The translations under genes were made by a program, and so were the position numbers. This document shows positions 1 to 64,000 of a stretch of DNA of 64,000 nucleotides, piece by piece (position 1 is the stretch's first letter; the number at the start of each line of letters is the position of its first letter). Where the stretch lies: the IMG/VR virus record IMGVR_UViG_3300034072_000926, positions 1 through 64,000 of that record. One strand, 5' to 3'. The notes beneath the pieces are model-generated. The model was not told the origin of the DNA, did not search any database, and saw only the letters and a list, made by a program, of their open reading frames with translations.

Positions 1-33
1 GTAAAACTAGAGGAGCAACTGGAAGATCAAAGA

Positions 34-414
34 TCATTCCTTTTCGAACTTAGCTTTCAGCTGTTCGTAGAGCTCTCGCTCCTTGTCCAGCTTTGCTGCC
101 TTGCGCCGAGCATTTGCCTCGCGGCGTCGTTCGGCTGTGGCAGCTTGCTTTGCCCTATAGACCTTGAGCTTATCCAACCTTGCAGCGTATTCTTCATCCG
201 TTTCCGGACGATCACGTTCAAGTCGGATAGTTATCGAGCAATCATCATAATACCAATCGGTTTCTACGTAGAAGGTTAACCCTCGTCCGTATTTCTCAAT
301 CAGATCATCGATCCGGTAAAGCTCATCCTGTTCAAGACTTGCAACCGGTTCCTTGATTACTTGACGTTCAAGATCCTCTTTTGTCAACAGTTCCATATTT
401 CCCTCCTCTGTCAA
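34..414 (-). CDS. hypothetical protein
   Basis: ORF track 126 aa, AGGA upstream, charged coiled-coil C-terminus. Confidence 0.7.
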   Translation of the reverse strand: MTEEGNMELLTKEDLERQVIKEPVASLEQDELYRIDDLIEKYGRGLTFYVETDWYYDDCSITIRLERDRPETDEEYAARLDKLKVYRAKQAATAERRREANARRKAAKLDKERELYEQLKAKFEKE

Positions 415-446
415 TCAATCTGACCTTGGAGGGTGTTCTGTAGTGT

Positions 447-525
447 TGGAGGCGCGCAAGGGACTCGAACCCTCATACTCCAGCTTTGCAGGCTAGCGGA
501 CTAAACCAATTCTCACCAACGCGCC
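447..525 (-). tRNA. tRNA-Cys(GCA)
   Basis: Cloverleaf, anticodon loop CTGCAAA, U73, CCA encoded. Confidence 0.9.
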
Positions 526-602
526 ATGTTTGGTAGTTTTGTGGAGAACCAACTCCACGGGAACTTGCGAACCTACCACCCAGCAGCCGAAGCTGTCTCT
601 TG

Positions 603-631
603 GCTATAAGGACGAGGAGTCCTTATGTCAA
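603..631 (-). promoter_or_regulatory. sigma70-like promoter with palindromic spacer
   Basis: TTGACA-17-TATAGC; spacer contains ATAAGGAC-N5-GTCCTTAT. Confidence 0.7.
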
Positions 632-641
632 TACCTTTTTG

Positions 642-712
642 AGCGGGTAAGGAGAATCGAACTCCTAGCATCAGCTTGGAAGGCTGAGGTATTACCACTA
701 TACGATACCCGC
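642..712 (-). tRNA. tRNA-Gly(TCC), no encoded CCA
   Basis: Anticodon arm TCAGC-CTTCCAA-GCTGA, TTCGA T-loop. Confidence 0.9.
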
Positions 713-723
713 ATGTCCAGCTA

Positions 724-1404
724 TCACTTAATGATAGCTGAAACTGTCTTGCCGCTTGCGATGCCTGTCAACGTATCGATGAACCCATTCACTGCATTAG
801 ATGCCTGATTAACCTGATCCACTGCCGAGTTCTTTTCCAGGACCAAAGCGTTAGCCTGACCCAGGACGTTGTTGGCTGCATTCACTGCATTATCGGCTTG
901 GTTCTTCGCAGCCTGCAACACCGCAATCTGCGCTGCATCAGCGCCGCTGTCGATGGCATTCTGTAAAGCCTGAGCCTTATCCAGCTGATCAGCTAGAGCA
1001 TTAGCTTGATCAGCCAGCGCCGTTGCTTGATCAGCAAGGGCGGATACTTGTTCCTCAACAGCAGACTGAAGGCGTCCAGCCACCGATGCTGCCATTGCAC
1101 CTGCCTGTGCTGCTAGGCTTCCTGTGAGGTTACCCAACAGACCAGCAGCATCAAGGTGTTGCAATGACTTGAACGTATTGTATCCAGGGACCATTCCCAT
1201 CAGCTTCTTGAGCATTGTCTGCCCAACTGAACTGAAGTTGTAGGTCCTAAGACTAGCAGCAACCGAACCCGATGTTACCGGATTTGCGGCCAATCCTGCA
1301 ACTAATTGTGAGACACCTGCATAGTTGGCAATTAGGTCATCATCGACCCGATCCAACCTTGCGTGGATGGCTTGCAATTGAGTATTGAGATTGTTATCTG
1401 CCAT
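724..1404 (-). CDS. Ala/Gln-rich coiled-coil hypothetical protein
   Basis: 226 aa ORF, AGGAG RBS, upstream TAGACT-17-TATAGT promoter. Confidence 0.75.
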   Translation of the reverse strand: MADNNLNTQLQAIHARLDRVDDDLIANYAGVSQLVAGLAANPVTSGSVAASLRTYNFSSVGQTMLKKLMGMVPGYNTFKSLQHLDAAGLLGNLTGSLAAQAGAMAASVAGRLQSAVEEQVSALADQATALADQANALADQLDKAQALQNAIDSGADAAQIAVLQAAKNQADNAVNAANNVLGQANALVLEKNSAVDQVNQASNAVNGFIDTLTGIASGKTVSAIIK

Positions 1405-1462
1405 TGTGCTCTCCTGTTCTTAGTGTTTCCACTATACAGAAACAGGTGAACAAAGTCTATAT

Positions 1463-1538
1463 TGGAGCGGGTAGCGGGAATCGAACCCGCCTCGGTGACA
1501 TGGCAAGCCACTGTAATCAACCAATATACTATACCCGC
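1463..1538 (-). tRNA. tRNA-Gly(GCC)
   Basis: Anticodon arm GTGGC-TTGCCAT-GTCAC, CCA encoded. Confidence 0.9.
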
Positions 1539-1545
1539 ATGTTCA

Positions 1546-1827
1546 ATCTTGAGGTCCGTAGCCGCGATCCTGTTCTATGCTACAATCTACCTACCCGGAC
1601 TTGCGTGTCCAAGTGCCTCGCCATTACGCGAAAAGAGGCTTACTGCCCCTCGGCTGCACCAACCCGACCCTATAACTGGAGAATTGCCAGGGTCTGTTTG
1701 GCTTGCTGGCTTAATCACGGTGGTCTCTTCCCTTATGCGAGGTGTTAACCTGCTCCCACTCGTTCTCCACGCCAGTCGCGAACTTCCTCAAAGCATTTCT
1801 GCCCTGCTGTAGCTCGACCGTCAAGAT
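1546..1827 (-). ncRNA. rnpB: RNase P RNA-like gene (bacterial type, reduced S-domain)
   Basis: P1 AUCUUGA(C)GGUC/GACCUCAAGAU; P2 GCUACA/UGUAGC; P3 hairpin; CR-I GAGGAAGUUCGCG pairs with CR-V AACAGGAUCGCGGCUAC (P4 with bulged U); P5 CUGG/CCAG then CAAG; P15 GCCAA/UUGGU with L15 GGU; P18. Confidence 0.85.
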
Positions 1828-1901
1828 TGGTAGGCCCTAAGTGAATCGAACACTTGTCAATCCCTAATCAGGGGACCGCATTACCACTATGCTAAGAGCC
1901 T
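1828..1901 (-). tRNA. tRNA-Ile(GAT), atypical U37
   Basis: Acceptor AGGCTCT/AGGGCCT, loop CTGATTA, CCA encoded. Confidence 0.85.
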
Positions 1902-1917
1902 ATAATCAACATTTTGT

Positions 1918-1992
<75 letters not shown>

Positions 1993-2000
1993 ATATTGTT

Positions 2001-2035
2001 CCTCCATTATAGCGGAGGGTTAAACAACTTGTCAA
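2001..2035 (-). promoter_or_regulatory. sigma70-like promoter with -10 inside an inverted repeat
   Basis: TTGACA-18-TATAAT; CCTCC-GCTATAAT-GGAGG. Confidence 0.8.
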
Positions 2036-2041
2036 ATTGTT

Positions 2042-2116
2042 TGGGGTGACCGACGGGGTTCGAACCCGCGACTACGCCTTCACAGGGCGGAATGTTACCA
2101 CTACACCACGGTCACC
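2042..2116 (-). tRNA. tRNA-His(GTG)
   Basis: G-1:C73 8-bp acceptor, loop CTGTGAA, CCA. Confidence 0.93.
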
Positions 2117-2181
2117 ATGAAAAACTAGGCAGTTAGCTTCAATGCTCGTTACTGACGATTGACAGTCAGCACCTAGTTAGA

Positions 2182-2262
2182 ACTGAGTCCGGAGTCGAAC
2201 CGGCTACTTAGGCAGCGCCCCAATTACGTTATGGATTCCACTGGCCCGGCCAGCTACTCAGT
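2182..2262 (-). ncRNA. tRNA-like RNA with non-canonical anticodon region
   Basis: 7-bp acceptor ACTGAGT/ACTCAGT, T-arm CCGG-TTCGACT-CCGG, 6-bp D-like stem, no canonical anticodon loop. Confidence 0.55.
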
Positions 2263-2264
2263 AG

Positions 2265-2338
2265 CGATCCATAGGGGATTTGAACCCCTCATCTCCACCG
2301 TGACAGGGTGGCGTCTTCACCAAGCAGACTCATGGACC
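2265..2338 (-). tRNA. tRNA-Asp(GTC), no CCA
   Basis: CCACC-CTGTCAC-GGTGG, G73. Confidence 0.92.
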
Positions 2339-2363
2339 ATTGGGTGGGGAGACCCCGATGACC

Positions 2364-2867
2364 TTAGAGGTCATCGAAGTCGCCGTTCTTGATTTTCGGA
2401 TCTTCGTAGAGCTTAATGCCCTTACGCTGATTGTGGGCGCCGTTGCGACCGTGATGAGTCGAGGACTTGCGGTGCCACCGACGCTTACGGGTGCCAGGAA
2501 TGGGAAGACCCTTTTCCATAGCGTGAGCAACAGCTTCCTTCTGGCGAGCAAAACGCTTGTTCCAGTAACCCTGGACAGGAAAGACCTCGCCATCGGGAAG
2601 GACAATCTTGCTCTTGTCGACGGGACGACCATAGTCATCGCGGACAATCCAGTCGTTCTGAACACCGGTCCACCAGTCCAGCGAGGACTCGCTGTAAAGT
2701 CGCAGCATCTTGCGATTGCCGTTCCAGTGCATATGCGTTTCGGCCCAGAAGCCGCCGATATTGCCGTTGGAGCGATCACGAGTAAACTCGAGAAAGCTCT
2801 TAGCGTCGTTGAAGACGCGAGTAGTGCCGTTGCGATGAATCGCAGTCAGCGGGAACAGATATTCCAT
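2364..2867 (-). CDS. hypothetical protein within tRNA array
   Basis: 167 aa ORF with GGAGG RBS. Confidence 0.8.
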   Translation of the reverse strand: MEYLFPLTAIHRNGTTRVFNDAKSFLEFTRDRSNGNIGGFWAETHMHWNGNRKMLRLYSESSLDWWTGVQNDWIVRDDYGRPVDKSKIVLPDGEVFPVQGYWNKRFARQKEAVAHAMEKGLPIPGTRKRRWHRKSSTHHGRNGAHNQRKGIKLYEDPKIKNGDFDDL

Positions 2868-2967
2868 TTTTGACCTCCATTAGTGTTACCACTAATGAAT
2901 GTCGGCAATCCAGAAAACCATGTTGTCCTCCTTTGTTACAACCATCATAGCATAAGCCTAGAGGTTG

Positions 2968-3552
2968 TCAACCTGTTTTGGAGACCGTGGAGAATAGGGG
3001 ACTCGAACCCCTCACCTTCTCGCTGCCAGCGAGATGCTCTCCCAGATGAGCTAATTCCCCATGAGAGGTCTGATCAATGCTTGGTCTGTTGGACAGTAGA
3101 GCTTCCAAGTAGGTTGCTTTGCCCTCATACCAATATCCATCAAACTTGCAGAAATATTCCTTACCCCAAAGGGTCCTTTTGTAGACACCCTTGGGATAAT
3201 GAATCCAACCTTCGACCTGTTCACCGGAATGCCTCAGGGCCCAGGGCTCTTTGGACTTCCATGTGATGAACAATGTCTTGGTCTGCGGCTCCACTGATTT
3301 AATTCTGTGGAATGTCTTATTGCTTCTGAGGGCAACAGAGAACCGCTTGCGAACAACTTCCTTGCCCTCAACGTCCTCCACATAACCTCCACTGAACACG
3401 AAGCTCAAGTAAGAGAATGGATGACTATGAAGGTAAGGAGTTGCATCATTGCGTTTGATATGATGTATTCTCACATGCAAGCGGTCAATCTTTACAATTG
3501 ACCAGCGTTCCAGATAACCAACTAGGTGTTTATAAGGTGTGAAAAACATCAC
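2968..3552 (-). CDS. cupin-like hypothetical protein (3' end overlaps tRNA-Ala)
   Basis: HSHPFSYLSFVFSGGYVE cupin-like motif; reading frame runs through tRNA-Ala(GGC). Confidence 0.65.
   Translation of the reverse strand: MMFFTPYKHLVGYLERWSIVKIDRLHVRIHHIKRNDATPYLHSHPFSYLSFVFSGGYVEDVEGKEVVRKRFSVALRSNKTFHRIKSVEPQTKTLFITWKSKEPWALRHSGEQVEGWIHYPKGVYKRTLWGKEYFCKFDGYWYEGKATYLEALLSNRPSIDQTSHGELAHLGEHLAGSEKVRGSSPLFSTVSKTG
2988..3060 (-). tRNA. tRNA-Ala(GGC), no CCA
   Basis: GGGGAAT/ATTCTCC with G3:U70, loop CTGGCAG. Confidence 0.92.
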
Positions 3553-3558
3553 CGCAAA

Positions 3559-4174
3559 TTACTTGGCTAGGAGCAATCTGTCAATACCTATTGCCCAACC
3601 AATGCCCTCGGCGTATCGACCGCCTCCGGCAATCTGTTTCTGCGCTCCAAGCTTCGAGCATTCAGCTTCGAAGCCTTCCTCAACATAATATGTCAAGCCG
3701 CGCTTTACAGCGTCATTGAGAACATACTCGACACCGGTGGCATCCAAGCAAGCCCTCAAAAGTTCTTTGCATTCAGAGGCGTCCTGAGGGGCTTCCCCGC
3801 CCAAGTATTCGACTCCAAACTGTGTGAACTCTCGATAACGTCCGGCCTGTGGCCTTTCGTATCGGTAGCAGCGTGATACATAGAACAGCTTTTTAGGCTT
3901 TCCTTCATACTGCCATTTGTCCCTCCAGAGTTCCTGGATGAGACCTGTTGCTTCAGGGATTAAGCAGACATCGCGGCCTCCCTTATCCTGGAAAGCCCAC
4001 ATCTGATTAACAATTTCTGGTCCGGCTTTATCTATGAAAGTCTGTTGCTCCCATAGACTAGGAAGTATAACTTCCTCAAAGCCTGCTTCAGTGAACCAAC
4101 CCCCTCAGGAGATCGGTCACTGAGATCATCTCACGGGCGTCATCGCCGGTGAGGACTCGTGTTCCCCTTAGCAT
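3559..4174 (-). CDS. hisS: histidyl-tRNA synthetase catalytic-domain-only protein, +1 frameshift at G5 run (4100-4104)
   Basis: MLRGTRVL..., then in shifted frame GFEEVILP...MWAFQDKGGRDVCLIPE...RYERPQAGRYREFTQFGVE...GWAIGIDR (class II motifs); no anticodon-binding domain. Confidence 0.8.
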
Positions 4175-4203
4175 ATTCTATACTCCATAGGCTTTATTGC
4201 CTG

Positions 4204-4277
4204 CTCCCCGCTAAGGATTCGAACCTTATACTTTCCGAGCTCAAAACACGGCGGCCGGACCTACCAGCTAACGGGGA
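4204..4277 (-). tRNA. tRNA-Gln(TTG), atypical D arm, no CCA
   Basis: U1-A72 acceptor, loop TTTTGAG, TTCGAAT T-loop. Confidence 0.75.
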
Positions 4278-4278
4278 A

Positions 4279-4366
4279 TGGCGGAGAGCATCGTAGTCGA
4301 AACGAATCCCTTGCGGGACCAACCCGTTTCCAGCGGGTGGCTGGTGACCTGCCAGCGTTACTCTCC
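4279..4366 (-). tRNA. tRNA-Ser(GGA)
   Basis: Long variable arm, loop CTGGAAA, G73, CCA. Confidence 0.92.
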
Positions 4367-4367
4367 A

Positions 4368-4455
4368 TGGAGGATGGCTAGGGTCCCGCCCCCTAGACCC
4401 TTACGGGTCCCAACTGGTTTCGAATCAGTGCTAGACCTCGTCTAGTTAACCATCC
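4368..4455 (-). tRNA. tRNA-Ser(CGA), atypical T-loop
   Basis: Long variable arm, loop TTCGAAA, T-loop GGCGGGA, U73, CCA. Confidence 0.75.
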
Positions 4456-4465
4456 ATGTATTCTG

Positions 4466-4536
4466 CTGGGAAACCTGGATTCGAACCAGGATTGAACGAT
4501 TAACAGTCGCTTCTCTTACCCTTAGAGGATATCCCA
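4466..4536 (-). tRNA. tRNA-Asn(GTT), no CCA
   Basis: Loop CTGTTAA, G73. Confidence 0.85.
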
Positions 4537-4542
4537 ATGAAC

Positions 4543-4660
4543 GATGAGCAAGTGTTGTAAAGGACTTTAAGCCAGCAAAGCTGACCTTGATGGGTTTGAA
4601 CCATCTAGTTTTGTGTATGAGACAAAAGTTTTACCGATAACCCTTTACTGTCGGCTCATC
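4543..4660 (-). ncRNA. Y RNA-like (YrlA-type, tRNA-like domain) copy 1
   Basis: GAUGAG-C-CGA...UUG-CUCAUC bulged stem; CCGA-N7-GGGUUAUC; T-arm GAUGG-UUCAAAC-CCAUC; closed acceptor-like hairpin. Confidence 0.75.
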
Positions 4661-4663
4661 TTG

Positions 4664-4737
4664 CTCCCAATGTAGGATTCGAACCTACAGCGACCTGGTT
4701 AACAGCCAAGCGCCCCTACCGATAGGGCCCATTGGGA
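4664..4737 (-). tRNA. tRNA-Asn(GTT), no CCA
   Basis: CTTGG-CTGTTAA-CCAGG, G73. Confidence 0.9.
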
Positions 4738-4760
4738 ATGTGTGATAACTGAGTTATCAA

Positions 4761-4828
4761 AAGGGCAAGTAATTGTCCCAGGGGTGTTTCAGTTTGCATA
4801 AATGATAACCCTGAGTCTTTCGGCCCTT
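4761..4828 (-). ncRNA. minimal Y RNA-like copy 2
   Basis: AAGGG-C-CGA...CUUG-CCCUU; CCGA-N8-GGGUUAUC; CUCAGGG/CCCUGGG stem. Confidence 0.7.
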
Positions 4829-4830
4829 AG

Positions 4831-4900
4831 TGCTCTAGGTAGGACTCGAACCTACGCGCTCTCGGCTCGCAACCGAAAGTCCCATCCAGTGGGCTAGAGC
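4831..4900 (-). tRNA. degenerate tRNA-Arg(GCG)-like
   Basis: Acceptor and T-arm intact, loop TTGCGAG, positions 8-9 apparently missing. Confidence 0.55.
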
Positions 4901-4901
4901 A

Positions 4902-4976
4902 TGGTAGTCACGGGGAATTCTGCCATCCCGACCTGAGTCTTGTAAGGACCCTGCTCTACTTCTGAGCTACGCGACC
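4902..4976 (-). tRNA. tRNA-Val(TAC), atypical T-loop
   Basis: GGGTC-CTTACAA-GACTC, CCA. Confidence 0.85.
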
Positions 4977-4977
4977 A

Positions 4978-5060
4978 TGGTGGGAAGTTGCAGAGTCGAA
5001 CTGCGCGCTTTCGCCGCCGGGTTACAGCCGGCTTACCCCGTCCCGGGGCTGAAACTTCCC
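4978..5060 (-). tRNA. tRNA-Tyr(GTA)
   Basis: GCCGG-CTGTAAC-CCGGC, long variable arm, CCA. Confidence 0.88.
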
Positions 5061-5103
5061 ATGTTCTCTTTATAGAGGAATAGGTGACCTGCGTCATTAT
5101 TCG

Positions 5104-5175
5104 TGATCCATAGGGGAATCGAACCCCTGTTCCCGCCTTGAGAGGGCGTGCTCTTAACCACTAGAGGAATGGACC
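5104..5175 (-). tRNA. tRNA-Glu(CTC), no CCA
   Basis: Loop CTCTCAA, Glu-type D arm. Confidence 0.9.
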
Positions 5176-5177
5176 AT

Positions 5178-5252
5178 TGGTGGATTGGGGCGATACCTAG
5201 TCGCTTGCCGCTGCCTTGAGTTACAAAGCATCTGCTATAGATTGCACAACCC
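5178..5252 (-). tRNA. pseudo-tRNA / tRNA-like, anticodon undetermined
   Basis: Acceptor-like stem with ACCA end; non-canonical anticodon and T loops. Confidence 0.4.
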
Positions 5253-5259
5253 ACATAGT

Positions 5260-5337
5260 TGGTGGACGATACAGGGCTCGAACCTGTGAAACCTCTTCCA
5301 TGTCAAGGAAGCGCTCTACCAACTGAGCTAATCGTCC
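5260..5337 (-). tRNA. tRNA-Val(GAC)
   Basis: CTTCC-TTGACAT-GGAAG, CCA. Confidence 0.92.
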
Positions 5338-5339
5338 GT

Positions 5340-5427
5340 TGCGGCAGTGGTGCTCGAACCCACCAGTCGCCCTCATTTGGGCATACAGGCTTATGAGGCC
5401 TGCGACTAACCATCTTGTCCTTACCGC
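5340..5427 (-). tRNA. tRNA-CAT (Met or Ile2) with long variable arm, no CCA
   Basis: CAGGC-CTCATAA-GCCTG; extra arm GCCC-AAATGA-GGGC. Confidence 0.8.
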
Positions 5428-5430
5428 GAG

Positions 5431-5503
5431 TGCAACAGGTGGGAATCGAACCCACTTCCTCCGATTTTCAGCCGGGTGCAATGACCACATTTGCTACCGT
5501 TGC
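5431..5503 (-). tRNA. tRNA-Phe(GAA), no CCA
   Basis: Loop CTGAAAA. Confidence 0.88.
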
Positions 5504-5504
5504 A

Positions 5505-5664
5505 TGGTCTGGCCGCTACCCAGTAGTCTATACTTGTCCCTTACGGACTGGCCTAGACTGGCGCTGCGCGGTCCCGAAGAGTTTTGACGCTCTATTCGAT
5601 ATTTTGAGAGCCCAGGGAGTAAATGGGCTCTGGGATCTTGGAAGCTTCCAAGCTTCCAAGACCT
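5505..5664 (-). ncRNA. structured ACCA-ended RNA of unknown class
   Basis: Starts right after upstream tRNA CCA; closing helix GGTCT(T)GG/CCAGACC-A; multiple hairpins (TCTTGGAAGC/GCTTCCAAGA, GAGCCCA/TGGGCTC). Confidence 0.5.
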
Positions 5665-5740
5665 TGGTGCGAAGTCAGGGAATCGAACCCTGTTAGCCGG
5701 CTTATGAGACCAGTGCGATGACCATCACCGCCCACCTCGC
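5665..5740 (-). tRNA. tRNA-CAT (Met or Ile2)
   Basis: CTGGT-CTCATAA-GCCGG, A73, CCA. Confidence 0.88.
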
Positions 5741-5752
5741 ATGAGGTATTTG

Positions 5753-5823
5753 CATCCCCTGTAGGAGTCGAACCCACGCTCTTGGACTTGGAAACCAATG
5801 TGCTACCGTAACACTTAGGAGAT
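5753..5823 (-). tRNA. tRNA-Trp(CCA), no CCA end
   Basis: A1-U72, G73, loop TTCCAAG. Confidence 0.8.
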
Positions 5824-5839
5824 ATATTGTCAATATTCG

Positions 5840-5911
5840 CAGGCCCCAGAGGATTCGAACCTCTACCAACGGCTTTGGATCACCGTCATGCCCCCTGTAC
5901 ATCAGAGGCCT
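5840..5911 (-). tRNA. Trp-like tRNA with 8-nt anticodon loop
   Basis: ACGGT-GATCCAAA-GCCGT; acceptor AGGCCTC/GGGGCCT, G73. Confidence 0.6.
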
Positions 5912-5918
5912 ATGTTTG

Positions 5919-5989
5919 TAGACCCAGAACGATTCGAACGTCCGCTGCTGGCTGTTCACACCAGTTTGCTACCGCTACAACACAGGTCC
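5919..5989 (-). tRNA. degenerate tRNA-Phe(GAA)-like
   Basis: Loop GTGAACA (G32, C37), wobble-rich acceptor. Confidence 0.55.
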
Positions 5990-5990
5990 G

Positions 5991-6063
5991 GCCCCACGCC
6001 GGGAATCGAACCCGAATCCACCAAGCGGAACTTGGTATGCTTAGCCTAACAATATCTAGGGGA
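5991..6063 (-). tRNA. degenerate tRNA (loop GTTCCGC)
   Basis: T-arm intact, mismatched acceptor, odd anticodon loop. Confidence 0.45.
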
Positions 6064-6144
6064 TGGTGGGAAGCAATGGATTCGAACCATTCCCGAAGAG
6101 CGGTTTTACAGACCGCCTGCTAGAGCCACTAGCTTTTACTTCCC
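6064..6144 (-). tRNA. tRNA-Tyr(GTA)
   Basis: GCGGT-CTGTAAA-ACCGC, CCA. Confidence 0.9.
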
Positions 6145-6207
6145 ATAGTAGTTGGCCAGGAAGCGATCGAGACTTCCTATTTCACTGCCGATCTGCAGAA
6201 CCATCAG

Positions 6208-6286
6208 AGCACGTAGGTGGAATCGAACCACTTACCGAAGGCTTAAAAGGCCCTTGCCGTTCCAAACGACTTTCGGCTCTACGTGC
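6208..6286 (-). tRNA. tRNA-Lys(TTT), enlarged D arm, no CCA
   Basis: AGGGC-CTTTTAA-GCCTT. Confidence 0.8.
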
Positions 6287-6287
6287 A

Positions 6288-6365
6288 TGGTCAGGGTGAA
6301 GGGACTCGAACCCCCACGATGTCCTCCTTCCAAAGGAGACGACTTACCAATTAGTCCACACCCTG
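6288..6365 (-). tRNA. tRNA-Pro(TGG)
   Basis: C1-G72, loop TTTGGAA, CCA. Confidence 0.92.
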
Positions 6366-6373
6366 ATGAATGT

Positions 6374-6447
6374 TGGTGCTTCCAGGAAGAATCGAACTTC
6401 CAATACCCGCTTATCAGGCGAGTGTTATACCATTTAACTATAGAAGC
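6374..6447 (-). tRNA. tRNA-Ile(GAT)
   Basis: CTCGC-CTGATAA-GCGGG, CCA. Confidence 0.92.
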
Positions 6448-6453
6448 ATGGTT

Positions 6454-6582
6454 GATGAGCAAGTGGTGAATTGGACCGTTTACTAGCCACCGCGACCAGG
6501 CCCATAATGGGCGGACCCGCCGAGAGTCGAACTCGGATCGTTTGATTTCAAGTCAAAGATAACCCAAATCTATCGGCTCATC
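6454..6582 (-). ncRNA. Y RNA-like (YrlA-type) copy 3
   Basis: GAUGAG-C-CGA...CUUG-CUCAUC; CCGA-N7-GGGUUAUC; T-arm CCGAG-UUCGACU-CUCGG; closed acceptor CGGGUCC/GGGCCUG. Confidence 0.8.
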
Positions 6583-6584
6583 AG

Positions 6585-6657
6585 TGCCTGTGGTGGGGGT
6601 CGAACCCACGCTGGATGCGTTCTGAACGCATTGCCTCTACCTTTGGGCTACACAGGC
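6585..6657 (-). tRNA. tRNA-Leu(CAG), short variable loop, no CCA
   Basis: ATGCG-TTCAGAA-CGCAT, A73. Confidence 0.88.
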
Positions 6658-6662
6658 GTGTT

Positions 6663-6739
6663 TGGTGTTCCCCGTGGGACTCGAACCCACAACATTCGGT
6701 ACCTAAAACCGACGACTCTACCAGTTGGCCTAGAGGAAC
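6663..6739 (-). tRNA. tRNA-Leu(TAG), short variable loop
   Basis: TCGGT-TTTAGGT-ACCGA, CCA. Confidence 0.88.
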
Positions 6740-6752
6740 ATAGTTGCTGACT

Positions 6753-6798
6753 AACAGCTTGAGCTGTTCAAAACAGCTTGAGCTGTTCAAAACAGCTT
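6753..6798. repeat. tandem palindromic 19-bp repeat (2.4 copies)
   Basis: AACAGCTTGAGCTGTTCAA x2 + AACAGCTT. Confidence 0.9.
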
Positions 6799-6874
6799 GG
6801 TGCTCTGAGTGGGACTCGAACCCACAACATCTGGAGTTTGAAACCAGCGACTCTACCAGTTGGCCTACCAGAGC
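6798..6874 (-). tRNA. tRNA-Leu(CAA), short variable loop
   Basis: Loop TTCAAAC, CCA. Confidence 0.88.
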
Positions 6875-6882
6875 ATAGTAGT

Positions 6883-13039: not shown

Positions 13040-13939
13040 TTAGGCGTTTTCTCGGCGACGAGCAGCCCTGATGCGCTTGGTCTGACTCGAGCGCGCATTG
13101 GCGTTCTGCTTCGACCTGATCGCCTGTTCGTTTTCCAGCAGTTCCTTGAACAGCTTGTCATCAGCGAGAACCAGATCACGAACCTTGTCGTTTCCTGACC
13201 GGACCAACTGGCTCAGCTTGACCTTATAGAAACGCCCATCAGTGCCCTGAACCTGAAAGCCGAAGAGTCGAGTCCGATTGGGATTGCGCCCCACGATCGT
13301 ATAGGGTCGATTACCGATCACGACCTTCTGACCATCGAGGATAGTGCCGCCCATTGCCTTCATGCGATCCTCGAAATCATCGGGAATGATGAAAGACTTG
13401 CGGAACCACGAATTCGGCTCGATCCGATGATTGATAAACTCCTTCCGCATCTTACAGTAAATTGCACGGAAGAAGGCACCGTGGCCGCTTTCATATTCGC
13501 CCAGCCCTTTGATGGTCAGCTTCTTTGCATTTACATCCGAATCTGGATGGATGAAACCAACACGGGCAATCTCGAACTGAACAATATGCGAGAGTTCATG
13601 AGCGATGACAGCCGATACGAACAGCTTCCAGTCAGTGGTCGCAAAGCTACCGATTATGGAATTGTGACAGTAACTGGCATATTCCTTAAATCCCTGCAAT
13701 TCGTGCCGGGTGAGGTTATATGTCGATACTTTGATTCGGAAAGTGCGCTTGCGAGTTTCACTGGCCTGACCCCAAGGGGCCGTCTTCGTATCCACGAACG
13801 TCAAATCGGGATTCATCTTGGGCAGCTTGAAAGCTTCACGGGCAAAAATCAGCTGCTCAGCAAGGACGCTGCGAGCATAAGTCTGAATTTCGGCCTGCGT
13901 GGGAAGTGTCAAGTTCGATCTCCTGTTTCTGTCTACCAC
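13040..13939 (-). CDS. SprT-like HExxH metalloprotein
   Basis: VIAHELSHIV...HGAFF motif. Confidence 0.65.
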   Translation of the reverse strand: MVDRNRRSNLTLPTQAEIQTYARSVLAEQLIFAREAFKLPKMNPDLTFVDTKTAPWGQASETRKRTFRIKVSTYNLTRHELQGFKEYASYCHNSIIGSFATTDWKLFVSAVIAHELSHIVQFEIARVGFIHPDSDVNAKKLTIKGLGEYESGHGAFFRAIYCKMRKEFINHRIEPNSWFRKSFIIPDDFEDRMKAMGGTILDGQKVVIGNRPYTIVGRNPNRTRLFGFQVQGTDGRFYKVKLSQLVRSGNDKVRDLVLADDKLFKELLENEQAIRSKQNANARSSQTKRIRAARRRENA

Positions 13940-13977
13940 TCCAAAGTAACAGAAACAGGGTAGGAGTCAACCGCTTT

Positions 13978-14595
13978 TTAGAACTTTCTGGTCGCGATAT
14001 AATCCTTGACGGCTTGCTGTTCTGCTACCATCTTATTACGATAGATATCAATCTTGTCAGATAGATCGCGATGAACTTTATAGATTGCATCGCGAAATTC
14101 TGAACTAGCGACCTTGCAGTCAGTCATGTCGTGGACGCTTGGATCGATTCGACCCATGTGTCCAATGAAATCATCGGCACGACTAACCTGATATCGAACC
14201 GAATTAGCCAAAGCGTAGATTGTTGCGTATTCTGCTTTTGCTTTCTTGTAAGCCTCAACATGCACGGTAATAGCCTCGGGGTCAAGATCCCTCCATGCTC
14301 CGACATATTTGGTCGTGGCCGTTCCGATATGGTCGTAGTTGAGCTTCAGCCATACAGCATCACGACCCTCAGGAATAGCAATGATATGTCCGTAGAACTC
14401 TTCCTGCAGATCCACCCCTTCTAGGGCTTTCTGAAAGGCATATTCACTATGTGGGACGATCGTATATCGACCACCGATACTCTTCTTCAGAAGATTCAGG
14501 TTGAAGTCACCACGTTTCGTGTTCTGCTTGTAACGATTGCGGTTGCCCCACTTGTCCGTGGAGTGGCGCGCTGCTTTATAGAGAAAAATGTGCAT
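13978..14595 (-). CDS. hypothetical protein (internal AVWLKL motif)
   Basis: ORF; track start TTG is part of a TTGACA box, ATG at 14595 more likely. Confidence 0.65.
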   Translation of the reverse strand: MHIFLYKAARHSTDKWGNRNRYKQNTKRGDFNLNLLKKSIGGRYTIVPHSEYAFQKALEGVDLQEEFYGHIIAIPEGRDAVWLKLNYDHIGTATTKYVGAWRDLDPEAITVHVEAYKKAKAEYATIYALANSVRYQVSRADDFIGHMGRIDPSVHDMTDCKVASSEFRDAIYKVHRDLSDKIDIYRNKMVAEQQAVKDYIATRKF

Positions 14596-14662
14596 AACCT
14601 GTTGTAGCGAAATAGAGTATGGTTTTGTCAATAAATAGAGTAAAGATTTCCAGGAGGACTTT

Positions 14663-15448
14663 ATGACTGATGCTTCTAATATGCGCAGTTACCTCAAGCT
14701 ATTTGAGGCAGCAGCACCAGACTACGTGGGGCCTAAGGCCTCTGATACTATCAGCTATTCGGCCGAACAGAGCAAGGGCAAGATTAGCAAAATCACCGCT
14801 TTTCTCAAGTCCTTCGATTCCGGACGCTATACCAAACTAGGTCGCAATCTGCTTCGTATCACCGCCCTCGAAACTGAACTCAAGGAGCTCAAAGATTCGA
14901 CTAAGCAAGAAGCACGTGAGCTAGTCGCTGACCTCTTTCATGCCGAAGATGCTGCCTGCACCCGTGTAGTCGACACCGTCGGCTTTGTATTCCACATGAG
15001 CAAGGATCCGGAAGCTGTTGGTTCGGTTTCGTATTCGAAGGTTCTCAAGGAACTGGAAGATCACTTGACCCCAGAGCTCCTGAATGTCCTCGAGATGCTG
15101 AAGGCCAAGCATACTAGCGCACCTGTTCAGAAGGCAGCAAGCCTCAAGGCTACTGACAAGAACGCACCAGTAGAGCCAAAGACTGAAGAGTCCATCCAAG
15201 AGGGTGTATTGGCCGAAGGTATGTTTGACAAGCTCAAGAGCTTCTTCGGCAAGCTATACCAGGATATCAAGGCATGGGGCGTGAGCTATGACAGCAAGCT
15301 AGATATGCTGAAGGCCGAGATTGGTATGAATGAGTCCGTGCTAGAGAGCGACTGTGAACACGATTGGGTGGAGGGCGTAGATGACGATGGTCACCTAGCC
15401 GAACCACCCTATGATGTCTGCATCAACTGCGGTGCAGTTCAGCATTAA
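14663..15448 (+). CDS. late hypothetical protein, probable virion component
   Basis: ATAAATA upstream, AGGAGG RBS, MRSYLKLFE motif near N-terminus. Confidence 0.7.
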   Translation: MTDASNMRSYLKLFEAAAPDYVGPKASDTISYSAEQSKGKISKITAFLKSFDSGRYTKLGRNLLRITALETELKELKDSTKQEARELVADLFHAEDAACTRVVDTVGFVFHMSKDPEAVGSVSYSKVLKELEDHLTPELLNVLEMLKAKHTSAPVQKAASLKATDKNAPVEPKTEESIQEGVLAEGMFDKLKSFFGKLYQDIKAWGVSYDSKLDMLKAEIGMNESVLESDCEHDWVEGVDDDGHLAEPPYDVCINCGAVQH

Positions 15449-15840
15449 GCGTAAGGGATACGCCGCAGGGCTGGATTGTCAGGAGCAGCCAGTTTCCTGA
15501 ACATCTCATACTTCTTGAATGCTTCATCACGATCACCCTTGAGGACGGCAAGTCGTTCCTCAAGGGTTTTCTTTCGCTTCTTTCGGAGGAAGGACCAGAA
15601 CTCTCGGTCCAATTTCTTCAACTCAATAGCGACCTTCATGAACTCAATATCAGAGGTCAAGAAAGCCTTAAGGAGCAAGCGAAAGTGATCGTTGTCCCTG
15701 ACGACTTCGAAGAAAGGTTTGTCGAGGACATTGTCCTTTATGACCTGACTCATTGGACAACTCCTCTCTACCATGTTGATGGCAGAGAGGAGGCTGTAGC
15801 TGTCCAACGTGAAGAAATCGTCGTCGAACCAGGGTGCCAT
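15445..15840 (-). CDS. hypothetical protein
   Basis: 131 aa ORF overlapping upstream stop (TAATG). Confidence 0.7.
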   Translation of the reverse strand: MAPWFDDDFFTLDSYSLLSAINMVERSCPMSQVIKDNVLDKPFFEVVRDNDHFRLLLKAFLTSDIEFMKVAIELKKLDREFWSFLRKKRKKTLEERLAVLKGDRDEAFKKYEMFRKLAAPDNPALRRIPYA

Positions 15841-17390
15841 TAGTTCGCCCGGATCCGAACCATCCAGATATCGACCTTGGTTTCGGTCTGTTCCAGATCC
15901 AGTCCGCCTTCGTTCTGAACCTTGACCAAACGCTTGCGGGCATAAATGCCGTAGCCGTCCTTGGTCGAATCCTCGCGACTGACCACGAACACGCCCGGTC
16001 CGTTCATCGTCATCGAGCCCTCGACAGTGATGTTGTGGCCACCGACCATCTTCATGCCATCCGGCGTGAGAGTGTCACCGGGCAACAGAGCACGGCCACC
16101 CAGTTCACTGTTATAGGGATAGTCCTTGACCGCGATCTCATCGCGCTTCAGACCATTCTTCTCGAGCAGTTCACGAACCTCTTCCGGCAGATCGTCAAAC
16201 GCCGTCGGATCCTCGTCCTGAACCAAGTCAGCACCACGGAAAATGCCGCGATCACGTTCGCCACGTGCCTTAACATCGGCTTCCTTGCGGGCCTGTGCGC
16301 GGCGGTTCTTCGCCGCTTCGGCCTGTTCCGCCTGATGTTCAGCACGAGCAGCTTCAGCGTGATCCGACAAAGTGGGACGGCTCATGCCCTCGCCACGACG
16401 CTGGCGGTCTTCGCCCTCAACATGCACGACCGAGTCGGCCGAACCATCGCCGCGCAGGACAGCCGCAAAGTCATCGGGCGAGAACGAACCACGACCCTTC
16501 TTCTTTTCGGCCACATTGGCATTATGTGCTGCCTCACGAGCAGCCTTCTCGACTTCGTCGATTTCGCCGCCGCGCTTGTGAGCAGTGATGCTGTCGATGT
16601 CGAAGGAGCCGTCCTCGTTGCGCGAACCATTGATGTCATCGACGAAAATGTCACCGCTGCCCTTGGCCTTCTGCGGAACTGCATCGTCATCGTAGACGCC
16701 CTTGATATCGGGAACGCCGGCCTGGCTCAGCGCATCCTTGAGCTGATCATTGTCCATAGCGTCGTAGTCAGTCGTATCATCAGCGTCCTGAAAGCTCTTG
16801 AGAGCATCAATAGCCTGAGTGCGACCGTAAGCGCCGGGAACATTGTTGGCGCCCGGACGGGCTTCGCGCTGTTTGTCAGCACCGCCGAAGGAGTCGCCCG
16901 AGAGCTCGCCGCTCTCACGCATCTTCTTCATCTGTTCCTTGATCTTGGCGTCTTCTTCCTTTTCCTCGTCGGTGCGACGATCCCAAGGATCCAAAACGTC
17001 GAGACCGGCGCGCTCTTCGATGGTCTTGTTCCGGTCCTCTTCGGACTCAGTAGCAACACGACGTTCTTCCTTTGCGTCGTGGAGCATGTCCAGCTGTCGG
17101 TCACGCAGGCCGGCCGACTGACGTTCCTGGATCGACCATTCGGTCCAGAACGCTTCACGCTGTTCTTCGTCAGTGTGGTAGACGGCAAGGACGGAATGCT
17201 TGAAGCCCTTGTAGAATGGGTTCTGCATATGGTCGAGCATACTGGAAGCGTAGGTCTCTTCCCAATTGCGACCTTCGGTCTGACCCTTGACGGCATCGAC
17301 CCATCCCACAAATTCCACGACCGTATCGGCGGCACCCACGATAGTGGCCACTCGATTACCGTCGAGTATTTCCTTTGATCCGTAAAGCAT
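15840..17390 (-). CDS. acidic, highly charged hypothetical protein
   Basis: AGGAG RBS at 17390; strong phage-like codon bias. Confidence 0.8.
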   Translation of the reverse strand: MLYGSKEILDGNRVATIVGAADTVVEFVGWVDAVKGQTEGRNWEETYASSMLDHMQNPFYKGFKHSVLAVYHTDEEQREAFWTEWSIQERQSAGLRDRQLDMLHDAKEERRVATESEEDRNKTIEERAGLDVLDPWDRRTDEEKEEDAKIKEQMKKMRESGELSGDSFGGADKQREARPGANNVPGAYGRTQAIDALKSFQDADDTTDYDAMDNDQLKDALSQAGVPDIKGVYDDDAVPQKAKGSGDIFVDDINGSRNEDGSFDIDSITAHKRGGEIDEVEKAAREAAHNANVAEKKKGRGSFSPDDFAAVLRGDGSADSVVHVEGEDRQRRGEGMSRPTLSDHAEAARAEHQAEQAEAAKNRRAQARKEADVKARGERDRGIFRGADLVQDEDPTAFDDLPEEVRELLEKNGLKRDEIAVKDYPYNSELGGRALLPGDTLTPDGMKMVGGHNITVEGSMTMNGPGVFVVSREDSTKDGYGIYARKRLVKVQNEGGLDLEQTETKVDIWMVRIRAN

Positions 17391-17460
17391 GAACGCTCCT
17401 GCTAGTGATATAGTGCTCTCTTGTAGCACGACACACCAGGGCGTCAATACCTTTGTGACT

Positions 17461-17919
17461 TTAGGTCAGATTTTCGAATGTGAGCTGGTAGCCGTTCTTG
17501 CTGTTCTGCAAGTTCTTGACGTTGAGATAGTAGGTGCGATTGCTGAACAAGAAGTTCCTGTCGTCCTCACTATCACGCTTGAGGAAAATATCAAAGATTT
17601 CAACTTCAGTAGTGCGTCGAATAGGACGGAAACGACCGAAGCCCTCTTCAAGCATGATATCATCGAGGGGCTTTGCAGAGATCCACATCAACATCGAGAA
17701 GTCTTGTGTGTTAGGCAAGATATGCGCGCAGGAGATCTTTATACCATTCAACATAGGAAGCGTGAATGGGAAGATGTGAGTATGGCCCGGAAGAATGGGA
17801 TATTGACCCCAAGCATCACGGGCTTCTGGTTCTATGATTGTGTTGATCAGAGTGTCCATAATTGGCACCCCCGGAACGATTCGAACGCTCTCTTTAGGCT
17901 TAGAAGACCCAAGTCCCAT
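17461..17919 (-). CDS. hypothetical protein
   Basis: 152 aa ORF. Confidence 0.65.
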   Translation of the reverse strand: MGLGSSKPKESVRIVPGVPIMDTLINTIIEPEARDAWGQYPILPGHTHIFPFTLPMLNGIKISCAHILPNTQDFSMLMWISAKPLDDIMLEEGFGRFRPIRRTTEVEIFDIFLKRDSEDDRNFLFSNRTYYLNVKNLQNSKNGYQLTFENLT

Positions 17920-18030
17920 CCACAGGCGGGGGCATGTCGCTTATTTAGCGAGTGTTCCTAGGTCTGGATCTCTTCTTGGTCATATGGCAATGTTAGCAAA
18001 GTGCGACAACAGAGTCAAATAAATACTGAC

Positions 18031-18300
18031 ATGCGTTTATGGGAACTCCTTGCACCACGTGCATCAAAGATAAATGAGGATGGCAAAATCATCCCTAACG
18101 TCAACACGACTGTTGATGTTCAGCCCGGAGAGACCGAACGCCAAGCTGCAAAGTTTGGGAATAAGCTAGATAGCAAAGGTCGTCCACCGTTGCTCTCGGG
18201 AAGCTACGGGGACGACTCAGCGAGGTTCTCAGCGAACCAGGGTGATCCATTCTATGGATCAGATGGCACTCGTTTGCCTAAGAACAAGAAGTGGTCTTAG
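18031..18300 (+). CDS. late hypothetical protein MRLWELL...
   Basis: ATAAATA 5 nt upstream of ATG; VNTTVDV..E..RQAAKFGNK motif recalled from T4-like phages. Confidence 0.7.
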   Translation: MRLWELLAPRASKINEDGKIIPNVNTTVDVQPGETERQAAKFGNKLDSKGRPPLLSGSYGDDSARFSANQGDPFYGSDGTRLPKNKKWS

Positions 18301-18782
18301 GTTCGAACGTAGGTGATCTTCGTGAAGCCCTCATCCAAAGTGGGCGCTTGGTAACGCTTCTGCATTGACATTAAGGCTACATAGGGAACGCTCTTCCCGG
18401 TCGCCTCTTTACGAGCTTGCATCCGACGCTTCAGTTCAGCATCGTCCACCACAAAAACCACGGCCTCTACCTCGGTTCCCTCAGGGAGGTCCTTGAAATA
18501 GTCCTTGCGGTTCTTCGCAGACATCGAAGTGCGGTCGATGATGACATTCTTTCCATCACTCAAAGCATTGCGATAAGCGTACTTGAATGTCTTATTGAAC
18601 TGTCCCCACGGAGCCTTCGAATGCGCTTCGTCATATGTCAAGCCGCGCTCAGCTGCCCACTCGTCCACGAGATCGTCAGTTGAAGCAACCACCCATTCTT
18701 CGGTCGTGCTGGCCAAGAACTTCGCGCGCCATGTGGACTTACCGCTCGCCGGGGGACCGATTAGGATGATTAGCTTTGCCAT
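18297..18782 (-). CDS. AAA_33 / polynucleotide kinase-like P-loop protein
   Basis: IGPPASGKSTW Walker A; VIIDRT...RK..; EAVVF. Confidence 0.85.
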   Translation of the reverse strand: MAKLIILIGPPASGKSTWRAKFLASTTEEWVVASTDDLVDEWAAERGLTYDEAHSKAPWGQFNKTFKYAYRNALSDGKNVIIDRTSMSAKNRKDYFKDLPEGTEVEAVVFVVDDAELKRRMQARKEATGKSVPYVALMSMQKRYQAPTLDEGFTKITYVRT

Positions 18783-18813
18783 ACTCTTTATATAAGGAAT
18801 CTCTAACCTAACG

Positions 18814-19722
18814 TCAACCTCTGACTGGTAGATTTTTCAAACCATTGTCAAGGTCGGTGAGATATTTTACACCGAAATGAGGATTCGCGACATCCAGTGC
18901 ATCAATGAGATGCTGGGGCAAATCGTTCTCGATATCAGGACAACAGCTGGCTACCGCAACCGCAACAGCAGCCGCGCTATCAGTGTCTCCACCGCGCTGT
19001 GTTGCGTCCTTGATGATGTCAGTGAGCTTATCGAAGGTTGTGACCGCGTAGGCCATGTAAGCCGAAATGCTACTGGCCTTGATGCTCGTGCCGAGACCCT
19101 TAGCATTCTGGATAACTTGTTGTTCCCAGCGGAACTCGTCATCCTTGCCATCTTCCCAGTCAGCGACCATCATAAGCCAGCTGACCAGTTCCTTCCGATC
19201 CTTGCCCATATGAATGAAGTAGTGAGCCGATAGTGCGACCAACTGGGCATGGATTGCTGAAACTGGATGATGGGTTGTGATAGCCTGAATGGTCGCCGCC
19301 AGCTTGAGCAACTTAATATCCTGGATATAGCCAAGAGGCGCAACACCCATGACGCTACCATTGCTCGATTTGATTCGACTCACGTTCTTCACAAAGTCGA
19401 TATTCTTGGTGGTTGCTTTGAGGAAAGCTTGATAGCCTCGGCTATATCCTTCTCTCGGATCCTGCCAATATGCGTCGAGGTATTTCCCCGCATAAACCAT
19501 AGGATTGATGAGATCTTCGAGGTGATCGATCTTGTAGCTGTAGATGACCGCTAGAGCATTGCCGATTGCCCGTTGGGTATCATCGGTATATTGACCGGGC
19601 TTGAGTTCCAGATAGGTCGGATGCTGCACGAATGTGCTCAGATCAATCGGAGCAGGTTGATCCTTTTTCGCAAACTCCCATCCGATCGCATACGCATCAG
19701 CCACAGCCATTTCGAGCAGCAT
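18814..19722 (-). CDS. ADP-ribosylglycohydrolase
   Basis: AVADAYA...YTDDT...SNGSVM..AP...TH...GGDTDS motifs. Confidence 0.88.
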   Translation of the reverse strand: MLLEMAVADAYAIGWEFAKKDQPAPIDLSTFVQHPTYLELKPGQYTDDTQRAIGNALAVIYSYKIDHLEDLINPMVYAGKYLDAYWQDPREGYSRGYQAFLKATTKNIDFVKNVSRIKSSNGSVMGVAPLGYIQDIKLLKLAATIQAITTHHPVSAIHAQLVALSAHYFIHMGKDRKELVSWLMMVADWEDGKDDEFRWEQQVIQNAKGLGTSIKASSISAYMAYAVTTFDKLTDIIKDATQRGGDTDSAAAVAVAVASCCPDIENDLPQHLIDALDVANPHFGVKYLTDLDNGLKNLPVRG

Positions 19723-19815
19723 AGTGAACTCCTTATAGATGCCTGACCTATAAGGACAACTGGGCGTCCTGTCAAGGGAATAGCGGAGCCGGCCCAACCC
19801 AACTCCGCTATTCTT

Positions 19816-20157
19816 TTAGGCTGCGACCTTCTCGTCAGCCTGTGAAACGATGCTTGTGGATGCGAAGATTTCATTCCACTTGGTCACGTCTGCGACCTTA
19901 TCGGGATGATTCTCGACGCGTTCGCCCGTGAGCTTTACGCTCTTCACACGGCGCATGTCAAAGCGTCGCAATCCCGGTTCTCCGCCAGTTACCTGATATC
20001 CGTAGAGAGATTCCTTGCCGTTCTTGGAACCATAGATCCATGGCTCAACAACTCGGTCAGAGGGAGTCTCGTCCTGGCTGTTCTCGCTATGATAGCGGAA
20101 GCTGACCTGAAGACGATTCTCGATGGCGTCTACTAGCGTGGGATGCTGAGGTGACAT
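19816..20157 (-). CDS. WYL-domain protein
   Basis: DRVVEPW.YG...LYGYQ.....RRFDMRRVKSVKL. Confidence 0.8.
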   Translation of the reverse strand: MSPQHPTLVDAIENRLQVSFRYHSENSQDETPSDRVVEPWIYGSKNGKESLYGYQVTGGEPGLRRFDMRRVKSVKLTGERVENHPDKVADVTKWNEIFASTSIVSQADEKVAA

Positions 20158-20226
20158 GCAGTTCTCCAAATGTTTGTGCTGCAGGGCTAATCAAGCATAG
20201 CTGCTCTGCCCTTGCAAGCGATTATT

Positions 20227-20652
20227 TTATTTCACAGGGTTAGGCTTGTATTTGGGATCCTCCCAACGCTTTACACATTTAGGAGTTGGATTGACACCCC
20301 TGTGATAGGTCTGCCATTTAACAGGCTTTCCAGAGCGGGTCCTATTATGGTAGACGTTCTCGTCATATTGAAGAGACAACTTGATCATGAGATATTGTTG
20401 CTTCGTCAGCCCGTAAGCCGCAAACGCATTGAGGAAACGATAAGGCAGACCTTCCTTATCGAAACAGAAAGGCATATTCCTAAATTCGTTGAGAACCCTT
20501 GGGTATTTGCCACGAATGTAATTCACCAGTTCCTTGTTGCGAGCTCGGACAGCCTTACAATAATCAGTCCAACCAGAGTCTGGTTGGTAGGTAAAGAGGT
20601 CATACAGTCCATCCTTGCGATGGATGACATTGAGCTTGATCTGCTCGCTCAT
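20227..20652 (-). CDS. hypothetical protein (YLMIKL motif)
   Basis: 141 aa ORF, coupled to upstream gene. Confidence 0.7.
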   Translation of the reverse strand: MSEQIKLNVIHRKDGLYDLFTYQPDSGWTDYCKAVRARNKELVNYIRGKYPRVLNEFRNMPFCFDKEGLPYRFLNAFAAYGLTKQQYLMIKLSLQYDENVYHNRTRSGKPVKWQTYHRGVNPTPKCVKRWEDPKYKPNPVK

Positions 20653-21128
20653 GCCTCTTTCACCTTTTTAGGGGCAACTTTGTCGGCCATTCGCTTCTTC
20701 AAGGTTTCGCTTGGTTCAAGAGGTTCAGTCTGGTCTAATGCCCAAACATCGCCTGCATATGATGCTTTACCACCAAGCTCTGCTTTCTTGGTTGTGAAAA
20801 CCCAGGCAAGCTTGATTCGCATCATGTCATTGCGAGAGACATTATAGGCAACGAAGCACTTATCATCGTTGATTGTCTTGTAACGAACGCTCCAACTACG
20901 ATAACGATAGTCTCGCACCCGCTTCTTCGACATATAACGGAACTCAGTAGGAACTTCCTTGAGATTCATCCGAATCCAATTGCAGAACTTCCTAGTGTTA
21001 TTGGTCTTCGCTCGTTCTGTCAGGTTATGAGCAGAGTTCCATGAACCAACTTGGTCATGATGCACCATGATAGTTGAGGTGCCATCTTCGTTCTCTAAGA
21101 TGTAGAGCGGGAAGTCTAGGGTATTCAC
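20649..21128 (-). CDS. hypothetical protein (DMMRIKLAW motif)
   Basis: 159 aa ORF, overlapping stop/start. Confidence 0.7.
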   Translation of the reverse strand: MNTLDFPLYILENEDGTSTIMVHHDQVGSWNSAHNLTERAKTNNTRKFCNWIRMNLKEVPTEFRYMSKKRVRDYRYRSWSVRYKTINDDKCFVAYNVSRNDMMRIKLAWVFTTKKAELGGKASYAGDVWALDQTEPLEPSETLKKRMADKVAPKKVKEA

Positions 21129-21589
21129 TTACGGAACTCCGCAGTAACATCCTTGATCGCTTCAGGGACAAGATGAACCGTAAAGCCAGAAAAGACCCTC
21201 CAGTATTCACCATCTGCCCAAGTGCCGACCAGGTTGTAGAGCAGTTCCATGTAGAAATAATCGTCATCGTCCTCGTCAATCTCTTCATCGACGTTTCGGA
21301 TCCAGTCCTGTGGGACGAAGTTGCCTGCGGCCTTCCATTCGGCAATCTTGTTGTCGAGGTATTCAGTATGGTCGACGGAACGACGGTTCCGTCCAAAGCG
21401 ACTGAAGATGTCAGTGTTACCGAGAGTCGCTTGACCATTGTTGCTTCCACTCTTGAAGCACTCGGCAATCATGATATAAAAGCGGACTTCGTCGGCCGTT
21501 AGACCTTGAAGTTCTTCAGTCTTATAGTTGTCAGCGTCGTTTTCCCAAGTATCAATCTTGAGGAGGTAGCCAGGAACGATATTCGACAT
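21125..21589 (-). CDS. hypothetical protein
   Basis: 154 aa ORF with upstream promoter. Confidence 0.75.
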   Translation of the reverse strand: MSNIVPGYLLKIDTWENDADNYKTEELQGLTADEVRFYIMIAECFKSGSNNGQATLGNTDIFSRFGRNRRSVDHTEYLDNKIAEWKAAGNFVPQDWIRNVDEEIDEDDDDYFYMELLYNLVGTWADGEYWRVFSGFTVHLVPEAIKDVTAEFRK

Positions 21590-21665
21590 TACAGATCCCC
21601 GTTATGGTTCGATCTGCAAGACTCCTGCCCTACCTGACCAACTTAAAAGGGGAGCATCTAATCTG

Positions 21666-21941
21666 TCAAATTAATCTTGGTTTGGGCTTGGTGCGCTTCA
21701 TGTAATCTTGTGGCTTGATTACAGATGGCGAATTCAGAGATGTCAGGATAGTCTGACATTCATTGAGGGTTTGCTTATAGGAAGCGATAAGGACATTGTC
21801 CATTTTGCCACGAACAGAGAAGCCCATGTTCCATCCAAAGATAAGGGCTAACACGACCCACCAACGACTTACTCCCTTGCGAGCTTGTCCAGGGTTAGTG
21901 CGCCGATGACGTTCTTTGATAGTTTCGTGGTTGTCGAGCAT
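21666..21941 (-). CDS. membrane-anchored hypothetical protein
   Basis: Hydrophobic segment WWVVLALIFGW; start uncertain. Confidence 0.5.
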   Translation of the reverse strand: MLDNHETIKERHRRTNPGQARKGVSRWWVVLALIFGWNMGFSVRGKMDNVLIASYKQTLNECQTILTSLNSPSVIKPQDYMKRTKPKPRLI

Positions 21942-22177
21942 TCTTTGATTTCCACAGTGGCATCTCGATCTTTGACATGAAGCTTCACGACATCAACGTG
22001 AACTTTGCCAGTTTTGCCAATGCGGTTTACACGACCAACAGAAGCCGTCGGATACCCAGTCCATCGAACGAACAACAGGAAGTCCCCGATGTCAATTTCA
22101 TCACCATACTGGTCTTTGGGCCATCGTTTGCCCCTAGCCAGTTTGATACGTTCTGGAGTATCCGACGTCTCGGTCAT
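21869..22177 (-). CDS. hypothetical protein, paralogue of 22510/23259 C-terminal domain
   Basis: KDQYGDEIDIGDFLLFV...GRVNRI motif. Confidence 0.75.
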   Translation of the reverse strand: MTETSDTPERIKLARGKRWPKDQYGDEIDIGDFLLFVRWTGYPTASVGRVNRIGKTGKVHVDVVKLHVKDRDATVEIKECSTTTKLSKNVIGALTLDKLARE

Positions 22178-22458
22178 GCCTTGGCCTTTTTCAAGACCTT
22201 CTTCTCGTCGACTACGTAGATAACGGCACCTTTGTCTTTCTTGAAGCAGACCTGGCCGGCGACTGTATCGCCTTTCTTGTTCACTGCAAGGAAGCCACGA
22301 CCCTTGCCCATCTTACCGCAAGAGAAACCCTCACGGATAGTGACCTTGGTATAGCCGATGCTTTCGAGATGTTTCGAGAGGTCCTCACTACGGACCATCG
22401 GGGACTGCGCGCCACAAGCTGCGGTGGCCAACAGAGCGAGGATAGAAAGTTTACGCAT
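22174..22458 (-). CDS. putative lipoprotein
   Basis: MRKLSILALLATAAC lipobox. Confidence 0.75.
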   Translation of the reverse strand: MRKLSILALLATAACGAQSPMVRSEDLSKHLESIGYTKVTIREGFSCGKMGKGRGFLAVNKKGDTVAGQVCFKKDKGAVIYVVDEKKVLKKAKA

Positions 22459-22505
22459 GGGTTCTCCTTCCACTCTTAGATATGAGGAAGGAGAACCCTT
22501 GTCAA
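22459..22505 (-). promoter_or_regulatory. promoter with 13-bp inverted repeat pairing spacer with the RBS
   Basis: TTGACA-17-TATCTA; GGGTTCTCCTTCC-N14-GGAAGGAGAACCC-ATG. Confidence 0.8.
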
Positions 22506-22509
22506 TAGC

Positions 22510-23259
22510 TTAGAGGATAGACAGCCTTGCGACCATGAGCTTTTCCATCAGATCTTTGCTCATAATGACAATGAGACTGTTGTCCTTGATGCGCTTCTCT
22601 GCCGATTTGTCGTTCTCTGCGAGCTTGATGTTCTTCGCGAACACATAGCCCTCATTGTCAATCTTCGTCACCTTGCCGTAATAGATGCCGGCTGAGTTAC
22701 GAGCATTGTCAAAGTTGTAGAGCACATAGGAGATAAAGTCACCAACTTTGATCTCACGATCCAACTTGTCCTTTGGCGCAGGAGCAGCAGGCTTTTCAGT
22801 CCTCTCCCATTTCCAGAACGTGCCTTCCTCTGCGGTGCGATGCGGAAGCCAGTTGATAGCCCAGCCAGCGTTAGCATCTACCTTATTGGTCCTGCCATCC
22901 CACTTAATGAAGCCGTCAAGCATGATACTGCCGAAATGCTCTTCCTTGACGTTCTCTTCCTTAACTTCAATATCCGGTTCATCCTTTGGCGTAGGACTAT
23001 AGATCCAGGTATTGCGGCGGCCCTTCAGAAAAGCCTGGATGCAATCAGGCTTGATGTAAAGCTTGCCTACTGCGCCAATACGACGAGGGTCAGCATTTTG
23101 CTGAAATTCAACGTAGATCGTTTCGCCACGGATATAGCGACGAAGCATCTCTGCCATTTGCTTCTTCCATCCAGAATTATGGACTTGTCCATAATGGCAC
23201 AGGGCAACCTTGTCAGGCAGCATCGGGGGAGGAGTTGGAACCAAGTATGTCTTGCTCAT
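22510..23259 (-). CDS. hypothetical protein (tandem paralogue)
   Basis: Shares RRIGxVGxL, WDGRxNK, AEEGTxWxW, ExGxF motifs with 23259..23960. Confidence 0.8.
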   Translation of the reverse strand: MSKTYLVPTPPPMLPDKVALCHYGQVHNSGWKKQMAEMLRRYIRGETIYVEFQQNADPRRIGAVGKLYIKPDCIQAFLKGRRNTWIYSPTPKDEPDIEVKEENVKEEHFGSIMLDGFIKWDGRTNKVDANAGWAINWLPHRTAEEGTFWKWERTEKPAAPAPKDKLDREIKVGDFISYVLYNFDNARNSAGIYYGKVTKIDNEGYVFAKNIKLAENDKSAEKRIKDNSLIVIMSKDLMEKLMVARLSIL

Positions 23260-23960
23260 TAGTCTGCACTCAACCTTGCCATCATGAGACGGCTCATCAA
23301 TTTGTCATTACAGATCACAACATCGTCCATGTCGTGCGCGCGGAGTTCTTCGCTCTTGCCGTCATCATCGCGAAGTTTCAGAGTCTTAACGAACACGCCG
23401 CCTTTTTTCGTGAAGCGAGTCACATTACCAAACTTCATAGAAGTTACGCCATACTTGCGATGGACGAAACAAACGAATTGGCCAACTTCTAGCTGTTGTC
23501 CTAGGTGATCATATGCAATAACAGCAGGCTCAGATTCCTTGGTTGCACCCTTGGTCCAATTCCAGATCGTGCCTTCTTCCGCTGGCCAGTCAGGGAGAAC
23601 TTCAATCTCGTTAGCATAAGGACTGCACTTGTTCTTGCGACCATCCCACACAACTTCGATGTCTCGGATATAGAGATAGTCCTTATTGGCACCATACCAG
23701 CTATTGGTTGTCGAAGCTGGTCTATAATCGAAGGTTACCTTAGATAGACGTCCGACAGAACCAATGCGACGATCATCTAGGATCTGAACATATACCGGTT
23801 CATCGTGGGCAAGTTTGCGTTCGATTTCAGCGATGAAGTTCTTCGTCTTAACGCGCTTCGAAGCATCAACATATTCACCCCATCGGGAATTGCCCAGCTT
23901 GATTCCACCATCATAGAACAGAAGTTCTTCGGCTTCAGGAGTTTCGTTTTCTTCTGACAT
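23259..23960 (-). CDS. hypothetical protein (tandem paralogue)
   Basis: As above. Confidence 0.8.
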   Translation of the reverse strand: MSEENETPEAEELLFYDGGIKLGNSRWGEYVDASKRVKTKNFIAEIERKLAHDEPVYVQILDDRRIGSVGRLSKVTFDYRPASTTNSWYGANKDYLYIRDIEVVWDGRKNKCSPYANEIEVLPDWPAEEGTIWNWTKGATKESEPAVIAYDHLGQQLEVGQFVCFVHRKYGVTSMKFGNVTRFTKKGGVFVKTLKLRDDDGKSEELRAHDMDDVVICNDKLMSRLMMARLSAD

Positions 23961-24046
23961 TATGCCTCACCAGTTTATTCGATCTGGCTCGGCACATATG
24001 AGTGGAGCATCCTTTTTCTACAAGGACGCTCGTCTAGTTGTCTATA

Positions 24047-24685
24047 TTATTCAGTAACTGTTGCAGTGTGGATAGCTTCAATGAGCTCCATCTGACTGGT
24101 CAGCACATGCTTGATGTTCTCGTATGCGTTGACCTGATGACTGAACAGTCGGCGGGCTTTCTTCAGCATCGGAAGGAAGAGGTCGTGGACCTCTTGGATA
24201 TACTTCTTCTGCTTCTCGATCGTGAACACGCCGACCATCGTTTGCAGATTGTGCATCCGATCGCAACCCTTTGCAATGCTGGCGATGGGGCAATGTGCCA
24301 TGTCCTCGAACAGTTGGACTTCGTCGCGCTTTTCGCCGCGGAACTCTTTTGTCATGTTCCAGACCGCGCCGGCAACTTCCTGTGCGAACACGGGATCATC
24401 GAAGAAGATGGCGAGGATTTCGCTATCCGCGACACCATAGTCTTCGCGGACATCGTGGAGTAGGATGGTTGCAATAACCTGCTGACGATACATCAAGTCC
24501 GGCAGCGTCATCGCATACAGTGCGATTTCGATCTGATGTTGGAACTCGGGAGTAACACCGTCCTTGCGGGTCCCAGTGTGATACTTCATCGCAAATTCGA
24601 GGGCTGCGAGAGCGTGATGAAAACGAGCACCGATCAGCTGATTGCGGAGCGTCAGCAGCTTCTTCTGGAACTTGTTCATTGTCAC
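24047..24685 (-). CDS. HD-domain (p)ppGpp hydrolase-like (SpoT/Mesh1-type small alarmone hydrolase)
   Basis: HTGTRKDG.TP...H...ILLHDVRED...KGCDRMHNL. Confidence 0.85.
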   Translation of the reverse strand: MTMNKFQKKLLTLRNQLIGARFHHALAALEFAMKYHTGTRKDGVTPEFQHQIEIALYAMTLPDLMYRQQVIATILLHDVREDYGVADSEILAIFFDDPVFAQEVAGAVWNMTKEFRGEKRDEVQLFEDMAHCPIASIAKGCDRMHNLQTMVGVFTIEKQKKYIQEVHDLFLPMLKKARRLFSHQVNAYENIKHVLTSQMELIEAIHTATVTE

Positions 24686-24739
24686 CTCCGTGTTTGCCTA
24701 TGTCGTAATGAAACATAGGTTACACCAGGTGTCAACCTT

Positions 24740-25183
24740 TTATAGGTAGGAGATTATGAAGAGATATCCATTACCTTCAATCATATGTCCAGAGATCTGA
24801 CGAGCGCCTGGACAGGCTGCAAGGATTTCATGATTGTATTGGTTGCGAGTCTTGCCCATAAAGGGAGGAGGAACTATCATGTGAATAACCCCTTGTCGAC
24901 CAAATTTGATCTCAGATGGTGCTGGACTCAAAGATGTGAGATTGTCGTATAGAGTCCCCAGAGACAGCCCTGTGAGAAAGGGACGCTCTAGGTCTTCCTC
25001 GCTTACGTTGGTAGGGGTAGTGATGCGCGAGCGGGGCGCTACGGGCAATTTAGAGCGAAGATTATCAAGACGGGACTGAGCAACACTACGGACGGTGTCC
25101 TCAGTGCTAGGATGAGCAATTAGCTCTTCGAGTTTCTGAATCGTTGTCCTATTGTCTTCAAAGAGATATTCACGAGCTCGCAC
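24740..25183 (-). CDS. late hypothetical protein MRAREYLFE...
   Basis: GTG start, CTAAATA upstream. Confidence 0.65.
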   Translation of the reverse strand: MRAREYLFEDNRTTIQKLEELIAHPSTEDTVRSVAQSRLDNLRSKLPVAPRSRITTPTNVSEEDLERPFLTGLSLGTLYDNLTSLSPAPSEIKFGRQGVIHMIVPPPFMGKTRNQYNHEILAACPGARQISGHMIEGNGYLFIISYL

Positions 25184-25215
25184 GTTACACCTTGTGTAGA
25201 ATTAACCACACATAT

Positions 25216-25407
25216 TTAGCCCATGAAATAAACTGTTCCGAAGATGACAGCCACCGGCAAAGCGAGGATCAAAGCTGCGACGAAGATCACGATAATGACA
25301 TCGAGGATATTCATCGCCGGATCATCGAAGTAGATGTCCCGAGGAGGTTGAGGGAGATCCCCAAAGAGAATCTCACCCCATTCCTTAAAGGCTTGCCCGA
25401 AGCCCAT
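25216..25407 (-). CDS. small membrane protein
   Basis: Hydrophobic C-terminal helix. Confidence 0.6.
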   Translation of the reverse strand: MGFGQAFKEWGEILFGDLPQPPRDIYFDDPAMNILDVIIVIFVAALILALPVAVIFGTVYFMG

Positions 25408-25862
25408 TAGTCTTCGTCAGACTCTTCCTCGTCATCGAGACGATTGAGTTCATCATCGAGATCGCCGTTATCGATACACTGGTCGATGGCCTGGTCGATG
25501 ATACCGAGATCATGCGAATACCAGCCCTGGCGGTTGAAGAAATCGACAATCTGATCTAGATCAGTGATCTCTTCAACGGCTACATTGGACCAGAAGTCCA
25601 GCTGGACTTCACTATGCTTGCCGGCGAAGTCCGAATAATGAGCCGAAAGACCCGAAAGGGCATTGTATTTCTTGGCCCAATCATCCTTATGGAAGATCTG
25701 ACAGTCTTCGATTTCGGCCACTCGGCCATATCGGAAACCAATCTTGACCAACACATGGTCTTTGAAGCGGAAGAGATTCCGCTGGGCATCGACTTCGTCC
25801 CAGGTCATTGCAAGGACGCCGGCGACTACGATTCCTTTTTCTGTGATTCCAATATCAGCCAT
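25407..25862 (-). CDS. hypothetical protein
   Basis: GGAGG RBS before MADIG. Confidence 0.7.
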   Translation of the reverse strand: MADIGITEKGIVVAGVLAMTWDEVDAQRNLFRFKDHVLVKIGFRYGRVAEIEDCQIFHKDDWAKKYNALSGLSAHYSDFAGKHSEVQLDFWSNVAVEEITDLDQIVDFFNRQGWYSHDLGIIDQAIDQCIDNGDLDDELNRLDDEEESDED

Positions 25863-27555
25863 CGACTGCCTCCTTGAGAGTTTCCAGATCCAGGACGGTG
25901 ACCTTGAGGGTGCCCTGGTATGCAAGTTTGAACATGAGCGCTGCGTTCTTATTTGCGAAGCTCACTGCCATGGAACGATAGTCGACCGCTTTCTTGAAGG
26001 TGCCGCGCTTCAGTCCGAGGCTCGCGATAGCATCCTCAATAAGCTTCTTCTCACCATCATTGATCGCGGTAGTGTCGCCGTGGTAGCCAACATCATCGAG
26101 CTTGTCTTCGTTGGTTTCCGTGAAGACGACCATGCCCTTCTGGCTATCGAGAAGCTTTGCTTTCTCAAGTGCCTTGTAGACAGTGCGGACACTCGAACCA
26201 AATTGAACGGTCAGTTCACGCAATTCCCAGCTACGCTTGAACCATTCCTGGAAATCTTCGACCGGGCCGATTTCCTTGCGACCCAGCTTATCGAACTTGA
26301 CCATTTCCCAGTCGTCAGTGACCTCAAAGGTCTTTCCACCGCCGCCCCATTCAGGCAGGGATTCGTCGGCGCCTGGCAGATTTTCATAATAGCCAGTGAT
26401 CATGAGAACGCTGGTCTTGGCTTTACCCAAGTTGTCCCACTTCTTGCCCTTCATGAAAGTGTCGGCCATATCCTGCGCGTCAACGCTGAAATCGCGATCA
26501 CTGTTTGACGAGAAGCGATAGTTACCCTCGTCGTAGTTGGGGCCGACATAATACTTGCCAGTCGGCTTATGGCGAAGGACCCAGACATCAACTGTCGGAA
26601 TACTTTCCGCCTCGATGAAGTCCTTGATCATGCTGTATTCCAGGCCAATGGGCCTGGTGTCGATGCCTTCACGCAGAACTGGAGCCACGTTTCCGTAACG
26701 CTCGCCCTGCCAGCCATTCGGTTGGAAATAGCTCAGGAACTTACCAGTGACCTCGAGAATCGTTCCGGCTGGAAGGTTGACATAGAGCTTCGGGATATAT
26801 TCGCCGAGGTCCTTATTAGTCTGAGCACGAAATGCTTCGCGAGCCTTATACCATTCCGAGTGGGCACCTTGCGGCACATTCGCCCCATGACCGGGATGCG
26901 GGTTAGCCTTGTCATAAGCATTGATTGCTGCATGATATGCAGGATTGGCCGCGCCATACATGATGTCGAGGTCTTGTGTGACCTTCCAGCGACTTCCAGT
27001 GACCATCTGCTGACGAATGTTCACCTTCGGCTGCTTCTTGCGCGCTTCCGGCTTTTCGACCAGCTGAACGTTCTTCGCGAACGTTGCTTTATCGTTCTTC
27101 GACCAGAAGACAATCACATCATCAGGAGTGTATCGGGATTCACCCAGCTTGGTATATTCCTGGCGAACTTGTTCATGTGCGACGGAATCAGCTTTCCAAG
27201 CCTTTTCCCAGTCAGCTTCACGCTCGGGAATGAGTTCCATGCGATCATACGCCTCGTAGGTATATGAACCGCCACGCCCGTTCGGAACGGTCCGAGCAGG
27301 GTAATGGACTTTGTGACGGAAGGACTGATCGATCGCCTCGAACTGCGACCTCAAGTCATTAAGACGACGTTCACGTTCGTCCTTCTCAGCTTGGGTCAGC
27401 TTGTCATCCGCGTTCGGAAGTGCGGTGCTGCTGATTTCGACAACAACTTCCTTACCAGTTTTGTCGTCTTTACTATTCCAGCGCCTGATCAGTTCAGTTC
27501 CCTTTGGCACCTTCATGTAAAGCCCCTTCTGAAACGGGCTTGCCTTGAGTTCCAT
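25855..27555 (-). CDS. large hypothetical protein ending in AALMFKLAY motif
   Basis: GGAGG RBS before MELKAS; own TTGCAA promoter. Confidence 0.8.
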   Translation of the reverse strand: MELKASPFQKGLYMKVPKGTELIRRWNSKDDKTGKEVVVEISSTALPNADDKLTQAEKDERERRLNDLRSQFEAIDQSFRHKVHYPARTVPNGRGGSYTYEAYDRMELIPEREADWEKAWKADSVAHEQVRQEYTKLGESRYTPDDVIVFWSKNDKATFAKNVQLVEKPEARKKQPKVNIRQQMVTGSRWKVTQDLDIMYGAANPAYHAAINAYDKANPHPGHGANVPQGAHSEWYKAREAFRAQTNKDLGEYIPKLYVNLPAGTILEVTGKFLSYFQPNGWQGERYGNVAPVLREGIDTRPIGLEYSMIKDFIEAESIPTVDVWVLRHKPTGKYYVGPNYDEGNYRFSSNSDRDFSVDAQDMADTFMKGKKWDNLGKAKTSVLMITGYYENLPGADESLPEWGGGGKTFEVTDDWEMVKFDKLGRKEIGPVEDFQEWFKRSWELRELTVQFGSSVRTVYKALEKAKLLDSQKGMVVFTETNEDKLDDVGYHGDTTAINDGEKKLIEDAIASLGLKRGTFKKAVDYRSMAVSFANKNAALMFKLAYQGTLKVTVLDLETLKEAVDG

Positions 27556-27611
27556 AAGTCCTCCTAAGATTACCCGAGGACTATAAAGAGTTCCTACCAT
27601 GTTGCAAGCAG

Positions 27612-27788
27612 AAAAAGAGCCCCGATCTGTTTCCAGACCGGGGCCAAGAAGCGGGAGCAAGCTCAACCGCTACAGGAGATACTCAGGCTATTGTCACCCG
27701 CTATTTTCGGCAGGTTCGGGTCTTTCCACCCATCCCCTAGAAGCTTTTCGGCCTCGTTCCCTATCGTTGCGCGTTATCGTCGCCACAC
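27612..27788 (-). ncRNA. candidate stand-alone sRNA
   Basis: Promoter TTGACT at 27815-27820; ends in terminator GCCCCGGTCTG-GAAA-CAGATCGGGGC-TCTTTTT; no RBS-led ORF. Confidence 0.5.
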
Positions 27789-27833
27789 CACCTTTGTAAC
27801 ATAGCCAAAGATAGAGTCAACCACTATTTTGAA

Positions 27834-28022
27834 TTAATCTAGTGTGTGGCGAGAAATTCCTGCGAGGTGGATCATAACCGCGTTGGTCCCCTCATCAGTC
27901 GCACTCAGTTCCCTTGGAGTTCCACCAAGAGTAGCAGAGGTATGGTCAATCCAATCAAGGGCACGAGCTTCATCACCCAAAATATCAGTCGCCTTGTCGA
28001 TAATCTTTTCTAAGTTGGTCAT
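27834..28022 (-). CDS. Xre/MbcA/ParS antitoxin C-terminal-like (DUF2384) solo protein
   Basis: ATDILGDEARALDWI......LGG.TPREL..TDEG...V...L..I. Confidence 0.6.
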   Translation of the reverse strand: MTNLEKIIDKATDILGDEARALDWIDHTSATLGGTPRELSATDEGTNAVMIHLAGISRHTLD

Positions 28023-28026
28023 CAAT

Positions 28027-28521
28027 TCACTCCACGTGAAGTTCAAAAGTCTTAACCATCTTAGCATAATTGTCCACATCGCCGCACTTAAAAAGCGCAA
28101 GTCTGGAGATTGTGTAATGACCGGGAATGAGGTTCTTTGGGACAGTGAAAGCCTGAGATAGGAGTTCAGTTTTATCACCTGCATAGAATGTGCCGTCATC
28201 TGAGTTCCACATTACACTCTTACCTTCTGCGAGATTCAGAACCCAACGCCAACTTGTCTTCACATAGCAAGGTTTTCCCTCTATCCTCTGGATCATCATA
28301 TTATAGAATAGCTGCTGGTCGCGGCTTGCAACAGTGACCGCGTCACCGAATGGTGTTGCGGAAACAGAGGTACTTGAAATCGTTGCCGTTGCATCAGTGT
28401 CTCGATCGTTCTGAACTGAGTCACCGGCACTCTTGATGATCAGACCGATGAGCATGAATACGCAGGTAAAAACGAGAATGATGCCGCCGATCTTAGCGGA
28501 TGTTTGAAGATACTTAGACAT
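28027..28521 (-). CDS. membrane-anchored hypothetical protein
   Basis: N-terminal TM helix. Confidence 0.65.
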   Translation of the reverse strand: MSKYLQTSAKIGGIILVFTCVFMLIGLIIKSAGDSVQNDRDTDATATISSTSVSATPFGDAVTVASRDQQLFYNMMIQRIEGKPCYVKTSWRWVLNLAEGKSVMWNSDDGTFYAGDKTELLSQAFTVPKNLIPGHYTISRLALFKCGDVDNYAKMVKTFELHVE

Positions 28522-28542
28522 TTGAGGAACTCCACAGACAAG

Positions 28543-28578
28543 AACGGCCCGAGGTATTTACCAACGGGCCGCTTTTTC
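28543..28578. terminator. intrinsic terminator
   Basis: CGGCCCG...CGGGCCG stem flanked by T/A tracts. Confidence 0.6.
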
Positions 28579-28596
28579 TCTTGTCTTGTAAAGCCC

Positions 28597-29052
28597 TTAG
28601 GGGACCATACAGAATGCCTGCAGGACGCCGAAGACCAGACCCATGCCGCCGATGAACGTGCCGCTTGCCACACAGTTTTCCTCGATGCGCTTCTCGATAC
28701 CCGAGAACAGTTTGGCGAGGATGAAGAACACGACCAGCTGGACGACCGCAGCAACGACACTCCAGAGCAGCATGTCGAGCATACTGACCGAGTGACTGAT
28801 GACCACACCCATCGGGATTGCGAAGCCCAGGAGGGTTCCGACCAGCTGGACAGCCGCTGCATTGTTGCCGGCTTTGATCAGCGTGAATTCCTTATGGGGC
28901 GTGATTGCCACATAGAGGATCAGGAAGATCACGGCCAGGACGATCGAGGCGCCGAAGTAGGCCAGGAAGTGAGGAAGTGCATCGCCGAAATAAGCCATCG
29001 TGGCCTTCGTAATTTCGCCGGGTGCAGGCGGGGCAGGAACATGAACAGTCAT
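28597..29052 (-). CDS. DUF350 membrane protein (YjfL-like)
   Basis: Four TM segments, ITPHKEFTLIKAGNNAAAV motif. Confidence 0.85.
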   Translation of the reverse strand: MTVHVPAPPAPGEITKATMAYFGDALPHFLAYFGASIVLAVIFLILYVAITPHKEFTLIKAGNNAAAVQLVGTLLGFAIPMGVVISHSVSMLDMLLWSVVAAVVQLVVFFILAKLFSGIEKRIEENCVASGTFIGGMGLVFGVLQAFCMVP

Positions 29053-29061
29053 ACGATCTCC

Positions 29062-30243
29062 TTACGATTCGGGCAGGAAGTAGTGAGGAATGAAGTGGGA
29101 CAGGTTACCTGTGACCTCACTCACATCCTCGCGGATGCCCATACCCGAGGGGCGACCGCCGACAATCCAGCTGCCGAGGATCGGGGTCATGCCGTCGAAC
29201 TTCTGCAGTGGAAGGTATTCTTGGAAAATCGAAGCCGCGAGATTGTCATAGCCACGGCTTACACCCTCGGCTGCAACCTTGCCATCGCGAATGATCTTCA
29301 CGTCAGCCCCTTCGCGGGCCAGCATAGGCTTTTCCACGTAGGTGCCACCGAGGGGTGCGCTGCTCCAGTAGCTGGGCAGCAGGTTTTCGTGACCCTCATA
29401 GAGCTCCCAGAGGATCGGAAGGATGCCCTTGTTCGAGAGAATCAGCTTCCAGGCCGGCTCGATAACGTCCCAGGGCTCCTTGATCATATTCAGGCCGAAC
29501 TCTTCGCGGATCAGCCATTCCCAGGGATAGAGCTTGAAGATCGTATTGATCGGCTTCTCATCCAGATCAGTGAACGTCCGGCCGTTCCAGCCGATGTCTT
29601 CGATGTTGATGTATTTGGTGCTCAGACCGGCCTGATGGGCGCAATCCCGGAGATATTCAGCGGTGCCGAAGTCTTCAGCATTTTCGGCGACGGCTGCGAA
29701 ATACATGGTTTCGCTTGGGCCGAGCAAAGCAGTGCCGACGTCCTTCATGACTTCGATCATGCGCTCATGGATGCTGTTGAACTGGTCCAGGGACTGTCCC
29801 GAACGCTTCGCATAGTCCTCCATCCAGAGCCACTGAGCGACGCTGGCTTCGAGCAGCGAGGTCGGAGTGTCAGCGTTGAATTCCAGCATCTTCGGCGTGC
29901 CATTTGCGTCGAACGCGAAGTCGAAACGGCCGTAGAGGTCGATGTCCTGACGATCCCAGGACTTCTTGATCAGGTCGTGATATTCGGACGGGATAGCGAG
30001 CTTGCTCAGCATGGGAGAGCCCTGCTCGATCACATGCTGGACAGCGGAGAGACACATGCGATACAGATTGGCGCTTGCGTCTTCGACCTTCTCGATTTCA
30101 CCTTCCGTGAATTCGTAGGCCACGCTCTCGTCCCAATACTTGGGATCCTGACCAGGCTCGGTCGCGAGGGTGTGCCAGTTGAAACCGATTTTCTCGCACT
30201 GTGCCTGCCAGTCCGGACGGGCCTCGATCTGAATACGCTTCAT
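29062..30243 (-). CDS. glutathionylspermidine synthase-like ATP-grasp protein (YgiC/YjfC family)
   Basis: YWDESVAY, LYGRFDF, LEFNADTPTSLLEAS, FKLYPWEW, SNKGILPILW, KP...REG. Confidence 0.92.
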   Translation of the reverse strand: MKRIQIEARPDWQAQCEKIGFNWHTLATEPGQDPKYWDESVAYEFTEGEIEKVEDASANLYRMCLSAVQHVIEQGSPMLSKLAIPSEYHDLIKKSWDRQDIDLYGRFDFAFDANGTPKMLEFNADTPTSLLEASVAQWLWMEDYAKRSGQSLDQFNSIHERMIEVMKDVGTALLGPSETMYFAAVAENAEDFGTAEYLRDCAHQAGLSTKYINIEDIGWNGRTFTDLDEKPINTIFKLYPWEWLIREEFGLNMIKEPWDVIEPAWKLILSNKGILPILWELYEGHENLLPSYWSSAPLGGTYVEKPMLAREGADVKIIRDGKVAAEGVSRGYDNLAASIFQEYLPLQKFDGMTPILGSWIVGGRPSGMGIREDVSEVTGNLSHFIPHYFLPES

Positions 30244-30304
30244 GTAAACTCCTGTTTCTGTTGTTCTGGACACTACAGCCTAAACAGCTCTAGTCAACCA
30301 CAAT

Positions 30305-30787
30305 CTAGCTGTTCTGTCCATTTGCTGGCATAGTCACAATAGCCCCGACCGTGTAGAAATCATCATAGGAGCCAGGGATACGACAGGTGATCTTATATTT
30401 CTTGCCGACCGGCGTAGCGAGGATCCACGTTATGGCGCTCTCGTCTTTAACGGTCTTAGTCACTTGGGCAACTATCAAAGGCACCGAACCCTTGCAAGCT
30501 GCGTCAGTGTTGACCTGTTCATATTCCGCGCCCGGAGTCACAAGGACTTCAACGGTATTAGTCTTGTAGATGACTTGCGGCGGCTTAACGTATTTGGTGT
30601 GGACTATCTTATTGATATGTTCAGTCCTTGTTATTGGAAGGGCACGTGAAATCACAATACCGAGTCCAATAACAGAACTAATAGCCAGTCCAGTCGTGGC
30701 AACTAGAGCAAAGCTTCGGTCAGACTTGGGATAGAAGATATAGCTAAGGACGAGGATTGCTACCCCTAGCGATATATACATCCACAT
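30305..30787 (-). CDS. membrane hypothetical protein
   Basis: Two N-terminal TM helices. Confidence 0.65.
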   Translation of the reverse strand: MWMYISLGVAILVLSYIFYPKSDRSFALVATTGLAISSVIGLGIVISRALPITRTEHINKIVHTKYVKPPQVIYKTNTVEVLVTPGAEYEQVNTDAACKGSVPLIVAQVTKTVKDESAITWILATPVGKKYKITCRIPGSYDDFYTVGAIVTMPANGQNS

Positions 30788-30796
30788 GACGAAACC

Positions 30797-31318
30797 TTAC
30801 TTGACTGGTGCAGGGGCCGGAACAGGCGCAGGTGTCGGAGCAGGCACTGGCGCATTTTCCGTAGGTGCCGGCTGCACAGGTGCAGGAACAGGGACCGGGG
30901 CAGGAGTCTGCGGGGCCGGCTCATCTTCCTTGTATGCCGGGCTAATGCCGAGCGGATTCAGGCCGAGACGCTGACTGAATTCCTGGAGCGTAATGCCCTC
31001 CATCCAGATTACACAGTCGTCCTTCGAATTCATGTAATATATCGTCTGCGAGCCATATGTCGTAACATTACTGCTCTCAACGAACACGCGAACGCCAGAT
31101 TGTGCTGCGGTCGGAGTGAGGAATCGGGCGCGCAGATCACCTGTGAGTTCATATGTGCCACGGTTCACACCGATTTCATTTGTAGGAAGACAGCGATATG
31201 CCTGTTCACCTACACCGATTGCCTTGACATCGATGCGCTGCTGTTCCGGATTTGCGGGCTCTGCGCAAGCGGACAGTAGAAGTCCGCTTGCGAGCACCGA
31301 GAGGGAAAGTAGCCGCAT
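30797..31318 (-). CDS. lipoprotein with Pro/Ala-rich tail
   Basis: LLLSAC lipobox; PAPVP repeats. Confidence 0.75.
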   Translation of the reverse strand: MRLLSLSVLASGLLLSACAEPANPEQQRIDVKAIGVGEQAYRCLPTNEIGVNRGTYELTGDLRARFLTPTAAQSGVRVFVESSNVTTYGSQTIYYMNSKDDCVIWMEGITLQEFSQRLGLNPLGISPAYKEDEPAPQTPAPVPVPAPVQPAPTENAPVPAPTPAPVPAPAPVK

Positions 31319-32088
31319 TAGCCGCCGAAGCCACCGCCGAAGGAACGACCCGAACCGCCGAAGCCGCCACGCGAGCTGAACGAGCTGCTGCCCGAATAGC
31401 TCTTGGCCGACGAGTAGGAACGACCGCTCGAATAGCTGGAACCCGACGAGAAGGTCGACCGACCGAAGCTGCTGGGGTTCTTCGCCGCATAGCTGGACTT
31501 GAACGAGGTCGACGGCTTGAACGAGCTACCGAAGCCACCGCGCATCGAAGCCGGCGGCGTCATTGCGGTCGAGCTCTTCAGATTGCCCTTGGTCGAGATC
31601 GACGACTTGCTCGAATACGGAGCAGTGCCGATGGGTGCGCGGCTGGAATAACCGCGACCGCTCGAATAGATCGGAGCAGCATAGCCGGCGCCACGACGTT
31701 CACGTTCGCGATAGCTGCCCGGGCCATAATAGAGAGGAGCCGGCGTCGACATTGCGCTGCCGAGCAGATAACCCATCATTGCCGGAACGAAAATATTGCT
31801 GGCGCCGCCATATTCCGAAGCGGGGCGACACATGTCTGCGCCGAACTGGGCGACACAGCTTGCACGGTCGTTGAACTTGGGCGCATTCTGGACATGTTCC
31901 TGACGAGCCAGCTTGTCGGCTGCATCGCAGGTTTCCTGGTCATATACAGCGACGCATTCCGCCTTGTTTGCGAAAGTGCCACCGTTGTCGGGCTTGCTAT
32001 CGGCCGGTGCTTCACCACATGCCGAAAGAGCAGCCATTGCGCTTACACTGGCCATCAGGACCAGCGATACGCTCGCGCTACGCTTCAT
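31318..32088 (-). CDS. DUF1190 lipoprotein (YgiB/YjfM-like) with Gly/Ser-rich tail
   Basis: LSAC lipobox; P+F..RA.C.AQFG...C; FVPAMMGYLLG; RGGFGGS tail. Confidence 0.85.
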   Translation of the reverse strand: MKRSASVSLVLMASVSAMAALSACGEAPADSKPDNGGTFANKAECVAVYDQETCDAADKLARQEHVQNAPKFNDRASCVAQFGADMCRPASEYGGASNIFVPAMMGYLLGSAMSTPAPLYYGPGSYRERERRGAGYAAPIYSSGRGYSSRAPIGTAPYSSKSSISTKGNLKSSTAMTPPASMRGGFGSSFKPSTSFKSSYAAKNPSSFGRSTFSSGSSYSSGRSYSSAKSYSGSSSFSSRGGFGGSGRSFGGGFGG

Positions 32089-32154
32089 TTAATCTACCTT
32101 CCCTCTCAGTTGAGCTACTTGAGGAATTCCTTTTGCTGGGCTTTGGGTAGATTG

Positions 32155-32388
32155 TCAACCATTCTTTGGTCGGAAATTTACAACTATTAGGTTATCATCT
32201 TGTTCTAGGACGCGATTGCTATCGTCGAGCGCTTCTGCGGCTTCTGTCGTCCAGTCAAGATGCAATAGGAGGGATTCTGCCAACTCTGCAATGGTTGTGT
32301 TATGTTCGCCGTTGCATAGGTAAAAATCCAATGCAAGCATGAGCATATTCAGCTCGTCTAGTGTTAAATCGTTTACGTTGTGTCTCAT
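32155..32388 (-). CDS. hypothetical protein
   Basis: Start MRHNV after GAG; 77 aa. Confidence 0.6.
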   Translation of the reverse strand: MRHNVNDLTLDELNMLMLALDFYLCNGEHNTTIAELAESLLLHLDWTTEAAEALDDSNRVLEQDDNLIVVNFRPKNG

Positions 32389-32455
32389 TTGCTCACCAAA
32401 ATGGGGAGAAGTTTCCTTCTCCCCACTATAGCAAAACTGGAGATTTATCGCTATA

Positions 32456-33304
32456 TTAACCCTGCCAACCTTTTGGTGGCTTGCAACCACCAGCAAAGGC
32501 ACTAGGCAGATCCTTGACGACAACTTCCTTTTTCACGACCTCAATACCACGCTTTTCGAGGTTGCGACGGCTATCATAGTAGACTTCCATCGTGGCTTTC
32601 AATTCACCACGGGTGAAATCAACCGTCTGCGTCTTGAAGTCAGCCTTGTCACCAAAGCCTGCACCCATTTCGAACGGATTCTCAAGAGGTGCCGGATTGC
32701 TCACGATGGTATCAGAGATCGACGTCATCGAAGCAGTCGAGGCCAATGGCGTCATGCTGCGAAGACCCTTAACAGTAGATGCCGTGAGTGGAACTGCATC
32801 AGCTGAACTTGCCGTCCAATATGGATCCCTTGGCATTCCAGGCACCCATGGTGTTTGGAATGGGTTAGGACGGGGGTGAGGATAGTGATGAACGTGATGA
32901 ACCACCGGCTTAGCGACTTCATCATAGACCATTACACCAATGACGCCAGTGATGATCTCTTCGCCTTCCTCTGCGGTCAAAGCACTGTAGGACTTCTCCT
33001 TGTCCTCAAACGTGAACTTTGCCACGCTGTCGCTATTGAGTGTCCAGCCAGGAATACGGATCGAACCCCAAGGGGAGACCACATAGCCACGGCTTTCAGG
33101 AGTTGCTCGCTCACCGGTGAAGATGCTCTTGCCGTCCACACTAGGAACGACGAGAACGCGCTTGCCGGTCTTGTTCTTGAACTCTAGTTCGAATTCAGAA
33201 CCTTTGCGGCCTTCGATGAAGATATTGCCCTCATGGGCATATTCGGTGACGGGACGGTCTTTGACCAAGATATTGAGCTCATAGGCTCTAGTCGCATTGA
33301 ACAT
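32456..33304 (-). CDS. conserved hypothetical protein
   Basis: 282 aa, GGAG RBS, ATAAATA upstream. Confidence 0.8.
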   Translation of the reverse strand: MFNATRAYELNILVKDRPVTEYAHEGNIFIEGRKGSEFELEFKNKTGKRVLVVPSVDGKSIFTGERATPESRGYVVSPWGSIRIPGWTLNSDSVAKFTFEDKEKSYSALTAEEGEEIITGVIGVMVYDEVAKPVVHHVHHYPHPRPNPFQTPWVPGMPRDPYWTASSADAVPLTASTVKGLRSMTPLASTASMTSISDTIVSNPAPLENPFEMGAGFGDKADFKTQTVDFTRGELKATMEVYYDSRRNLEKRGIEVVKKEVVVKDLPSAFAGGCKPPKGWQG

Positions 33305-33361
33305 GCTATTTCTCCACTGCCTACCTACGTGTAGGACTTTTGAGGGGCCATCCCCTCAACT

Positions 33362-33727
33362 CTATTTATGTAGAGCCAAATACACTAATAGCACATATGT
33401 GAGTTGATGTGCAAGTTGATCAGCGCCCAAGAGATTCCAGAACGCTTTATCCTTCATGTTGATTGAATACCAGCCAGTTATCTTTGATTTCAGATAATCC
33501 AAGTGGTAATGGATCAGAGTATCTATGATGAATACCTGAGCAGCAATGGCTTCAAAGCCCAACATGCCAAAAACAAAGGCCGTTCCACATCCATGGAAGA
33601 AGGCATGATGCACACCACCTTCATGGAGGTAACGACCCTTGTTCTCGAGCATATATTTGAACTGGAAGACGTAATCAAACAGGAAGTGTTTGATCAGGAG
33701 CCCAGTCATCAACCAAAGTGCTATCAT
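33362..33727 (-). CDS. DUF3307 membrane protein
   Basis: KHFLFDY..Q...K...H...HG...HY.LDY.K...LGADQLAHQ. Confidence 0.85.
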   Translation of the reverse strand: MIALWLMTGLLIKHFLFDYVFQFKYMLENKGRYLHEGGVHHAFFHGCGTAFVFGMLGFEAIAAQVFIIDTLIHYHLDYLKSKITGWYSINMKDKAFWNLLGADQLAHQLTYVLLVYLALHK

Positions 33728-33731
33728 GCAC

Positions 33732-34196
33732 TCAGTTTACGGGAGGCGAGTCCTCGTTGTCAATTTCCTTCACATCGTCTTGCTTGCTCAGGAGTAGAGG
33801 CAAGATAGCGAAGATGATTGCCAGTGCAATGACAATCTTAATGGGCTGACCCTTTGCTGAGGTTGCCGCTGCACTGATGACAAAGAATGCCAAGAGGGAA
33901 GTGCTCACCGGACGGAGACGGAAGTAGGTCTCGACCTTATCGAGGAGGTTCTTGTCTCCCTCGATACGACCGGCCAGTGTCTTTTCCGTCTCCGTCACAT
34001 AGCCCTCAGGATTGTCAGCAGTGCGGTTCTGAGGGTTCAACGGATCATACTGCATACGATTCAACGTCTTGTGCAGATACGCTATAAGACGTCGGAAGGG
34101 TGCAAATCGAAGCAGATATCGGTCATACCGAGCCAACAGGCTGTTGCTGGCTTCTTCCACCTTGTGGGAGAAATCTGCAAAGAAACGTTGATTCAT
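33732..34196 (-). CDS. membrane hypothetical protein
   Basis: Two C-terminal TM helices. Confidence 0.65.
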   Translation of the reverse strand: MNQRFFADFSHKVEEASNSLLARYDRYLLRFAPFRRLIAYLHKTLNRMQYDPLNPQNRTADNPEGYVTETEKTLAGRIEGDKNLLDKVETYFRLRPVSTSLLAFFVISAAATSAKGQPIKIVIALAIIFAILPLLLSKQDDVKEIDNEDSPPVN

Positions 34197-34762
34197 GGAA
34201 GTCTATCTATCACCTTATTGAGGAGTCGACGCATACGAGAATCATTCAGACTAGCAACCTCTACCAGTGATGCCCACTTTGCCGAGAATACCTCTTCGGC
34301 CTGTGGCATGGGCTCTAGTTCTTCCTTTGCAATACCAACATAAAGGAAATCATGATGGTAATGCCGGCCCTCTTGCTTTGTAGGGTTGGGCGGAATGATG
34401 TGACTGTCTATGTCAAGTGCGACATAGTCCTCATGATCCCACCAGTCAACCATATCTAAGGGGAAGCCAGTTTCTTCCTCGAGTTCACGTATAGCTGAAG
34501 TTCGCATTGGAACTTCACCCTCATAGTGTCCACCAGGACAGAGCCACTTGTTCAGCCCTTTGTGATGGATCAGAAGGATCTTAGTCTTCGATGGATTGAG
34601 GAGCAAGAACGAGCTAGTCACATGACCAGTCATGTTCTTGCGGTCCTGTAGGTTTTCTTCCATTTCGACCTGCATCCGGAGAACCTCGAAGAGCGATTCG
34701 TCTTCACCAGTCCTCTTTAGATATAGGTCGAGATGTTCACCAACCAAATATGTCCAGTTCAA
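34193..34762 (-). CDS. NUDIX hydrolase
   Basis: PGGHYEGE....SAIRELEEETG Nudix box. Confidence 0.9.
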   Translation of the reverse strand: MNWTYLVGEHLDLYLKRTGEDESLFEVLRMQVEMEENLQDRKNMTGHVTSSFLLLNPSKTKILLIHHKGLNKWLCPGGHYEGEVPMRTSAIRELEEETGFPLDMVDWWDHEDYVALDIDSHIIPPNPTKQEGRHYHHDFLYVGIAKEELEPMPQAEEVFSAKWASLVEVASLNDSRMRRLLNKVIDRLP

Positions 34763-34896
34763 GGATGCACCCCGAGTTGCGAAAGAATGTTGACTGCAAC
34801 CTGTCGCTCGAGAGCAATCTGCTCAGGAGTAGGGTCGACAAATCGAGCGAGGTTAAACTTGAGTATAATGTTCAGCTTGTGTTCGTAGCTGGACAT
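34759..34896 (-). CDS. small hypothetical protein (45 aa)
   Basis: Hand-translated MSSYEHKL...; TAATG coupling to clpS stop. Confidence 0.55.
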   Translation of the reverse strand: MSSYEHKLNIILKFNLARFVDPTPEQIALERQVAVNILSQLGVHP

Positions 34897-35189
34897 TATG
34901 CCACTTCGCTGATAGTCTTGAGGGGATGCTTATACTGGTTTGCAGCCGAGTTAGCTTCCTGGACCTTCAGGTCAGCGACTTCCTTCGTGTAGGTGCCCAC
35001 GATACCGCGGCCCTGCTCATGAACGTTCTGTGCCAGTTCCATCGCTTCCGGATAGGACTTGCTGAAAATGTCGGTCAGGACACGAACAACAAAAGGCAGT
35101 GGGGTGAAATCGTCGTTCAGGATGACAACCTTATAAAGGCTCGGAACCTTCAGCTTGGTGGTCGTCTGAGTGTCTAGTGCGGTGCTCAT
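34896..35189 (-). CDS. clpS: ATP-dependent Clp protease adaptor ClpS
   Basis: PSLYKVVILNDDFTP..FVV.VL..IF...A..L...VH..GRGIVG. Confidence 0.92.
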   Translation of the reverse strand: MSTALDTQTTTKLKVPSLYKVVILNDDFTPLPFVVRVLTDIFSKSYPEAMELAQNVHEQGRGIVGTYTKEVADLKVQEANSAANQYKHPLKTISEVA

Positions 35190-35213
35190 AGGGTCTCCTT
35201 GTTCTACCCGTAA

Positions 35214-36086
35214 TTATGCAAGTAGGTTGACAGAATCAACAACTTTTTCAGACTTCTTGCCTTTCTTTCGGCCAGCTGGTTCAGGCTCATTTCGCTCAAA
35301 CGGCGACTTTTGTGCTTGATTTCTAATTTTCAACTTCAGGCTTTCTAAGCCTGAAGATTCAATAACTGTTGGCGTATCTTTGCCTAGACTCAAAAAGGTG
35401 CTTAGTTTAATTTCACCTTTGTTACGCTTTGCTTCTGTTTTCTTAACTCGGTTAGTCGTCAAACAGACAACCACCTGGTCACCGGAGATTTCCCATGCTC
35501 CAACTAGAGGATTTTCAGAATCCTCCATTACCACTAGAATAGTCGGACGACGTTTGTCCTCGGCATCGCCGATATGAGAAAAACTTCCTGAGATGTTACT
35601 CTGTAGGCCAGTAGCATTAAGATTACCAGAAGGGGAAGTATCGCCGTAGCCAGTATAGATAGTGCCGTTCTTGTTCACCCAGTAGTTCGAACATTCCACA
35701 ATGGCGAGTTTAAGCTCAACATACTCAATCATACCATCTTTGACACGAACTGCATCTGCGCCATGTTTTGCATCAAGGACTACACAACCAACCATAGCAG
35801 CGGCTATGATGTCGTCAGTTTTGCGAAGACGACTCCACTTACCATTCTGAGGAGGGACCGGCTGGAACGTCTTTGGATCAAGTAGCCAAAAAAGAGTAGG
35901 GGTGAAGTGTCCAGAGGCAATTCCTAGTTTTAGAATTTCTGTATTCCTCGACACAATCAATTCAATAACAGCCTTACGACCGTCTATCGTCATAGGTAGC
36001 ATATCACTCTCAGCGTCGCACTCGCGACTTATCTTTTTAGACCCGGTCTTTTCGACTCTCCGGTCCGTGTTCTTGTTATTCCGCAC
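35214..36086 (-). CDS. hypothetical protein, possible PD-(D/E)XK nuclease
   Basis: GADAV......YVELKL motif; AT-richer than neighbours. Confidence 0.45.
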   Translation of the reverse strand: MRNNKNTDRRVEKTGSKKISRECDAESDMLPMTIDGRKAVIELIVSRNTEILKLGIASGHFTPTLFWLLDPKTFQPVPPQNGKWSRLRKTDDIIAAAMVGCVVLDAKHGADAVRVKDGMIEYVELKLAIVECSNYWVNKNGTIYTGYGDTSPSGNLNATGLQSNISGSFSHIGDAEDKRRPTILVVMEDSENPLVGAWEISGDQVVVCLTTNRVKKTEAKRNKGEIKLSTFLSLGKDTPTVIESSGLESLKLKIRNQAQKSPFERNEPEPAGRKKGKKSEKVVDSVNLLA

Positions 36087-36132
36087 TTATGCAATAGGTG
36101 AGAACGATTTGCAATATTCAGGTGAACATGAG

Positions 36133-36303
36133 ACAAGAAAGGGCGACTCAATGGCCGCCCTTTGGAAGACTAAAAGATGCGCCTTGCTCCCAGCAAGCCC
36201 GTTTAACTGCGCGATGCGGTTACACATCTTCCCGTCAACAGTTTGCGCTCTCCCGAAGCCCTAGCACCGGGGAGGGGAAACGGGACCCTCCGCTCAACCG
36301 TTA
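36133..36303 (-). ncRNA. candidate stand-alone sRNA
   Basis: TTGACA-18-TAGACA promoter; hairpins; terminator AAAGGGCG-N10-CGCCCTTT-CTT. Confidence 0.45.
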
Positions 36304-36338
36304 ACAGATGTCTAAGGCTAGCGGAGGGTGTTTGTCAA

Positions 36339-38963
36339 TTACTCAGCTTCACGAACCTTGATATAGTTGTTTGGCTGATGTCCGTCTGCTGGTGGCATGA
36401 ACGGGATCTTGAACTTCGTTGGATCAGGCATCCTCATATATGCAACAGCCATAGATGAGGTGGTTCTATCCGATGCACCAGTTATATAGCCATCATGAAT
36501 AGAGATATACGAATCAAACTGACCATATGCGTTACCATACGATTGAGTCCAGTTCTGTCCATCATTGCTAGTGAACTGGAATGTACCAGAGTTGGTATCA
36601 ACGGCTAGTGTGTTGACATTGGTGTTGTAGCAGCCAAATGCAACGAAGCCCTTGCCAGTGTAAGTTACAGCGGTAAAGATAGTCGCTGCTGAAACTGCAA
36701 CTGTTGAAGAGGAGACCGGATTAAGAGCTGGGCGACAGATGGTAGGAGTCCATGTAATGCCATCACCTGAGGAATAGGCGACCGGTAGATAGGAAACCAT
36801 ACCTGCGGTGCTTGAGTTACTAGATGCAGTATAACCAACTGCAACAAAAAGATCATTACTCGCAGCAGGTATTGACCTAGTAGACAATGGTGCCAATGTC
36901 CAATTACCGGTTCCACTAATAGGAAGAACAAAAAACGATACAAAGGCATTAGAGCTTGCCTGATGGACAACGCCGATAAACCTAGAAGTTGTTAGAATCT
37001 TAACTACCGTAAGAGTATTAGGAAGGTTGATCGTTGTCCACGTGATACCATCGGAGCTCTTCAGGAGTAGAGAAGTATTTGCACCGCTTGCATACCAAGT
37101 GTTCGTATTAGAATCATAGGTCAATGCTGTTAGGTTAACGCCTGTAGCAGGGTTGGATACCGAAGTCCAAGAAGTTCCATTACTAGAGCGATAGATACTG
37201 CCGTTGGAACCAATAGCAATCCAAATACCATTCTGGAAATCGATGGCATTGATATTCACACTTGCTGGAATATCCCAACGAGTAGTCCAAGCCACTCCAT
37301 CAGGAGAAGTGGCAATACCACCATTATTACCATAATGAACGAACAATCCATTCTTATAGATAAAACCCCTTGTCGAAGCAACACCAGTTACAACATGAAC
37401 GTTTGAACTAGACGTAAGACTGCACCTCATTGCAACACCACCGCTTAGGTCTGGATTACTAGAGGTTTGGGCACCACCAGTTGAAAATATTAGATTATTT
37501 CCATCTGTAACTGCACCCTTATATGAAATAGATGAGAAACCAGAAGCTTGGAAAAGCCAATATGCAGAGTTGCCGTTATCAATGGATTTGCTAATACCAG
37601 TCAGTGAACTAGATCCTGGTCCAACAAACCAAATATCACCAGTATCCGTGTTGCGTAGAAGAGTGTTACCACCCCTGAAAGTTGTAACTGAACGCTGAGT
37701 GAATGTTGCGCCATCTGTGGTATTAGACCAAGAGACGTTTGAAGAAGTGATAACACCTGCAGGTGTTGCAATAGCAGCAACACCATTCTGGGCACCCAAC
37801 CCACTCTGAGTAGAATTCAAGGCTGTCCAAGTCACACCATCCGGAGAAGTAGCATTGATACCAGCATAACCAGTTGTTACAAACAGGTTCAAAACCGGAG
37901 ACCAAACAATTGCCGAACGATAGTTCGCGATAGTATTGGCTCGAGCAGTCCAAGTCACACCATCGGGTGATGTTGCAATATTTGCTGTGGCAGTGGTGTT
38001 GCCACCAGCTGCTACCATTATACTTCCGTTGAATGCAATACCATTGATATTGTTGGTCATATTAGAAACTCGTGATGACCAGTTAAGGCCATCCGGACTG
38101 GTCATAAGTGCAGCCGAGGCGCCACCAATAACATAAAGACCAAGTGTGGTATTATAGATACCAGTCAGCGGGACTGCGCTAGTGAACACAGGAATTGTCA
38201 TCTGTGTCCAGGTCACCGCATCAGTAGACGTATAGGAAGCACCACTTGCAGGAGCAAATGCAAAGAAGCGGTTATTAAGGAAGAATAGCTGGGTGAAATT
38301 CGATGTAATATCAGTCTTCAGGCTCCAGGTTAGACCATCAGAGGAGGTCGCAATCTTTGAGCTACCAACAGCTACGAACTTGCCTGCGCCATATACGATT
38401 TTATTAACCGAAACCGACGAACCATCATTCACAACCTGCCATGTCGTTCCGCCATCTGTCGTCACGGTATAGTTGCCTTGGGTATTTGCTACCACTACCG
38501 TATTGCCATTAATCGCAGCGCCTACAGTATTGACGTTAGGGCCACCTGCAGGAGTTGCAATACTAGGTGCAGCTAAGAAAACAGCGCCGTCCATACCATA
38601 GCGATCACCAAACAATTCGTAGAGATCTGCATACTCAACCTTGTCGAGGAAAGATCCATCGGCAAGCATGAACTCTTCACCGGGGCTCACAAATCCCGTT
38701 TTGATTCCACCAATAACCACTGGCTCTCCTTCACCACCAGGACCGGTGGAGTTGATTAGTTCTTGAATGAGGTCTTTGAGGGTATCCTCATTGACATTCG
38801 AAAGGTCTGCTAGGGCAAGAGCGAAACCACCGGGCGTAACTTCGTCATGGACGCGAATGGTCTTGACGGTCGTATCAATGGTGATTTCGCCTTCTTTGCC
38901 AGTAAACAGGTCATTGTCAAGGGTAGAACCTCGACGCATCCTAACTTGTTTTGCTGTAGGCAT
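36339..38963 (-). CDS. tail fibre / receptor-binding protein with Asp-box beta-propeller repeats
   Basis: N-terminal RRG.......FTGKEGEITIDT....IRVHD...PGG (Mtd_N-like); collar-like segment; repeated (S/T)S.DG.TWT. Confidence 0.85.
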   Translation of the reverse strand: MPTAKQVRMRRGSTLDNDLFTGKEGEITIDTTVKTIRVHDEVTPGGFALALADLSNVNEDTLKDLIQELINSTGPGGEGEPVVIGGIKTGFVSPGEEFMLADGSFLDKVEYADLYELFGDRYGMDGAVFLAAPSIATPAGGPNVNTVGAAINGNTVVVANTQGNYTVTTDGGTTWQVVNDGSSVSVNKIVYGAGKFVAVGSSKIATSSDGLTWSLKTDITSNFTQLFFLNNRFFAFAPASGASYTSTDAVTWTQMTIPVFTSAVPLTGIYNTTLGLYVIGGASAALMTSPDGLNWSSRVSNMTNNINGIAFNGSIMVAAGGNTTATANIATSPDGVTWTARANTIANYRSAIVWSPVLNLFVTTGYAGINATSPDGVTWTALNSTQSGLGAQNGVAAIATPAGVITSSNVSWSNTTDGATFTQRSVTTFRGGNTLLRNTDTGDIWFVGPGSSSLTGISKSIDNGNSAYWLFQASGFSSISYKGAVTDGNNLIFSTGGAQTSSNPDLSGGVAMRCSLTSSSNVHVVTGVASTRGFIYKNGLFVHYGNNGGIATSPDGVAWTTRWDIPASVNINAIDFQNGIWIAIGSNGSIYRSSNGTSWTSVSNPATGVNLTALTYDSNTNTWYASGANTSLLLKSSDGITWTTINLPNTLTVVKILTTSRFIGVVHQASSNAFVSFFVLPISGTGNWTLAPLSTRSIPAASNDLFVAVGYTASSNSSTAGMVSYLPVAYSSGDGITWTPTICRPALNPVSSSTVAVSAATIFTAVTYTGKGFVAFGCYNTNVNTLAVDTNSGTFQFTSNDGQNWTQSYGNAYGQFDSYISIHDGYITGASDRTTSSMAVAYMRMPDPTKFKIPFMPPADGHQPNNYIKVREAE

Positions 38964-38974
38964 TTAGAAACTCC

Positions 38975-39160
38975 CTAAGGGTTAGTAGGCGCTTTTGGTA
39001 AAGCACCCCAATCTTCAGAGGAATCATGACGGTCTGTCACGAGGCCCCAGTCGTCGAAGCGTTCTTCGTCTTCGGACACTTGCCACCAATCCTCGAAATT
39101 GATCCTACGAACTAGGATCTTTCCCTTGGGCTTATACTGGCCTTTGAAATGAACAGGCAT
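38975..39160 (-). CDS. small tail-associated protein
   Basis: In operon with tail fibre, AGGGG RBS. Confidence 0.55.
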   Translation of the reverse strand: MPVHFKGQYKPKGKILVRRINFEDWWQVSEDEERFDDWGLVTDRHDSSEDWGALPKAPTNP

Positions 39161-39199
39161 AATGTTTCCCCTGTTATTGTGTCGATCTCAAATGGGGAA

Positions 39200-39224
39200 T
39201 GGGGAGAGTAGGACACTCTCCCCA
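39200..39224 (-). terminator. stem-loop / putative terminator
   Basis: TGGGGAGAG-N7-CTCTCCCCA. Confidence 0.55.
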
Positions 39225-39231
39225 GTATGTT

Positions 39232-40044
39232 TTAGGCAGTAACTTCGTAAGTTACGATGACCTGATCCACTGCATCTAGGGTGTAACCAAGAGCACCAGT
39301 ATCGATGGTGATAACTTTGGTTCCCACGTTGTAGATATAGAGGTTTTCCTTGATCACTAGACCATTGAGGTGAACAATGATCGAACCAGAAATGGTCTTT
39401 GCGTCTAGGGTGAAGGTTTCGTTACCAGCAAATTCGGAACGCTCCTGAGTAACAGTTGCAGCCGCAGTTGCTTCAGTTAGCTGACCAATGGTTGCGATTT
39501 CCTTGTTTGGATCGCTTGCATCGTCTGCATAGTAGATCTTACCAGTGCCGCCACCGTTTAGGAACAGGTTACCAACGCCCTCACCACCGAATAGCGCAAG
39601 GTCTTCGCCATCGTCAGCCTGGATAACACCGCCGCCGGAATTACCAATAACGACGTCGCCACCACCCTTAGGAGCAAGGATGAGGTCAACGTCAGTAGCC
39701 GTGCCAGTAGCCGCAATGGTTACTGAACCTTCAGAGCTCGAGAACTCAAAAGCTTCATCGGATGCAGAACCGGACTTGAACGAAGCAAGAGTGATTGTGT
39801 CATCACCATCAGCGTTCTCAACATCGATCACAACACCAGTGGCGTCTGTGGCCTTTACAGTGTTGAAAGTGTTTTCGGACTTCAGATTATCGTTGATCGA
39901 CCATGCAGGGCGGCCGTCAACCACGCGAAGGATTTGGTCAGCCTTGCCGGTAGCACTAATGACAGTGCCGGTGCCGCCAGTGCCGCCGATTAGCAGATCG
40001 CCTTCTGCTGCCAGCTTTAGCTGTTTTGCTTTAAGTTGAGACAT
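39232..40044 (-). CDS. virion structural (tail) protein
   Basis: Gly/Thr-rich beta repeats; GGAGG RBS; ATAAATA late promoter at ~40077-40083. Confidence 0.7.
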   Translation of the reverse strand: MSQLKAKQLKLAAEGDLLIGGTGGTGTVISATGKADQILRVVDGRPAWSINDNLKSENTFNTVKATDATGVVIDVENADGDDTITLASFKSGSASDEAFEFSSSEGSVTIAATGTATDVDLILAPKGGGDVVIGNSGGGVIQADDGEDLALFGGEGVGNLFLNGGGTGKIYYADDASDPNKEIATIGQLTEATAAATVTQERSEFAGNETFTLDAKTISGSIIVHLNGLVIKENLYIYNVGTKVITIDTGALGYTLDAVDQVIVTYEVTA

Positions 40045-40253
40045 TGGGTTCCTCCAATCGGGAAAACGTTCCTGGTATTTATCCTTTTGGCGGCGATCTG
40101 GATACAAGAAAAGCGGGAAATGACTCCCGCTTTATCTCGTTTAGAAACCAAGCTTTACGCGGATTTCTGCAACTTTCTTTGCAACGAAAGCTGGCTGAGG
40201 AAAGAAATTCCAACCTACAACCAAGCCAACTGCAATACCGATTAGAAAGCTCA

Positions 40254-40607
40254 TCAGGACCTCGCTAATTTGAACAAACTGTTGAACTGAAGAATAGCCT
40301 GACATATTGCATGTGGAAGAGTTGAGCCCTTACTCACAATGTTCACCCCGGCGATTTGGGGATGACTCACAGTCACACTGAACATAGATTCCTCACAGGG
40401 AGAGATCTTGAACGTGCAACCGTGAGTCTTAAACCTTGCAACCAGTTCATGCGCGGTCATTGTGTCAGTCGAGTATGGAGGAACAGGAATGAACTTCTTG
40501 TTCTTCACATCACGCAACTGATGCACACCGGTTTCAGTATCGAGGATAACCACAACACCGAGAACCTTTCGCGCAATCTCTGCATCAAGATCAGGTCCAG
40601 GAATCAT
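40254..40607 (-). CDS. phage ABA-sandwich-domain-like protein
   Basis: DLDAEIARKVLG...PPYSTD...AHELV. Confidence 0.6.
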   Translation of the reverse strand: MIPGPDLDAEIARKVLGVVVILDTETGVHQLRDVKNKKFIPVPPYSTDTMTAHELVARFKTHGCTFKISPCEESMFSVTVSHPQIAGVNIVSKGSTLPHAICQAILQFNSLFKLARS

Positions 40608-40870
40608 TAAGCAGGCTGCTGGCGCAGACGCTTCTTCTGACGACGAATCGCTTCCTGCTTCTTCTTGCGACGGATCTGACCCTTCGTCTCAACATATTCC
40701 TTGCGGCGCATGTCACGAATCAGACCTTCCTGCACGACGCGACGCTTCAGCGTCCTCATAGCAGAATCAAGATTCTTTAGAGCCTGTTCAGCAGTATGAG
40801 CAGGCTTCACATCGACCGTCAGTCCACGCTTGTGGATGTCACGACCATTGCCATTGTAATGTACTCCCAC
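40607..40870 (-). CDS. rpsU: ribosomal protein bS21
   Basis: NLDSAMRTLKRRV..EGLIRDMRRKEYVET.GQIRRKKKQEAIRR. Confidence 0.9.
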   Translation of the reverse strand: MGVHYNGNGRDIHKRGLTVDVKPAHTAEQALKNLDSAMRTLKRRVVQEGLIRDMRRKEYVETKGQIRRKKKQEAIRRQKKRLRQQPA

Positions 40871-40987
40871 GATGGGATCTCCTTATTAGGTTTACTCTAC
40901 TTATATACTGTAAATGGGTGCCAGAGTTCAATATTCTGGTTGACGAAGATACAAGGAGAATATACGGATTGCCCGAAAGGAGACTAT

Positions 40988-41401
40988 ATGAGTTACGCGA
41001 TCGGTTATATCGTTTATGGTCTGGATCTCACAGCCAGTTCATATTCCAGCAATCCACCTGCCTATGATGCCCTCAAGGATATCAAAGATGCAGATGGCGA
41101 ATTTATCCTGAGCGATCTCTTCGAGAATGGCGGGGAAGAACGTGGTTTCGACTCTCGCTATTCCGGTGGCGGCGATCAGCCGCAGTGGTTCGGTGTAACG
41201 ACCGGAAACATCGACGAATGCAATACCGTCGATGGCAATAACCTGATCAAGAAGCTGACTGTCTCGGAAGAGACGGCACAGAAGTATCAGGATCTTCTCG
41301 ACGGTCTCGAAGCGGCCATTACTTCGGAAGAGGACAAGAAGTTCTTCGAAACCCTCAAGAGCTTCGAGCCGAAGGTTATGATTCTCTGGGGTTCCAGCTG
41401 A
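40988..41401 (+). CDS. hypothetical protein
   Basis: AGGAG RBS before MSYAIG. Confidence 0.75.
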   Translation: MSYAIGYIVYGLDLTASSYSSNPPAYDALKDIKDADGEFILSDLFENGGEERGFDSRYSGGGDQPQWFGVTTGNIDECNTVDGNNLIKKLTVSEETAQKYQDLLDGLEAAITSEEDKKFFETLKSFEPKVMILWGSS

Positions 41402-41415
41402 AAGGGAGAAATGAA

Positions 41416-41748
41416 ATGAAGACCATGAAGAGTATCAGCGTTCTGCTGGCTTTCGCTACACTCGCGGCCTGCGGACCCAAGAAGTTCGGCGAAGAGGTTC
41501 GTCAGGTCGAAGTGGGCCAGACATACGTGGATGAAGACATGGGCGAGCTCTACGTCGATATCAAGGACGTATCGAGCGGCCAGAACTGGAAGGTAGGATT
41601 GGGCGAAGAATGTCGCCAGTATCCACTTCCAATGGGCGAACGCTTCATGACGCGATTTGACAAGAGTCGCTATGAGGATAAGCCCGAGGACAAGAACATC
41701 TACTTCTCACCGCAGACGACTCCGATCTGGAACTACCTGTGCGGCTAA
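41416..41748 (+). CDS. putative lipoprotein
   Basis: LAFATLAAC lipobox. Confidence 0.75.
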   Translation: MKTMKSISVLLAFATLAACGPKKFGEEVRQVEVGQTYVDEDMGELYVDIKDVSSGQNWKVGLGEECRQYPLPMGERFMTRFDKSRYEDKPEDKNIYFSPQTTPIWNYLCG

Positions 41749-41755
41749 GTTGAAA

Positions 41756-42268
41756 TCACTTAGCTCTAAGGGCACTTCTTTTCTGTCTCGAAGGGGAGTG
41801 CCTTTTTTGTGACTTTTTGATTTGCGAAGCCGCTTGCTTCTTTCGAAGCTGCATTACCTTACAATCAGGCGCATACTTTTCTCGCAGTTCCCATATTGCA
41901 GCCTTGATCGCTTTGATTGAAGCAGGGGTCGAAACATAGCATTCAGTATAGCCCGAAAATCTAACTGATGGCGTGTAGCGAAACTGTTTCAATTTCGCGT
42001 GAAGTTCTTGTTCCACGTCAAATAGAAGCTTCCTGCTTTCTAGTTTCTGACTGGTCATCAGACTGAAATCGTATCGTTCAACAAACGCATCAGGAAACTT
42101 CGTAAATCTCTCCACGATTTTATCCTGACTGGTCATGCCAATCTTTATGAATTTCTCCACGACATAATTGAATGGAATCTCCTTGGACTCTTTCTTATAG
42201 GAGGCTTTGGATTTGGTTTTCACTCGATAGACATATAGTCGGTGAGTTCTGATTGGATTATTTGACAT
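41756..42268 (-). CDS. T5orf172/GIY-YIG-like endonuclease
   Basis: LYVY...FIKIGMT...ERF...EQELH.KLK..RY.P...F.GYTECY. Confidence 0.7.
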   Translation of the reverse strand: MSNNPIRTHRLYVYRVKTKSKASYKKESKEIPFNYVVEKFIKIGMTSQDKIVERFTKFPDAFVERYDFSLMTSQKLESRKLLFDVEQELHAKLKQFRYTPSVRFSGYTECYVSTPASIKAIKAAIWELREKYAPDCKVMQLRKKQAASQIKKSQKRHSPSRQKRSALRAK

Positions 42269-42273
42269 ATAAT

Positions 42274-42748
42274 AAGACCGGAATGAACGAACTTGTGAGC
42301 GAATGTATGACTTGCAGTAGGCATGAAAGCCACACCTTTATCCCCCGCTACAATAGATAGACATTAAAAATCTATATTGTAGTGAGGGAATCAGTGTCTT
42401 GCAGTTAGAGGCTGTCAGAGCACACCTTGAAACTGACACCATGTAAGCATGGCACCGGGGTCACGTTGTCGGTCTTAGGTCAGGAATCCTGGAATAGTGG
42501 CGGCGTCCTACCAGTCACATTTCAAGTTGCAATTGGTAGGCAGAAAGGTGGTCGGAGTGGACCAGAGCTTTCATCCTTGGGCTACTTGCGTTGTTTATAC
42601 TGGCGCCAGACGTAACCTTTTCAACTCTTTGCAGAGGAGGCCGCCACCCATGGGATGGTTCCTCACCATCCCTGATCTTCCAGTTTGCGCCTAGCCGCTA
42701 CCATTCCGTCTTCTTCCGGACAAGGTTGAGATAACACTAGGTTGTCGT
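42274..42748 (-). ncRNA. large pseudoknotted structured RNA, class unknown
   Basis: Closing helix AAGACGGAAUG/CAUUCC(G)GUCUU; long-range GGAUGAAAGC/GCUUUCAU(G)CC; crossing GUGGCGGC/GCCGCCAC; G-U wobbles favour minus strand; TAAATA upstream. Confidence 0.65.
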
Positions 42749-42810
42749 GTGCCTATTTAAAGGCTTGTCATTTTGGATAACGTACCGGACAACCCAGAGT
42801 CAATTACTCT

Positions 42811-43563
42811 TTACTTGTTGTTTGTATAGGGGGCCACTTTCCGAGCAAAGTCGGCGAAGTTTTTCATCTCCTTGACATTGAACGGGAGACGATAGATAGC
42901 GAGGGCTGCTCGTATCCCCATCACCGCTAGTTCGATATCAAGCGTTCCGAGCCACGTTATGAATCGGTCGCCCTGCTCATAAAAGATGATATTCGGCTTG
43001 CCGTATTTCTCGAGCGTTGCTTTGAGACCCTCGCACACTTCCTTGATAACACGACAGTTCTCTTCAAAGGTGTCCGCAGGACCCCGTGCTTGCCCGCTCA
43101 GAACAAGATCACCTGTTAGCTGTCCGCTGTCGAGATCAAGGTCAAGTTCTTCTATGAGGGCTTCTACATGCTCCTCATAGGTTGTGCCATCGAGGTAGAC
43201 AGTTGGCCAATGATAAGCCGTTATGTCCTTTGCAAAATGGACCGTGTATCCAGCTTTACCGCTGAAGATTCGTTCCTCGAGATGTGCGAGACGAACAGTA
43301 GTCTTATCATCGGCAAGCACTTCAAAGCCGCAATAGCGACGCAAATACTGCCACGCATAGACTTGCATGTCGAGATGCAGGCCGCCGATCCACAGAGCGA
43401 GGTTGTTGATACCGTCCTTGATGGCTTCGGGATTGCGTTTCCCATCAAGGTCATAGAAAATAATTGAGGCTTGGTGAATCAGTTCCATCTGAAAATCAGG
43501 ATGGAACGTCTCTTCTGGCCATTTGCCATCAAGAATCTGTTGGGCTATCTCTCGATTAGTCAT
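42811..43563 (-). CDS. hypothetical protein
   Basis: 250 aa, AGGAGG RBS. Confidence 0.8.
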   Translation of the reverse strand: MTNREIAQQILDGKWPEETFHPDFQMELIHQASIIFYDLDGKRNPEAIKDGINNLALWIGGLHLDMQVYAWQYLRRYCGFEVLADDKTTVRLAHLEERIFSGKAGYTVHFAKDITAYHWPTVYLDGTTYEEHVEALIEELDLDLDSGQLTGDLVLSGQARGPADTFEENCRVIKEVCEGLKATLEKYGKPNIIFYEQGDRFITWLGTLDIELAVMGIRAALAIYRLPFNVKEMKNFADFARKVAPYTNNK

Positions 43564-43568
43564 AAGAA

Positions 43569-43615
43569 ACCTCCTGTGCTACCTTTGCTTGTAACACAGG
43601 AGGTCTGTTTGTCAA
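43569..43615 (-). promoter_or_regulatory. promoter with inverted repeat pairing spacer with the RBS
   Basis: TTGACA...TACAAG; ACCTCCTGTG-N16-CACAGGAGGT. Confidence 0.75.
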
Positions 43616-43818
43616 CCCATTGTAGTGAATTCCATGCCGTGCCTTGTGCCGACATATGGGCGTCGCACATCAGTGCGATGCATATTCAATACAATATCAG
43701 TTCCCTTCAGTGCGACCCGAAGGCTCTTGTCTGATTTTCGGAGAATGTCTGCTTCTATCGTTTTGCCCGTATCAGTCGAGCTTACTGAGCAGGTCTCCGA
43801 ACATTGCTGTCGTGTCAT
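43612..43818 (-). CDS. hypothetical protein
   Basis: 68 aa ORF coupled to upstream gene. Confidence 0.6.
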   Translation of the reverse strand: MTRQQCSETCSVSSTDTGKTIEADILRKSDKSLRVALKGTDIVLNMHRTDVRRPYVGTRHGMEFTTMG

Positions 43819-44155
43819 CTTCGTTCACCGGTTCCGTATAACCGAGAGTCATACGAAGCATGTCCATGAACACGCTGCGATCCGACTTCTCACCCATCGA
43901 CCGATCTAACATGCCTTGCACCACGTATGCAAGAATTTGGTAATCACTCTTGACCTGATCGCAGCCAAAATTGATTCCATTCGCCGCGAGCATCGTATGC
44001 ATCTGCTGATGGATGCTGACCTGTGGATTGGAAACCTTACGGAAGTCGTTCAGACGAACTACCTTGTCCTCAGTGTTTCCATCGTTTGAGTTAGCAACCT
44101 CTCCTTTGTTGTCGTCGCTGTTCATGATGCGACTTTCCAAACGAATAACATTCAT
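43772..44155 (-). CDS. hypothetical protein
   Basis: 127 aa ORF. Confidence 0.7.
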   Translation of the reverse strand: MNVIRLESRIMNSDDNKGEVANSNDGNTEDKVVRLNDFRKVSNPQVSIHQQMHTMLAANGINFGCDQVKSDYQILAYVVQGMLDRSMGEKSDRSVFMDMLRMTLGYTEPVNEDDTTAMFGDLLSKLD

Positions 44156-44406
44156 AAGACACGCGGTCCCCCTTCACGCATTTCGACACGGATTTTGCTG
44201 GAGCGACCCGGCTTAAACCCACAGCGCCAACACCCTCTCAAAAGCGTCTTTGCTGTAAAGGGTAAGCTATGTGTTCACACCTTACACGTCAAGCGGAATA
44301 TGTAGCAGTAGTGTTGCAAAACCGTTGAATTTCTGCAACACAGTCTAATAAACCATTGATAGAACAATGGAATATTTTCAAACAACCGTTAATTATTTTG
44401 AACAAA

Positions 44407-44446
44407 AAGGGTTAACAGGGTCCTTTAGAAACACCTGTTAACCCTT
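44407..44446. terminator. 13-bp perfect inverted repeat downstream of infC
   Basis: AAGGGTTAACAGG-N14-CCTGTTAACCCTT with T-tract on minus side. Confidence 0.6.
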
Positions 44447-44499
44447 GGGGTTGTATGAAACTATAGATTCCTTGCCCGAGCAAGTAAATCTTAGTTAAT

Positions 44500-45030
44500 T
44501 TACGTAGTTTTCTTTGCCGCCGGCGCAACAATCGCAAAGAGCTGTCGCTCACTGCGGGCAACCGGGCGCTCAAACTTGAAATCTGTGAGGAATCCCAAGA
44601 AATCATTCATCACGCTGGCACCAACATCCAAGTGCGTGATTTCACGGCCCTTGAACTTGATGATGATCTTGACCTTGTCGCCTTCATCCAGGAAACCCTG
44701 TGCGCGCTTGGCCTTGACCTTGAGGTCATTCATGTCTGTGGTAGGGCGAAGCTGAATCTCTTTCAGTTCAACCCTCGACTCCCTGGACTTCTTGGCAGCT
44801 TCCTTTGCACGACGACTCTCGTCATACTTGAACTTGCCATAATCCAGGATTTTGCAGACTGGCATACCGTTAGCCATATTGATAGCTACGAGATCCAGGC
44901 CTACCTGACGGGCCCGGTTTCGAGCGTCGATCAGTGAAACTACACCAATCTGCTCACCAGTGTCAGCAATGAGACGTACTTCTTTTGCGCGGATCTGATC
45001 ATTCACCGCATACTTAAAATTCACAGACAA
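44500..45030 (-). CDS. infC: translation initiation factor IF-3
   Basis: NDQIRAKEVRLI...GLDLV...PVCKILDYGKFKY...KEIQLRP. Confidence 0.95.
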   Translation of the reverse strand: MSVNFKYAVNDQIRAKEVRLIADTGEQIGVVSLIDARNRARQVGLDLVAINMANGMPVCKILDYGKFKYDESRRAKEAAKKSRESRVELKEIQLRPTTDMNDLKVKAKRAQGFLDEGDKVKIIIKFKGREITHLDVGASVMNDFLGFLTDFKFERPVARSERQLFAIVAPAAKKTT

Positions 45031-45087
45031 TCTTTCCCTTTCATGTAATAAGTGGACACTACATTGTGTCCACTCACTAAGTCAACA

Positions 45088-46338
45088 TCAAGCTACTTTT
45101 GGGTTCTCGAAAACCACAACAGGCTCTGCTGTTCCTTCAATGACATCCTTCGTTACTCGGATGGTAACTGCGCCTTGATCCTTCAGATCAGGTAGGTCAT
45201 ATTGGACCTGGATGAGACGCTTCTCAATAACGCTCCTCAGACCACGCGCACCAGTCTTACGGGTAATAGCGTCGACCGCGACAGCCTTGAGTGCTTCGTC
45301 GTCAAATTCAAGCGAGATGTTCTCAAGCTGGAACATCTTAGAGAACTGCTTCACAAGTGCATTCTTTGGTTCAGTGAGAACACGAACCAACTGCTCCTGG
45401 TCTAGCTCTTCCAAGCTAGTGATAACCGGAAGACGACCCACTAGCTCTGGAATCAAACCGAACTTCTGAAGATCTTCTGGCTCTACGCTATTAAGCAATT
45501 TGCTTGAGACCTTGCTGTTGTCTCCCTTAACGGAAGCACCAAAGCCGATGCTACCCTTGCCCTTGTTCATACGCTTGCCGATGATTTCATCCAAGCCCAC
45601 GAATGCACCGCCAACAATGAACAGGATGTTCTTCGTATTCACTACGGCCATCTCTGCATTTGGATGCTTACGGTTACCCTGTAGGGGCACACGAACTTCA
45701 CTACCCTCGATAATCTTCAGCAAAGCTTGCTGAACACCCTCGCCTGACACGTCGCGGCTAATGGACGCGCTATCACCCCTACGGGCTTTCTTATCTACTT
45801 CGTCGAGGTAGATAATACCACGCTCGGCCTTCGCCACATCATTATCGCATACCTGGAGCAAGCGAGAGATGATGGTCTCAACGTCATCACCCACATAACC
45901 AGCCTCAGTCAGCGAAGTCGCGTCAGCAATTGTGAATGGAACGTCGAGCAACTTCGCGATGCTCTTGGCCATGAGGGTCTTACCAGAACCGGTTGGGCCG
46001 AGCAGAAGGATGTTGGACTTTTCAAGCTCAACATCGTCAACCACAGGATTGGCTAGACGCTTGTAGTGATTATGAACCGCAACTGCCATGACCATCTTGG
46101 CATCATTTTGACCAATCACATACTGGTCAAGAAACTCTCGGATTTGACGAGGGCTAGGAATCTCACCATCTTTGAGAGACATCTTGGTCTCTGCATTAGT
46201 GTCTTCCTTGAGGATGTCAGCACAAAGCTGGACACAGTCATTGCAGATAAAAACATCAGGTCCAGCAATCAGCTTCTGGACATGTTCTTGCTTCTTTCCG
46301 CAGAAGCTGCACGTTAGGGACTTTTTGTTCTCGCTCAT
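45088..46338 (-). CDS. clpX: ATP-dependent Clp protease ATP-binding subunit ClpX
   Basis: CSFCGK zinc finger, GPTGSGKT, IGF loop, RDVSGEGVQQALLK, TGARGLR. Confidence 0.97.
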   Translation of the reverse strand: MSENKKSLTCSFCGKKQEHVQKLIAGPDVFICNDCVQLCADILKEDTNAETKMSLKDGEIPSPRQIREFLDQYVIGQNDAKMVMAVAVHNHYKRLANPVVDDVELEKSNILLLGPTGSGKTLMAKSIAKLLDVPFTIADATSLTEAGYVGDDVETIISRLLQVCDNDVAKAERGIIYLDEVDKKARRGDSASISRDVSGEGVQQALLKIIEGSEVRVPLQGNRKHPNAEMAVVNTKNILFIVGGAFVGLDEIIGKRMNKGKGSIGFGASVKGDNSKVSSKLLNSVEPEDLQKFGLIPELVGRLPVITSLEELDQEQLVRVLTEPKNALVKQFSKMFQLENISLEFDDEALKAVAVDAITRKTGARGLRSVIEKRLIQVQYDLPDLKDQGAVTIRVTKDVIEGTAEPVVVFENPKVA

Positions 46339-46404
46339 ACCGACCTCGAGTATTCAGGTTTACCTGATATTTAGTTTTGTCGATCAAGGGCACTCGAGGG
46401 TAAA

Positions 46405-46448
46405 TCCGGAGGACACCTTATTGTATGTCCTCCGGAACTAGATTGCAT
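46405..46448 (-). promoter_or_regulatory. promoter with -10 in loop of 11-bp inverted repeat
   Basis: ATGCAA-17-TACAAT; TCCGGAGGACA-N10-TGTCCTCCGGA. Confidence 0.7.
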
Positions 46449-47803
46449 TATAAACCTGGTCGAACCTGTCGCATACTTTCTACGACCTGCACAATGTCGT
46501 TGACAATATCTGGATTCATCTCCAGTAACTCGATGATTAGATCCTTCGGAGTCCTTGGATCATCCTCAAGAGCCTGTGGTTCAACCTGTTCTGGCTTCCA
46601 GGCATTGATAGCGTTCTGCTGAACAGTTAACTGATCTTCCCACTGTTTTAGTAGCTCGCGCTCATCGTTCAAGCGAGCTTCCATAAGGAGCAATTCCTTA
46701 TGGGCATTCTCGAGAACATCCTGGTCGATTGCTAAAATAGCACGGGCTTCGTCGAGTTCACTCTGATCTTTAGCTGATGCTTTCAATTGAGCAATCTCAG
46801 CCGTCAATGCTTCAACATCGAAATCGTCTTTCTCAACTGATTCCTCTTCGAGTTTAAGCTTCGTGTAAATTGGCTTGTAGTCTTCATCCAATTCAAGGAG
46901 TTGACCATCTATTGGCTTAATAGTCACAGGTGCTTCTTCAACAGACCCGGTATGAGGATAGTTGATCTTATTGAGATCCATTTCATCTTCCTTGATCTGT
47001 TCAAGAATCTCCTGAACTGGAACCAAGGGTTCTGGAATCACAACTGCCTCGACCTTAACAGCTTTGGCCTTATCCTCTTTACGCTTCTGAAGTGAGATGC
47101 TACCCATGATGAACATCGCAATAGCAAGAGGATCGAACGCAGCCATGATGAGCGAGATAATGATCCTGATTGCCTTCTGAGGATCCATGCCCAGAGCTTC
47201 GGCGATGAACTTTGCAACACCGAGTTCTCCCTCAACATCACCGGTCTTCATCTTCAGAGGCACGAGCTTCTGAGTGATATCGTTGATTGTTGAGTTGTTA
47301 GCGTCAATGGTCTTCTGAATCTCAGCAGCTTCTTTTTTCGATTGGTTCGAAGCACGGAGACCCGCACGAGCATTGCCTTCTAGGACTTTATCGGTGATCT
47401 TGCTGATCTGTCCCAAACGGGATTCAAGACGGACGTTCTCGTCTTGCTTCTGTTTCAGTTGGGTCTCGAGTTGAGCAACCTGAATACCAAGGCCAGCTAG
47501 TGGCGCCTGTTGTTCAAGATGACCCTTACTCAGATAGCCATACACGCCGAGGCTTGTGATGGCCATAAGACATGCAACAAAGAAACAGAGTAGGCCGCGG
47601 AAATACCAAGGAGCCGCAGGGTTTCTCCAGTTGGCGTGAATCCACTTGGCGGTCACAATCTTGCCGACCTCAAGTGATGCGCCCATGATGACCACACCCC
47701 AGAAGGTAGCCGCAAAGATGCTGCCTAGACCTACTAGGGAGAAGTATGCCGCTACAGCAGAGATTGCAGCCGCGACGAAAAAGATGAGAATGATGAATGC
47801 CAT
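46448..47803 (-). CDS. membrane protein with coiled coils
   Basis: N-terminal TM helices, long coiled coil, FDPLAIAM segment. Confidence 0.8.
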   Translation of the reverse strand: MAFIILIFFVAAAISAVAAYFSLVGLGSIFAATFWGVVIMGASLEVGKIVTAKWIHANWRNPAAPWYFRGLLCFFVACLMAITSLGVYGYLSKGHLEQQAPLAGLGIQVAQLETQLKQKQDENVRLESRLGQISKITDKVLEGNARAGLRASNQSKKEAAEIQKTIDANNSTINDITQKLVPLKMKTGDVEGELGVAKFIAEALGMDPQKAIRIIISLIMAAFDPLAIAMFIMGSISLQKRKEDKAKAVKVEAVVIPEPLVPVQEILEQIKEDEMDLNKINYPHTGSVEEAPVTIKPIDGQLLELDEDYKPIYTKLKLEEESVEKDDFDVEALTAEIAQLKASAKDQSELDEARAILAIDQDVLENAHKELLLMEARLNDERELLKQWEDQLTVQQNAINAWKPEQVEPQALEDDPRTPKDLIIELLEMNPDIVNDIVQVVESMRQVRPGL

Positions 47804-47884
47804 ATGTTGCCTCTAGGGTTCTAATCGGATATACAGACTGCCAAAGCAGACAGTCTACTTATCTCTAACTAGAACCCCGAGGTT

Positions 47885-48307
47885 TTAGGCGAACAAAGCC
47901 TTGAGCTTCTGCCAGAACGACAGCTTAGGCTGTGGGGTAAGATCCGTCAGACCATTATAGCGATCCAGGAACTTCCACGAGATGTTCTTAGCACCGAAAG
48001 CCTTGAGAGCCTCAAATGCCATGTTGGGGTCGAGATCGCTACAGGTGTAGATATCGAACTCGATGAAGGGCTGATCACATTCGTCCCACGTATGAAGAAT
48101 CATATGAGACGTTGTGATATAGACCCCGGCCGTCATGCCACGGTTACCAACTTGTTCGCAATATTCCGCAGAAGCCTCTTTCAAGACTTCCATGTCCATT
48201 GCGTGGACGATGTCGGTGAGCCACTGTTCGACGAAACGTTCGTCCTTCTTCAGCGGCGGATTGTCCACATGAGCGTGGACGATAAGGTGCTTGTGAAGCT
48301 TAGCCAT
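47885..48307 (-). CDS. S-adenosylmethionine decarboxylase-like proenzyme
   Basis: HKHLI...GMTA..YITTSH..LHTWDE...FDIYTC. Confidence 0.8.
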   Translation of the reverse strand: MAKLHKHLIVHAHVDNPPLKKDERFVEQWLTDIVHAMDMEVLKEASAEYCEQVGNRGMTAGVYITTSHMILHTWDECDQPFIEFDIYTCSDLDPNMAFEALKAFGAKNISWKFLDRYNGLTDLTPQPKLSFWQKLKALFA

Positions 48308-48392
48308 ATCAACTCCTAATCAAAGATCGCGCTTTGCGAATAGCGTGTCTCAGGAAGATTAGGAGATCCGCTTCTTCCTTCGTTTCACCTGG

Positions 48393-48806
48393 TCAGAAAA
48401 ACTTTGCCGTAGCGGTGATATTTATCGGATTAGGCAATTTAGCCCAACCACCCCGCAGCAGGTCGTTGGAATTGACGGGCTTGAAACCCGCCTCGCGATC
48501 CAGCGACCAAGTGCAATGATATGTTTGACCATCCGGACGGACAGTCGATCCATCGACTTCTACGACTAAGCACTCAATACCTGCATCATTGCAGGCATAT
48601 CCCACTACACGGAAGGTATCAGCTTCTGGCAGAGGTTGATCGGACTTCGCACCACGCTTGAAGGTAATGTGATGTCCGATAAACTCAGGAAACTTCGGAG
48701 GGAACGTCTGAGCCAACTGCGATCGACTCGACGCGTCCAATGCGAAGGCCATATAACCTCCCTTTGGCTTGCCGATGACCTCACTTGCTTTCAATGTTTC
48801 CTCCAA
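48393..48806 (-). CDS. 2H phosphoesterase
   Basis: Two HxT motifs (GHHITF, YHCTW); start may be TTG at 48794. Confidence 0.75.
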   Translation of the reverse strand: MEETLKASEVIGKPKGGYMAFALDASSRSQLAQTFPPKFPEFIGHHITFKRGAKSDQPLPEADTFRVVGYACNDAGIECLVVEVDGSTVRPDGQTYHCTWSLDREAGFKPVNSNDLLRGGWAKLPNPINITATAKFF

Positions 48807-48946
48807 AGCTGAGCTGCTCTTATGTGTATTTTCTCCTGCTCTGTCAATATCGTTTTACCAATCCGATAAATTAACCTGTATCCAATGTGAAAATTGACAC
48901 TTTGGGTTCCTAAAACATATTGTCAAACAAAGAACAAGGGTTAACC

Positions 48947-50818
48947 ATGTCCAACAACATTAAGAAACTAACAGATTACCAACACGCTCGCTTGAGGACA
49001 GAGATGTATCTGGGTTCGAGGTCACTCCATACTCAGAACGTCCTGCAATTCGTAGATGGCAAGCCACAGCCTGTTGAGACATCTTGGGTGCCTGCATTAT
49101 ATACAGCATTCCGTGAAGTTCTCGACAACGCACTCGATGAAGTAGTGGGTCACGGCCACGGCAGTCGCATTGATGTCACATATGATCCTAAGACTCGCGA
49201 GGTCAGTGTTCAGGACGATGGTCGTGGTATCCCTATCGCTTATGATGAATCGCATAAGTGTCACCTCGCAACGCTGGTTATGACTGAAGCTCGTGCTGGT
49301 CGTAACTTTGAAGAGCGCGGCGAAGTCGCGGGAACTAACGGTATCGGTGCATCGGTTGTGAACTTCTGCTCCGAATTTTTCCGTCTTGACATCCATAAGG
49401 ATGGCGAAAGGTTCCAGCAGGAATTCACACAGGGTAATGCAGTCTTTGGTGACGAACTACAGGTCGGAAAGCCGAAGATTGTAAAGAAGCAGAATAAGAA
49501 CGGAACAAAGATCACGTTCAAGCTGAGCGATGAAGTCTTCCCTGACTTGACTCTCCCTGAGGAGTTCATTCGTTCGCGCGTAACTGAGGTTGCAATCTGC
49601 AATCCATTGATCAAGATCTTCTACAATGGAGAACAGGTCAAGGTCAAGCCGCGACCTGAACAGAGCCTCTTCCCTGGCTTGAAGCCAATGGCCCTAGAAG
49701 TGAAGGAAGATACCTTCCGTAGCCGCTTCTGGATTGTGCCCAATTGGGTCAAGGACGGCGAGCATGTTCATACGATTGTTAACAATATTCCTGCCTTTAA
49801 CGGCGGTGTTCACATTGATATTTTCCGTCGTCTCTTTTATGGCAACCTGATCACGGCTCTAGAGAAGGAAAGCAAGCGTCGCAAGCTGACTCCTAACCGC
49901 TCAGATGTTACTGAAGGTGTTCTGATCTACAACATCACGAACATGAGGGCTCCGAACTTCGATAGTCAGTCCAAGACACGACTGATCAATGAAGAAGTTG
50001 GTAAGATCATCAAAAGCCAGCTAGAAGATCCTGAACTCTACAAGGAGTTCATTAAGAAGAACCGAGAGTGGATTGAGGAAATCTACAAGCGTTGTGCAGA
50101 ACGCACAATGAAGAAAGACCTCGGTGATCTCGCGAAGGCTGCAAAGAAGAATCTCCGCACCAAGGTTCCTGGACTGATGGATGCTATTGCGACTGATCGC
50201 ACATCTTGCATTCTCTTCCTCGCAGAAGGTGACTCGGCAATTTCGGGTATGAGCTCTGTTCGTAATCCTGAAATCCATGGTGGTCTTGCGCTTTCGGGTA
50301 AGGTGCTCAACGTCAATGGCGAAATGCCTAAGAAGGTCGTCGAGAACAAGGCTCTCGGTGAGATCATGAGCAGCATTGGTTTGGTCGTTGGACAGAAGGC
50401 CCATCGCGGTGCTCTGCGCTATGGCCAGGTATATGTCGCACATGACATGGATCCCGACGGTCTAAACATCGGTGCGCTTCTGATCAACTTCTTCCACACT
50501 TACTGGCCTGAGTTGTTTGCTGATCCAAAGAACCCGTTTGTTCATATCTTCCGCACCCCGTTCATCATTGCTGAAAAGGGTAAAGCTCGCAAATACTGGT
50601 ATGCTCATAACTACCAGGACTTCAAGCCAGAAGATTACAGCGGTTGGTCGATCACCCGTGCAAAGGGTCTCGGAACTCTCACCCGTGCCGATTGGGAATA
50701 CTCTCTGAAGAACCCAGAAGTCTACCCAATTGTGGATGATGGCAAGATGGGTGAGACTTTGGACCTGATCTTCAACGGCAAGCGTTCGGACGATCGCAAG
50801 ACCTGGATTGGCCTATAA
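48947..50818 (+). CDS. type II DNA topoisomerase ATPase/TOPRIM subunit (T4 gp39+60-like)
   Basis: EVLDNALDE, DDGRGIP, GTNGIG, AEGDSA, D.DPDG. Confidence 0.95.
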   Translation: MSNNIKKLTDYQHARLRTEMYLGSRSLHTQNVLQFVDGKPQPVETSWVPALYTAFREVLDNALDEVVGHGHGSRIDVTYDPKTREVSVQDDGRGIPIAYDESHKCHLATLVMTEARAGRNFEERGEVAGTNGIGASVVNFCSEFFRLDIHKDGERFQQEFTQGNAVFGDELQVGKPKIVKKQNKNGTKITFKLSDEVFPDLTLPEEFIRSRVTEVAICNPLIKIFYNGEQVKVKPRPEQSLFPGLKPMALEVKEDTFRSRFWIVPNWVKDGEHVHTIVNNIPAFNGGVHIDIFRRLFYGNLITALEKESKRRKLTPNRSDVTEGVLIYNITNMRAPNFDSQSKTRLINEEVGKIIKSQLEDPELYKEFIKKNREWIEEIYKRCAERTMKKDLGDLAKAAKKNLRTKVPGLMDAIATDRTSCILFLAEGDSAISGMSSVRNPEIHGGLALSGKVLNVNGEMPKKVVENKALGEIMSSIGLVVGQKAHRGALRYGQVYVAHDMDPDGLNIGALLINFFHTYWPELFADPKNPFVHIFRTPFIIAEKGKARKYWYAHNYQDFKPEDYSGWSITRAKGLGTLTRADWEYSLKNPEVYPIVDDGKMGETLDLIFNGKRSDDRKTWIGL

Positions 50819-51150
50819 TGACAGATAACTCTCAGATTAGTCCAGATACTTTCTGGAAAGACGAAGAGGGCATCGAGGAACATTACTGTAATGTCTATGT
50901 GGCAATTGACAAGGTCAAGAGCTCGACCGTTTGGTATGAAGACCTCGACGATAACGTCATCGAATGGCTGAATACAAACGCCGGCAATCGGAGAGCCCAC
51001 GGTCTTGAATGGTATCAGAATCTCGAGTTAGACCGATATGATTGGTCGGTTCGAGGCACTGTCAGGTATAAGGGACAGAGCTGTATCCAGATCTTGATCA
51101 AGGATAAGCGAGCTGCAATGATGTTCAAGCTGTCATGGGGCGGTTTGTGA
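50818..51150 (+). CDS. FKLxWGG-family small protein
   Basis: Ends AAMMFKLSWGGL. Confidence 0.8.
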   Translation: MTDNSQISPDTFWKDEEGIEEHYCNVYVAIDKVKSSTVWYEDLDDNVIEWLNTNAGNRRAHGLEWYQNLELDRYDWSVRGTVRYKGQSCIQILIKDKRAAMMFKLSWGGL

Positions 51151-51398
51151 ACGTTCAGTGTCGTAACTTCATAAAGAGTAACGATGGTAACAAATTTCTC
51201 GGGTGTGTCACAACTGATGCACCCGAGACGTTCAAGCTTTGGCTCGCAATGGCTTGTCCTACAAGCCAGCAAGTTCTTATATTTGAACGCAATGATGGAG
51301 CCATACGAGAAGAGGGCGGCTATCGTTGGAGGCTCAATATCGTCCTGAATGATCGGAAAGAAGCCCTTATGTTCAAGCTTCGTTGGTATGGCGCATGA
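51147..51398 (+). CDS. FKLxWGG-family small protein
   Basis: Ends EALMFKLRWYGA; GTG overlaps upstream TGA. Confidence 0.75.
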   Translation: MNVQCRNFIKSNDGNKFLGCVTTDAPETFKLWLAMACPTSQQVLIFERNDGAIREEGGYRWRLNIVLNDRKEALMFKLRWYGA

Positions 51399-51667
51399 GC
51401 TTCTCTAACTGGTATGCTGTCTGGTATGAGCCAGAACCCGATGACATTATGGCCTACATCTCTATGGAGAAAATTGCCGTCATAGGCGGTGCCGAAAACA
51501 ATGGAACCTATGAGGCTTTCCAGATCAATCAGGGTAATGCCATCCTGTCTAAGTGGTGTAGAGTAAATTGCAAATCGCCGGGCAAACCTGTAAATGTGCG
51601 TGGTGAACCTGCGTGGGCCTTTAAGGACGCCCAAGATGCTTTGCTGTTCAAACTAACTTGGGGTTAA
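51395..51667 (+). CDS. FKLxWGG-family small protein
   Basis: Ends DALLFKLTWG; ATGA overlap. Confidence 0.8.
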   Translation: MSFSNWYAVWYEPEPDDIMAYISMEKIAVIGGAENNGTYEAFQINQGNAILSKWCRVNCKSPGKPVNVRGEPAWAFKDAQDALLFKLTWG

Positions 51668-51668
51668 G

Positions 51669-52073
51669 ATGTACCACGGCAACAAACAATTCGACCTAGA
51701 GACAACAGCTAAATTCTGGCTACTTCAGATTCGTGGCATTCGTATCAGCTATTATGGCAAGGAAGGCTATTCTGCGATCGATTGGTGTACGGCAAATGTA
51801 AAGGGTCATTGGGGTTGGAACCATGAACCTGAACTGATCAAAAATAGTGATATCGTTAAGAACATTGACTATCATTTCACTGGCATCTGGCCCAAGGCCG
51901 AAGAAGATGATGAAACCAGAATGATGAACGCTATGGCTCGTCAATTACAGCAAGACATAGATGATGAAATTTTAGAGAAACTCGGGGTAAAGAGGATTCG
52001 TCCCTCAGGTTATTTCTGGTTCGATAACAATGACGACGCAATGCTGTTCAAGCTGACCTGGGGTGGTGAATGA
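51669..52073 (+). CDS. FKLxWGG-family small protein
   Basis: Ends DAMLFKLTWGGE. Confidence 0.8.
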   Translation: MYHGNKQFDLETTAKFWLLQIRGIRISYYGKEGYSAIDWCTANVKGHWGWNHEPELIKNSDIVKNIDYHFTGIWPKAEEDDETRMMNAMARQLQQDIDDEILEKLGVKRIRPSGYFWFDNNDDAMLFKLTWGGE

Positions 52074-52360
52074 AGGATTACGATTTCGTCACAGTTTATC
52101 TCCCCTATGTTGGTGCAGTTGCCCGTGGAGAGTATAGCCACTTGATCTCTGAGGAAGTGGTTGCATGGCTCAATGAACACGTAGGCAACGGCACCGTTTC
52201 ATATCGTCACTGGTTGCTCAACTACGACAATGACACCTACCAGTGGACCTATAAGGGAACTGATTACTCCTCTGAATCTCATCATACAAAGATAGTCAGA
52301 GCATTCTGCTTCAAAGACATAGACAAAGCCAGCCTATTCAAATTGGTATGGGGTGGATAA
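52070..52360 (+). CDS. FKLxWGG-family small protein
   Basis: Ends KASLFKLVWGG. Confidence 0.8.
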   Translation: MKDYDFVTVYLPYVGAVARGEYSHLISEEVVAWLNEHVGNGTVSYRHWLLNYDNDTYQWTYKGTDYSSESHHTKIVRAFCFKDIDKASLFKLVWGG

Positions 52361-52368
52361 GTAGATTT

Positions 52369-52806
52369 ATGCAATCTACTCGTGCCAAATATCTAACAGA
52401 ATATCGTGCTTTACGAAATGCAATTCACCGTTGTCATAACAGCAAGAATAAGCAATATAAAGACTATGGCGGACGAGGTATAACCGTCTTTGATGAATGG
52501 CATACTGATTTTGACGCATTTATAAAACATATAGGACCTAAGCCTAGTCCTGATTTGACCTTAGAACGTATAGATAATGATAAGGGATATGAGCCTAATA
52601 ATGTTACATGGGCGACTAGGTCTGAGCAGCAATACAACAGAAGATCACATAGTTCAGCGGCCCGAATTACAATCAACGGGCAATCTTATACCTTGAATGA
52701 ATGGTCAAAGATAAGTGGAATAAATGCCACTACTTTACGATCAAGATTAAATAAAGGTGTAAGCCAATCTGAATTACTAAATCCAGTTGGTAAAACTGGA
52801 GTTTAG
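52369..52806 (+). CDS. HNH homing endonuclease
   Basis: RC.N...K.YKDYGGRGITV..EW..DF..F....TLERIDNDKGYEP.NV.WAT..EQ..NR; AT-rich. Confidence 0.9.
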   Translation: MQSTRAKYLTEYRALRNAIHRCHNSKNKQYKDYGGRGITVFDEWHTDFDAFIKHIGPKPSPDLTLERIDNDKGYEPNNVTWATRSEQQYNRRSHSSAARITINGQSYTLNEWSKISGINATTLRSRLNKGVSQSELLNPVGKTGV

Positions 52807-52807
52807 A

Positions 52808-53104
52808 ATGAAAGTAGCATATAACTTCCTACCTGATTACCAATTCCCTCATTGGATAGATCACAGCACAACACCTGCTAGTGACAACCTCACTCACTTC
52901 ATGAATGTCAACGAATGGTGCGGCAAGCAATTCGGGGACCTTGGTGTGAATTGGGGTTATGAGCGCAAGACTGATACCTCATCTGCGCCGAACGGGATGA
53001 ACCCTGTCAGGGTGCGTCTGCATTATACCACAATTCATTACAGCTGGCGTTTCAAGAACAAGGAAGATGCTGCTTTGTTCAAACTCACGTGGGGTGGCGC
53101 GTGA
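52808..53104 (+). CDS. FKLxWGG-family small protein
   Basis: Ends DAALFKLTWGGA. Confidence 0.8.
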   Translation: MKVAYNFLPDYQFPHWIDHSTTPASDNLTHFMNVNEWCGKQFGDLGVNWGYERKTDTSSAPNGMNPVRVRLHYTTIHYSWRFKNKEDAALFKLTWGGA

Positions 53105-53403
53105 AGCTTACAGAATACGAAACAGTCTCGATCTATGTTCCAGAGAGTCGACGACTAGGCTCGGGTAGCGGACAGAGCTTTAAGCTCAACCCTGACCTTA
53201 TTGAATGGGCTGATATGATGTACGGCTACAAGGCTCCCGACATGACTTACTTCGTTGCCAACCTTGACAATGATGCTTATGGTTGGGCGCATGGTGGTAT
53301 GGCAGCTAGTCCTAATCCTCTCGATAATCGCCTCTATCGCAAGTTCATGTTCAAGAAGGAATCTGATGCCTTGATGTTCAAATTGACATGGGGTGGCAAT
53401 TGA
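53101..53403 (+). CDS. FKLxWGG-family small protein
   Basis: Ends DALMFKLTWGGN. Confidence 0.8.
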   Translation: MKLTEYETVSIYVPESRRLGSGSGQSFKLNPDLIEWADMMYGYKAPDMTYFVANLDNDAYGWAHGGMAASPNPLDNRLYRKFMFKKESDALMFKLTWGGN

Positions 53404-53684
53404 GTGGATATCAGATCAGGTTCAATATCGAGGACATCTACGAGATTCAAGAACATTTCGGCTTAACGTGGGAATGTCTGACCGTCGGAATGCGTCGAGA
53501 GCATGAAAAGGAATGGATATTAAATCTCACCAGAGTTATTGACGCGTTAACTCAATGGTGTAAGGATAACGGTATAAGGCAATACTGGTTTGGCTACACT
53601 CAGATCGAATTGTGCGTAACCTTTCAAGAGAAGAAGGACGCGATGCTATTCAAGTTGAGGTGGCATAATGGTAAGAGAAGTTGA
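53400..53684 (+). CDS. FKLxWGG-family small protein
   Basis: DAMLFKLRW near C-terminus. Confidence 0.75.
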   Translation: MSGYQIRFNIEDIYEIQEHFGLTWECLTVGMRREHEKEWILNLTRVIDALTQWCKDNGIRQYWFGYTQIELCVTFQEKKDAMLFKLRWHNGKRS

Positions 53685-53871
53685 GACAGGATATGTGGGA
53701 TTCAACCCACCAGTCTATCACAAGTCTGATCGGTATTATCGAATTTGGGAGATCATTGACGAAATGAATCTCCGTCGTACGGTTGCCTTCATGTATCAAG
53801 GCAATATGGAATTGGTAGGGCTAGGCTTCCCTACGAAACAAGAAGCAATGATTTTCAGGTTGAAACTATAA
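53668..53871 (+). CDS. FKLxWGG-family small protein (divergent)
   Basis: Ends EAMIFRLKL. Confidence 0.7.
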   Translation: MVREVETGYVGFNPPVYHKSDRYYRIWEIIDEMNLRRTVAFMYQGNMELVGLGFPTKQEAMIFRLKL

Positions 53872-54122
53872 TGGGAACAGTTCACAGAAACGGCATACCG
53901 CCCAAGCGTCTTCCTTTCAAGAAGGTCCAAACCTATTCCGATATGGAGTTCAATGAAGAACTCATCACGAAATGGGCAAGGGAACAACTGGAGAACCACA
54001 TGCAATATGACATCGTGGTCTTCAATGGCACGAAAGGGAAGCTCAACCGTTCTATTGAGTTCACAGCCTGGTTTCAGACTAAGATTGATGCTGAACGCTT
54101 CCAGAAGAAATGGATGAAGTGA
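53871..54122 (+). CDS. FKLxWGG-family small protein (divergent)
   Basis: Ends DAERFQKKWMK. Confidence 0.7.
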   Translation: MGTVHRNGIPPKRLPFKKVQTYSDMEFNEELITKWAREQLENHMQYDIVVFNGTKGKLNRSIEFTAWFQTKIDAERFQKKWMK

Positions 54123-54415
54123 ACAATCAGATCTACATTGTTGATCGCGTGGATCAGGTCAAGTGGTATATCGACGAAGAGACTGCGATGACCTTCTGTC
54201 TACAGATGGATAAGAATCATCGAGTCATCCGAAACTGGCTAATGGAAATGACCTCCAACACCGTGGTCATAAGTGGTCAGGGCGTCATGCCTCGTATGGG
54301 ATCGAGTGATCATCCCAACAATGTCTACCAATCCATTTCCCGTGACCAATTCAAACTCTATTTCGCAGACGCAGACGATGCAATGCTGTTCAAACTAACT
54401 TGGGGTGGCGAATGA
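54110..54415 (+). CDS. FKLxWGG-family small protein
   Basis: Ends DAMLFKLTWGGE. Confidence 0.8.
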   Translation: MDEVNNQIYIVDRVDQVKWYIDEETAMTFCLQMDKNHRVIRNWLMEMTSNTVVISGQGVMPRMGSSDHPNNVYQSISRDQFKLYFADADDAMLFKLTWGGE

Positions 54416-54594
54416 CCACGTGCAAACTCTACAAGGCTTATCTCCTTAGCGATCGTGTCGAGGGTCCTAATATTCTGACTTTCTATGCCTACCACATGAG
54501 TGAGAAAGCAGCCAAGCAGGCTGCTATTCGTTGGGCTCAAGGTCAACATCCTGGCGCAAGCATCACCCTCGATAAAGTTGACTTGCTCTCATAA
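54412..54594 (+). CDS. hypothetical protein
   Basis: ATGA overlap; lacks the family motif. Confidence 0.6.
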   Translation: MTTCKLYKAYLLSDRVEGPNILTFYAYHMSEKAAKQAAIRWAQGQHPGASITLDKVDLLS

Positions 54595-54611
54595 CTCACT
54601 ATTATGGGCTT

Positions 54612-54968
54612 ATGAAAATAAGCTTCTGTCCTTGGCGTTCCCTGTCGCACCCTTACAGGGTCCAGTGGGGCTCTGTCTATGATTTAGTAACGCAGCAAAG
54701 CTCTGGTCCTAGAAGTTCTGAGGACTTCGCTCTGCGCGCCGCATGGGTTATTCGTTCTGAGGTTCTCAAATACATCGAAGAGTTACCTGATAGGAAATTC
54801 TTGTTCTTCTTTAAGATCAAGCCTATGGCGGCTGTGGCTTGTCAAGAGGCACGGTATATCGCAGGTCGTGCTGGACGAGTAACAGCCTTCCCTATACCTA
54901 AGCCTTTAATGTTCGCTCGCAAGAGTGACATTATGATGTTTAAGCTTCGTTTCGGCGGTCGTCTGTAA
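54612..54968 (+). CDS. FKLxWGG-family small protein
   Basis: Ends DIMMFKLRFGGRL. Confidence 0.75.
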   Translation: MKISFCPWRSLSHPYRVQWGSVYDLVTQQSSGPRSSEDFALRAAWVIRSEVLKYIEELPDRKFLFFFKIKPMAAVACQEARYIAGRAGRVTAFPIPKPLMFARKSDIMMFKLRFGGRL

Positions 54969-55333
54969 TGGAATTGTCTGCTAGGGGATTACCGTCGCTT
55001 CGCATTACTCAGGGATACCATGTCGTGATTCGTGCCCCTGATTATCCAGGCTTACTTCCGCATCAAGAACGTTTCAAACATGGGTTCACAAATGAACTCA
55101 AAGATTGGCTCTTAGAGCATGTGGGTCAACCTGCGACAAATCTCACATGGGAAAATGGCGAGGGCGATTGGATTCATACTGGCTGCCGTCAAGGCAAAGT
55201 AGAATGGGTTAATGCCCATACCCCTTCGGTCATCAACAGCATGGACTTCTATTTTAGAGACCGGCGTCGAGCGAGACGTTTCAAGATAGTCTGGGAACGC
55301 TATTTTGAGATAGCACTGGGACCTTTCACCTAA
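54968..55333 (+). CDS. FKLxWGG-family small protein (divergent)
   Basis: FYF....RARRFKIVW. Confidence 0.7.
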   Translation: MELSARGLPSLRITQGYHVVIRAPDYPGLLPHQERFKHGFTNELKDWLLEHVGQPATNLTWENGEGDWIHTGCRQGKVEWVNAHTPSVINSMDFYFRDRRRARRFKIVWERYFEIALGPFT

Positions 55334-55391
55334 ATTATTGACGCGCTTCTGGTGTGCTAAGTAAAATGCACATAGAAATCAGAGGCCATCA

Positions 55392-56747
55392 ATGACCCAA
55401 AATAGCTCAAATTATATCCTAGACACATCTCGCGAATATTCTATCTACGTATGTGAATCCCGTGCAATTCCTAAGGTCACAGACGGCCTAAAGGATGCTC
55501 AGCGCAAAGCGCTCTGGCTCGTTAAGAGCAAAGCCGAAAAGATCAAGACCGTATCGTTGGCTGGTGAAATGATCTCCAGCGGACTATATCTGCACGGCGA
55601 CGCATCTGCCGCCGGTGCTATCTCGATGTTGGCTGCACCCTATGTCAATAACGTCCCGCTCCTTGATGGTATTGGTTCGTTTGGCACTCGTGTTGCGCCC
55701 GTTGATGGCATTGGTGCTCCTCGCTATACCTATGTGAAGCGTGGTAAGGCTGCGCTAGAACTCATGTTCCCAGACATGGACATCGTCCCCGTAAAGGAGA
55801 ACTACGATGGATCTACCATCGAGCCTCAGCATTTTCTTCCACTTATTCCCACGGTTCTGCTCAACGGAGTCAGTGGCATCGCTGTTGGTTGGAGTACTGA
55901 AATTCTACCCCGTAGCTTCAAGAGCCTCATTGATGCTACCATAGCAATTCTTGATGGGAAGACGATCAAGCGTATCCCTCCCAGCTACGAACTCTACAAT
56001 GTTGGTGTGAAGCACCTTGAGGAGAACTCTTGGGAGTTCACTGGTAAGTTGGAGATCGTTGATACCTCGACGATCAAGATCACTGAGCTACCTCCTGAAC
56101 TGACCCTTGAGAAGTTCAAGGAACGACTCAATACATATGAGGACGAGAACCGAATCTCGACCTATACCGACCGTTCCACTGACACCATCGACATCACGAT
56201 CAAGATGGCACGTGGCACTGTTAAGGGCTGGTCGGAATCTCGCGCAATCGAATACTTCAAGCTGAAGCAGAAGAAGAGCGAGCGTATTGTTGTCATCGAC
56301 TGGAACAACACATCTATCCGTCAGTATGAGAACGCTGAACAGCTAGTCAAGGACTTTGTTGCTTGGCGTTTGGAATGGTATAAGACCCGCTACGAACACA
56401 AGCTGACCAAGGATGATTACGAGCTTGGTTTCTGGAAAGGTGTTAAGGCTTGCTTCGATGACAAGCTTCCTGCTCGTTTGGGTTCGATCAAGAGTCGTGC
56501 TGATCTAGATGCTGATGTTCGTGTGGTTGCAGAAGCCAAGAAGGTCATCTTGGATGACAAGCGTATTGATCGCATTGTCAACTTGCCAGCACATCGTTGG
56601 ACCAAAGATGCTTACGCAGATGTGTTGGCTAAGATCAAGGAACTCGAAGCTAACATCAAGGATTACAAGGCCATTTTGAAGGACCCTGAGAGGCGCAAGT
56701 CGATCTATAGGGAAGAGCTAGAAACTCTCAAGAAGGTTAAGTTCTAA
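55392..56747 (+). CDS. type II DNA topoisomerase breakage-reunion subunit (T4 gp52-like)
   Basis: RAIP...DGLK..QRK, YLHGDAS, GAPRY active-site Tyr, LLNG.SGIAVGW.T. Confidence 0.95.
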   Translation: MTQNSSNYILDTSREYSIYVCESRAIPKVTDGLKDAQRKALWLVKSKAEKIKTVSLAGEMISSGLYLHGDASAAGAISMLAAPYVNNVPLLDGIGSFGTRVAPVDGIGAPRYTYVKRGKAALELMFPDMDIVPVKENYDGSTIEPQHFLPLIPTVLLNGVSGIAVGWSTEILPRSFKSLIDATIAILDGKTIKRIPPSYELYNVGVKHLEENSWEFTGKLEIVDTSTIKITELPPELTLEKFKERLNTYEDENRISTYTDRSTDTIDITIKMARGTVKGWSESRAIEYFKLKQKKSERIVVIDWNNTSIRQYENAEQLVKDFVAWRLEWYKTRYEHKLTKDDYELGFWKGVKACFDDKLPARLGSIKSRADLDADVRVVAEAKKVILDDKRIDRIVNLPAHRWTKDAYADVLAKIKELEANIKDYKAILKDPERRKSIYREELETLKKVKF

Positions 56748-56750
56748 AGC

Positions 56751-56776
56751 AATGGGGAGGCCAAAGCCTCCCCATT
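56751..56776. terminator. bidirectional stem-loop between convergent genes
   Basis: AATGGGGAGG-CCAAAG-CCTCCCCATT. Confidence 0.7.
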
Positions 56777-56782
56777 CTCATA

Positions 56783-58030
56783 TCAGTCCCGACGCATGTC
56801 CATTTCGACATCGCCACAATAGGCAGTCTTGGCCGAAACCTTGTAGGTCTCGAATGTCAGACCATCCATGATCTTTGCCTTTGCCGTGACCGAATCAGTT
56901 GAGGTATAGCTATACCGAGTCGACTGAAGCGGCACGAACAGCTTCTCGTCCAGCTTGCTGACGTCATAGTAATAGAGCCAGAGGTCATCCCGGATAGAGC
57001 TCCAGGAATTTGCCGGCGGTGCTGCGCTCCGTGCATTATACCAGTCTTTGATATCGAAGCACACCGCCTTCCCTGACATCCTGACGAAGCCCGACTTGGC
57101 CTTGATCGAGGCCGGCTTGTTGGCGAGAAGATCATCGAAGGTGTGTTCGACCTTCTCGATAGTGATGTCTCCTTCAACTGGCTTGTTCGACGTTACCGCG
57201 TAGGTGCGAACATAGTAATCGTTGGAGTTCTCACTGATCCCGTTGCTCTTGCCGTTGTTCAGGAACTGGTTGAGCTCCTGTTCGCTTGCTTCCTGGGTTC
57301 CAGGGGTGTCAGTCGGGGTGATCTCAGCAATCTTCGGCGTGGCAACCGCGAAGTAGCCATTGCGACTGCCAGGATAGGCAAACACATAACGCTTCTTGTC
57401 GCCAATCTTGGCCTGGAAGTTGTTGGCGCTGCCCGATGCCTTGATGAAGTAGAAGACCCCGAGGTATCGACCTTCATCGCCATTCTGGAACACCACGTGG
57501 TCGCCGATGTTGAGTTCCTTGAGGCTGACCTTTTTCGCAGCACGTTCGGTATTCGCTTGAGCTGCCTTGTAGGCGTCGCTCTCGACCGGGACCAGGATGT
57601 TCTCACTACCCAGACGACCCCAGATAAGCTGTTCCTGGATCTCGCCCTTCTCCATCGTGCAGAGCATCAGGATCTGAGCAAAGTTCGCGCTGCTGATCTC
57701 GAGCTCGAAACCACGGGGATCTTCGATGCGCCACTTCACATTGCCGTTGCCGAAAGAAGCATAACGACGCACTTCGCGCGACAGCTTGAAGCCGACCATC
57801 GGCTTGTTCTCATAGGAGACGCCGGGAATGGAAGTGTACGACCGTGACGCATGGTCATAGACCTGTGCCCACTTGTCAACGCTTTCCTTGCGCTTCTTTG
57901 CCGCAGCATCAGTGCCGTCCGGCGTCATGAAGCCCAGAGGAGTATTATCCTGCGAGGGACGACTCTGGAATCCCACATAGTGCTGAGCAGGGAACTTGAT
58001 ATCCTTGTTGTCTGCGCCTACTTTACTCAT
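56783..58030 (-). CDS. conserved phage hypothetical protein
   Basis: Start MSKVG after AAGGG; W.IEDPRGFELEI motif. Confidence 0.8.
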   Translation of the reverse strand: MSKVGADNKDIKFPAQHYVGFQSRPSQDNTPLGFMTPDGTDAAAKKRKESVDKWAQVYDHASRSYTSIPGVSYENKPMVGFKLSREVRRYASFGNGNVKWRIEDPRGFELEISSANFAQILMLCTMEKGEIQEQLIWGRLGSENILVPVESDAYKAAQANTERAAKKVSLKELNIGDHVVFQNGDEGRYLGVFYFIKASGSANNFQAKIGDKKRYVFAYPGSRNGYFAVATPKIAEITPTDTPGTQEASEQELNQFLNNGKSNGISENSNDYYVRTYAVTSNKPVEGDITIEKVEHTFDDLLANKPASIKAKSGFVRMSGKAVCFDIKDWYNARSAAPPANSWSSIRDDLWLYYYDVSKLDEKLFVPLQSTRYSYTSTDSVTAKAKIMDGLTFETYKVSAKTAYCGDVEMDMRRD

Positions 58031-58038
58031 AAGGCCCC

Positions 58039-58275
58039 TTACTGGCTTTGGAGTTTGATATACATTGCATACCGCTTCTCGATCTTTTCGATCGCTTCGA
58101 GATACGGTGCTGCGGCTTCTTCTGCGGCTTTCTTTTTCGCCGCGTTCATTTCCAGTTTGAGTTCCTGGATCTGATTCCACATGTCCGTGATAGCCGTGCC
58201 TTCCGAGAGGATTTCCTGCTCGGTCGTGCCCGACTTGGACATCAATTGCTTGCGAACGGTGGAGAGAATGCTCAT
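58039..58275 (-). CDS. hypothetical protein
   Basis: 78 aa, ATGA-type coupling. Confidence 0.7.
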   Translation of the reverse strand: MSILSTVRKQLMSKSGTTEQEILSEGTAITDMWNQIQELKLEMNAAKKKAAEEAAAPYLEAIEKIEKRYAMYIKLQSQ

Positions 58276-58721
58276 GCGATCTGCACCGTTATACCAGCCT
58301 GACGGAGGTAATTAACGGCCTCGAGGATCTTTCGATTCCACGCTTCGGCGGCAAGGTCCATAGGCTTATCGGGCATCGAGACGCTGACCCACTGGTTCAC
58401 GCAACTCTCAATGGCATGCTTGGCTTCAACGAGCCCCATGCCCGTCAGACCGCGCAGTTCCTTGATCGCGTTGATCTTTTGCCACTGAGTAGTCCCATCG
58501 ACATATAGTCGCAAAGTCTTCGCATTGGGGAACTTGTTGGACACAATGCCCATAATGAGGCGTGCCTTCCAGTCCTTGCCGAGGATCGGCGCGAGGGCTT
58601 CCAGGACTTCGATCGAGGTGTCTCGGGTATAGAACTGCTTGATAACGCGCAGAAAAGAAGCCGAAACTTCGTCGAGCGCGAAGAACTGATCGTCCTCAGT
58701 TTCAGGGTCAATGAGTGCCAC
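58272..58721 (-). CDS. protein with C-terminal bL12-CTD-like domain
   Basis: KINAIKELRGLTGMGLVEAKHAIE; AGGAG RBS before GTG. Confidence 0.75.
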   Translation of the reverse strand: MALIDPETEDDQFFALDEVSASFLRVIKQFYTRDTSIEVLEALAPILGKDWKARLIMGIVSNKFPNAKTLRLYVDGTTQWQKINAIKELRGLTGMGLVEAKHAIESCVNQWVSVSMPDKPMDLAAEAWNRKILEAVNYLRQAGITVQIA

Positions 58722-58822
58722 GGTATCTCCTTTGATTCGCCGCAGCTCTACACTCCTTGCACCGCTTGTCAACCTTTCATATAAGTATTGTGCTGAAAAG
58801 AATATCTTGTTATTGTGGTTTA

Positions 58823-59416
58823 ATGCCTTGGACTTTTGAACAGCGCATCCAGAGGGCTTGTCAGGCCCTCTTAGATCGAAGTGAACTTGAGGACTCTCAG
58901 GTAGAGACGCTCAAGCGACCGCTCTTCTTTGGCAAATATGCCATGGGCGTTGGCTTGTCTCTTGCACTAGATCGCTGGGGTGACTGGTTTGAGGTCAAGG
59001 ATCAGGTTCATTCTCTTTTGGATGGGCTTGATACTGTGGTTCAGAGCAATCGTAAAACCTATCAATTCAATATATTCTCCAGCGATGTTACGGTTCTGCG
59101 TCGATTGATGAAGACGAGTTTCTTCACCTTCAATCACGTTCGAATCGTTGACAAAACTTGTTGGCATCTTTCTCTCCCGAAGCCCAAGCCCAAGGCTAAG
59201 TTCTACGGAGAGTTCGGGTGGAGGTTCTCTTTCAAGGACCCACACTGGGGTGATGTTAAGGAGAATATTGAATTGTTGGAAGGGTTGTCTGGGACCTACA
59301 AGTTAGTCACTCAGCCACGCACTTTCATCTACCTCTCTATTCTCTCGGATGTTCTGCTCATAAAACTCGTCGCAAGCGAGCAACTGTTGAGCTTGGATGA
59401 CCGGCACACCTTGTAG
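58823..59416 (+). CDS. hypothetical protein (degenerate DVLLIKL motifs)
   Basis: ORF, start MPWTF. Confidence 0.65.
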   Translation: MPWTFEQRIQRACQALLDRSELEDSQVETLKRPLFFGKYAMGVGLSLALDRWGDWFEVKDQVHSLLDGLDTVVQSNRKTYQFNIFSSDVTVLRRLMKTSFFTFNHVRIVDKTCWHLSLPKPKPKAKFYGEFGWRFSFKDPHWGDVKENIELLEGLSGTYKLVTQPRTFIYLSILSDVLLIKLVASEQLLSLDDRHTL

Positions 59417-59485
59417 GGTTGGTTGACAACCCTAGTGTCCACCAAGTATATTGAGAGATAGTATCAACAATTCATGAGGTGATGG

Positions 59486-60028
59486 TTGAAATTAACAGGA
59501 GTATTGGTGCTCCTCTCGTTCCTATTGCTGACGCCAAAACCAGCCGAAGCCGGAACACTACCTAAATACCAAACGCTGCATACTGCGGTCCGTTCACTGA
59601 ACACGCTCATCCCTGAGATCAGTGCTGCTAATCGGACCGAACAAGAACAGATGTTGTGCCTCGCACTAAACATCTATCATGAGATTCGTGGGGGGACACC
59701 GCGTGATCAGTGGGCAGTTGCTTTTGTGACACTAAACCGAACCAAGCGTAGCGCCTTCAAAGCGCGCAATGTTTGTGATGTCGTTTGGGCACCAGGGCAA
59801 TTTAGTTGGACTAGGTGGGCAATGAGGGCACAGTTGCCACGTGAGAATGGATCATGGAAGGAAAGTCAAAGAAAAGCCTTCCTACTTCTCAGTGGTGAGA
59901 AAATGAATGACCCTACGAACGGCTCGACGCATTTCTATCAGGCAAGGTTGAATCCTGGTTGGGCCCGTCGCTTAGTTAATAAGGTTCGTATCGGAAGCCA
60001 TATGTTTGCGAGTTTACCAGGCAGGTAA
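59486..60028 (+). CDS. cell wall hydrolase, SleB (Hydrolase_2) family
   Basis: CLALNIYHEIRG....Q.AVA.V.LNR...CDVV...GQFSW...TNG.THF...IG.H.F; signal peptide. Confidence 0.92.
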   Translation: MKLTGVLVLLSFLLLTPKPAEAGTLPKYQTLHTAVRSLNTLIPEISAANRTEQEQMLCLALNIYHEIRGGTPRDQWAVAFVTLNRTKRSAFKARNVCDVVWAPGQFSWTRWAMRAQLPRENGSWKESQRKAFLLLSGEKMNDPTNGSTHFYQARLNPGWARRLVNKVRIGSHMFASLPGR

Positions 60029-60066
60029 ACTGGGTTTGCCCATTAACTCAAATCCCATAGAAAGGT

Positions 60067-60092
60067 AGAGCCCGGCTTTTAGGCCGGGCTCT
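60067..60092. terminator. bidirectional terminator
   Basis: AGAGCCCGGC-TTTTAG-GCCGGGCTCT. Confidence 0.75.
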
Positions 60093-60117
60093 TTGTTTCT
60101 GCAATGTTTAGGAAGAA

Positions 60118-60675
60118 TTACCCTAGGTAAATTGCACTATTTGCACCATGCTCGAAGCATTCAACGCTCACGAGACGCACATCAGGGTTAACCGCATAAC
60201 GACCTAGTTCGCCCTTCTTCATCTTCTCAAGAAGTTCGACGGACTTGTCATAGACTAGCTTGGCGGTCAATTCACAACCCACCCCAGGAACGATACGGAG
60301 ATCGCACAGACGTCCGACAGAATAAGGAGTCGGTGTGAAACCGCTGCCGTCTTCTTCGCTAGAAGCTTTGCCATTCCAATTTGCATCTAGAGCAAACTTT
60401 GCAAAGGTTTCAAATACTTCACGCGCAGGATCATCCTCAGCGACCAAGATCGTGTGGTCAAACATATGATCTAGATAAGCCTTAATGGGCTTCATTCCGC
60501 CGAAGTCGAAACACCAGTTCTTTTCATCAAGCGTTTCAGACTCGAAAACAAACTTGAAGCCTAGCGAGTAGCCATGAAGCGTTGAGCAATGGCTGTGATT
60601 TGCCTTCCACTGACGGAAGCAGCAGGAGAGTCCACGGTCAGTGCCGTAGGTTTTGGTCGATTGATACTTTGCCAT
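60118..60675 (-). CDS. queD: 6-carboxytetrahydropterin synthase QueD-like
   Basis: CFRQW.A.SHC..LHGYS...WCFDFG..K.IK..L...FDH...E. Confidence 0.88.
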   Translation of the reverse strand: MAKYQSTKTYGTDRGLSCCFRQWKANHSHCSTLHGYSLGFKFVFESETLDEKNWCFDFGGMKPIKAYLDHMFDHTILVAEDDPAREVFETFAKFALDANWNGKASSEEDGSGFTPTPYSVGRLCDLRIVPGVGCELTAKLVYDKSVELLEKMKKGELGRYAVNPDVRLVSVECFEHGANSAIYLG

Positions 60676-60825
60676 TTTATGTTCTCTTTATCTGGCAACC
60701 AGAATCTTTAGAGAGGGTTGAGTTATTGTCCTCTTATGTCATTTATACAGAAACAGGTGATTAGGCGCAATATATGCGTTGATAATTTCCACCTTAAATA
60801 GGATGAACCCTAGAAGGAGAATCTT

Positions 60826-61320
60826 ATGGAACTCGGTATCACACAGCCACACATGGCATATCGTTTCAGGCTCGCCAAGTGTCAGCGTTCAATTACTCAG
60901 AACGTTGAAACGGTCGAGATCGAGAACGTGGCCAAAACTATCAAGATCAAAGTCCGTTCCACTATCCTAGGAAATGACTACGCTGATGCTGTCGCGTTCG
61001 CTGATAACAGATCATTTGTGATCGATGCGCTTGATGGTATGGGCAATCCTTACTTCGTTATCAAGCCTCTCGAACTGGTCTGCACCTCACACCTGACCAG
61101 CTTTGAATATGGTAATTCTGGCACCTTGTATCACTATTATGAATTCAAATACGATTATATGGGCGTATTCGTGTCAGAAGACGAACAGCCGAATGTTCTG
61201 CCAATGGCAAGCGATCCCAACTTCCCATCTATTGCAGAGGCTATGGCTGAGTTGGAAAAGAAAGTGACTTCCGCGGCCGAACAAGTTAATAAGGATGATC
61301 TAGACAAGGGTACGGAATAA
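60826..61320 (+). CDS. tail-tube-like (T4 gp19 fold) protein
   Basis: QP.MAYRFR...IDALDG.G...FEYG.S.......F.YD pattern; TAAATA upstream. Confidence 0.4.
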   Translation: MELGITQPHMAYRFRLAKCQRSITQNVETVEIENVAKTIKIKVRSTILGNDYADAVAFADNRSFVIDALDGMGNPYFVIKPLELVCTSHLTSFEYGNSGTLYHYYEFKYDYMGVFVSEDEQPNVLPMASDPNFPSIAEAMAELEKKVTSAAEQVNKDDLDKGTE

Positions 61321-61324
61321 AGCA

Positions 61325-61696
61325 ATGCGTGGGCTCACTCCTGACGAACGTGAGATGTGGTCGAAAGTAACCAAGGACGTCACACCCCTTGGTTCTACCC
61401 CTATGAGCCCCGTAGAGCAGTCAATCGTGCTTCCAGCAACCACACCGCGCGCAAAACCTTTCCGACCCGTATTGGACTTGCATGGGCTTACTTTGCACGA
61501 TGCTTATAATCGTTCAGTTTCCCATATCGCTAATGCGGCCGGAAAGTATCGCTATGTGGTCATTATTACTGGCTTGAGCGGGCAGATCAGAGAAGAGTTT
61601 CCTAAGTGGTTCTCTAATCACGCACTCGTGAGATCGATTAACTCACTACGAGGCGGAGGAGCCTGGGAAGTATGGCTGAAGAAAAGAGATACGTAG
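61325..61696 (+). CDS. Smr/MutS2-domain protein
   Basis: E..MW..V.+DV.PL; LDLHGLT..DA; VIITG.SG; GGGAW.V.LK. Confidence 0.88.
   Translation: MRGLTPDEREMWSKVTKDVTPLGSTPMSPVEQSIVLPATTPRAKPFRPVLDLHGLTLHDAYNRSVSHIANAAGKYRYVVIITGLSGQIREEFPKWFSNHALVRSINSLRGGGAWEVWLKKRDT

Positions 61697-64000: not shown

Follow-up and report, generated by a model that had tools for sequence, protein, structure and literature searches.

A stretch of the minus strand at positions 1546-1827, located within the 43-gene tRNA array of a huge phage, folds into the catalytic domain of a bacterial type-A RNase P RNA joined to a specificity (S-) domain of only about 60 nt. The element was found in the window, i.e., the whole analyzed stretch of 64,000 nucleotides of IMG/VR record IMGVR_UViG_3300034072_000926 (about 465 kb in total), and it belongs to a family of 93 copies (82 distinct sequences) occurring in viral contigs, in phage DLP6 and in published, curated phage genomes of 635-735 kb. 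The most likely function of this RNA is 5' maturation of phage pre-tRNAs, probably together with the host RnpA protein, although catalysis is only inferred. We found no prior report of a phage RNase P RNA in the literature searched, which lacked most subscription-journal papers, so that an earlier description cannot be excluded.

The boundaries given in the preliminary description were exact. Position 1827 is the first base after the encoded CCA of tRNA-Ile(GAU) (1828-1901, minus strand), whose 3' end defines the 5' end of the RNA, while position 1546 is the last base of the P1 3' strand. A 7-nt leader (1545-1539) then precedes tRNA-Gly(GCC) (1463-1538, minus strand), and RNase P cleavage at the +1 position of this tRNA would create the 3' end of the RNA. 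The whole predicted RNA (1539-1827, minus strand) is 289 nt long, including the leader. The strand folds with z = -3.3 against shuffled sequences.

All the elements listed in the preliminary description are present on the minus strand. Helix P1 is formed by AUCUUGA C GGUC (1816-1827), which begins directly after the CCA of tRNA-Ile, and GACC UCAAGAU (1546-1556), while P2 is formed by GCUACA (1808-1813) and UGUAGC (1579-1584). The P3 hairpin (CAGGGCA GAAA UGCUUUG; 1789-1806) closes on the first G of GAGGAA, as in the Rfam type-A model. The CR-I equivalent (GAGGAAGUUCGCGA) comprises J3/4 and the P4 5' strand (AGGA AGU U CGCGA; 1776-1788), with a bulged U at 1781, and pairs with the P4 3' strand UCGCGGCU (1560-1567). 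The latter, together with J2/4 (AUAGAACAGGA), forms the CR-V equivalent (AUAGAACAGGAUCGCGGCUA; 1560-1578). P5 consists of CUGG (1772-1775) and CCAG (1706-1709), and is followed (1656-1705) by J5/15 (CAA), P15 (GCCA/UGGU), J15/16 (AACAG), P16, P17, the L15 loop (CGGGU; 1662-1666) and GC. The J18/2-like joiner (1585-1592) reads AGGUAGAU, compared with the family consensus AGAUAAAU and AGAUGAAU of Escherichia coli. Two points were added or corrected. A P6 pseudoknot, not listed previously, is formed between GAGAA of J5/7 (1763-1767) and UUCUC of the P17 loop (1679-1683). In addition, three hairpins, and not P18 plus two further ones, lie between the P15 3' strand and J18/2: a clade-specific insert (1593-1655), located where bacterial P18 sits, is predicted by the minimum free energy fold to contain a GCC/GGC stem enclosing two hairpins (1633-1651 and 1618-1631), followed by a third hairpin (1593-1614), and which of these is homologous to P18 is uncertain. 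Compensatory changes in this insert occur among the window and family members L061, L014, L002 and L005, whereas compact members of the family lack it.

The reduced S-domain (1718-1762) is composed of P7 (CG-A-GUGG / CCAC-CG), a GAG joiner, one hairpin (1737-1753) and a purine-rich 13-nt strand AUAAGGGAAGAGA (1724-1736). P7 covaries across the family. Besides P7, only a GA/GUUNNNA internal loop and one hairpin are present, and the inner S-domain is 18-40 nt long in most members and 40 nt in the window, while one member (L148) has no S-domain at all. Apparently truncated members of 119-128 nt (L143, L144, L146 and L033) turned out to be alignment artifacts caused by very long S-domain inserts, and no tRNA or tmRNA was called by ARAGORN on the large inserts.

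Searches with the Rfam RNase P models, the check proposed in the preliminary description, gave no hit on the window, either at gathering thresholds or at E<=10 (positions 1400-2000), and no RNase P hit on the DLP6 copy. However, a covariance model (R1) built only from other phages' copies hits the window at 1655-1789 and 1558-1629, with 49.6 bits (E 3.6e-17) and 29 bits (E 1.5e-9), and the identical copy in L004 (1558-1815) scores 66.9 bits (E 1.8e-22). A further weak R1 hit in the window (9555-9621; 12 bits) was judged to be noise. Moreover, eight family members show significant but sub-threshold hits to Rfam RNaseP_arch (E from 5.6e-14 to 0.05), full-length and at the same coordinates as the family model: L156 (59.1 bits, E 5.6e-14), L169 (48.9 bits), L185 (42.2 bits), and L128, L155, L070, L039 and L163 (21-27.5 bits). 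For comparison, this model reaches at most 14.3 bits on random genomes (PMC3579882). No family member reaches a gathering score, and the link between the Rfam models and the window copy is therefore transitive, through R1. In the reciprocal search, R1 gave a hit of 9.2 bits (E 0.033) at the right place (the 3' core) of E. coli rnpB, but unrelated DNA (phages Phosso and T4) also gave 8-9-bit hits, so this result was counted as noise.

Strong covariation was observed in the core helices. In the 82 distinct sequences (alignment A4), the nested helices are 92.9% paired, against 66.8% in shuffles and 34-44% when slid, with 581 double-sided cells against 188, and 0 of 500 shuffles reached the observed value. 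All 6 P2 pairs show double-sided changes with 95.9% of cells paired (the DLP6 copy, for example, has GUCAUC/GAUGAC), P5 is 98.7% paired with double-sided changes in all 4 pairs, and P15, P16 and P17 are 92.5-96.7% paired with double-sided changes. Helices P4, P6 and P1 were tested separately with custom scripts. P4 is 97.1% paired, with 44 double-sided cells versus 9.9+-2.3 in shuffles and compensatory changes in 5 of 8 pairs, and its geometry (3 bp, a bulged U, then at least 5 bp) is conserved; member L156 has the canonical bacterial GGAAAGUC.../...GCUUA form. In cognate versus non-cognate duplex tests, P6 gave -5.65 versus -2.49 kcal/mol, with more than 25 distinct complementary combinations, and P1 gave -12.1 versus -4.45 kcal/mol. 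The functionally critical nucleotides are nearly invariant, including GAGGAA in J3/4, the bulged U (kept in 74 of 76), the two A's in J5/15 (79 and 82 of 82), GGGU of L15 (76-80 of 82), the A's in J18/2, and A-ACA-AA in J2/4 (80 of 80).

The genomic context is consistent with a role in tRNA maturation. Of the 93 copies, 50 have a tRNA within 30 nt, with gaps equal to the lengths of the P1 strands, and of 704 tRNAs located within +-2.5 kb, 703 are co-oriented with the element. The leaders of the window tRNAs look like good ordinary bacterial RNase P substrates, with AU at -2/-1 in about 36 of 43, while an encoded CCA, the partner of L15, is present in 24 of 43; we found no evidence for the earlier suggestion that the RNA is tuned to atypical tRNAs. 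The same window encodes a CCA-adding-enzyme-like protein, IF3, an L7/L12-like protein and an aaRS fragment. No RnpA gene was found next to the copies or among the 79 ORFs of the window (no PF00825 match), which covers only 64 of about 465 kb, and no protein neighbor is universal, the recurrent ones being an RNase H-like protein, HNH, a metallophosphatase and PHO4. A narrow pattern scan of the genomes of 185,579 species revealed only 4 copies, all on MAG contigs. No copy was found in the 40 kb examined of Sinorhizobium phage Phosso, which shares a similar tRNA-Gly.

The closest known system is bacterial type-A RNase P RNA (RF00010; E. coli M1 RNA), with which the element shares the helix order (P1, P2, P3, P4, P5, P6, P15, P16 and P17), the P4 geometry with a bulged U, the length of P2 (6 bp plus a G.U pair), the P6 pseudoknot between J5/7 and L17, and the conserved joiners (GAGGAA; GCAA before P15; AAAyAG; CGGGU in L15; AGAUrAAUG; ACAGAA...CGGCU(U)A). 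It differs in its length (200-290 nt instead of about 350-400 nt), in the replacement of the S-domain (P8-P14, CR-II/CR-III) by P7, a 2-nt/7-nt internal loop and one hairpin, in the absence of P18 from compact forms and the presence in others of variable hairpins, some with GAAA loops, whose relation to P18 is uncertain, in the usual P4 sequence (AGUUCGCG/CGCGGCU rather than AAGUCCGG/CCGGCUU), and in its location within phage tRNA arrays. The RF00010 model (gathering score 100 bits) does not detect the window or any member, whereas E. coli rnpB used as a control scores 318.6 bits. The archaeal type-A model (RF00373) scores family members best, and, like archaeal RNAs, the compact phage forms lack P13, P14 and P18; however, its gathering score (84 bits) is never reached, the S-domain is skipped as local ends, the one known host (Stenotrophomonas, for DLP6) is bacterial, and the L15 GGU loop together with tRNA-encoded CCA and the 7-position P2 are bacterial traits.

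The comparison with S-domain-reduced archaeal type T made in the preliminary description is apt as an analogy, but not as membership. Type T is also a natural RNase P RNA that keeps the catalytic domain, has lost most of the S-domain and was missed by existing covariance models for that same reason (PMC3579882). It has, however, a 3-bp P2, a shortened P15 and very high GC content, works with several archaeal proteins and is the only RNase P RNA of the cell, whereas the phage family has a 6-7-bp P2 and a P6 pseudoknot, presumably coexists with the host rnpB, and gave no reported RF02357 hit. Engineered mini RNase P RNAs and isolated C-domains of E. coli M1 RNA retain cleavage activity with reduced efficiency and greater dependence on the L15-RCCA contact (PMC5839562), but these are laboratory constructs and not a natural, widespread lineage under selection. 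An RNase P-like RNA of camelpox virus (PMC3001073) shows only loose similarity, has no pre-tRNA cleavage activity in vitro and is not linked to tRNA genes. T4 species 1 and 2 RNAs (rnaC, rnaD) and GOLLD RNA are likewise non-coding RNAs encoded in or beside phage tRNA clusters, but they are unrelated: the family model gives no hit on the T4 tRNA region and no GOLLD hit was reported by Rfam.

Taken together, these data indicate that the window encodes a homolog of RNase P RNA, of which we are nearly certain. We propose that the RNA is transcribed as part of the long co-oriented tRNA-array precursor, is released by the same cuts that release the flanking tRNAs, and then acts in trans, and possibly first in cis on the tRNA-Gly fused to its 3' end, to cleave the 5' leaders of phage pre-tRNAs, most likely as a holoenzyme with the host RnpA, thus giving the phage its own supply of tRNA 5'-maturation capacity during infection. 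We assign this interpretation a probability of about 0.7; activity in pre-tRNA 5' cleavage is likely, whereas host RnpA as the partner is about as probable as not. Since the S-domain, which normally binds the tRNA elbow, is vestigial, efficient tRNA recognition has to be assumed. Furthermore, in the close relatives L002 and L005 the gene is interrupted by a homing-endonuclease ORF, with loss of the P5/P6 5' strands, and the RNA is therefore not indispensable to every such phage. A more far-reaching, and in our view unlikely, possibility is that phages, especially huge ones with large tRNA arrays, carry a self-sufficient, ultra-compact ribozyme with a core of about 150-190 nt, working without the canonical S-domain and perhaps without any protein or with a non-RnpA partner. 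Made by "tRNA punctuation" of the array transcript and perhaps cutting first in cis, it would make phage tRNA supply independent of host RNase P, for example after host shut-off or under defenses that hit tRNA maturation. On this view, sub-lineages that graft a tRNA-like module (a T-arm plus an acceptor-like stem) onto the S-domain hairpin would represent a new way of building substrate recognition or regulation into the enzyme.

Among the alternatives, the best surviving, though improbable, is that the RNA is not itself an efficient enzyme, but a decoy that keeps the protein-binding face of RNase P RNA (P2-P3, J18/2, J2/4 and P15) and titrates or re-targets host RnpA, to throttle host tRNA maturation or to bias processing toward phage precursors. 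The vestigial S-domain, the lack of an RnpA gene in the window or near the copies, the inactivity reported for the camelpox virus RNA (PMC3001073) and the highest conservation of regions that contact the protein in bacterial holoenzymes, judging by the T. maritima holoenzyme structure, are in line with this view. On the other hand, nucleotides needed for chemistry and substrate docking rather than for protein binding (the bulged U of P4, GAGGAA, the two A's in J5/15 and GGU in L15) are equally invariant, P6 and P15-P17 covary strictly, and a phage with 43 tRNA genes needs more RNase P activity, not less. Slightly less plausible is an enzyme working only in cis, or a structural spacer insulating neighboring tRNAs from misfolding. 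The downstream tRNA does start 5-8 nt after the P1 3' strand in many copies, and RNase P RNAs fused to their substrates self-cleave in vitro (PMC3378863), but about a quarter of the copies (25 of 93) have no tRNA within 1 kb and 13 loci have none at all, yet these copies (e.g., L070, L073, L021, L041 and L109) keep the full conserved core, and a mere spacer would not conserve the catalytic core across 82 distinct sequences. A non-functional remnant of a captured host rnpB gene or host contamination, which the sub-threshold Rfam scores and the interrupted genes of L002 and L005 might suggest, is contradicted by the compensatory changes in every helix of 82 distinct sequences with GC content from 34% to 64%, and is further opposed by the presence of copies in the cultured phage DLP6 and in curated phage genomes, the rarity of the family pattern in a narrow scan of species' genomes and the strict co-orientation with phage tRNA arrays.

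RNase P RNA is regarded as a universal cellular ribozyme. Interestingly, the family reveals a blind spot in current Rfam models, and a new family model is easy to build from alignment A4, while phage DLP6 offers a cultured system for genetics and the compact RNAs are attractive for structural work and for tRNA-processing tools. The family also explains unannotated spacers in many phage tRNA arrays. If active, this RNA would be, as far as we could find, the first functional RNase P RNA family encoded by viruses, and the smallest natural bacterial-type RNase P RNA, i.e., a natural experiment on how little of the specificity domain is needed. It would also add tRNA 5'-end maturation to the translation functions that large phages bring with them, which already include tRNAs, aaRS, a CCA-adding enzyme and IF3.

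ARAGORN and Rfam placed 43 tRNA genes between positions 447 and 10309 of the window, nearly all of them on the minus strand. The analyzed element occupies the 289-nt spacer 1539-1827, which is flanked upstream (in the direction of transcription) by tRNA-Ile(GAU) (1828-1901), ending in an encoded CCA, and downstream by tRNA-Gly(GCC) (1463-1538). The minus strand of this spacer folds to -105.9 kcal/mol (z = -3.3 against dinucleotide shuffles). The identical element was found at the same coordinates, along with the same 43 tRNAs, in locus L004 (loci retrieved in this study are designated by L numbers) of the IMG/VR contig IMGVR_UViG_3300034072_000926 (465,259 bp), of which the window appears to be the first 64 kb. 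The array and its borders also contain further spacers of 115-900 nt with no tRNA and no long ORF (526-640, 2116-2263, 4278-4464, 5504-5664, 6145-6287, 7464-7642, 7715-7921, 8197-8336 and 9331-10235), in which Rfam finds nothing at gathering thresholds and which could hold other small RNAs or small ORFs.

When read against the family alignments, the RNA (positions numbered as 1828 minus the window coordinate) shows the following elements: P1 (1-7/276-282 and 9-12/272-275), P2 (GCUACA/UGUAGC), P3 with a GAAA loop, J3/4 and P4 (AGGA-AGU-U-CGCGA pairing with UCGCGGCU, with a bulged U), P5 (CUGG/CCAG), the P6 pseudoknot (GAGAA/UUCUC), P7 enclosing one hairpin and a 13-nt purine-rich strand, J5/15 (CAA), P15 (GCCA/UGGU), P16/P17, L15 (CGGGU), three hairpins in the place where bacteria have P18, J18/2 (AGGUAGAU) and J2/4 (AUAGAACAGGA). 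The preliminary description had delimited an RNase P RNA-like ribozyme at 1546-1827, and these coordinates run exactly from the first to the last base of P1.

The standard test was negative for the window itself. Rfam 15 (4227 families) reports only tRNAs in the window at gathering thresholds, and no RNase P family on positions 1400-2000 even at E<=10 with permissive filters; the same holds for the copy of Stenotrophomonas phage DLP6 (see below). Taken alone, this would meet half of the condition under which the preliminary description held that its proposal would be refuted.

The element is, however, one member of a large phage family. A blastn search found a 78%-identical core in an unannotated spacer of the tRNA region of phage DLP6 (locus L001; KU682439.2, 105770-106025), in which P1, P2 and P3 differ on both strands. 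This copy lies in an unannotated 258-nt gap before tRNA-Arg in the GenBank record, and DLP6 is the only cultured phage found to carry a family member. Exact-pattern scans of IMG/VR with conserved blocks returned many loci, 54 of which carried both the CR-I-like and the CR-V-like block, 150-293 nt apart. A covariance model (R1; 173 positions, 29 base pairs) built from 21 compact members found 93 copies (82 distinct; 61-181 bits; E from 1e-20 to 1e-64) in 100 loci, with GC content ranging from 34% to 64%. Although R1 was built without the sequence of the window, it hits the window at 49.6 bits (E 3.6e-17) and 29 bits (E 1.5e-9), the hit being split by a clade-specific insert. Carrier contigs range up to 519 kb, and at least 14 of the R1-hit contigs exceed 200 kb. 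Copies also occur in the published uncultured huge-phage genomes LR756501/LR756503 (735 kb) and LR745206 (635 kb). A narrow family pattern occurs only four times in one genome each of 185,579 bacterial and archaeal species, in every case on a MAG contig, and one of these (L185) is a full member.

The structure is supported by covariation in every helix. RNAalifold applied to a plain MAFFT alignment recovered P2, P5, P7, P15, P16 and P17 without guidance, and 23 of its 30 predicted pairs have double-sided changes. In the 82 distinct model-aligned sequences, 92.9% of cells are paired, compared with 66.8+-0.7% in column shuffles and 34-44% with partners slid. Of 29 pairs, 27 show double-sided change, with 581 double-sided cells against 188+-10 and a covariation score of 0.604 against 0.177; no shuffle out of 500 reached the observed values. 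It should be noted that this alignment is fitted to the model, and that one "helix" (58-60/120-122) is a spurious hairpin in the invariant CR-I. Helix P4 crosses P2, so it is in neither R1 nor the Rfam models, and it was therefore tested separately on members chosen with a pattern that excludes P4. The two strands change together (UCGCG/CGCGG, UCGGG/CCCGG, UCAGG/CCUGG, UCAGA/UCUGG, UCGCC/GGCGG and UCACG/CGUGG), and member L156 has the canonical bacterial GGAAAGUCAGCC/GGCUGCUUA. By aligned columns P4 is 97.1% paired, with 44 double-sided cells against 9.9+-2.3 in shuffles (0 of 500) and 25-33% pairing when slid, while the bulged U is kept in 74 of 76 sequences. P6, the type-A pseudoknot between J5/7 and the P17 loop, shows more than 25 different complementary combinations (e.g., AAACC/GGUUU, CUGCU/AGCAG, CCACC/GGUGG, CCAAGG/CCUUGG and UAGCUCAC/GUGAGCUA), and its cognate duplexes average -5.65 kcal/mol against -2.49 kcal/mol for non-cognate pairs. 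P1 behaves in the same way (-12.1 against -4.45 kcal/mol).

To compare the family with RNase P RNA, the type-A consensus and structure were obtained by running Rfam on E. coli rnpB (318.6 bits). The phage consensus matches it block for block and in order: (i) P2, followed by CGC, P3 and CR-I, reads GAGGAAGUUCGCG in the phage family and GAGGAAAGUCCGG in Rfam type A; (ii) J5/15, P15 and J15/16 read GCAA-[P15]-AACAG and GCAA-[P15]-AAAUAG, respectively; (iii) L15 and P15' read [P16']-CGGGUU-[P15']-GC and [P16']-CGGGUA-[P15']-GC; (iv) J18/2 and P2' read AGAUAAAUG-[P2'] and AGAUGAAUG-[P2']; and (v) J2/4 and P4' read ACAGAAUCGCGGCUA and ACAGAACCCGGCUUA.

Objective support comes from Rfam itself, since the RNaseP_arch model (RF00373) aligns family members full-length (model positions 1-288), at the same coordinates as R1 plus P1. 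The hits were obtained for L156 (59.1 bits, E 5.6e-14, or 4e-16 on the short region), L169 (48.9 bits, E 9.6e-11), L185 (42.2 bits, E 1.1e-8), L128 (27.5 bits, E 4.8e-4), L155 (26.9 bits, E 7.1e-4), L070 (25.3 bits, E 0.0024), L039 (22.6 bits, E 0.015) and L163 (21.0 bits, E 0.05). The alignments cover P1-P3, CR-I, P5, J5/15, P15-P17, L15, J15/2, P2' and CR-V, and skip the S-domain as local ends. For scale, at most 14.3 bits were reported for this model on random genomes and 53.6-228.6 bits on genuine archaeal RNAs (PMC3579882). None of the phage RNAs reaches the gathering score (84 bits), which explains why they are not annotated. The archaeal model probably fits best because, like archaeal RNAs, the compact phage forms lack P13, P14 and P18. 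The reverse test, a search of E. coli rnpB with R1, gave only 9.2 bits, which is no better than chance hits on unrelated DNA, and is therefore not used as evidence here.

Across the family the core lengths are almost fixed (CR-I 14 nt, P5 4 bp, J5/7 9 nt, the P15-L15 region, J18/2 8 nt, P2 6 bp and J2/4 11 nt), whereas the inner S-domain varies from 4 to 174 nt and the P18 region from 2 to about 90 nt. The compact cores are 168-191 nt from P2 to P4', or about 200-220 nt with P1. The usual S-domain remnant is a covarying 5-bp P7 enclosing 5'-GA, one hairpin and 3'-GUUNNNA, and we infer that the U-N-N-N-A could be a T-loop motif like those that dock the tRNA elbow in canonical S-domains. Interestingly, member L148 (13448-13597, minus strand) caps P7 directly with a GUAA tetraloop and so has no S-domain, being a natural RNase P-like RNA with only a C-domain and a 150-nt core. 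At the other extreme, some members (L143:340-700, L149:7450-7750, L144, L146, L151, L157, L162 and L033) extend the S-domain hairpin with a 12-20-bp stem tipped by a 100-150-nt module. In L143 and L149 this module contains a T-arm-like hairpin (GGGUUCRAAUCCC) and an acceptor-like stem, followed in L143 by ACCA, which looks like a tRNA-like domain grafted onto RNase P RNA, although ARAGORN calls no tRNA or tmRNA there and Rfam gives only weak tmRNA hits on L151. The clade of the window has a longer 3' strand (AUAAGGGAAGAGA) and three extra hairpins after P15', each with compensatory changes among the window, L061, L014, L002 and L005. In two close relatives of the window's phage (L002:2853-3452, minus strand, with the same arrangement in L005), the RNase P-like RNA gene is interrupted directly after CR-I by a 199-aa ORF, a SegE-like GIY-YIG homing endonuclease (PF19835, E 4.9e-6); the 11 nt that form the P5 and P6 5' strands are missing, while the rest of the RNA is intact.

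Of the 93 copies, 50 have a tRNA gene within 30 nt of the P2-P4' core and 68 within 1 kb. The median is six tRNAs within +-2.5 kb, and 703 of 704 of these are on the same strand. The usual gaps are 10-20 nt upstream and 14-21 nt downstream, which are the lengths of the P1 strands plus a short leader, and in L169 the RNase P alignment starts one base after the upstream tRNA. The RNA is therefore inferred to be delimited by tRNA processing, its 3' end being the 5' leader of the next tRNA. In the tRNA array of the window (447-10309), only 24 of 43 tRNAs encode CCA, and about 36 of 43 have AU at positions -2/-1 of the 5' leader, often as CAU or UAU; ARAGORN also calls one tRNA with a 2-base anticodon (5839-5911) and a probably spurious plus-strand tRNA-Leu (2338-2421). 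U at -1 is the commonest context in E. coli and is thought to contact A248 in J5/15 (PMC6582537), and the corresponding two A's are kept in 79 and 82 of 82 family members. In L159, a phage-encoded tmRNA (1261-1644, minus strand; RF00023, 97.4 bits) lies about 1.2 kb from the RNase P-like RNA of that contig.

No RNase P protein was found. No ORF family recurs next to the RNA in more than 9 loci, the recurrent neighbors being an RNase H-like protein (PF04308, found near the RNA in 9 loci), HNH, a metallophosphatase and PHO4, and none of the 79 ORFs of the window, which represents only 64 of about 465 kb, matches PF00825. The window does, however, encode several translation-related proteins on its minus strand: a CCA-adding-enzyme-like protein (63082-64000, cut by the window end), IF3 (44500-45027), a protein with an L7/L12 C-terminal domain (58272-58769), a class-II (HisRS-like) aaRS fragment (3559-3999) and a QueD/PTPS-like enzyme (60118-60672). 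It also encodes ClpX, ClpS, topoisomerase II subunits, AdoMet decarboxylase, NUDIX and an ADP-ribosylglycohydrolase.

No report of a phage-encoded RNase P RNA was found in a full-text literature search, which covered few subscription-journal papers, so that a prior description cannot be excluded. The nearest viral precedent is an inactive RNase P-like RNA of camelpox virus. The closest structural analog is archaeal type T, which was also missed by covariance models because of S-domain loss, but differs in its 3-bp P2, its archaeal proteins and its role as sole cellular enzyme (PMC3579882). We classify the element as a phage-borne, S-domain-minimized, type-A-like RNase P RNA. Alternative explanations are a protein sponge, a cis-only element and a decaying pseudogene; the conservation of catalytic residues, and the copies that lie far from any tRNA, argue against them.

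In summary, the RNA is a homolog of the RNase P catalytic RNA, in which selection maintains every helix and the nucleotides known to be needed for metal binding and substrate docking, and it is co-transcribed in orientation with phage tRNA arrays. Isolated C-domains of E. coli RNase P RNA do cleave pre-tRNA, with reduced efficiency (PMC5839562). We infer that the RNA is excised by the flanking tRNA cuts, assembles with host RnpA, whose known RNA contacts (P2-P3, J18/2, J2/4 and P15) are the best conserved parts, and then removes the 5' leaders of the phage's many pre-tRNAs. Recognition would rely mainly on the acceptor stem, the leader and the CCA-L15 contact rather than on the tRNA elbow.

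What the first reader, a model, noticed from the sequence alone, without database searches (positions are those of the whole stretch)
42274..42748. ~440-nt ornate, pseudoknotted RNA abutting an RBS-less nuclease gene
Seen: a non-coding gap closed by AAGACGGAAUG (42712-42702) pairing with CAUUCC(G)GUCUU (42285-42274). Nested long-range helices are GCA(A)GUAG/CUACUGC, GGAUGAAAGC/GCUUUCAU(G)CC (42576-42567 with 42330-42320) and CACCUUU/AAAGGUG. GUGGCGGC (42647-42640) pairs with GCCGCCAC (42504-42497) across them, forming a pseudoknot, and there are several local hairpins. A late-type TAAATA sits at 42754-42759. The closing helix ends 5 nt before the ATG of a T5orf172/GIY-YIG-like ORF that has no visible SD. 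I could not find group I (P7) or group II (DV) signatures, tmRNA or RNase P motifs. Inference: a new large ncRNA class (GOLLD/ROOL-like in size and context), or an RNA partner or structured leader of the nuclease.
Basis: partly seen in the sequence, partly recalled or inferred. Interest (0 to 1): 0.78.

Follow-up and report, generated by a model that had tools for sequence, protein, structure and literature searches.

The report
New large pseudoknotted RNA of megaphages
The 540-base gap holds a real, transcribed, roughly 500-nt non-coding RNA gene with at least three pseudoknots, found so far only in uncultivated giant phages and matching no known RNA family; the nuclease gene next to it is a later insertion and not its partner.

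Summary
The gap at 42269-42810 (minus strand) is the largest non-tRNA gap in a 64-kb piece of a 465-kb megaphage. It encodes a conserved structured RNA. I found 16 distinct homologues, all on uncultivated phage contigs and none in 185,579 bacterial or archaeal genomes. No Rfam 15 family matches, even with permissive thresholds.

Covariation strongly supports a fold. In the 3' domain 94% of cells pair and 27 of 46 pairs show compensatory changes (0 of 500 shuffles reach this).

The supported fold has about 11 helices and three pseudoknots. One is a 7-bp pairing between a hairpin loop and a single strand. Two repeated modules end in ACUGCAAG and change in parallel.

The T5orf172 gene occurs only in this genome. 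It is a roughly 520-bp insertion placed just after the RNA. The RNA also sits in a second phage lineage that shares no neighbouring protein, so it is an autonomous gene.

Wastewater metatranscriptome contigs cover the RNA but not the upstream gene. Function is unknown. The best guess is a trans-acting scaffold or ribozyme-like RNA.

The parts
42274..42803 (-). Whole conserved RNA gene: from the TTGAC...ACGTTAT block just after the stop codon of the upstream gene, to the end of the conserved 3' tail. Exact transcript ends are not determined.
   Evidence: nhmmer finds full-length homologues in 15 other loci. Alignment A2. Homology with L005 ends at 42276. Metatranscriptome contigs cover up to about 42749-42761.
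42777..42803 (-). Conserved TTGAC-N-TACGTTAT block enclosing a variable hairpin (P0, 42797-42785). It is either a promoter with a dyad operator or the first hairpin of the RNA.
   Evidence: Invariant in lineage 1. The inner stem changes with compensation. The motif is unique in the window. The sigma-70 scan does not call it.
42751..42764 (-). P1 hairpin, GCCU-UUAAAU-AGGC.
   Evidence: The stem differs with compensation among homologues (GCCU/AGGC, GUCC/GGAC, GCCG/CGGC, GCCA/UGGC). Three sequences keep the hairpin but lack TAAATA.
42690..42741 (-). P2 (42741-36 with 42695-90) enclosing the P3 hairpin (42720-17 with 42708-05, invariant loop GAAGAAGA, outer CC/GG 42725-24 with 42702-01).
   Evidence: the count of structure pairs on A6: 94.2% paired, 0 of 500 shuffles reach this. 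P3 pair is U-A in 9, C-G in 4, U-G in 1.
42687..42698 (-). Pseudoknot PK-A: GCX (42698-96) pairs with YGC (42689-87) across the 3' strand of P2.
   Evidence: The X-Y pair is G-C in 6, C-G in 4, U-A in 2 and other in 2.
42599..42684 (-). P4 (ACUGG 42684-80 with CCAGU 42603-599) closing a variable domain. This domain's size defines three architectural subtypes.
   Evidence: Segment comparison shows both strands are invariant, so the pairing is compatible but has no covariation.
42591..42598 (-). Conserved single-stranded AUAAACAA.
   Evidence: Present in all 16 sequences as CAG(U/G/C)AUAAA(C/G)A.
42543..42572 (-). P5 hairpin (GAAAG...CUUUC, with inner stem UGGUC/GACCA).
Evidence: Top covarying column pairs: 357/385 is AU in 3, UA in 7, CG in 2, GC in 1; 367/377 is UA in 6, CG in 5, AU in 3.
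42507..42540 (-). P6 hairpin (13 column pairs). Its 8-nt loop carries the 5' strand of PK-B.
   Evidence: 10 of 13 pairs show compensatory changes.
42426..42526 (-). Pseudoknot PK-B: P6 loop CUUGAAA (42526-20) pairs with UUUCAAG (42432-26).
   Evidence: 7 bp, 100% paired in 14 sequences. Three positions have compensatory changes, such as CUUGGAA/UUCCAAG and UUUGAAG/CUUCAAA.
42462..42499 (-). Pseudoknot PK-C: CAC (42499-97) pairs with GUG (42464-62) in the conserved 11-nt loop of P8.
   Evidence: Variants are CAC/GUG, CGC/GCG, UAC/GUA and CAU/AUG.
42433..42483 (-). Three-way junction: P7 (42483-79 with 42437-33), P8 (42473-70 with 42457-54) and P9 (42453-48 with 42443-38).
   Evidence: All three helices are 99-100% paired, with 9 compensatory pairs in total.
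42398..42428 (-). Module m1: AAGGUGUG...GCCUCUAACUGCAAG.
   Evidence: It is a direct repeat of m2. Both change together: U to A within ACUGCAAG in L007 and L040, and GCCU/ACCU as G,G in 6 and A,A in 8 sequences.
42340..42391 (-). P10 long hairpin (UUCCCUC...GGGGGAU base, variable tip).
   Evidence: Base of the stem is 89.8% paired, with 3 compensatory pairs.
42311..42339 (-). Module m2: AAAGGUGUG...GCCUACUGCAAG.
   Evidence: As for m1.
42274..42310 (-). Pyrimidine-rich 3' tail with two UUCG(C/U)UCA-like repeats and CAUUCC, the complement of GGAAUG in P3.
   Evidence: Conserved across both phage lineages. Pairing with P3 is significant only in some sequences.
41756..42268 (-). T5orf172 / GIY-YIG-like endonuclease ORF. 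It is a genome-specific insertion and not part of the RNA family.
   Evidence: Pfam and PHROG hits. Absent from all 15 other loci. Flanking homology stops at 42276 and resumes at 41748.

Best explanation
The gap encodes an autonomous, trans-acting, highly structured non-coding RNA of about 450-530 nt, read from the minus strand. It belongs to a previously undescribed family carried by uncultivated giant phages.

Shown:
- It is conserved as RNA structure, not as protein.
- It folds into about 11 helices locked together by at least three pseudoknots.
- It keeps invariant purine-rich single strands (the GAAGAAGA loop, AUAAACAA, the ACA..GACC loop).
- It has two repeated modules ending in ACUGCAAG.
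- It moves between phage lineages as a unit without any fixed protein neighbour.
- It is present in RNA libraries.

Inferred:
- The pseudoknotted core is a rigid scaffold.
- The two modules vary in parallel rather than in a complementary way. I read them as two equivalent docking sites for the same partner, either two copies or a dimer of a protein or RNA, rather than sites that pair with each other.
- In the megaphage lineage the gene sits inside a translation cluster (ClpX, IF3, RNA, bS21) in a genome with 43 tRNA genes, so the partner may belong to the translation apparatus.

The T5orf172 endonuclease is a free-standing homing-endonuclease-like gene that landed behind the RNA gene. It probably uses read-through transcription from the RNA.

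The confidence of 0.8 is for the identity claim: a real, independent, structured ncRNA gene of a new family. The specific scaffold-with-two-docking-sites mechanism I put at about 0.3.
For: - Conservation: nhmmer finds full-length matches (E from 1e-27 to 1e-105) in relatives whose flanking protein gp250 is only 25-54% identical.
- Covariation, 3' domain: 94.3% of cells paired, 27 of 46 pairs compensatory, 0 of 500 shuffles as good, slid controls 36-45% paired.
- Covariation, 5' domain: 94.2% paired, 0 of 500 shuffles.
- Many G-U pairs fix the strand as minus. Fold z-scores are -4.8 on minus and -2.8 on plus.
- Non-coding: (only spurious ORFs over the RNA match between lineages).
- No known family: Rfam at gathering and E-value thresholds on the window and five homologous loci; ARAGORN.
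- Distribution: 11 IMG/VR contigs and 11 metagenome contigs, which overlap and give 16 distinct sequences, and 0 hits in two scans of 185,579 genomes.
- Autonomy: in a second lineage (L040, L042, L043, L048) no protein within 5 kb resembles any window protein. The two upstream proteins are unrelated (hhalign probability 0.1%).
- The RNA similarity matrix is incongruent with genome context: L007 groups with lineage 2, and L043 groups with the window.
- Expression: metatranscriptome contigs X4 and X5 cover 41532-42761 at 99-100% identity, with none over 42815-43720 in X4.
- Parallel module changes.
Against: - No function, partner or activity is shown.
- Transcript ends are not mapped. The RNA-library evidence is low-depth assembled contigs without strand information, and DNA carry-over cannot be fully excluded.
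- Only about 14 non-redundant sequences in three or four clades are available, so some helices (P4, P0, tail pairing) rest on invariant bases.
- Parallel change of the two modules could also come from short-tract gene conversion between the repeats.
- The link to translation is only neighbourhood in one lineage. Lineage 2 lacks it, and no tRNA genes lie near the RNA there.
Confidence: 0.8

Rival explanations
1. RNA partner or structured 5' leader of the adjacent T5orf172 nuclease.
For: The ORF starts 5 nt after the conserved tail and has no SD. One metatranscriptome contig (42019-42333) spans the junction.
Against: The ORF is absent from 15 of 16 loci that carry the RNA. It is a clean roughly 520-bp insertion. 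The RNA is therefore conserved without it.
Confidence: 0.03
2. Self-assembling RNA-only multimer, like the ROOL/GOLLD cages. Some covarying 'pseudoknots' (PK-B, PK-C) or the near-palindromic ACUGCAAG modules would then be intermolecular contacts.
For: It is similar in size and in phage origin. Covariation cannot tell intra- from intermolecular pairing. A 7-bp pairing that uses 7 of the 8 nucleotides of a hairpin loop is sterically easier between molecules. ROOL, GOLLD and OLE were shown to form RNA-only complexes (bioRxiv 10.1101/2024.12.08.627333).
Against: There is no homology to ROOL or GOLLD. The U-to-A double change would break an m1:m2 duplex. No experiment exists.
Confidence: 0.15
3. 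A ribozyme or self-processing RNA. The two ACUGCAAG sites would be equivalent processing or docking sites recognised by the same active centre.
For: The dense pseudoknotted core and invariant unpaired purines are typical of catalytic RNAs. Conservation drops soon after the second ACUGCAAG. The two sites co-vary in parallel.
Against: No known ribozyme family matches. Read contigs run through both sites. No cleavage evidence exists.
Confidence: 0.12
4. Cis-regulatory leader, for example an autoregulatory rRNA mimic, of the downstream bS21 operon.
For: In lineage 1 the next same-strand gene is always the bS21 homologue. In L007 it follows after about 230 nt.
Against: In most genomes opposite-strand genes lie between the RNA and bS21. 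In the window 1.4 kb and three genes intervene. Lineage 2 has no bS21 within 5 kb. About 500 nt with three pseudoknots far exceeds known r-protein leaders.
Confidence: 0.05
5. Group I or group II intron, RNase P RNA, tmRNA, or an IscB/TnpB guide RNA too divergent for Rfam.
For: The size fits, pseudoknots are present, and a GIY-YIG-type endonuclease lies next to it in the window.
Against: No covariance-model hit at E up to 10. There is no downstream exon on the same strand, and the upstream ORF ends in a conserved stop. The helix order does not fit P3-P9 of group I or P1-P4 of RNase P. No tRNA-like domain is present. No IscB, TnpB or RT gene lies nearby.
Confidence: 0.03

Closest known systems
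ROOL (RF03087) and GOLLD (RF01998) large ornate RNAs
   Same: Large (several hundred nt), intricately folded non-coding RNAs with multiple pseudoknots. They are carried by phages or prophages, are transcribed as independent genes and have no known biochemical function.
   Different: No sequence or structure homology (no cmscan hit even at E = 10). This RNA is not adjacent to the tRNA array, which lies 32 kb away in the window. It is restricted to uncultivated giant-phage contigs and absent from 185,579 cellular genomes. Its multimeric state is unknown.
phi29 pRNA (packaging RNA)
   Same: A phage-encoded structured RNA that acts in trans. Its function depends on covarying loop-loop pairings.
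   Different: pRNA is about 120-170 nt, sits at the genome end and works on the packaging motor. There is no similarity in sequence, size or location.
T-box leader RNAs
   Same: A possible analogy only. A displayed triplet followed by a purine (UGC-A, changed to AGC-A in both modules of two members) would resemble a specifier that reads a tRNA anticodon.
   Different: No T-box model hit. There is no terminator/antiterminator and no downstream regulated gene. This is an untested idea.
Free-standing GIY-YIG / T5orf172 homing endonuclease genes of T4-like phages (for the neighbouring ORF)
   Same: A small endonuclease ORF inserted in an intergenic spot between conserved genes, present in one genome and absent from close relatives.
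   Different: Its target site and activity are not known. It lacks an SD and abuts an RNA gene.

Membership tests
GOLLD / ROOL / OLE / raiA / HEARO (Rfam large ncRNAs) | Match to the family covariance model | tested here: not met
   cmscan against Rfam 15 found nothing at gathering score on the window. With permissive filters there was nothing better than E = 2 for unrelated small families on 42100-42900, and nothing on five homologous loci.
GOLLD / ROOL | Forms RNA-only multimeric cage | not testable with these tools
   Needs native gel or cryo-EM.
Group I intron | Interrupts a gene, with exons on both sides on the same strand | tested here: not met
   The upstream ORF ends in a stop 8 nt before the element in the window, and likewise in relatives. 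Downstream genes are on the opposite strand or variable.
Group I intron | P3-P8 / P7 core with G-binding site | tested here: not met
   No hit to any group I model. The covariation-supported helix order does not fit.
Group II intron | Domain V and usually an RT/maturase ORF | tested here: not met
   No model hit and no RT in the flanks.
RNase P RNA | P4 pseudoknot with CR-I/CR-V, and a P1 closing 5'/3' helix | tested here: not met
   No model hit. The CCGG-containing segment that superficially resembles CR-V forms a local covarying hairpin, P8. The closing helix is not conserved.
tmRNA | tRNA-like domain plus tag ORF | tested here: not met
   ARAGORN finds no tmRNA in the region or in the whole window. 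No conserved ORF.
IscB/TnpB omega RNA, IS110 bridge RNA | Adjacent gene for the cognate nuclease or recombinase | tested here: not met
   Flanking proteins in both lineages have no such Pfam or PHROG domains. The upstream proteins of the two lineages are unrelated.
Riboswitch / r-protein leader (cis-regulator) | Conserved regulated gene directly downstream on the same strand | tested here: not met
   The downstream neighbour is variable and mostly on the opposite strand. The context differs in lineage 2.
T5orf172 (GIY-YIG superfamily) endonuclease, for the neighbouring ORF | Match to PF10544 above the curated cut-off | tested here: met
   22.6 bits against a cut-off of 20, E = 1.6e-4. PHROG 681 endonuclease, E = 6e-10.

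The most novel reading that the evidence does not exclude
The RNA is a new natural RNA machine of giant phages. It would be either a ribozyme or a self-assembling RNA particle. Its two co-varying ACUGCAAG modules would be equivalent docking or processing sites, for example specifier-like triplets that capture two tRNAs (UGC to AGC in both modules at once). It would act on the translation apparatus together with the phage's IF3, bS21 and 43 tRNAs.
Probability: 0.12. Interest if true: 0.95.

Novelty: categorically new. Interest (0 to 1): 0.8.

Why it matters
Large, intricately folded non-coding RNAs are rare. Nearly every one whose function has been worked out, such as the ribosome, RNase P and self-splicing introns, turned out to be a major molecular machine. 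The few without a known function (OLE, GOLLD, ROOL) are active research targets and have recently given unprecedented RNA-only structures.

This candidate has unusually clean comparative support for its size: three covarying pseudoknots from only about 14 sequences. It is expressed in environmental RNA, is exchanged between unrelated giant phages as a stand-alone gene, and sits among phage-encoded translation factors. It is directly testable by in vitro transcription, chemical probing and cryo-EM.

It may also show what giant phages do with RNA beyond tRNAs. Finally, the case shows that single-sequence helix spotting can get the existence of a structure right and its details wrong.

Tried and rejected
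- Rfam at gathering and at E up to 10 on the window, and at E up to 1 on five homologous loci: no family.
- blastn against 50,697 GenBank phages: no match.
- Single-protein locus searches with the two flanking ORFs: only the window's own contig. Homologues were reached through ClpX and IF3 synteny instead.
- A first short DNA pattern gave mostly chance hits.
The closing helix was retested by duplex energy against shuffled tails and was significant only in a few sequences.
- An m1:m2 duplex proposed by RNAalifold was rejected, because the coordinated U-to-A changes would create two A-A mismatches. No third column co-varies with those Us.
- TAAATA as a late promoter: the hexamer is not enriched, and it lies in the loop of a covarying hairpin.
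- TTGAC...CGTTAT as a recurrent promoter: unique in the window.
- A covariance model of P6-P9 found no extra copy in the window and nothing in six loci of more distant IF3-encoding giant phages.
- Upstream proteins as RNA partners: the two lineages' proteins are unrelated. They have no PDB sequence match. The gp250 model is all-helical without a fold match. The model of the lineage-2 protein was too poor to use. Atlas searches were uninformative.
- Targets complementary to ACUGCAAG in the window: not enriched.
- Literature searches found no description of such an RNA.

Full report
**Where the window comes from.** The flanking ORFs match only contig IMGVR_UViG_3300034072_000926, a 465-kb uncultivated phage. 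The window carries 43 tRNA genes. It also carries ClpX, IF3, a ribosomal protein bS21 homologue and T4-type topoisomerase II. A greedy ORF map shows a compact genome. In it, 42269-42810 is the largest gap that is not filled by tRNAs.

- The gap is non-coding. The longest stop-free stretches differ in frame and strand among homologues, and substitutions show no 3-periodicity.
- The minus strand folds at -186 kcal/mol, with z = -4.8 against dinucleotide shuffles. The plus strand gives z = -2.8.
- Rfam 15 gives only tRNAs in the window at gathering score. In sensitive mode on 42100-42900 it gives nothing better than E = 2, and only to unrelated small families. It gives nothing on five homologous loci.
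- ARAGORN finds no tRNA or tmRNA in the region.
- The neighbouring ORF, 41756-42268, matches T5orf172 (PF10544) and a PHROG endonuclease family.
- The descriptive part of the finding therefore holds.

**Homologues.**
- GenBank phages hold nothing similar.
- Using ClpX and IF3 as synteny anchors I fetched related giant-phage contigs.
- nhmmer then found the gap sequence, full length, in seven other genomes (E from 1e-27 to 1e-105).
- A three-block DNA pattern that matches all eight genomes found 11 metagenome contigs. It found none in one genome for each of 185,579 bacterial and archaeal species.
- A relaxed pattern gave 11 IMG/VR contigs and again no cellular genome.
- After removing duplicates there are 16 distinct sequences, aligned as A2.
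- A covariance model of the best-conserved part found no second copy in the window. It also found nothing in six loci from more distant IF3-encoding giant phages.

**Genomic context.**
- In 12 loci the order is ClpX, IF3, gp127, gp68, gp250, RNA, then variable and mostly opposite-strand genes, then bS21, gp117 and a fibre-like protein.
- gp250 is only 25-54% identical among these genomes, while the RNA aligns end to end.
- The T5orf172 ORF is present only in the window. Homology with L005 runs to 42276 and homology with L008 resumes at 41748. The ORF is therefore a roughly 520-bp insertion between the RNA and a convergent lipoprotein-like gene.
- Four other members (L040, L042, L043, L048) lie in a different phage context: a PD-(D/E)XK endonuclease, an unknown 275-aa protein, the RNA, an unknown protein, RNase H, baseplate and a tape-measure-like protein.
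- None of their proteins resembles anything in the window or in lineage 1.
- The two upstream proteins are unrelated (hhalign probability 0.1%).
- The RNA identity matrix is incongruent with context. L007, in lineage-1 synteny, groups with L042/L048/L040. L043, in lineage-2 context, groups with the window, L005 and L008.
- The RNA is therefore a stand-alone gene that is exchanged between phages.

**Structure: three subtypes.** The family has three architectural subtypes. They differ in a variable domain before, and an extra domain after, the conserved CAGUAUAAACA segment.

**Structure: 3' domain (alignment A5).**
- I tested a model with P6, P7, P8, P9, the base of P10 and two pseudoknots.
- 94.3% of cells pair, and 27 of 46 pairs carry compensatory changes. 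No shuffle out of 500 reaches this on four of the five measures; on the fifth, 2 of 500 do. Sliding the partners by 1-3 columns drops pairing to 36-45%.
- PK-B joins the loop of P6 (CUUGAAA, 42526-42520) to UUUCAAG (42432-42426). It is paired in every sequence and has compensatory changes at three positions.
- PK-C joins CAC (42499-42497) to GUG in the conserved loop of P8 (42464-42462). Its variants are CGC/GCG, UAC/GUA and CAU/AUG.

**Structure: 5' domain (alignment A6).**
- P2, P3 and PK-A pair in 94.2% of cells, and 0 of 500 shuffles reach the observed pairing or covariation score.
- The P3 pair switches from U-A to C-G.
- The PK-A pair takes G-C, C-G and U-A.
- P5 and P6 supply the highest APC-corrected mutual-information pairs in the whole alignment.

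**Structure: strand.** Frequent G-U pairs fix the transcribed strand as minus.

- Placed on the 16-sequence alignment, his five long-range helices pair in 57.4% of cells, and 105 of 500 shuffles do as well.
- GGAUGAAAGC/GCUUUCAUGCC competes with the covarying local P5.
- GUGGCGGC/GCCGCCAC loses two pairs already in L005. Part of GCCGCCAC is instead used in PK-C.
- The closing helix overlaps the covarying P3. A CAUUCC-like complement of GGAAUG does recur in the tails, but duplex energy beats shuffled tails clearly only in the window, L049 and L048. I leave that contact open.
- TAAATA sits in the loop of P1. The P1 stem changes with compensation, and three members keep the hairpin without the motif. 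The hexamer is not enriched in the window.

**An unexplained feature: two modules that change in parallel.**
- Two direct-repeat modules, m1 (42428-42398) and m2 (42339-42311), share the form AAGGUGUG...GCCU..ACUGCAAG.
- They change in parallel. Both carry ACAGCAAG in L007 and L040. Both switch between GCCU and ACCU (G,G in 6 sequences, A,A in 8). Both carry GGUAU in L009 and GAUCU in L042.
- RNAalifold would pair the two near-palindromic ends, but the double U-to-A change would break that duplex. No third column follows those changes.
- Equivalent contacts with one kind of partner fit the pattern. Gene conversion between the repeats also fits.

**Expression.**
- Near-identical sequence occurs in soil and subsurface DNA runs and in several wastewater RNA libraries.
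- In metatranscriptome X4, contigs tile 41532-42749, with nothing over 42815-43720, which is the upstream gene. In X5, contigs cover 41975-42761.
- Variant contigs that diverge outside the conserved blocks show that relatives are present too.
- One contig, 42019-42333, crosses from the RNA into T5orf172.
- Depths are low, contigs have no strand, and ends are not mapped. This supports transcription but does not prove it.

**Interpretation.**
- The evidence establishes a new family of large, pseudoknotted, phage-borne non-coding RNA.
- It does not establish a function.
- I favour a trans-acting scaffold that presents two equivalent sites on a rigid core, possibly aimed at the translation apparatus, given its neighbours in the megaphage lineage.
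- A self-assembling RNA particle and a ribozyme are the main rivals.
- A leader or partner of the nuclease, a leader of bS21, and divergent members of known large RNA families are each contradicted by tests done here.
- Literature searches found no earlier description.

Noticed in passing
window 447-10309: An array of 43 tRNA genes by ARAGORN (35 by Rfam), almost all on the minus strand. It covers most amino acids, including Cys(GCA) and Ser(GCU). One call has an abnormal 2-nt anticodon (5839-5911), and a lone plus-strand tRNA-Leu call (2338-2421) abuts a minus-strand tRNA-Asp.
   Followed up: partly
window 40607-40870 (-), 44500-45030 (-), 45088-46338 (-): Phage-encoded translation and proteostasis genes flank the RNA: a bS21 homologue (PHROG ribosomal protein S21), IF3 (TTG start) and ClpX. 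The order ClpX, IF3, ..., RNA, ..., bS21 is conserved in 12 related loci.
   Followed up: partly
L007, L043 versus window, L005, L008, L042, L048, L040: RNA similarity is incongruent with genome context. L007 (ClpX synteny) carries an RNA closest to the lineage-2 contigs. L043 (lineage-2 context) carries a 3' domain closest to the window's. This suggests horizontal exchange of the RNA gene or of its domains.
   Followed up: partly
L008:11680-11800 and the equivalent stretch in L007, L043, L042, L048, L040: Type-3 members carry an extra domain of about 80 nt after CAGUAUAAACA. It has a hairpin loop GGGGAAA complementary to a downstream UUUCCCC, which is a possible fourth pseudoknot. A covarying hairpin (CUGxGGG...CCCxCAG) competes with it.
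   Followed up: no
window 48920-50818 (+) and 55392-56747 (+): The two T4-type topoisomerase II subunit genes are separated by about 4.5 kb of fourteen short, tightly overlapping ORFs (51669-55333).
   Followed up: no
window 44156-44499: A 344-nt gap lies between IF3 and the next gene downstream (gp127). It is the second-largest non-tRNA gap near the finding and was not examined for RNA structure or promoters.
   Followed up: no
window 42274-42310 and the tails of the homologues: The 3' tails contain tandem UUCG(C/U)UCA-like repeats. L007 and L010 have three or four copies of CGCUCAGUCGCUUCG-like units. The meaning is unknown.
   Followed up: no
window 42461-42473 / alignment A5 columns 73 and 86: A position in the P7/P8 junction and a position in the P8 loop co-vary as C,A in 4 sequences and U,G in 10. 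This is the pattern of an isosteric wobble pair and hints at a further tertiary contact next to PK-C.
   Followed up: partly
L040:3900-3926 and the equivalent stretch in L042, L043, L048: Lineage-2 members share a conserved motif, TCTACTTTATAGCCC, about 85 nt upstream of the RNA core, in place of the TTGAC...ACGTTAT block of lineage 1. It may be a different promoter.
   Followed up: no

What the first reader, a model, noticed from the sequence alone, without database searches (positions are those of the whole stretch)
50818..55333. Tandem array of 13 hypervariable small proteins sharing a C-terminal A(M/L)(L/M)FKL(T/R)WGG motif between the topoisomerase II subunits
Seen: 67-134 aa ORFs with unrelated-looking N-termini but a common end (F.F....DA..FKL.WGG), chained by ATGA/GTGA/TAATG overlaps. 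Three more copies lie at 62281-63082, with degenerate internal versions at 13978, 20227, 20649, 25855 and 58823. Motif codons vary synonymously (AAG/AAA, CTG/TTG/CTA/CTC), so selection is on the protein. TGGGGTGG also acts as the SD for the next gene. Inference: an expanded small-fold family with diversified surfaces (anti-defence or host-protein binders), in which the conserved 3' DNA end could also serve as a recombination joint for cassette shuffling.
Basis: partly seen in the sequence, partly recalled or inferred. Interest (0 to 1): 0.65.

Follow-up and report, generated by a model that had tools for sequence, protein, structure and literature searches.

The report
Expanded small-protein family in jumbo phage
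The gene array between the two topoisomerase genes of this 465-kb jumbo phage is one cluster of an undescribed virus-specific family of small proteins. The genome holds about 76-89 copies, all sharing one small fold, and their function is unknown.

Summary
The array is real. There are 13 motif-bearing small ORFs, one doubtful 60-64 aa ORF and one HNH homing endonuclease between the topoisomerase II large and medium subunit genes.

The whole genome (465,259 bp, a relative of Sinorhizobium phage Phosso and Agrobacterium phage Atu_ph07) holds 76-89 family members, about 6% of its DNA. Phosso has 62 matches and another 417-kb viral record has 97. A profile search finds 3110 unnamed clusters in metagenomes. 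Pfam, PHROGs, PDB sequences and the papers searched have no counterpart.

Homology covers a whole domain of about 70 aa, not only the C-terminus. Two AlphaFold models give the same strand-helix-strand-strand-helix sandwich, with an invariant Trp in helix 1 and an invariant Lys in helix 2.

The genes are not hypervariable:
- Paralogs are old (42% identity or less).
- Orthologs keep their order in relatives.
- pN/pS against a 99%-identical strain is 0.08.

Content does change in whole-gene steps:
- The first cassette is absent from three near-identical strains and came in with a divergent recombination tract.
- The HNH gene is present or absent at one exact site.

The motif DNA is too dissimilar to be a good recombination joint. 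The function is inferred, not shown: most likely diversified binders of host or defence targets.

The parts
48920..50818 (+). Topoisomerase II large subunit (T4 gp39-like). Its last ~970 nt (49847-50812) form a divergent recombination tract. The protein ends in ...TWIGL.
   Evidence: tblastn gives 71% identity to the Phosso 'DNA topoisomerase large subunit'. Relatives' orthologs carry HATPase_c, DNA_gyraseB and Toprim. 79 of the gene's 89 SNPs against L032 lie in 49847-50812.
50818..51150 (+). Family member W01 (110 aa), a polymorphic cassette.
   Evidence: HMM E 4.9e-14. It is absent from L032 and from DNA runs X3 and X4, which show a joint 50812>51145.
51135..51398 (+). Family member W02 (87 aa from the first ATG). 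The likelier start is the GTG at 51147, which overlaps the W01 stop.
   Evidence: HMM E 4.3e-6. Its ortholog M01 is the first gene after the topoisomerase gene in L013. Junction.
51383..51667 (+). Family member W03 (94 aa). The likelier start is the ATG at 51395 (ATGA overlap).
   Evidence: HMM E 1.6e-9. 61% identical to M02. The gene call in L032 maps to 51395. It holds a cluster of 11 SNPs at 51430-51498.
51669..52073 (+). Family member W04 (134 aa), with a long insert between the helices.
   Evidence: HMM E 8.6e-10. Orthologs are J01 (44% identity) and M03 (31%).
52070..52360 (+).
   Evidence: HMM E 8.6e-14. AlphaFold model: pLDDT 69.6, pTM 0.61, strand-helix-strand-strand-helix. 69% identical to J02; no ortholog in L013.
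52348..52806 (+). Free-standing HNH homing endonuclease (likely start ATG 52369). It is not a family member and is a mobile insertion.
   Evidence: phrog_3377 E 7e-46. Runs X4 and X6 have 52361-52807 replaced by 10 nt, and a loose end in X7 agrees. It is absent from the L013 and L014 arrays.
52787..53104 (+). Family member W07. The true start is most likely the ATG at 52808 (98 aa).
   Evidence: HMM E 3.6e-14. The HNH-less joint resumes at 52808, and the L032 gene call maps there. 66% identical to M06.
53089..53403 (+). Family member W08. The likely start is the GTG at 53101 (100 aa). Subject of the second model.
   Evidence: HMM E 1.3e-14. AlphaFold model: pLDDT 77.4, pTM 0.65, same topology as W05. 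53% identical to J03.
53388..53684 (+). Family member W09 (98 aa), ending ...FKLRWHNGKRS.
   Evidence: HMM E 5e-13. Orthologs are J04 (59% identity) and M07 (57%).
53668..53871 (+). Member W10 (67 aa) with a degenerate end, ...EAMIFRLKL.
   Evidence: It falls out of the iterated HMM (E 2.2). It has conserved orthologs J05 (75% identity) and M08 (54%) with the same end.
53871..54122 (+). Family member W11 (83 aa) with a divergent end, ...DAERFQKKWMK.
   Evidence: HMM E 1.4e-7. 83% identical to M09 and 64% to J06. Homologs P0003-P0006 were found in metagenomes.
54110..54415 (+). Family member W12 (101 aa).
   Evidence: HMM E 1.2e-11. 68% identical to J07 and 51% to M10.
54400..54594 (+). Small ORF W13 (60 aa from the ATG at 54412). 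Family membership is doubtful: the motif is only faintly recognisable.
   Evidence: Not found by the HMM and no Pfam hit. Its ortholog M12 is 38% identical and sits at the same position.
54612..54968 (+). Family member W14 (118 aa). It follows one of only two real intergenic gaps, and that gap holds a promoter-like site at 54578-54605.
   Evidence: HMM E 2.9e-6. 36% identical to M14. Promoter-like match 10 of 12.
54968..55333 (+). Family member W15 (121 aa). The motif is internal (...ARRFKIVWERY...), followed by a short tail.
   Evidence: HMM E 2.7e-10. 35% identical to M15.
55392..56747 (+). Topoisomerase II medium subunit (T4 gp52-like).
   Evidence: Orthologs in the relatives carry PF00521 DNA_topoisoIV. 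Annotated 'topoisomerase IV subunit A' in Phosso and Atu_ph07.
62281..63136 (-). Second cluster of three family members (62281-62574, 62571-62798, 62795-63136) next to the tRNA nucleotidyltransferase gene.
   Evidence: HMM E 2.4e-9, 1.2e-11 and 2.7e-10. The syntenic Phosso cluster has 5-6 members at L001 17972-19855.
25855..27666 (-). 603-aa ORF whose C-terminal ~45 residues match the family's last strand and helix.
   Evidence: HMM E 9e-7, aligned to residues 558-598. Similar long ORFs of 537-640 aa match in three IMG/VR records. No Pfam or PHROG hit.
20649..21128 (-). 159-aa ORF with a weak internal match to the family profile.
   Evidence: HMM E 0.0028, residues 50-114. No Pfam hit.

Best explanation
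The array is one cluster of a very large, old, virus-specific multigene family.

Shown here:
- Each gene encodes a small soluble single-domain protein (a core of about 70 aa, 60-135 aa in total).
- The domain is predicted to fold as a strand-helix-strand-strand-helix two-layer sandwich.
- The conserved residues are mostly hydrophobic and are taken here to build the core: W in strand 1, E..W(L)..N in helix 1, G.W in strand 2, F.F in strand 3, and DAMLFKLTW in the C-terminal helix. One Lys in that helix is invariant.
- The N-terminal stretch and the loops between the helices differ in length, sequence and charge.
- The genes sit head to tail on the strand of the topoisomerase II genes, with 1-4 nt stop/start overlaps.
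- Each paralog is anciently diverged, kept in colinear order in relatives and under purifying selection.
- Array content changes in whole-gene steps: homologous exchange with related phages through the conserved flanks, and insertion of a homing endonuclease.

Inferred:
- The genes are transcribed with the DNA-replication genes and translated by coupling, with the W-G-G codons supplying a Shine-Dalgarno-like word.
- Each copy has its own job.
- The most likely job is a repertoire of binders, each recognising a different host or defence component during takeover of the cell, built on one stable scaffold.
For: Family and scale:
- 89 ORFs at E<=1e-3 with an iterated HMM, and 76 with a profile built mainly from metagenomic homologs. 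This is 6.2% of the genome, in 23 clusters, one with 31 members.
- 62 matches in Phosso and 6 in Atu_ph07. 97, 27, 23, 21 and 1 in five IMG/VR records. 3110 clusters in 1.84 billion representatives.

Fold and conservation:
- Two paralogs 27-28% identical give the same topology.
- W36 and K94 are invariant, and A90, F93, L95 and W97 nearly so, over 144 sequences. The segment between the helices is 23-85 residues long.
- pI ranges from 4.7 to 10.3.

Selection and age:
- Synonymous codon spread in the motif.
- pN/pS of 0.08 against a 99% identical strain, with all ORFs intact.
- Best paralog identity has a median of 32% and a maximum of 42%.
- Orthologs are colinear at 35-83% identity in L013 and L014.

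Operon context: overlaps. Promoter-like sites lie before the topoisomerase gene and in the only two gaps.

Turnover.

Virus-specific:
- Contexts are large phage contigs.
- Atlas look-alikes are 93-100% viral.
- One exact motif hit in 185,579 bacterial and archaeal species genomes.
Against: - No experiment, fusion partner or known homolog links the family to any target. Pfam, PHROGs, PDB sequences and fold searches give nothing specific.
- The models are of middling confidence (pLDDT 70-77), and both rest on overlapping alignments.
- Transcription is not shown. The two RNA libraries hold contigs of the array, but DNA carry-over cannot be excluded.
- An invariant Lys and a conserved terminal W-G-G could mark a shared ligand or partner site. 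That would point to a common activity rather than many different targets.
- The invariance is partly a product of choosing the best-scoring 150 hits.
Confidence: 0.5

Rival explanations
1. The family has one common biochemical activity. It could bind a small molecule or a nucleic acid, for example as sponges for defence signalling nucleotides or as RNA or ssDNA binders. Many copies would then give dosage or fine specificity, and the invariant Lys and terminal W-G-G would form the shared site.
For: - The best structural neighbours are ACT, KH and RRM-type two-layer sandwiches, at Z 4.4-5.9.
- The Lys is invariant and the C-terminal helix nearly invariant.
- Some members carry two or three tandem modules.
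Against: - Z below 6 is within the background for such small sandwiches, as the notes say, and Foldseek finds nothing.
- The predicted topology lacks the fourth strand of ACT and RRM domains.
- pI runs from 4.7 to 10.3, so there is no common basic surface.
- Dosage does not explain paralogs at 42% identity or less, each kept by purifying selection.
Confidence: 0.2
2. The conserved 3' end is primarily a DNA or RNA signal. It would serve as a recombination joint for cassette shuffling and as a ribosome-binding and coupling element. On this view the protein motif is a by-product.
For: - Every cassette ends in a similar 48-nt stretch.
- The W-G-G codons lie 5-10 nt before the next start.
- The one cassette indel begins right after the topoisomerase gene's ...TGGATTGGC and ends just after W01's ...TGGGGCGGT. 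The topoisomerase protein itself ends in TWIGL, which resembles the family's end.
Against: - The motif codons are spread over synonymous alternatives.
- Shared exact words are typically 5-8 nt, and repeat identity is 60-71%.
- The motif is kept in Phosso members that end in ...TWL, without the GG, and in single-copy prophage members.
- The dissected indel lies inside a ~1.3-kb divergent tract, so the crossovers were in the flanks.
- There are no recent intragenomic duplicates.
Confidence: 0.08
3. The proteins are minor virion, decoration or assembly components, of which this very large 'hairy' phage group needs many.
For: - Atu_ph07-type phages have elaborate virions with hair-like fibres (PMC7824862).
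- Many virion proteins of Atu_ph07 are 'hypothetical' (PMC11242549).
Against: - The arrays lie among replication and nucleotide-metabolism genes, on their strand.
- Atu_ph07 itself has only about 6 weak matches.
- A 35.7-kb provirus carries one copy at the end of a short same-strand gene run downstream of a divergently oriented integrase-like gene.
- No member matches a structural PHROG.
Confidence: 0.05

Closest known systems
Lineage-specific expansion of a zinc ribbon in Bacillus phage G (~35 copies), described as unprecedented in Iyer et al. 2021 (PMC7824862)
   Same: One small domain multiplied many times within a single jumbo phage genome. Function is unknown and was proposed from context only.
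   Different: - The fold is different and has no metal-binding cysteines.
- The copy number here is two to three times higher (76-89; 97 in a relative).
- The family is spread over thousands of metagenomic clusters.
- No sequence relation was tested or is expected.
Plastic regions of small early genes in T4-like phages, and the host-takeover module of small proteins in Bacillus phage SPO1 (own knowledge, not tested here)
   Same: Runs of short, tightly packed, co-oriented genes lie between conserved replication genes. They vary between relatives and are interspersed with homing endonucleases.
   Different: In those phages the small genes are mostly unrelated to each other. Here nearly all belong to one homologous family.
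ACT, RRM and KH-type two-layer alpha/beta sandwiches (e.g. 5uyy/5v0s ACT domain of TyrA, 6exx RRM, 1j4w KH; also the C-terminal part of 1v8c)
   Same: A small sheet packed against two helices. VIA-align gives Z 4.4-5.9 over 61-79 residues for both models.
   Different: - The scores are within background.
- The predicted order strand-helix-strand-strand-helix has three strands, not four.
- There is no sequence similarity (4-16% identity).
- Foldseek finds no match at E<=0.001.
Unnamed clusters of viral hypothetical proteins in BFVD and the ESM Atlas, including Atu_ph07 protein A0A2L0UZT1
   Same: These are probably the same family. Foldseek gives probability 0.9-1.0 and E down to 3.5e-3 to small 'uncultured Caudovirales phage' proteins. 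Atlas clusters of 53-662 members are 93-100% viral, with TM 0.54-0.60.
   Different: None of them carries a name, a Pfam family or a function.

Membership tests
Any curated protein family (Pfam-A, PHROGs v4) | A significant match of members to a family profile | tested here: not met
   Ten array proteins and then all 62 members of A2 were scanned. No family is matched by more than one member, and none reaches a curated cut-off. Longer proteins carrying the module also have no hits.
Any protein with a solved structure | Sequence-profile or fold match clearly above background | tested here: not met
   The A3 profile against PDB sequences gives a best E of 0.27. Foldseek against PDB finds nothing at E<=0.001 for either model. 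The best VIA-align wide scores are Z 5.9 and 5.7.
ACT domain | Strand-helix-strand-strand-helix-strand fold with a four-stranded sheet | tested here: inconclusive
   Both models have three strands and end in a helix. Z is 4.9-5.5 to the TyrA ACT domain. Loops are modelled at pLDDT 53-70.
ACT domain | Ligand binding at a dimer interface | not testable with these tools
   No ligand or oligomer test was run.
Ubiquitin-like / MoaD-ThiS proteins (considered because of the C-terminal G-G and the top hit 1v8c) | Beta-grasp fold with a flexible tail ending in G-G | tested here: not met
   The predicted order of elements is strand-helix-strand-strand-helix, and the G-G follows the last helix directly. 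The match to 1v8c covers only residues 85-165. Many members lack G-G (the Phosso members end in ...TWL) or carry 1-28 residues after the Trp.
Free-standing HNH homing endonuclease (for 52348-52806 only) | HNH nuclease family match | tested here: met
   phrog_3377 E 7e-46, phrog_374 E 3e-40.
Free-standing HNH homing endonuclease (for 52348-52806 only) | Presence or absence at one exact site in otherwise near-identical genomes | tested here: met
   The joint 52360>52808 with 10 replacing letters is seen in runs X4 and X6, and a loose end in X7 agrees. The gene is present in the window, in L032 and in X3.
Lineage-specific expanded multigene family | Many paralogs in one genome related at significant E-values and arranged largely in tandem | tested here: met
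   76-89 members in 23 clusters.
Lineage-specific expanded multigene family | Copy number differs strongly between related lineages | tested here: met
   Phosso has 62 matches and Atu_ph07 has 6. Escherichia phage PBECO4 and Erwinia phage Hallingskeid have 0.
Anti-defence proteins (anti-CRISPR, nucleotide sponges and the like) | Demonstrated inhibition of a defence system, or homology to a protein with that activity | not tested
   No anti-defence library was at hand. No homology to anything named was found. The functional test needs the bench.

The most novel reading that the evidence does not exclude
This is a previously unrecognised, virus-specific protein superfamily: thousands of clusters with no Pfam, PHROG or PDB counterpart. 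In Atu_ph07/Phosso-type jumbo phages it reaches about 60-100 copies per genome, two to three times the ~35-copy expansion in phage G that a 2021 review called unprecedented. It would work as a combinatorial library of binders on one stable mini-scaffold, each member neutralising or redirecting a different host or defence protein.
Probability: 0.3. Interest if true: 0.8.

Novelty: new member of a known kind. Interest (0 to 1): 0.55.

Why it matters
- About 6% of a 465-kb phage genome, and a similar share in its relatives, is spent on one unannotated small domain. Explaining that domain would explain a sizeable part of the 'unique ORFs' reported for these jumbo rhizobiophages (304 of 643 protein-coding ORFs in AP-J-162; PMC11242549).
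- The family gives a natural series of dozens of diverged versions of one mini-fold in a single genome. A cultured relative (Phosso on Sinorhizobium meliloti) makes it testable.
- If the members are target-specific binders, they are a ready source of inhibitors of host and defence proteins.
- The family deserves a profile in Pfam and PHROGs in any case.

Tried and rejected
- Nucleotide search of the array against 50,697 phage records found no match. tblastn of one member at E 0.01 found none either. The proteins are too short and too divergent for BLAST, and profiles were needed.
It was replaced by degenerate DNA patterns.
- Fold searches (Foldseek PDB twice, BFVD, VIA-align wide twice, Atlas) gave only generic alpha/beta sandwiches and unnamed viral clusters.
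- The ESM Atlas feature search had a best score of 0.88 to unnamed viral clusters, and the nearest named cluster is probably chance.
- A fusion-partner approach failed. Longer proteins that carry the module have no recognisable second domain.
- Context of a single-copy provirus member (L026) gave no functional hint.
- The papers searched do not describe the family: the Atu_ph07 and AP-J-162 genome papers, a jumbo phage review and a term search.
- A ubiquitin-like reading of the C-terminal G-G was rejected on predicted topology.
- A degron reading for the neighbouring phage ClpX was considered and set aside. The motif is a helix inside the predicted fold, and the tails after the Trp vary.
- The upstream-most starts that give 'MGW...' N-termini (ATG inside ...ACATGGGG...) were considered as real dual coding. 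Gene calls in relatives and the HNH-less joint favour the 4-nt overlap starts.
- Complex prediction was not used, because no specific pair is claimed to bind.
- No alternative genetic code was used.

Full report
**What the window is.** The window is the first 64 kb of a single 465,259-bp virus record, 49.1% G+C, rated 100% complete by CheckV. Its topoisomerase II large subunit is 71% identical to that of Sinorhizobium phage Phosso (469 kb) and 61% identical to that of Agrobacterium phage Atu_ph07 (490 kb). It is about 48% identical to those of the enterobacterial Asteriusvirus-type jumbo phages. Neighbouring genes fit a large T4-related phage:
- an S-adenosylmethionine decarboxylase (47885-48307; the ClpX and IF-3 genes lie just upstream of it in the relatives)
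- a protein with an L7/L12-like domain (58272-58772)
- a SleB-type hydrolase (59486-60028)
- a 6-pyruvoyl-tetrahydropterin synthase-like protein (60118-60675)
- an Smr protein (61325-61696)
- a tRNA nucleotidyltransferase (63082 onward)

**The observation.** Fifteen co-oriented ORFs fill the space between the topoisomerase large subunit (48920-50818) and medium subunit (55392-56747).
Twelve of these score E 3e-6 to 1e-14 against a family HMM. The thirteenth (53668-53871) has a degenerate end and is held in the family by its orthologs.
- One ORF (52348-52806) is an HNH endonuclease (phrog_3377, E 7e-46).
- One (54400-54594) is a 60-64 aa ORF that the HMM does not recognise.
- The degenerate DNA word for F-K-L-x-W-G occurs seven times in the window and never in 100 shuffles.
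- Motif codons are spread over synonymous alternatives, so the conservation is at the protein level: four Ala codons, both Lys codons and six Leu codons over 70 members.
- Three more members lie at 62281-63136 on the minus strand.
- Of the five 'internal versions', one is supported (the 603-aa ORF ending at 25855), one is weak (20649-21128) and three are not supported.

**It is a whole domain, not a C-terminal tag.** Alignments of 62 genome members (A2) and of 144 members including metagenomic homologs (A3) show conservation along the whole protein:
- an invariant Trp in an upstream helix (E..W(L)..N)
- a conserved W...V.V..P strand near the N-terminus
- a G.W strand
- the F.F strand
- the helix D-A-M-L-F-K-L-T-W, with an invariant Lys

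Two AlphaFold models were made. W05 has pLDDT 69.6 and pTM 0.61. W08, modelled on the deeper alignment, has pLDDT 77.4 and pTM 0.65. Both give the same order: strand, helix, strand, strand, helix. The variable parts are the N-terminal stretch (17-72 residues before the Trp) and the segment between the two helices (23-85 residues).

One caution applies: both models draw on overlapping alignments.

**Scale.**
- An HMM iterated on all ORFs of 35 aa or more finds 89 members in this genome.
- A profile built mostly from foreign homologs finds 76.
- They occupy 6.2% of the DNA in 23 clusters. The largest cluster (312-325 kb) has 31 members.
- Phosso has 62 matches and Atu_ph07 only 6 weak ones.
- Five IMG/VR records give 97 (417 kb), 27 (a 39.5-kb fragment), 23, 21 and 1 (a 35.7-kb provirus).
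- PBECO4 and Hallingskeid have none, and their topoisomerase genes are adjacent.
- After the word search returned only 6 near-orthologs and the family scans nothing, the exhaustive profile search found 3110 clusters at E<=0.001. Most are 60-110 aa, and some have two or three tandem modules.
- Of ten clusters looked up, nine carry no name and one is labelled only 'hypothetical protein'.
- Contexts are large phage contigs.
- The exact motif pattern occurs in a single one of 185,579 bacterial and archaeal species genomes.
- A 2021 review called a ~35-copy zinc-ribbon expansion in phage G unprecedented (PMC7824862). The two genome papers on this phage group do not mention the family.

**Known relatives: none found.** Pfam and PHROGs give nothing for any of 62 members. 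PDB sequences give a best E of 0.27, and Foldseek against PDB finds nothing. VIA-align gives Z up to 5.9 to ACT, KH and RRM-type sandwiches and to the C-terminal part of 1v8c, which is within background for such small folds. BFVD and the ESM Atlas return only unnamed viral clusters, including an Atu_ph07 protein.

**Evolution.**
- The paralogs are old. The best identity to any other copy has a median of 32% and a maximum of 42%, so there are no recent duplications.
- In a 481-kb metagenomic relative (L013, 16 small ORFs between the topoisomerase genes) and a JGI relative (15 ORFs; a 2.2-kb fragment of it is L014), orthologs are colinear at 35-83% identity. Some genes have been gained or lost.
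- Phosso has 4 ORFs at this site and Atu_ph07 none.
- Against a 99%-identical genome (L032, NCBI GCA_902726455.1) all members are intact. pN/pS is 0.08 for the family and 0.04 for the neighbouring genes. 'Hypervariable' is therefore wrong at this scale.
- SNPs are clustered in patches of about 70-230 nt, which suggests short exchange tracts.

**Turnover, dissected.**
- W01 (50813-51144) is missing from L032 and from two DNA runs of different studies, with the same joint in each.
- The joint runs from the topoisomerase gene's ...TGGATTGGC to the TTGTGA that ends W01 in the window. The topoisomerase protein itself ends in TWIGL, much like a family member.
- The window's last ~970 nt of the topoisomerase gene carry 79 SNPs against L032 (about 8%). 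Three more SNPs follow just after W01. The surrounding DNA is 99% or more identical.
- W01 therefore most likely came in, or was kept, on a ~1.3-kb tract exchanged with a divergent relative through homologous flanks. It was not moved by recombination at the motif.
- The motif DNA is a poor substrate. Shared exact words are typically 5-8 nt, at most 23, and the 48-nt repeat is 60-71% identical.
- The HNH gene is replaced by 10 nt in three runs, which is the signature of a free-standing homing endonuclease. The same joint shows that W07 starts at the ATG at 52808.

**Gene starts and coupling.** The ORF listing takes the first possible start, which often lies inside ...A-TGG-GG... and produces 'MGW' N-termini. 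The G-rich W-G-G codons then lie 5-10 nt upstream of the next start. This is compatible with a Shine-Dalgarno role, but that role is untested. It cannot be the reason for the motif either, because Phosso members end in ...TWL. Promoter-like sites with 10 of 12 matches lie before the topoisomerase gene and in the only two intergenic gaps, at 54578 and 55338. The total number of such sites is not above chance.

**Expression.** Two wastewater metatranscriptome libraries hold contigs covering parts of the array, but DNA carry-over cannot be excluded.

**Explanation.**
- Shown: this is a very large, old, virus-specific family with one small predicted fold and diverse loops and charge. It is packed into the replication-gene operons, kept by purifying selection, and exchanged in whole-gene steps.
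- Inferred: each copy has its own target, most likely host or defence components during takeover.
- Rival readings: a shared ligand or nucleic-acid site around the invariant Lys; the motif as a DNA or RNA signal; virion components. Each is weighed in its own section.
- I put about 0.9 on the descriptive part and about 0.35-0.4 on the binder-repertoire function. The figure of 0.5 is for the statement as a whole.

Noticed in passing
window 52348-52806: An HNH homing endonuclease gene sits inside the array. It is present or absent at one exact site among near-identical strains, and 10 nt replace it in three runs.
   Followed up: yes
window 49847-51164: This tract is about 8% divergent from the otherwise 99%-identical genome L032. 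It covers the 3' third of the topoisomerase large-subunit gene and cassette W01, which indicates recent exchange with a more distant relative.
   Followed up: yes
L032 19406-19896 (window site 61474/61475): The near-identical relative has a 491-bp insertion in the Smr gene region. The insertion carries a 111-aa ORF with weak PD-(D/E)XK endonuclease similarity (E 0.01, below the cut-off). It leaves a truncated copy of the Smr N-terminus upstream and provides a diverged N-terminal segment for the intact Smr gene downstream. It is probably another homing element, and the window lacks it.
   Followed up: partly
window 25855-27666 (-): A 603-aa ORF of unknown function ends in the family's last strand and helix. 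Comparable 537-640 aa ORFs match the profile in three IMG/VR relatives. The only hint of the module fused to something larger found in the window; no second domain was recognised.
   Followed up: partly
window 48920-50818, C-terminus: The topoisomerase II large subunit ends in ...KTWIGL, which resembles the family's ...(L)xWGG(L) end, and the next gene starts in the same overlapped way. This could be coincidence or a shared coupling constraint.
   Followed up: no
window 58272-58772 (-): A phage ORF carries a ribosomal protein L7/L12 C-terminal-domain match (E 4.7e-7, above the Pfam cut-off). The relatives encode IF-3 and ClpX a few kb upstream of the topoisomerase genes, so this phage group carries translation-related genes.
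   Followed up: no
window 50818-55333 in public runs X3, X4, X8, X12 and X17: DNA runs filed under single coded organisms (A, B, C) hold 7-82% of the array's words. They may be isolates carrying or contaminated with this phage and could point to its host. The names are coded and were not resolved.
   Followed up: no
L026 7280-7585 (IMG/VR provirus of 35.7 kb); L036 (Novosphingobium guangzhouense contig): Single copies of the family, with the full motif, occur in a small provirus and in one bacterial genome. The domain is therefore not confined to jumbo phages.
   Followed up: partly
genome 312472-325222 (outside the window): This is the largest cluster of the family.
   Followed up: partly
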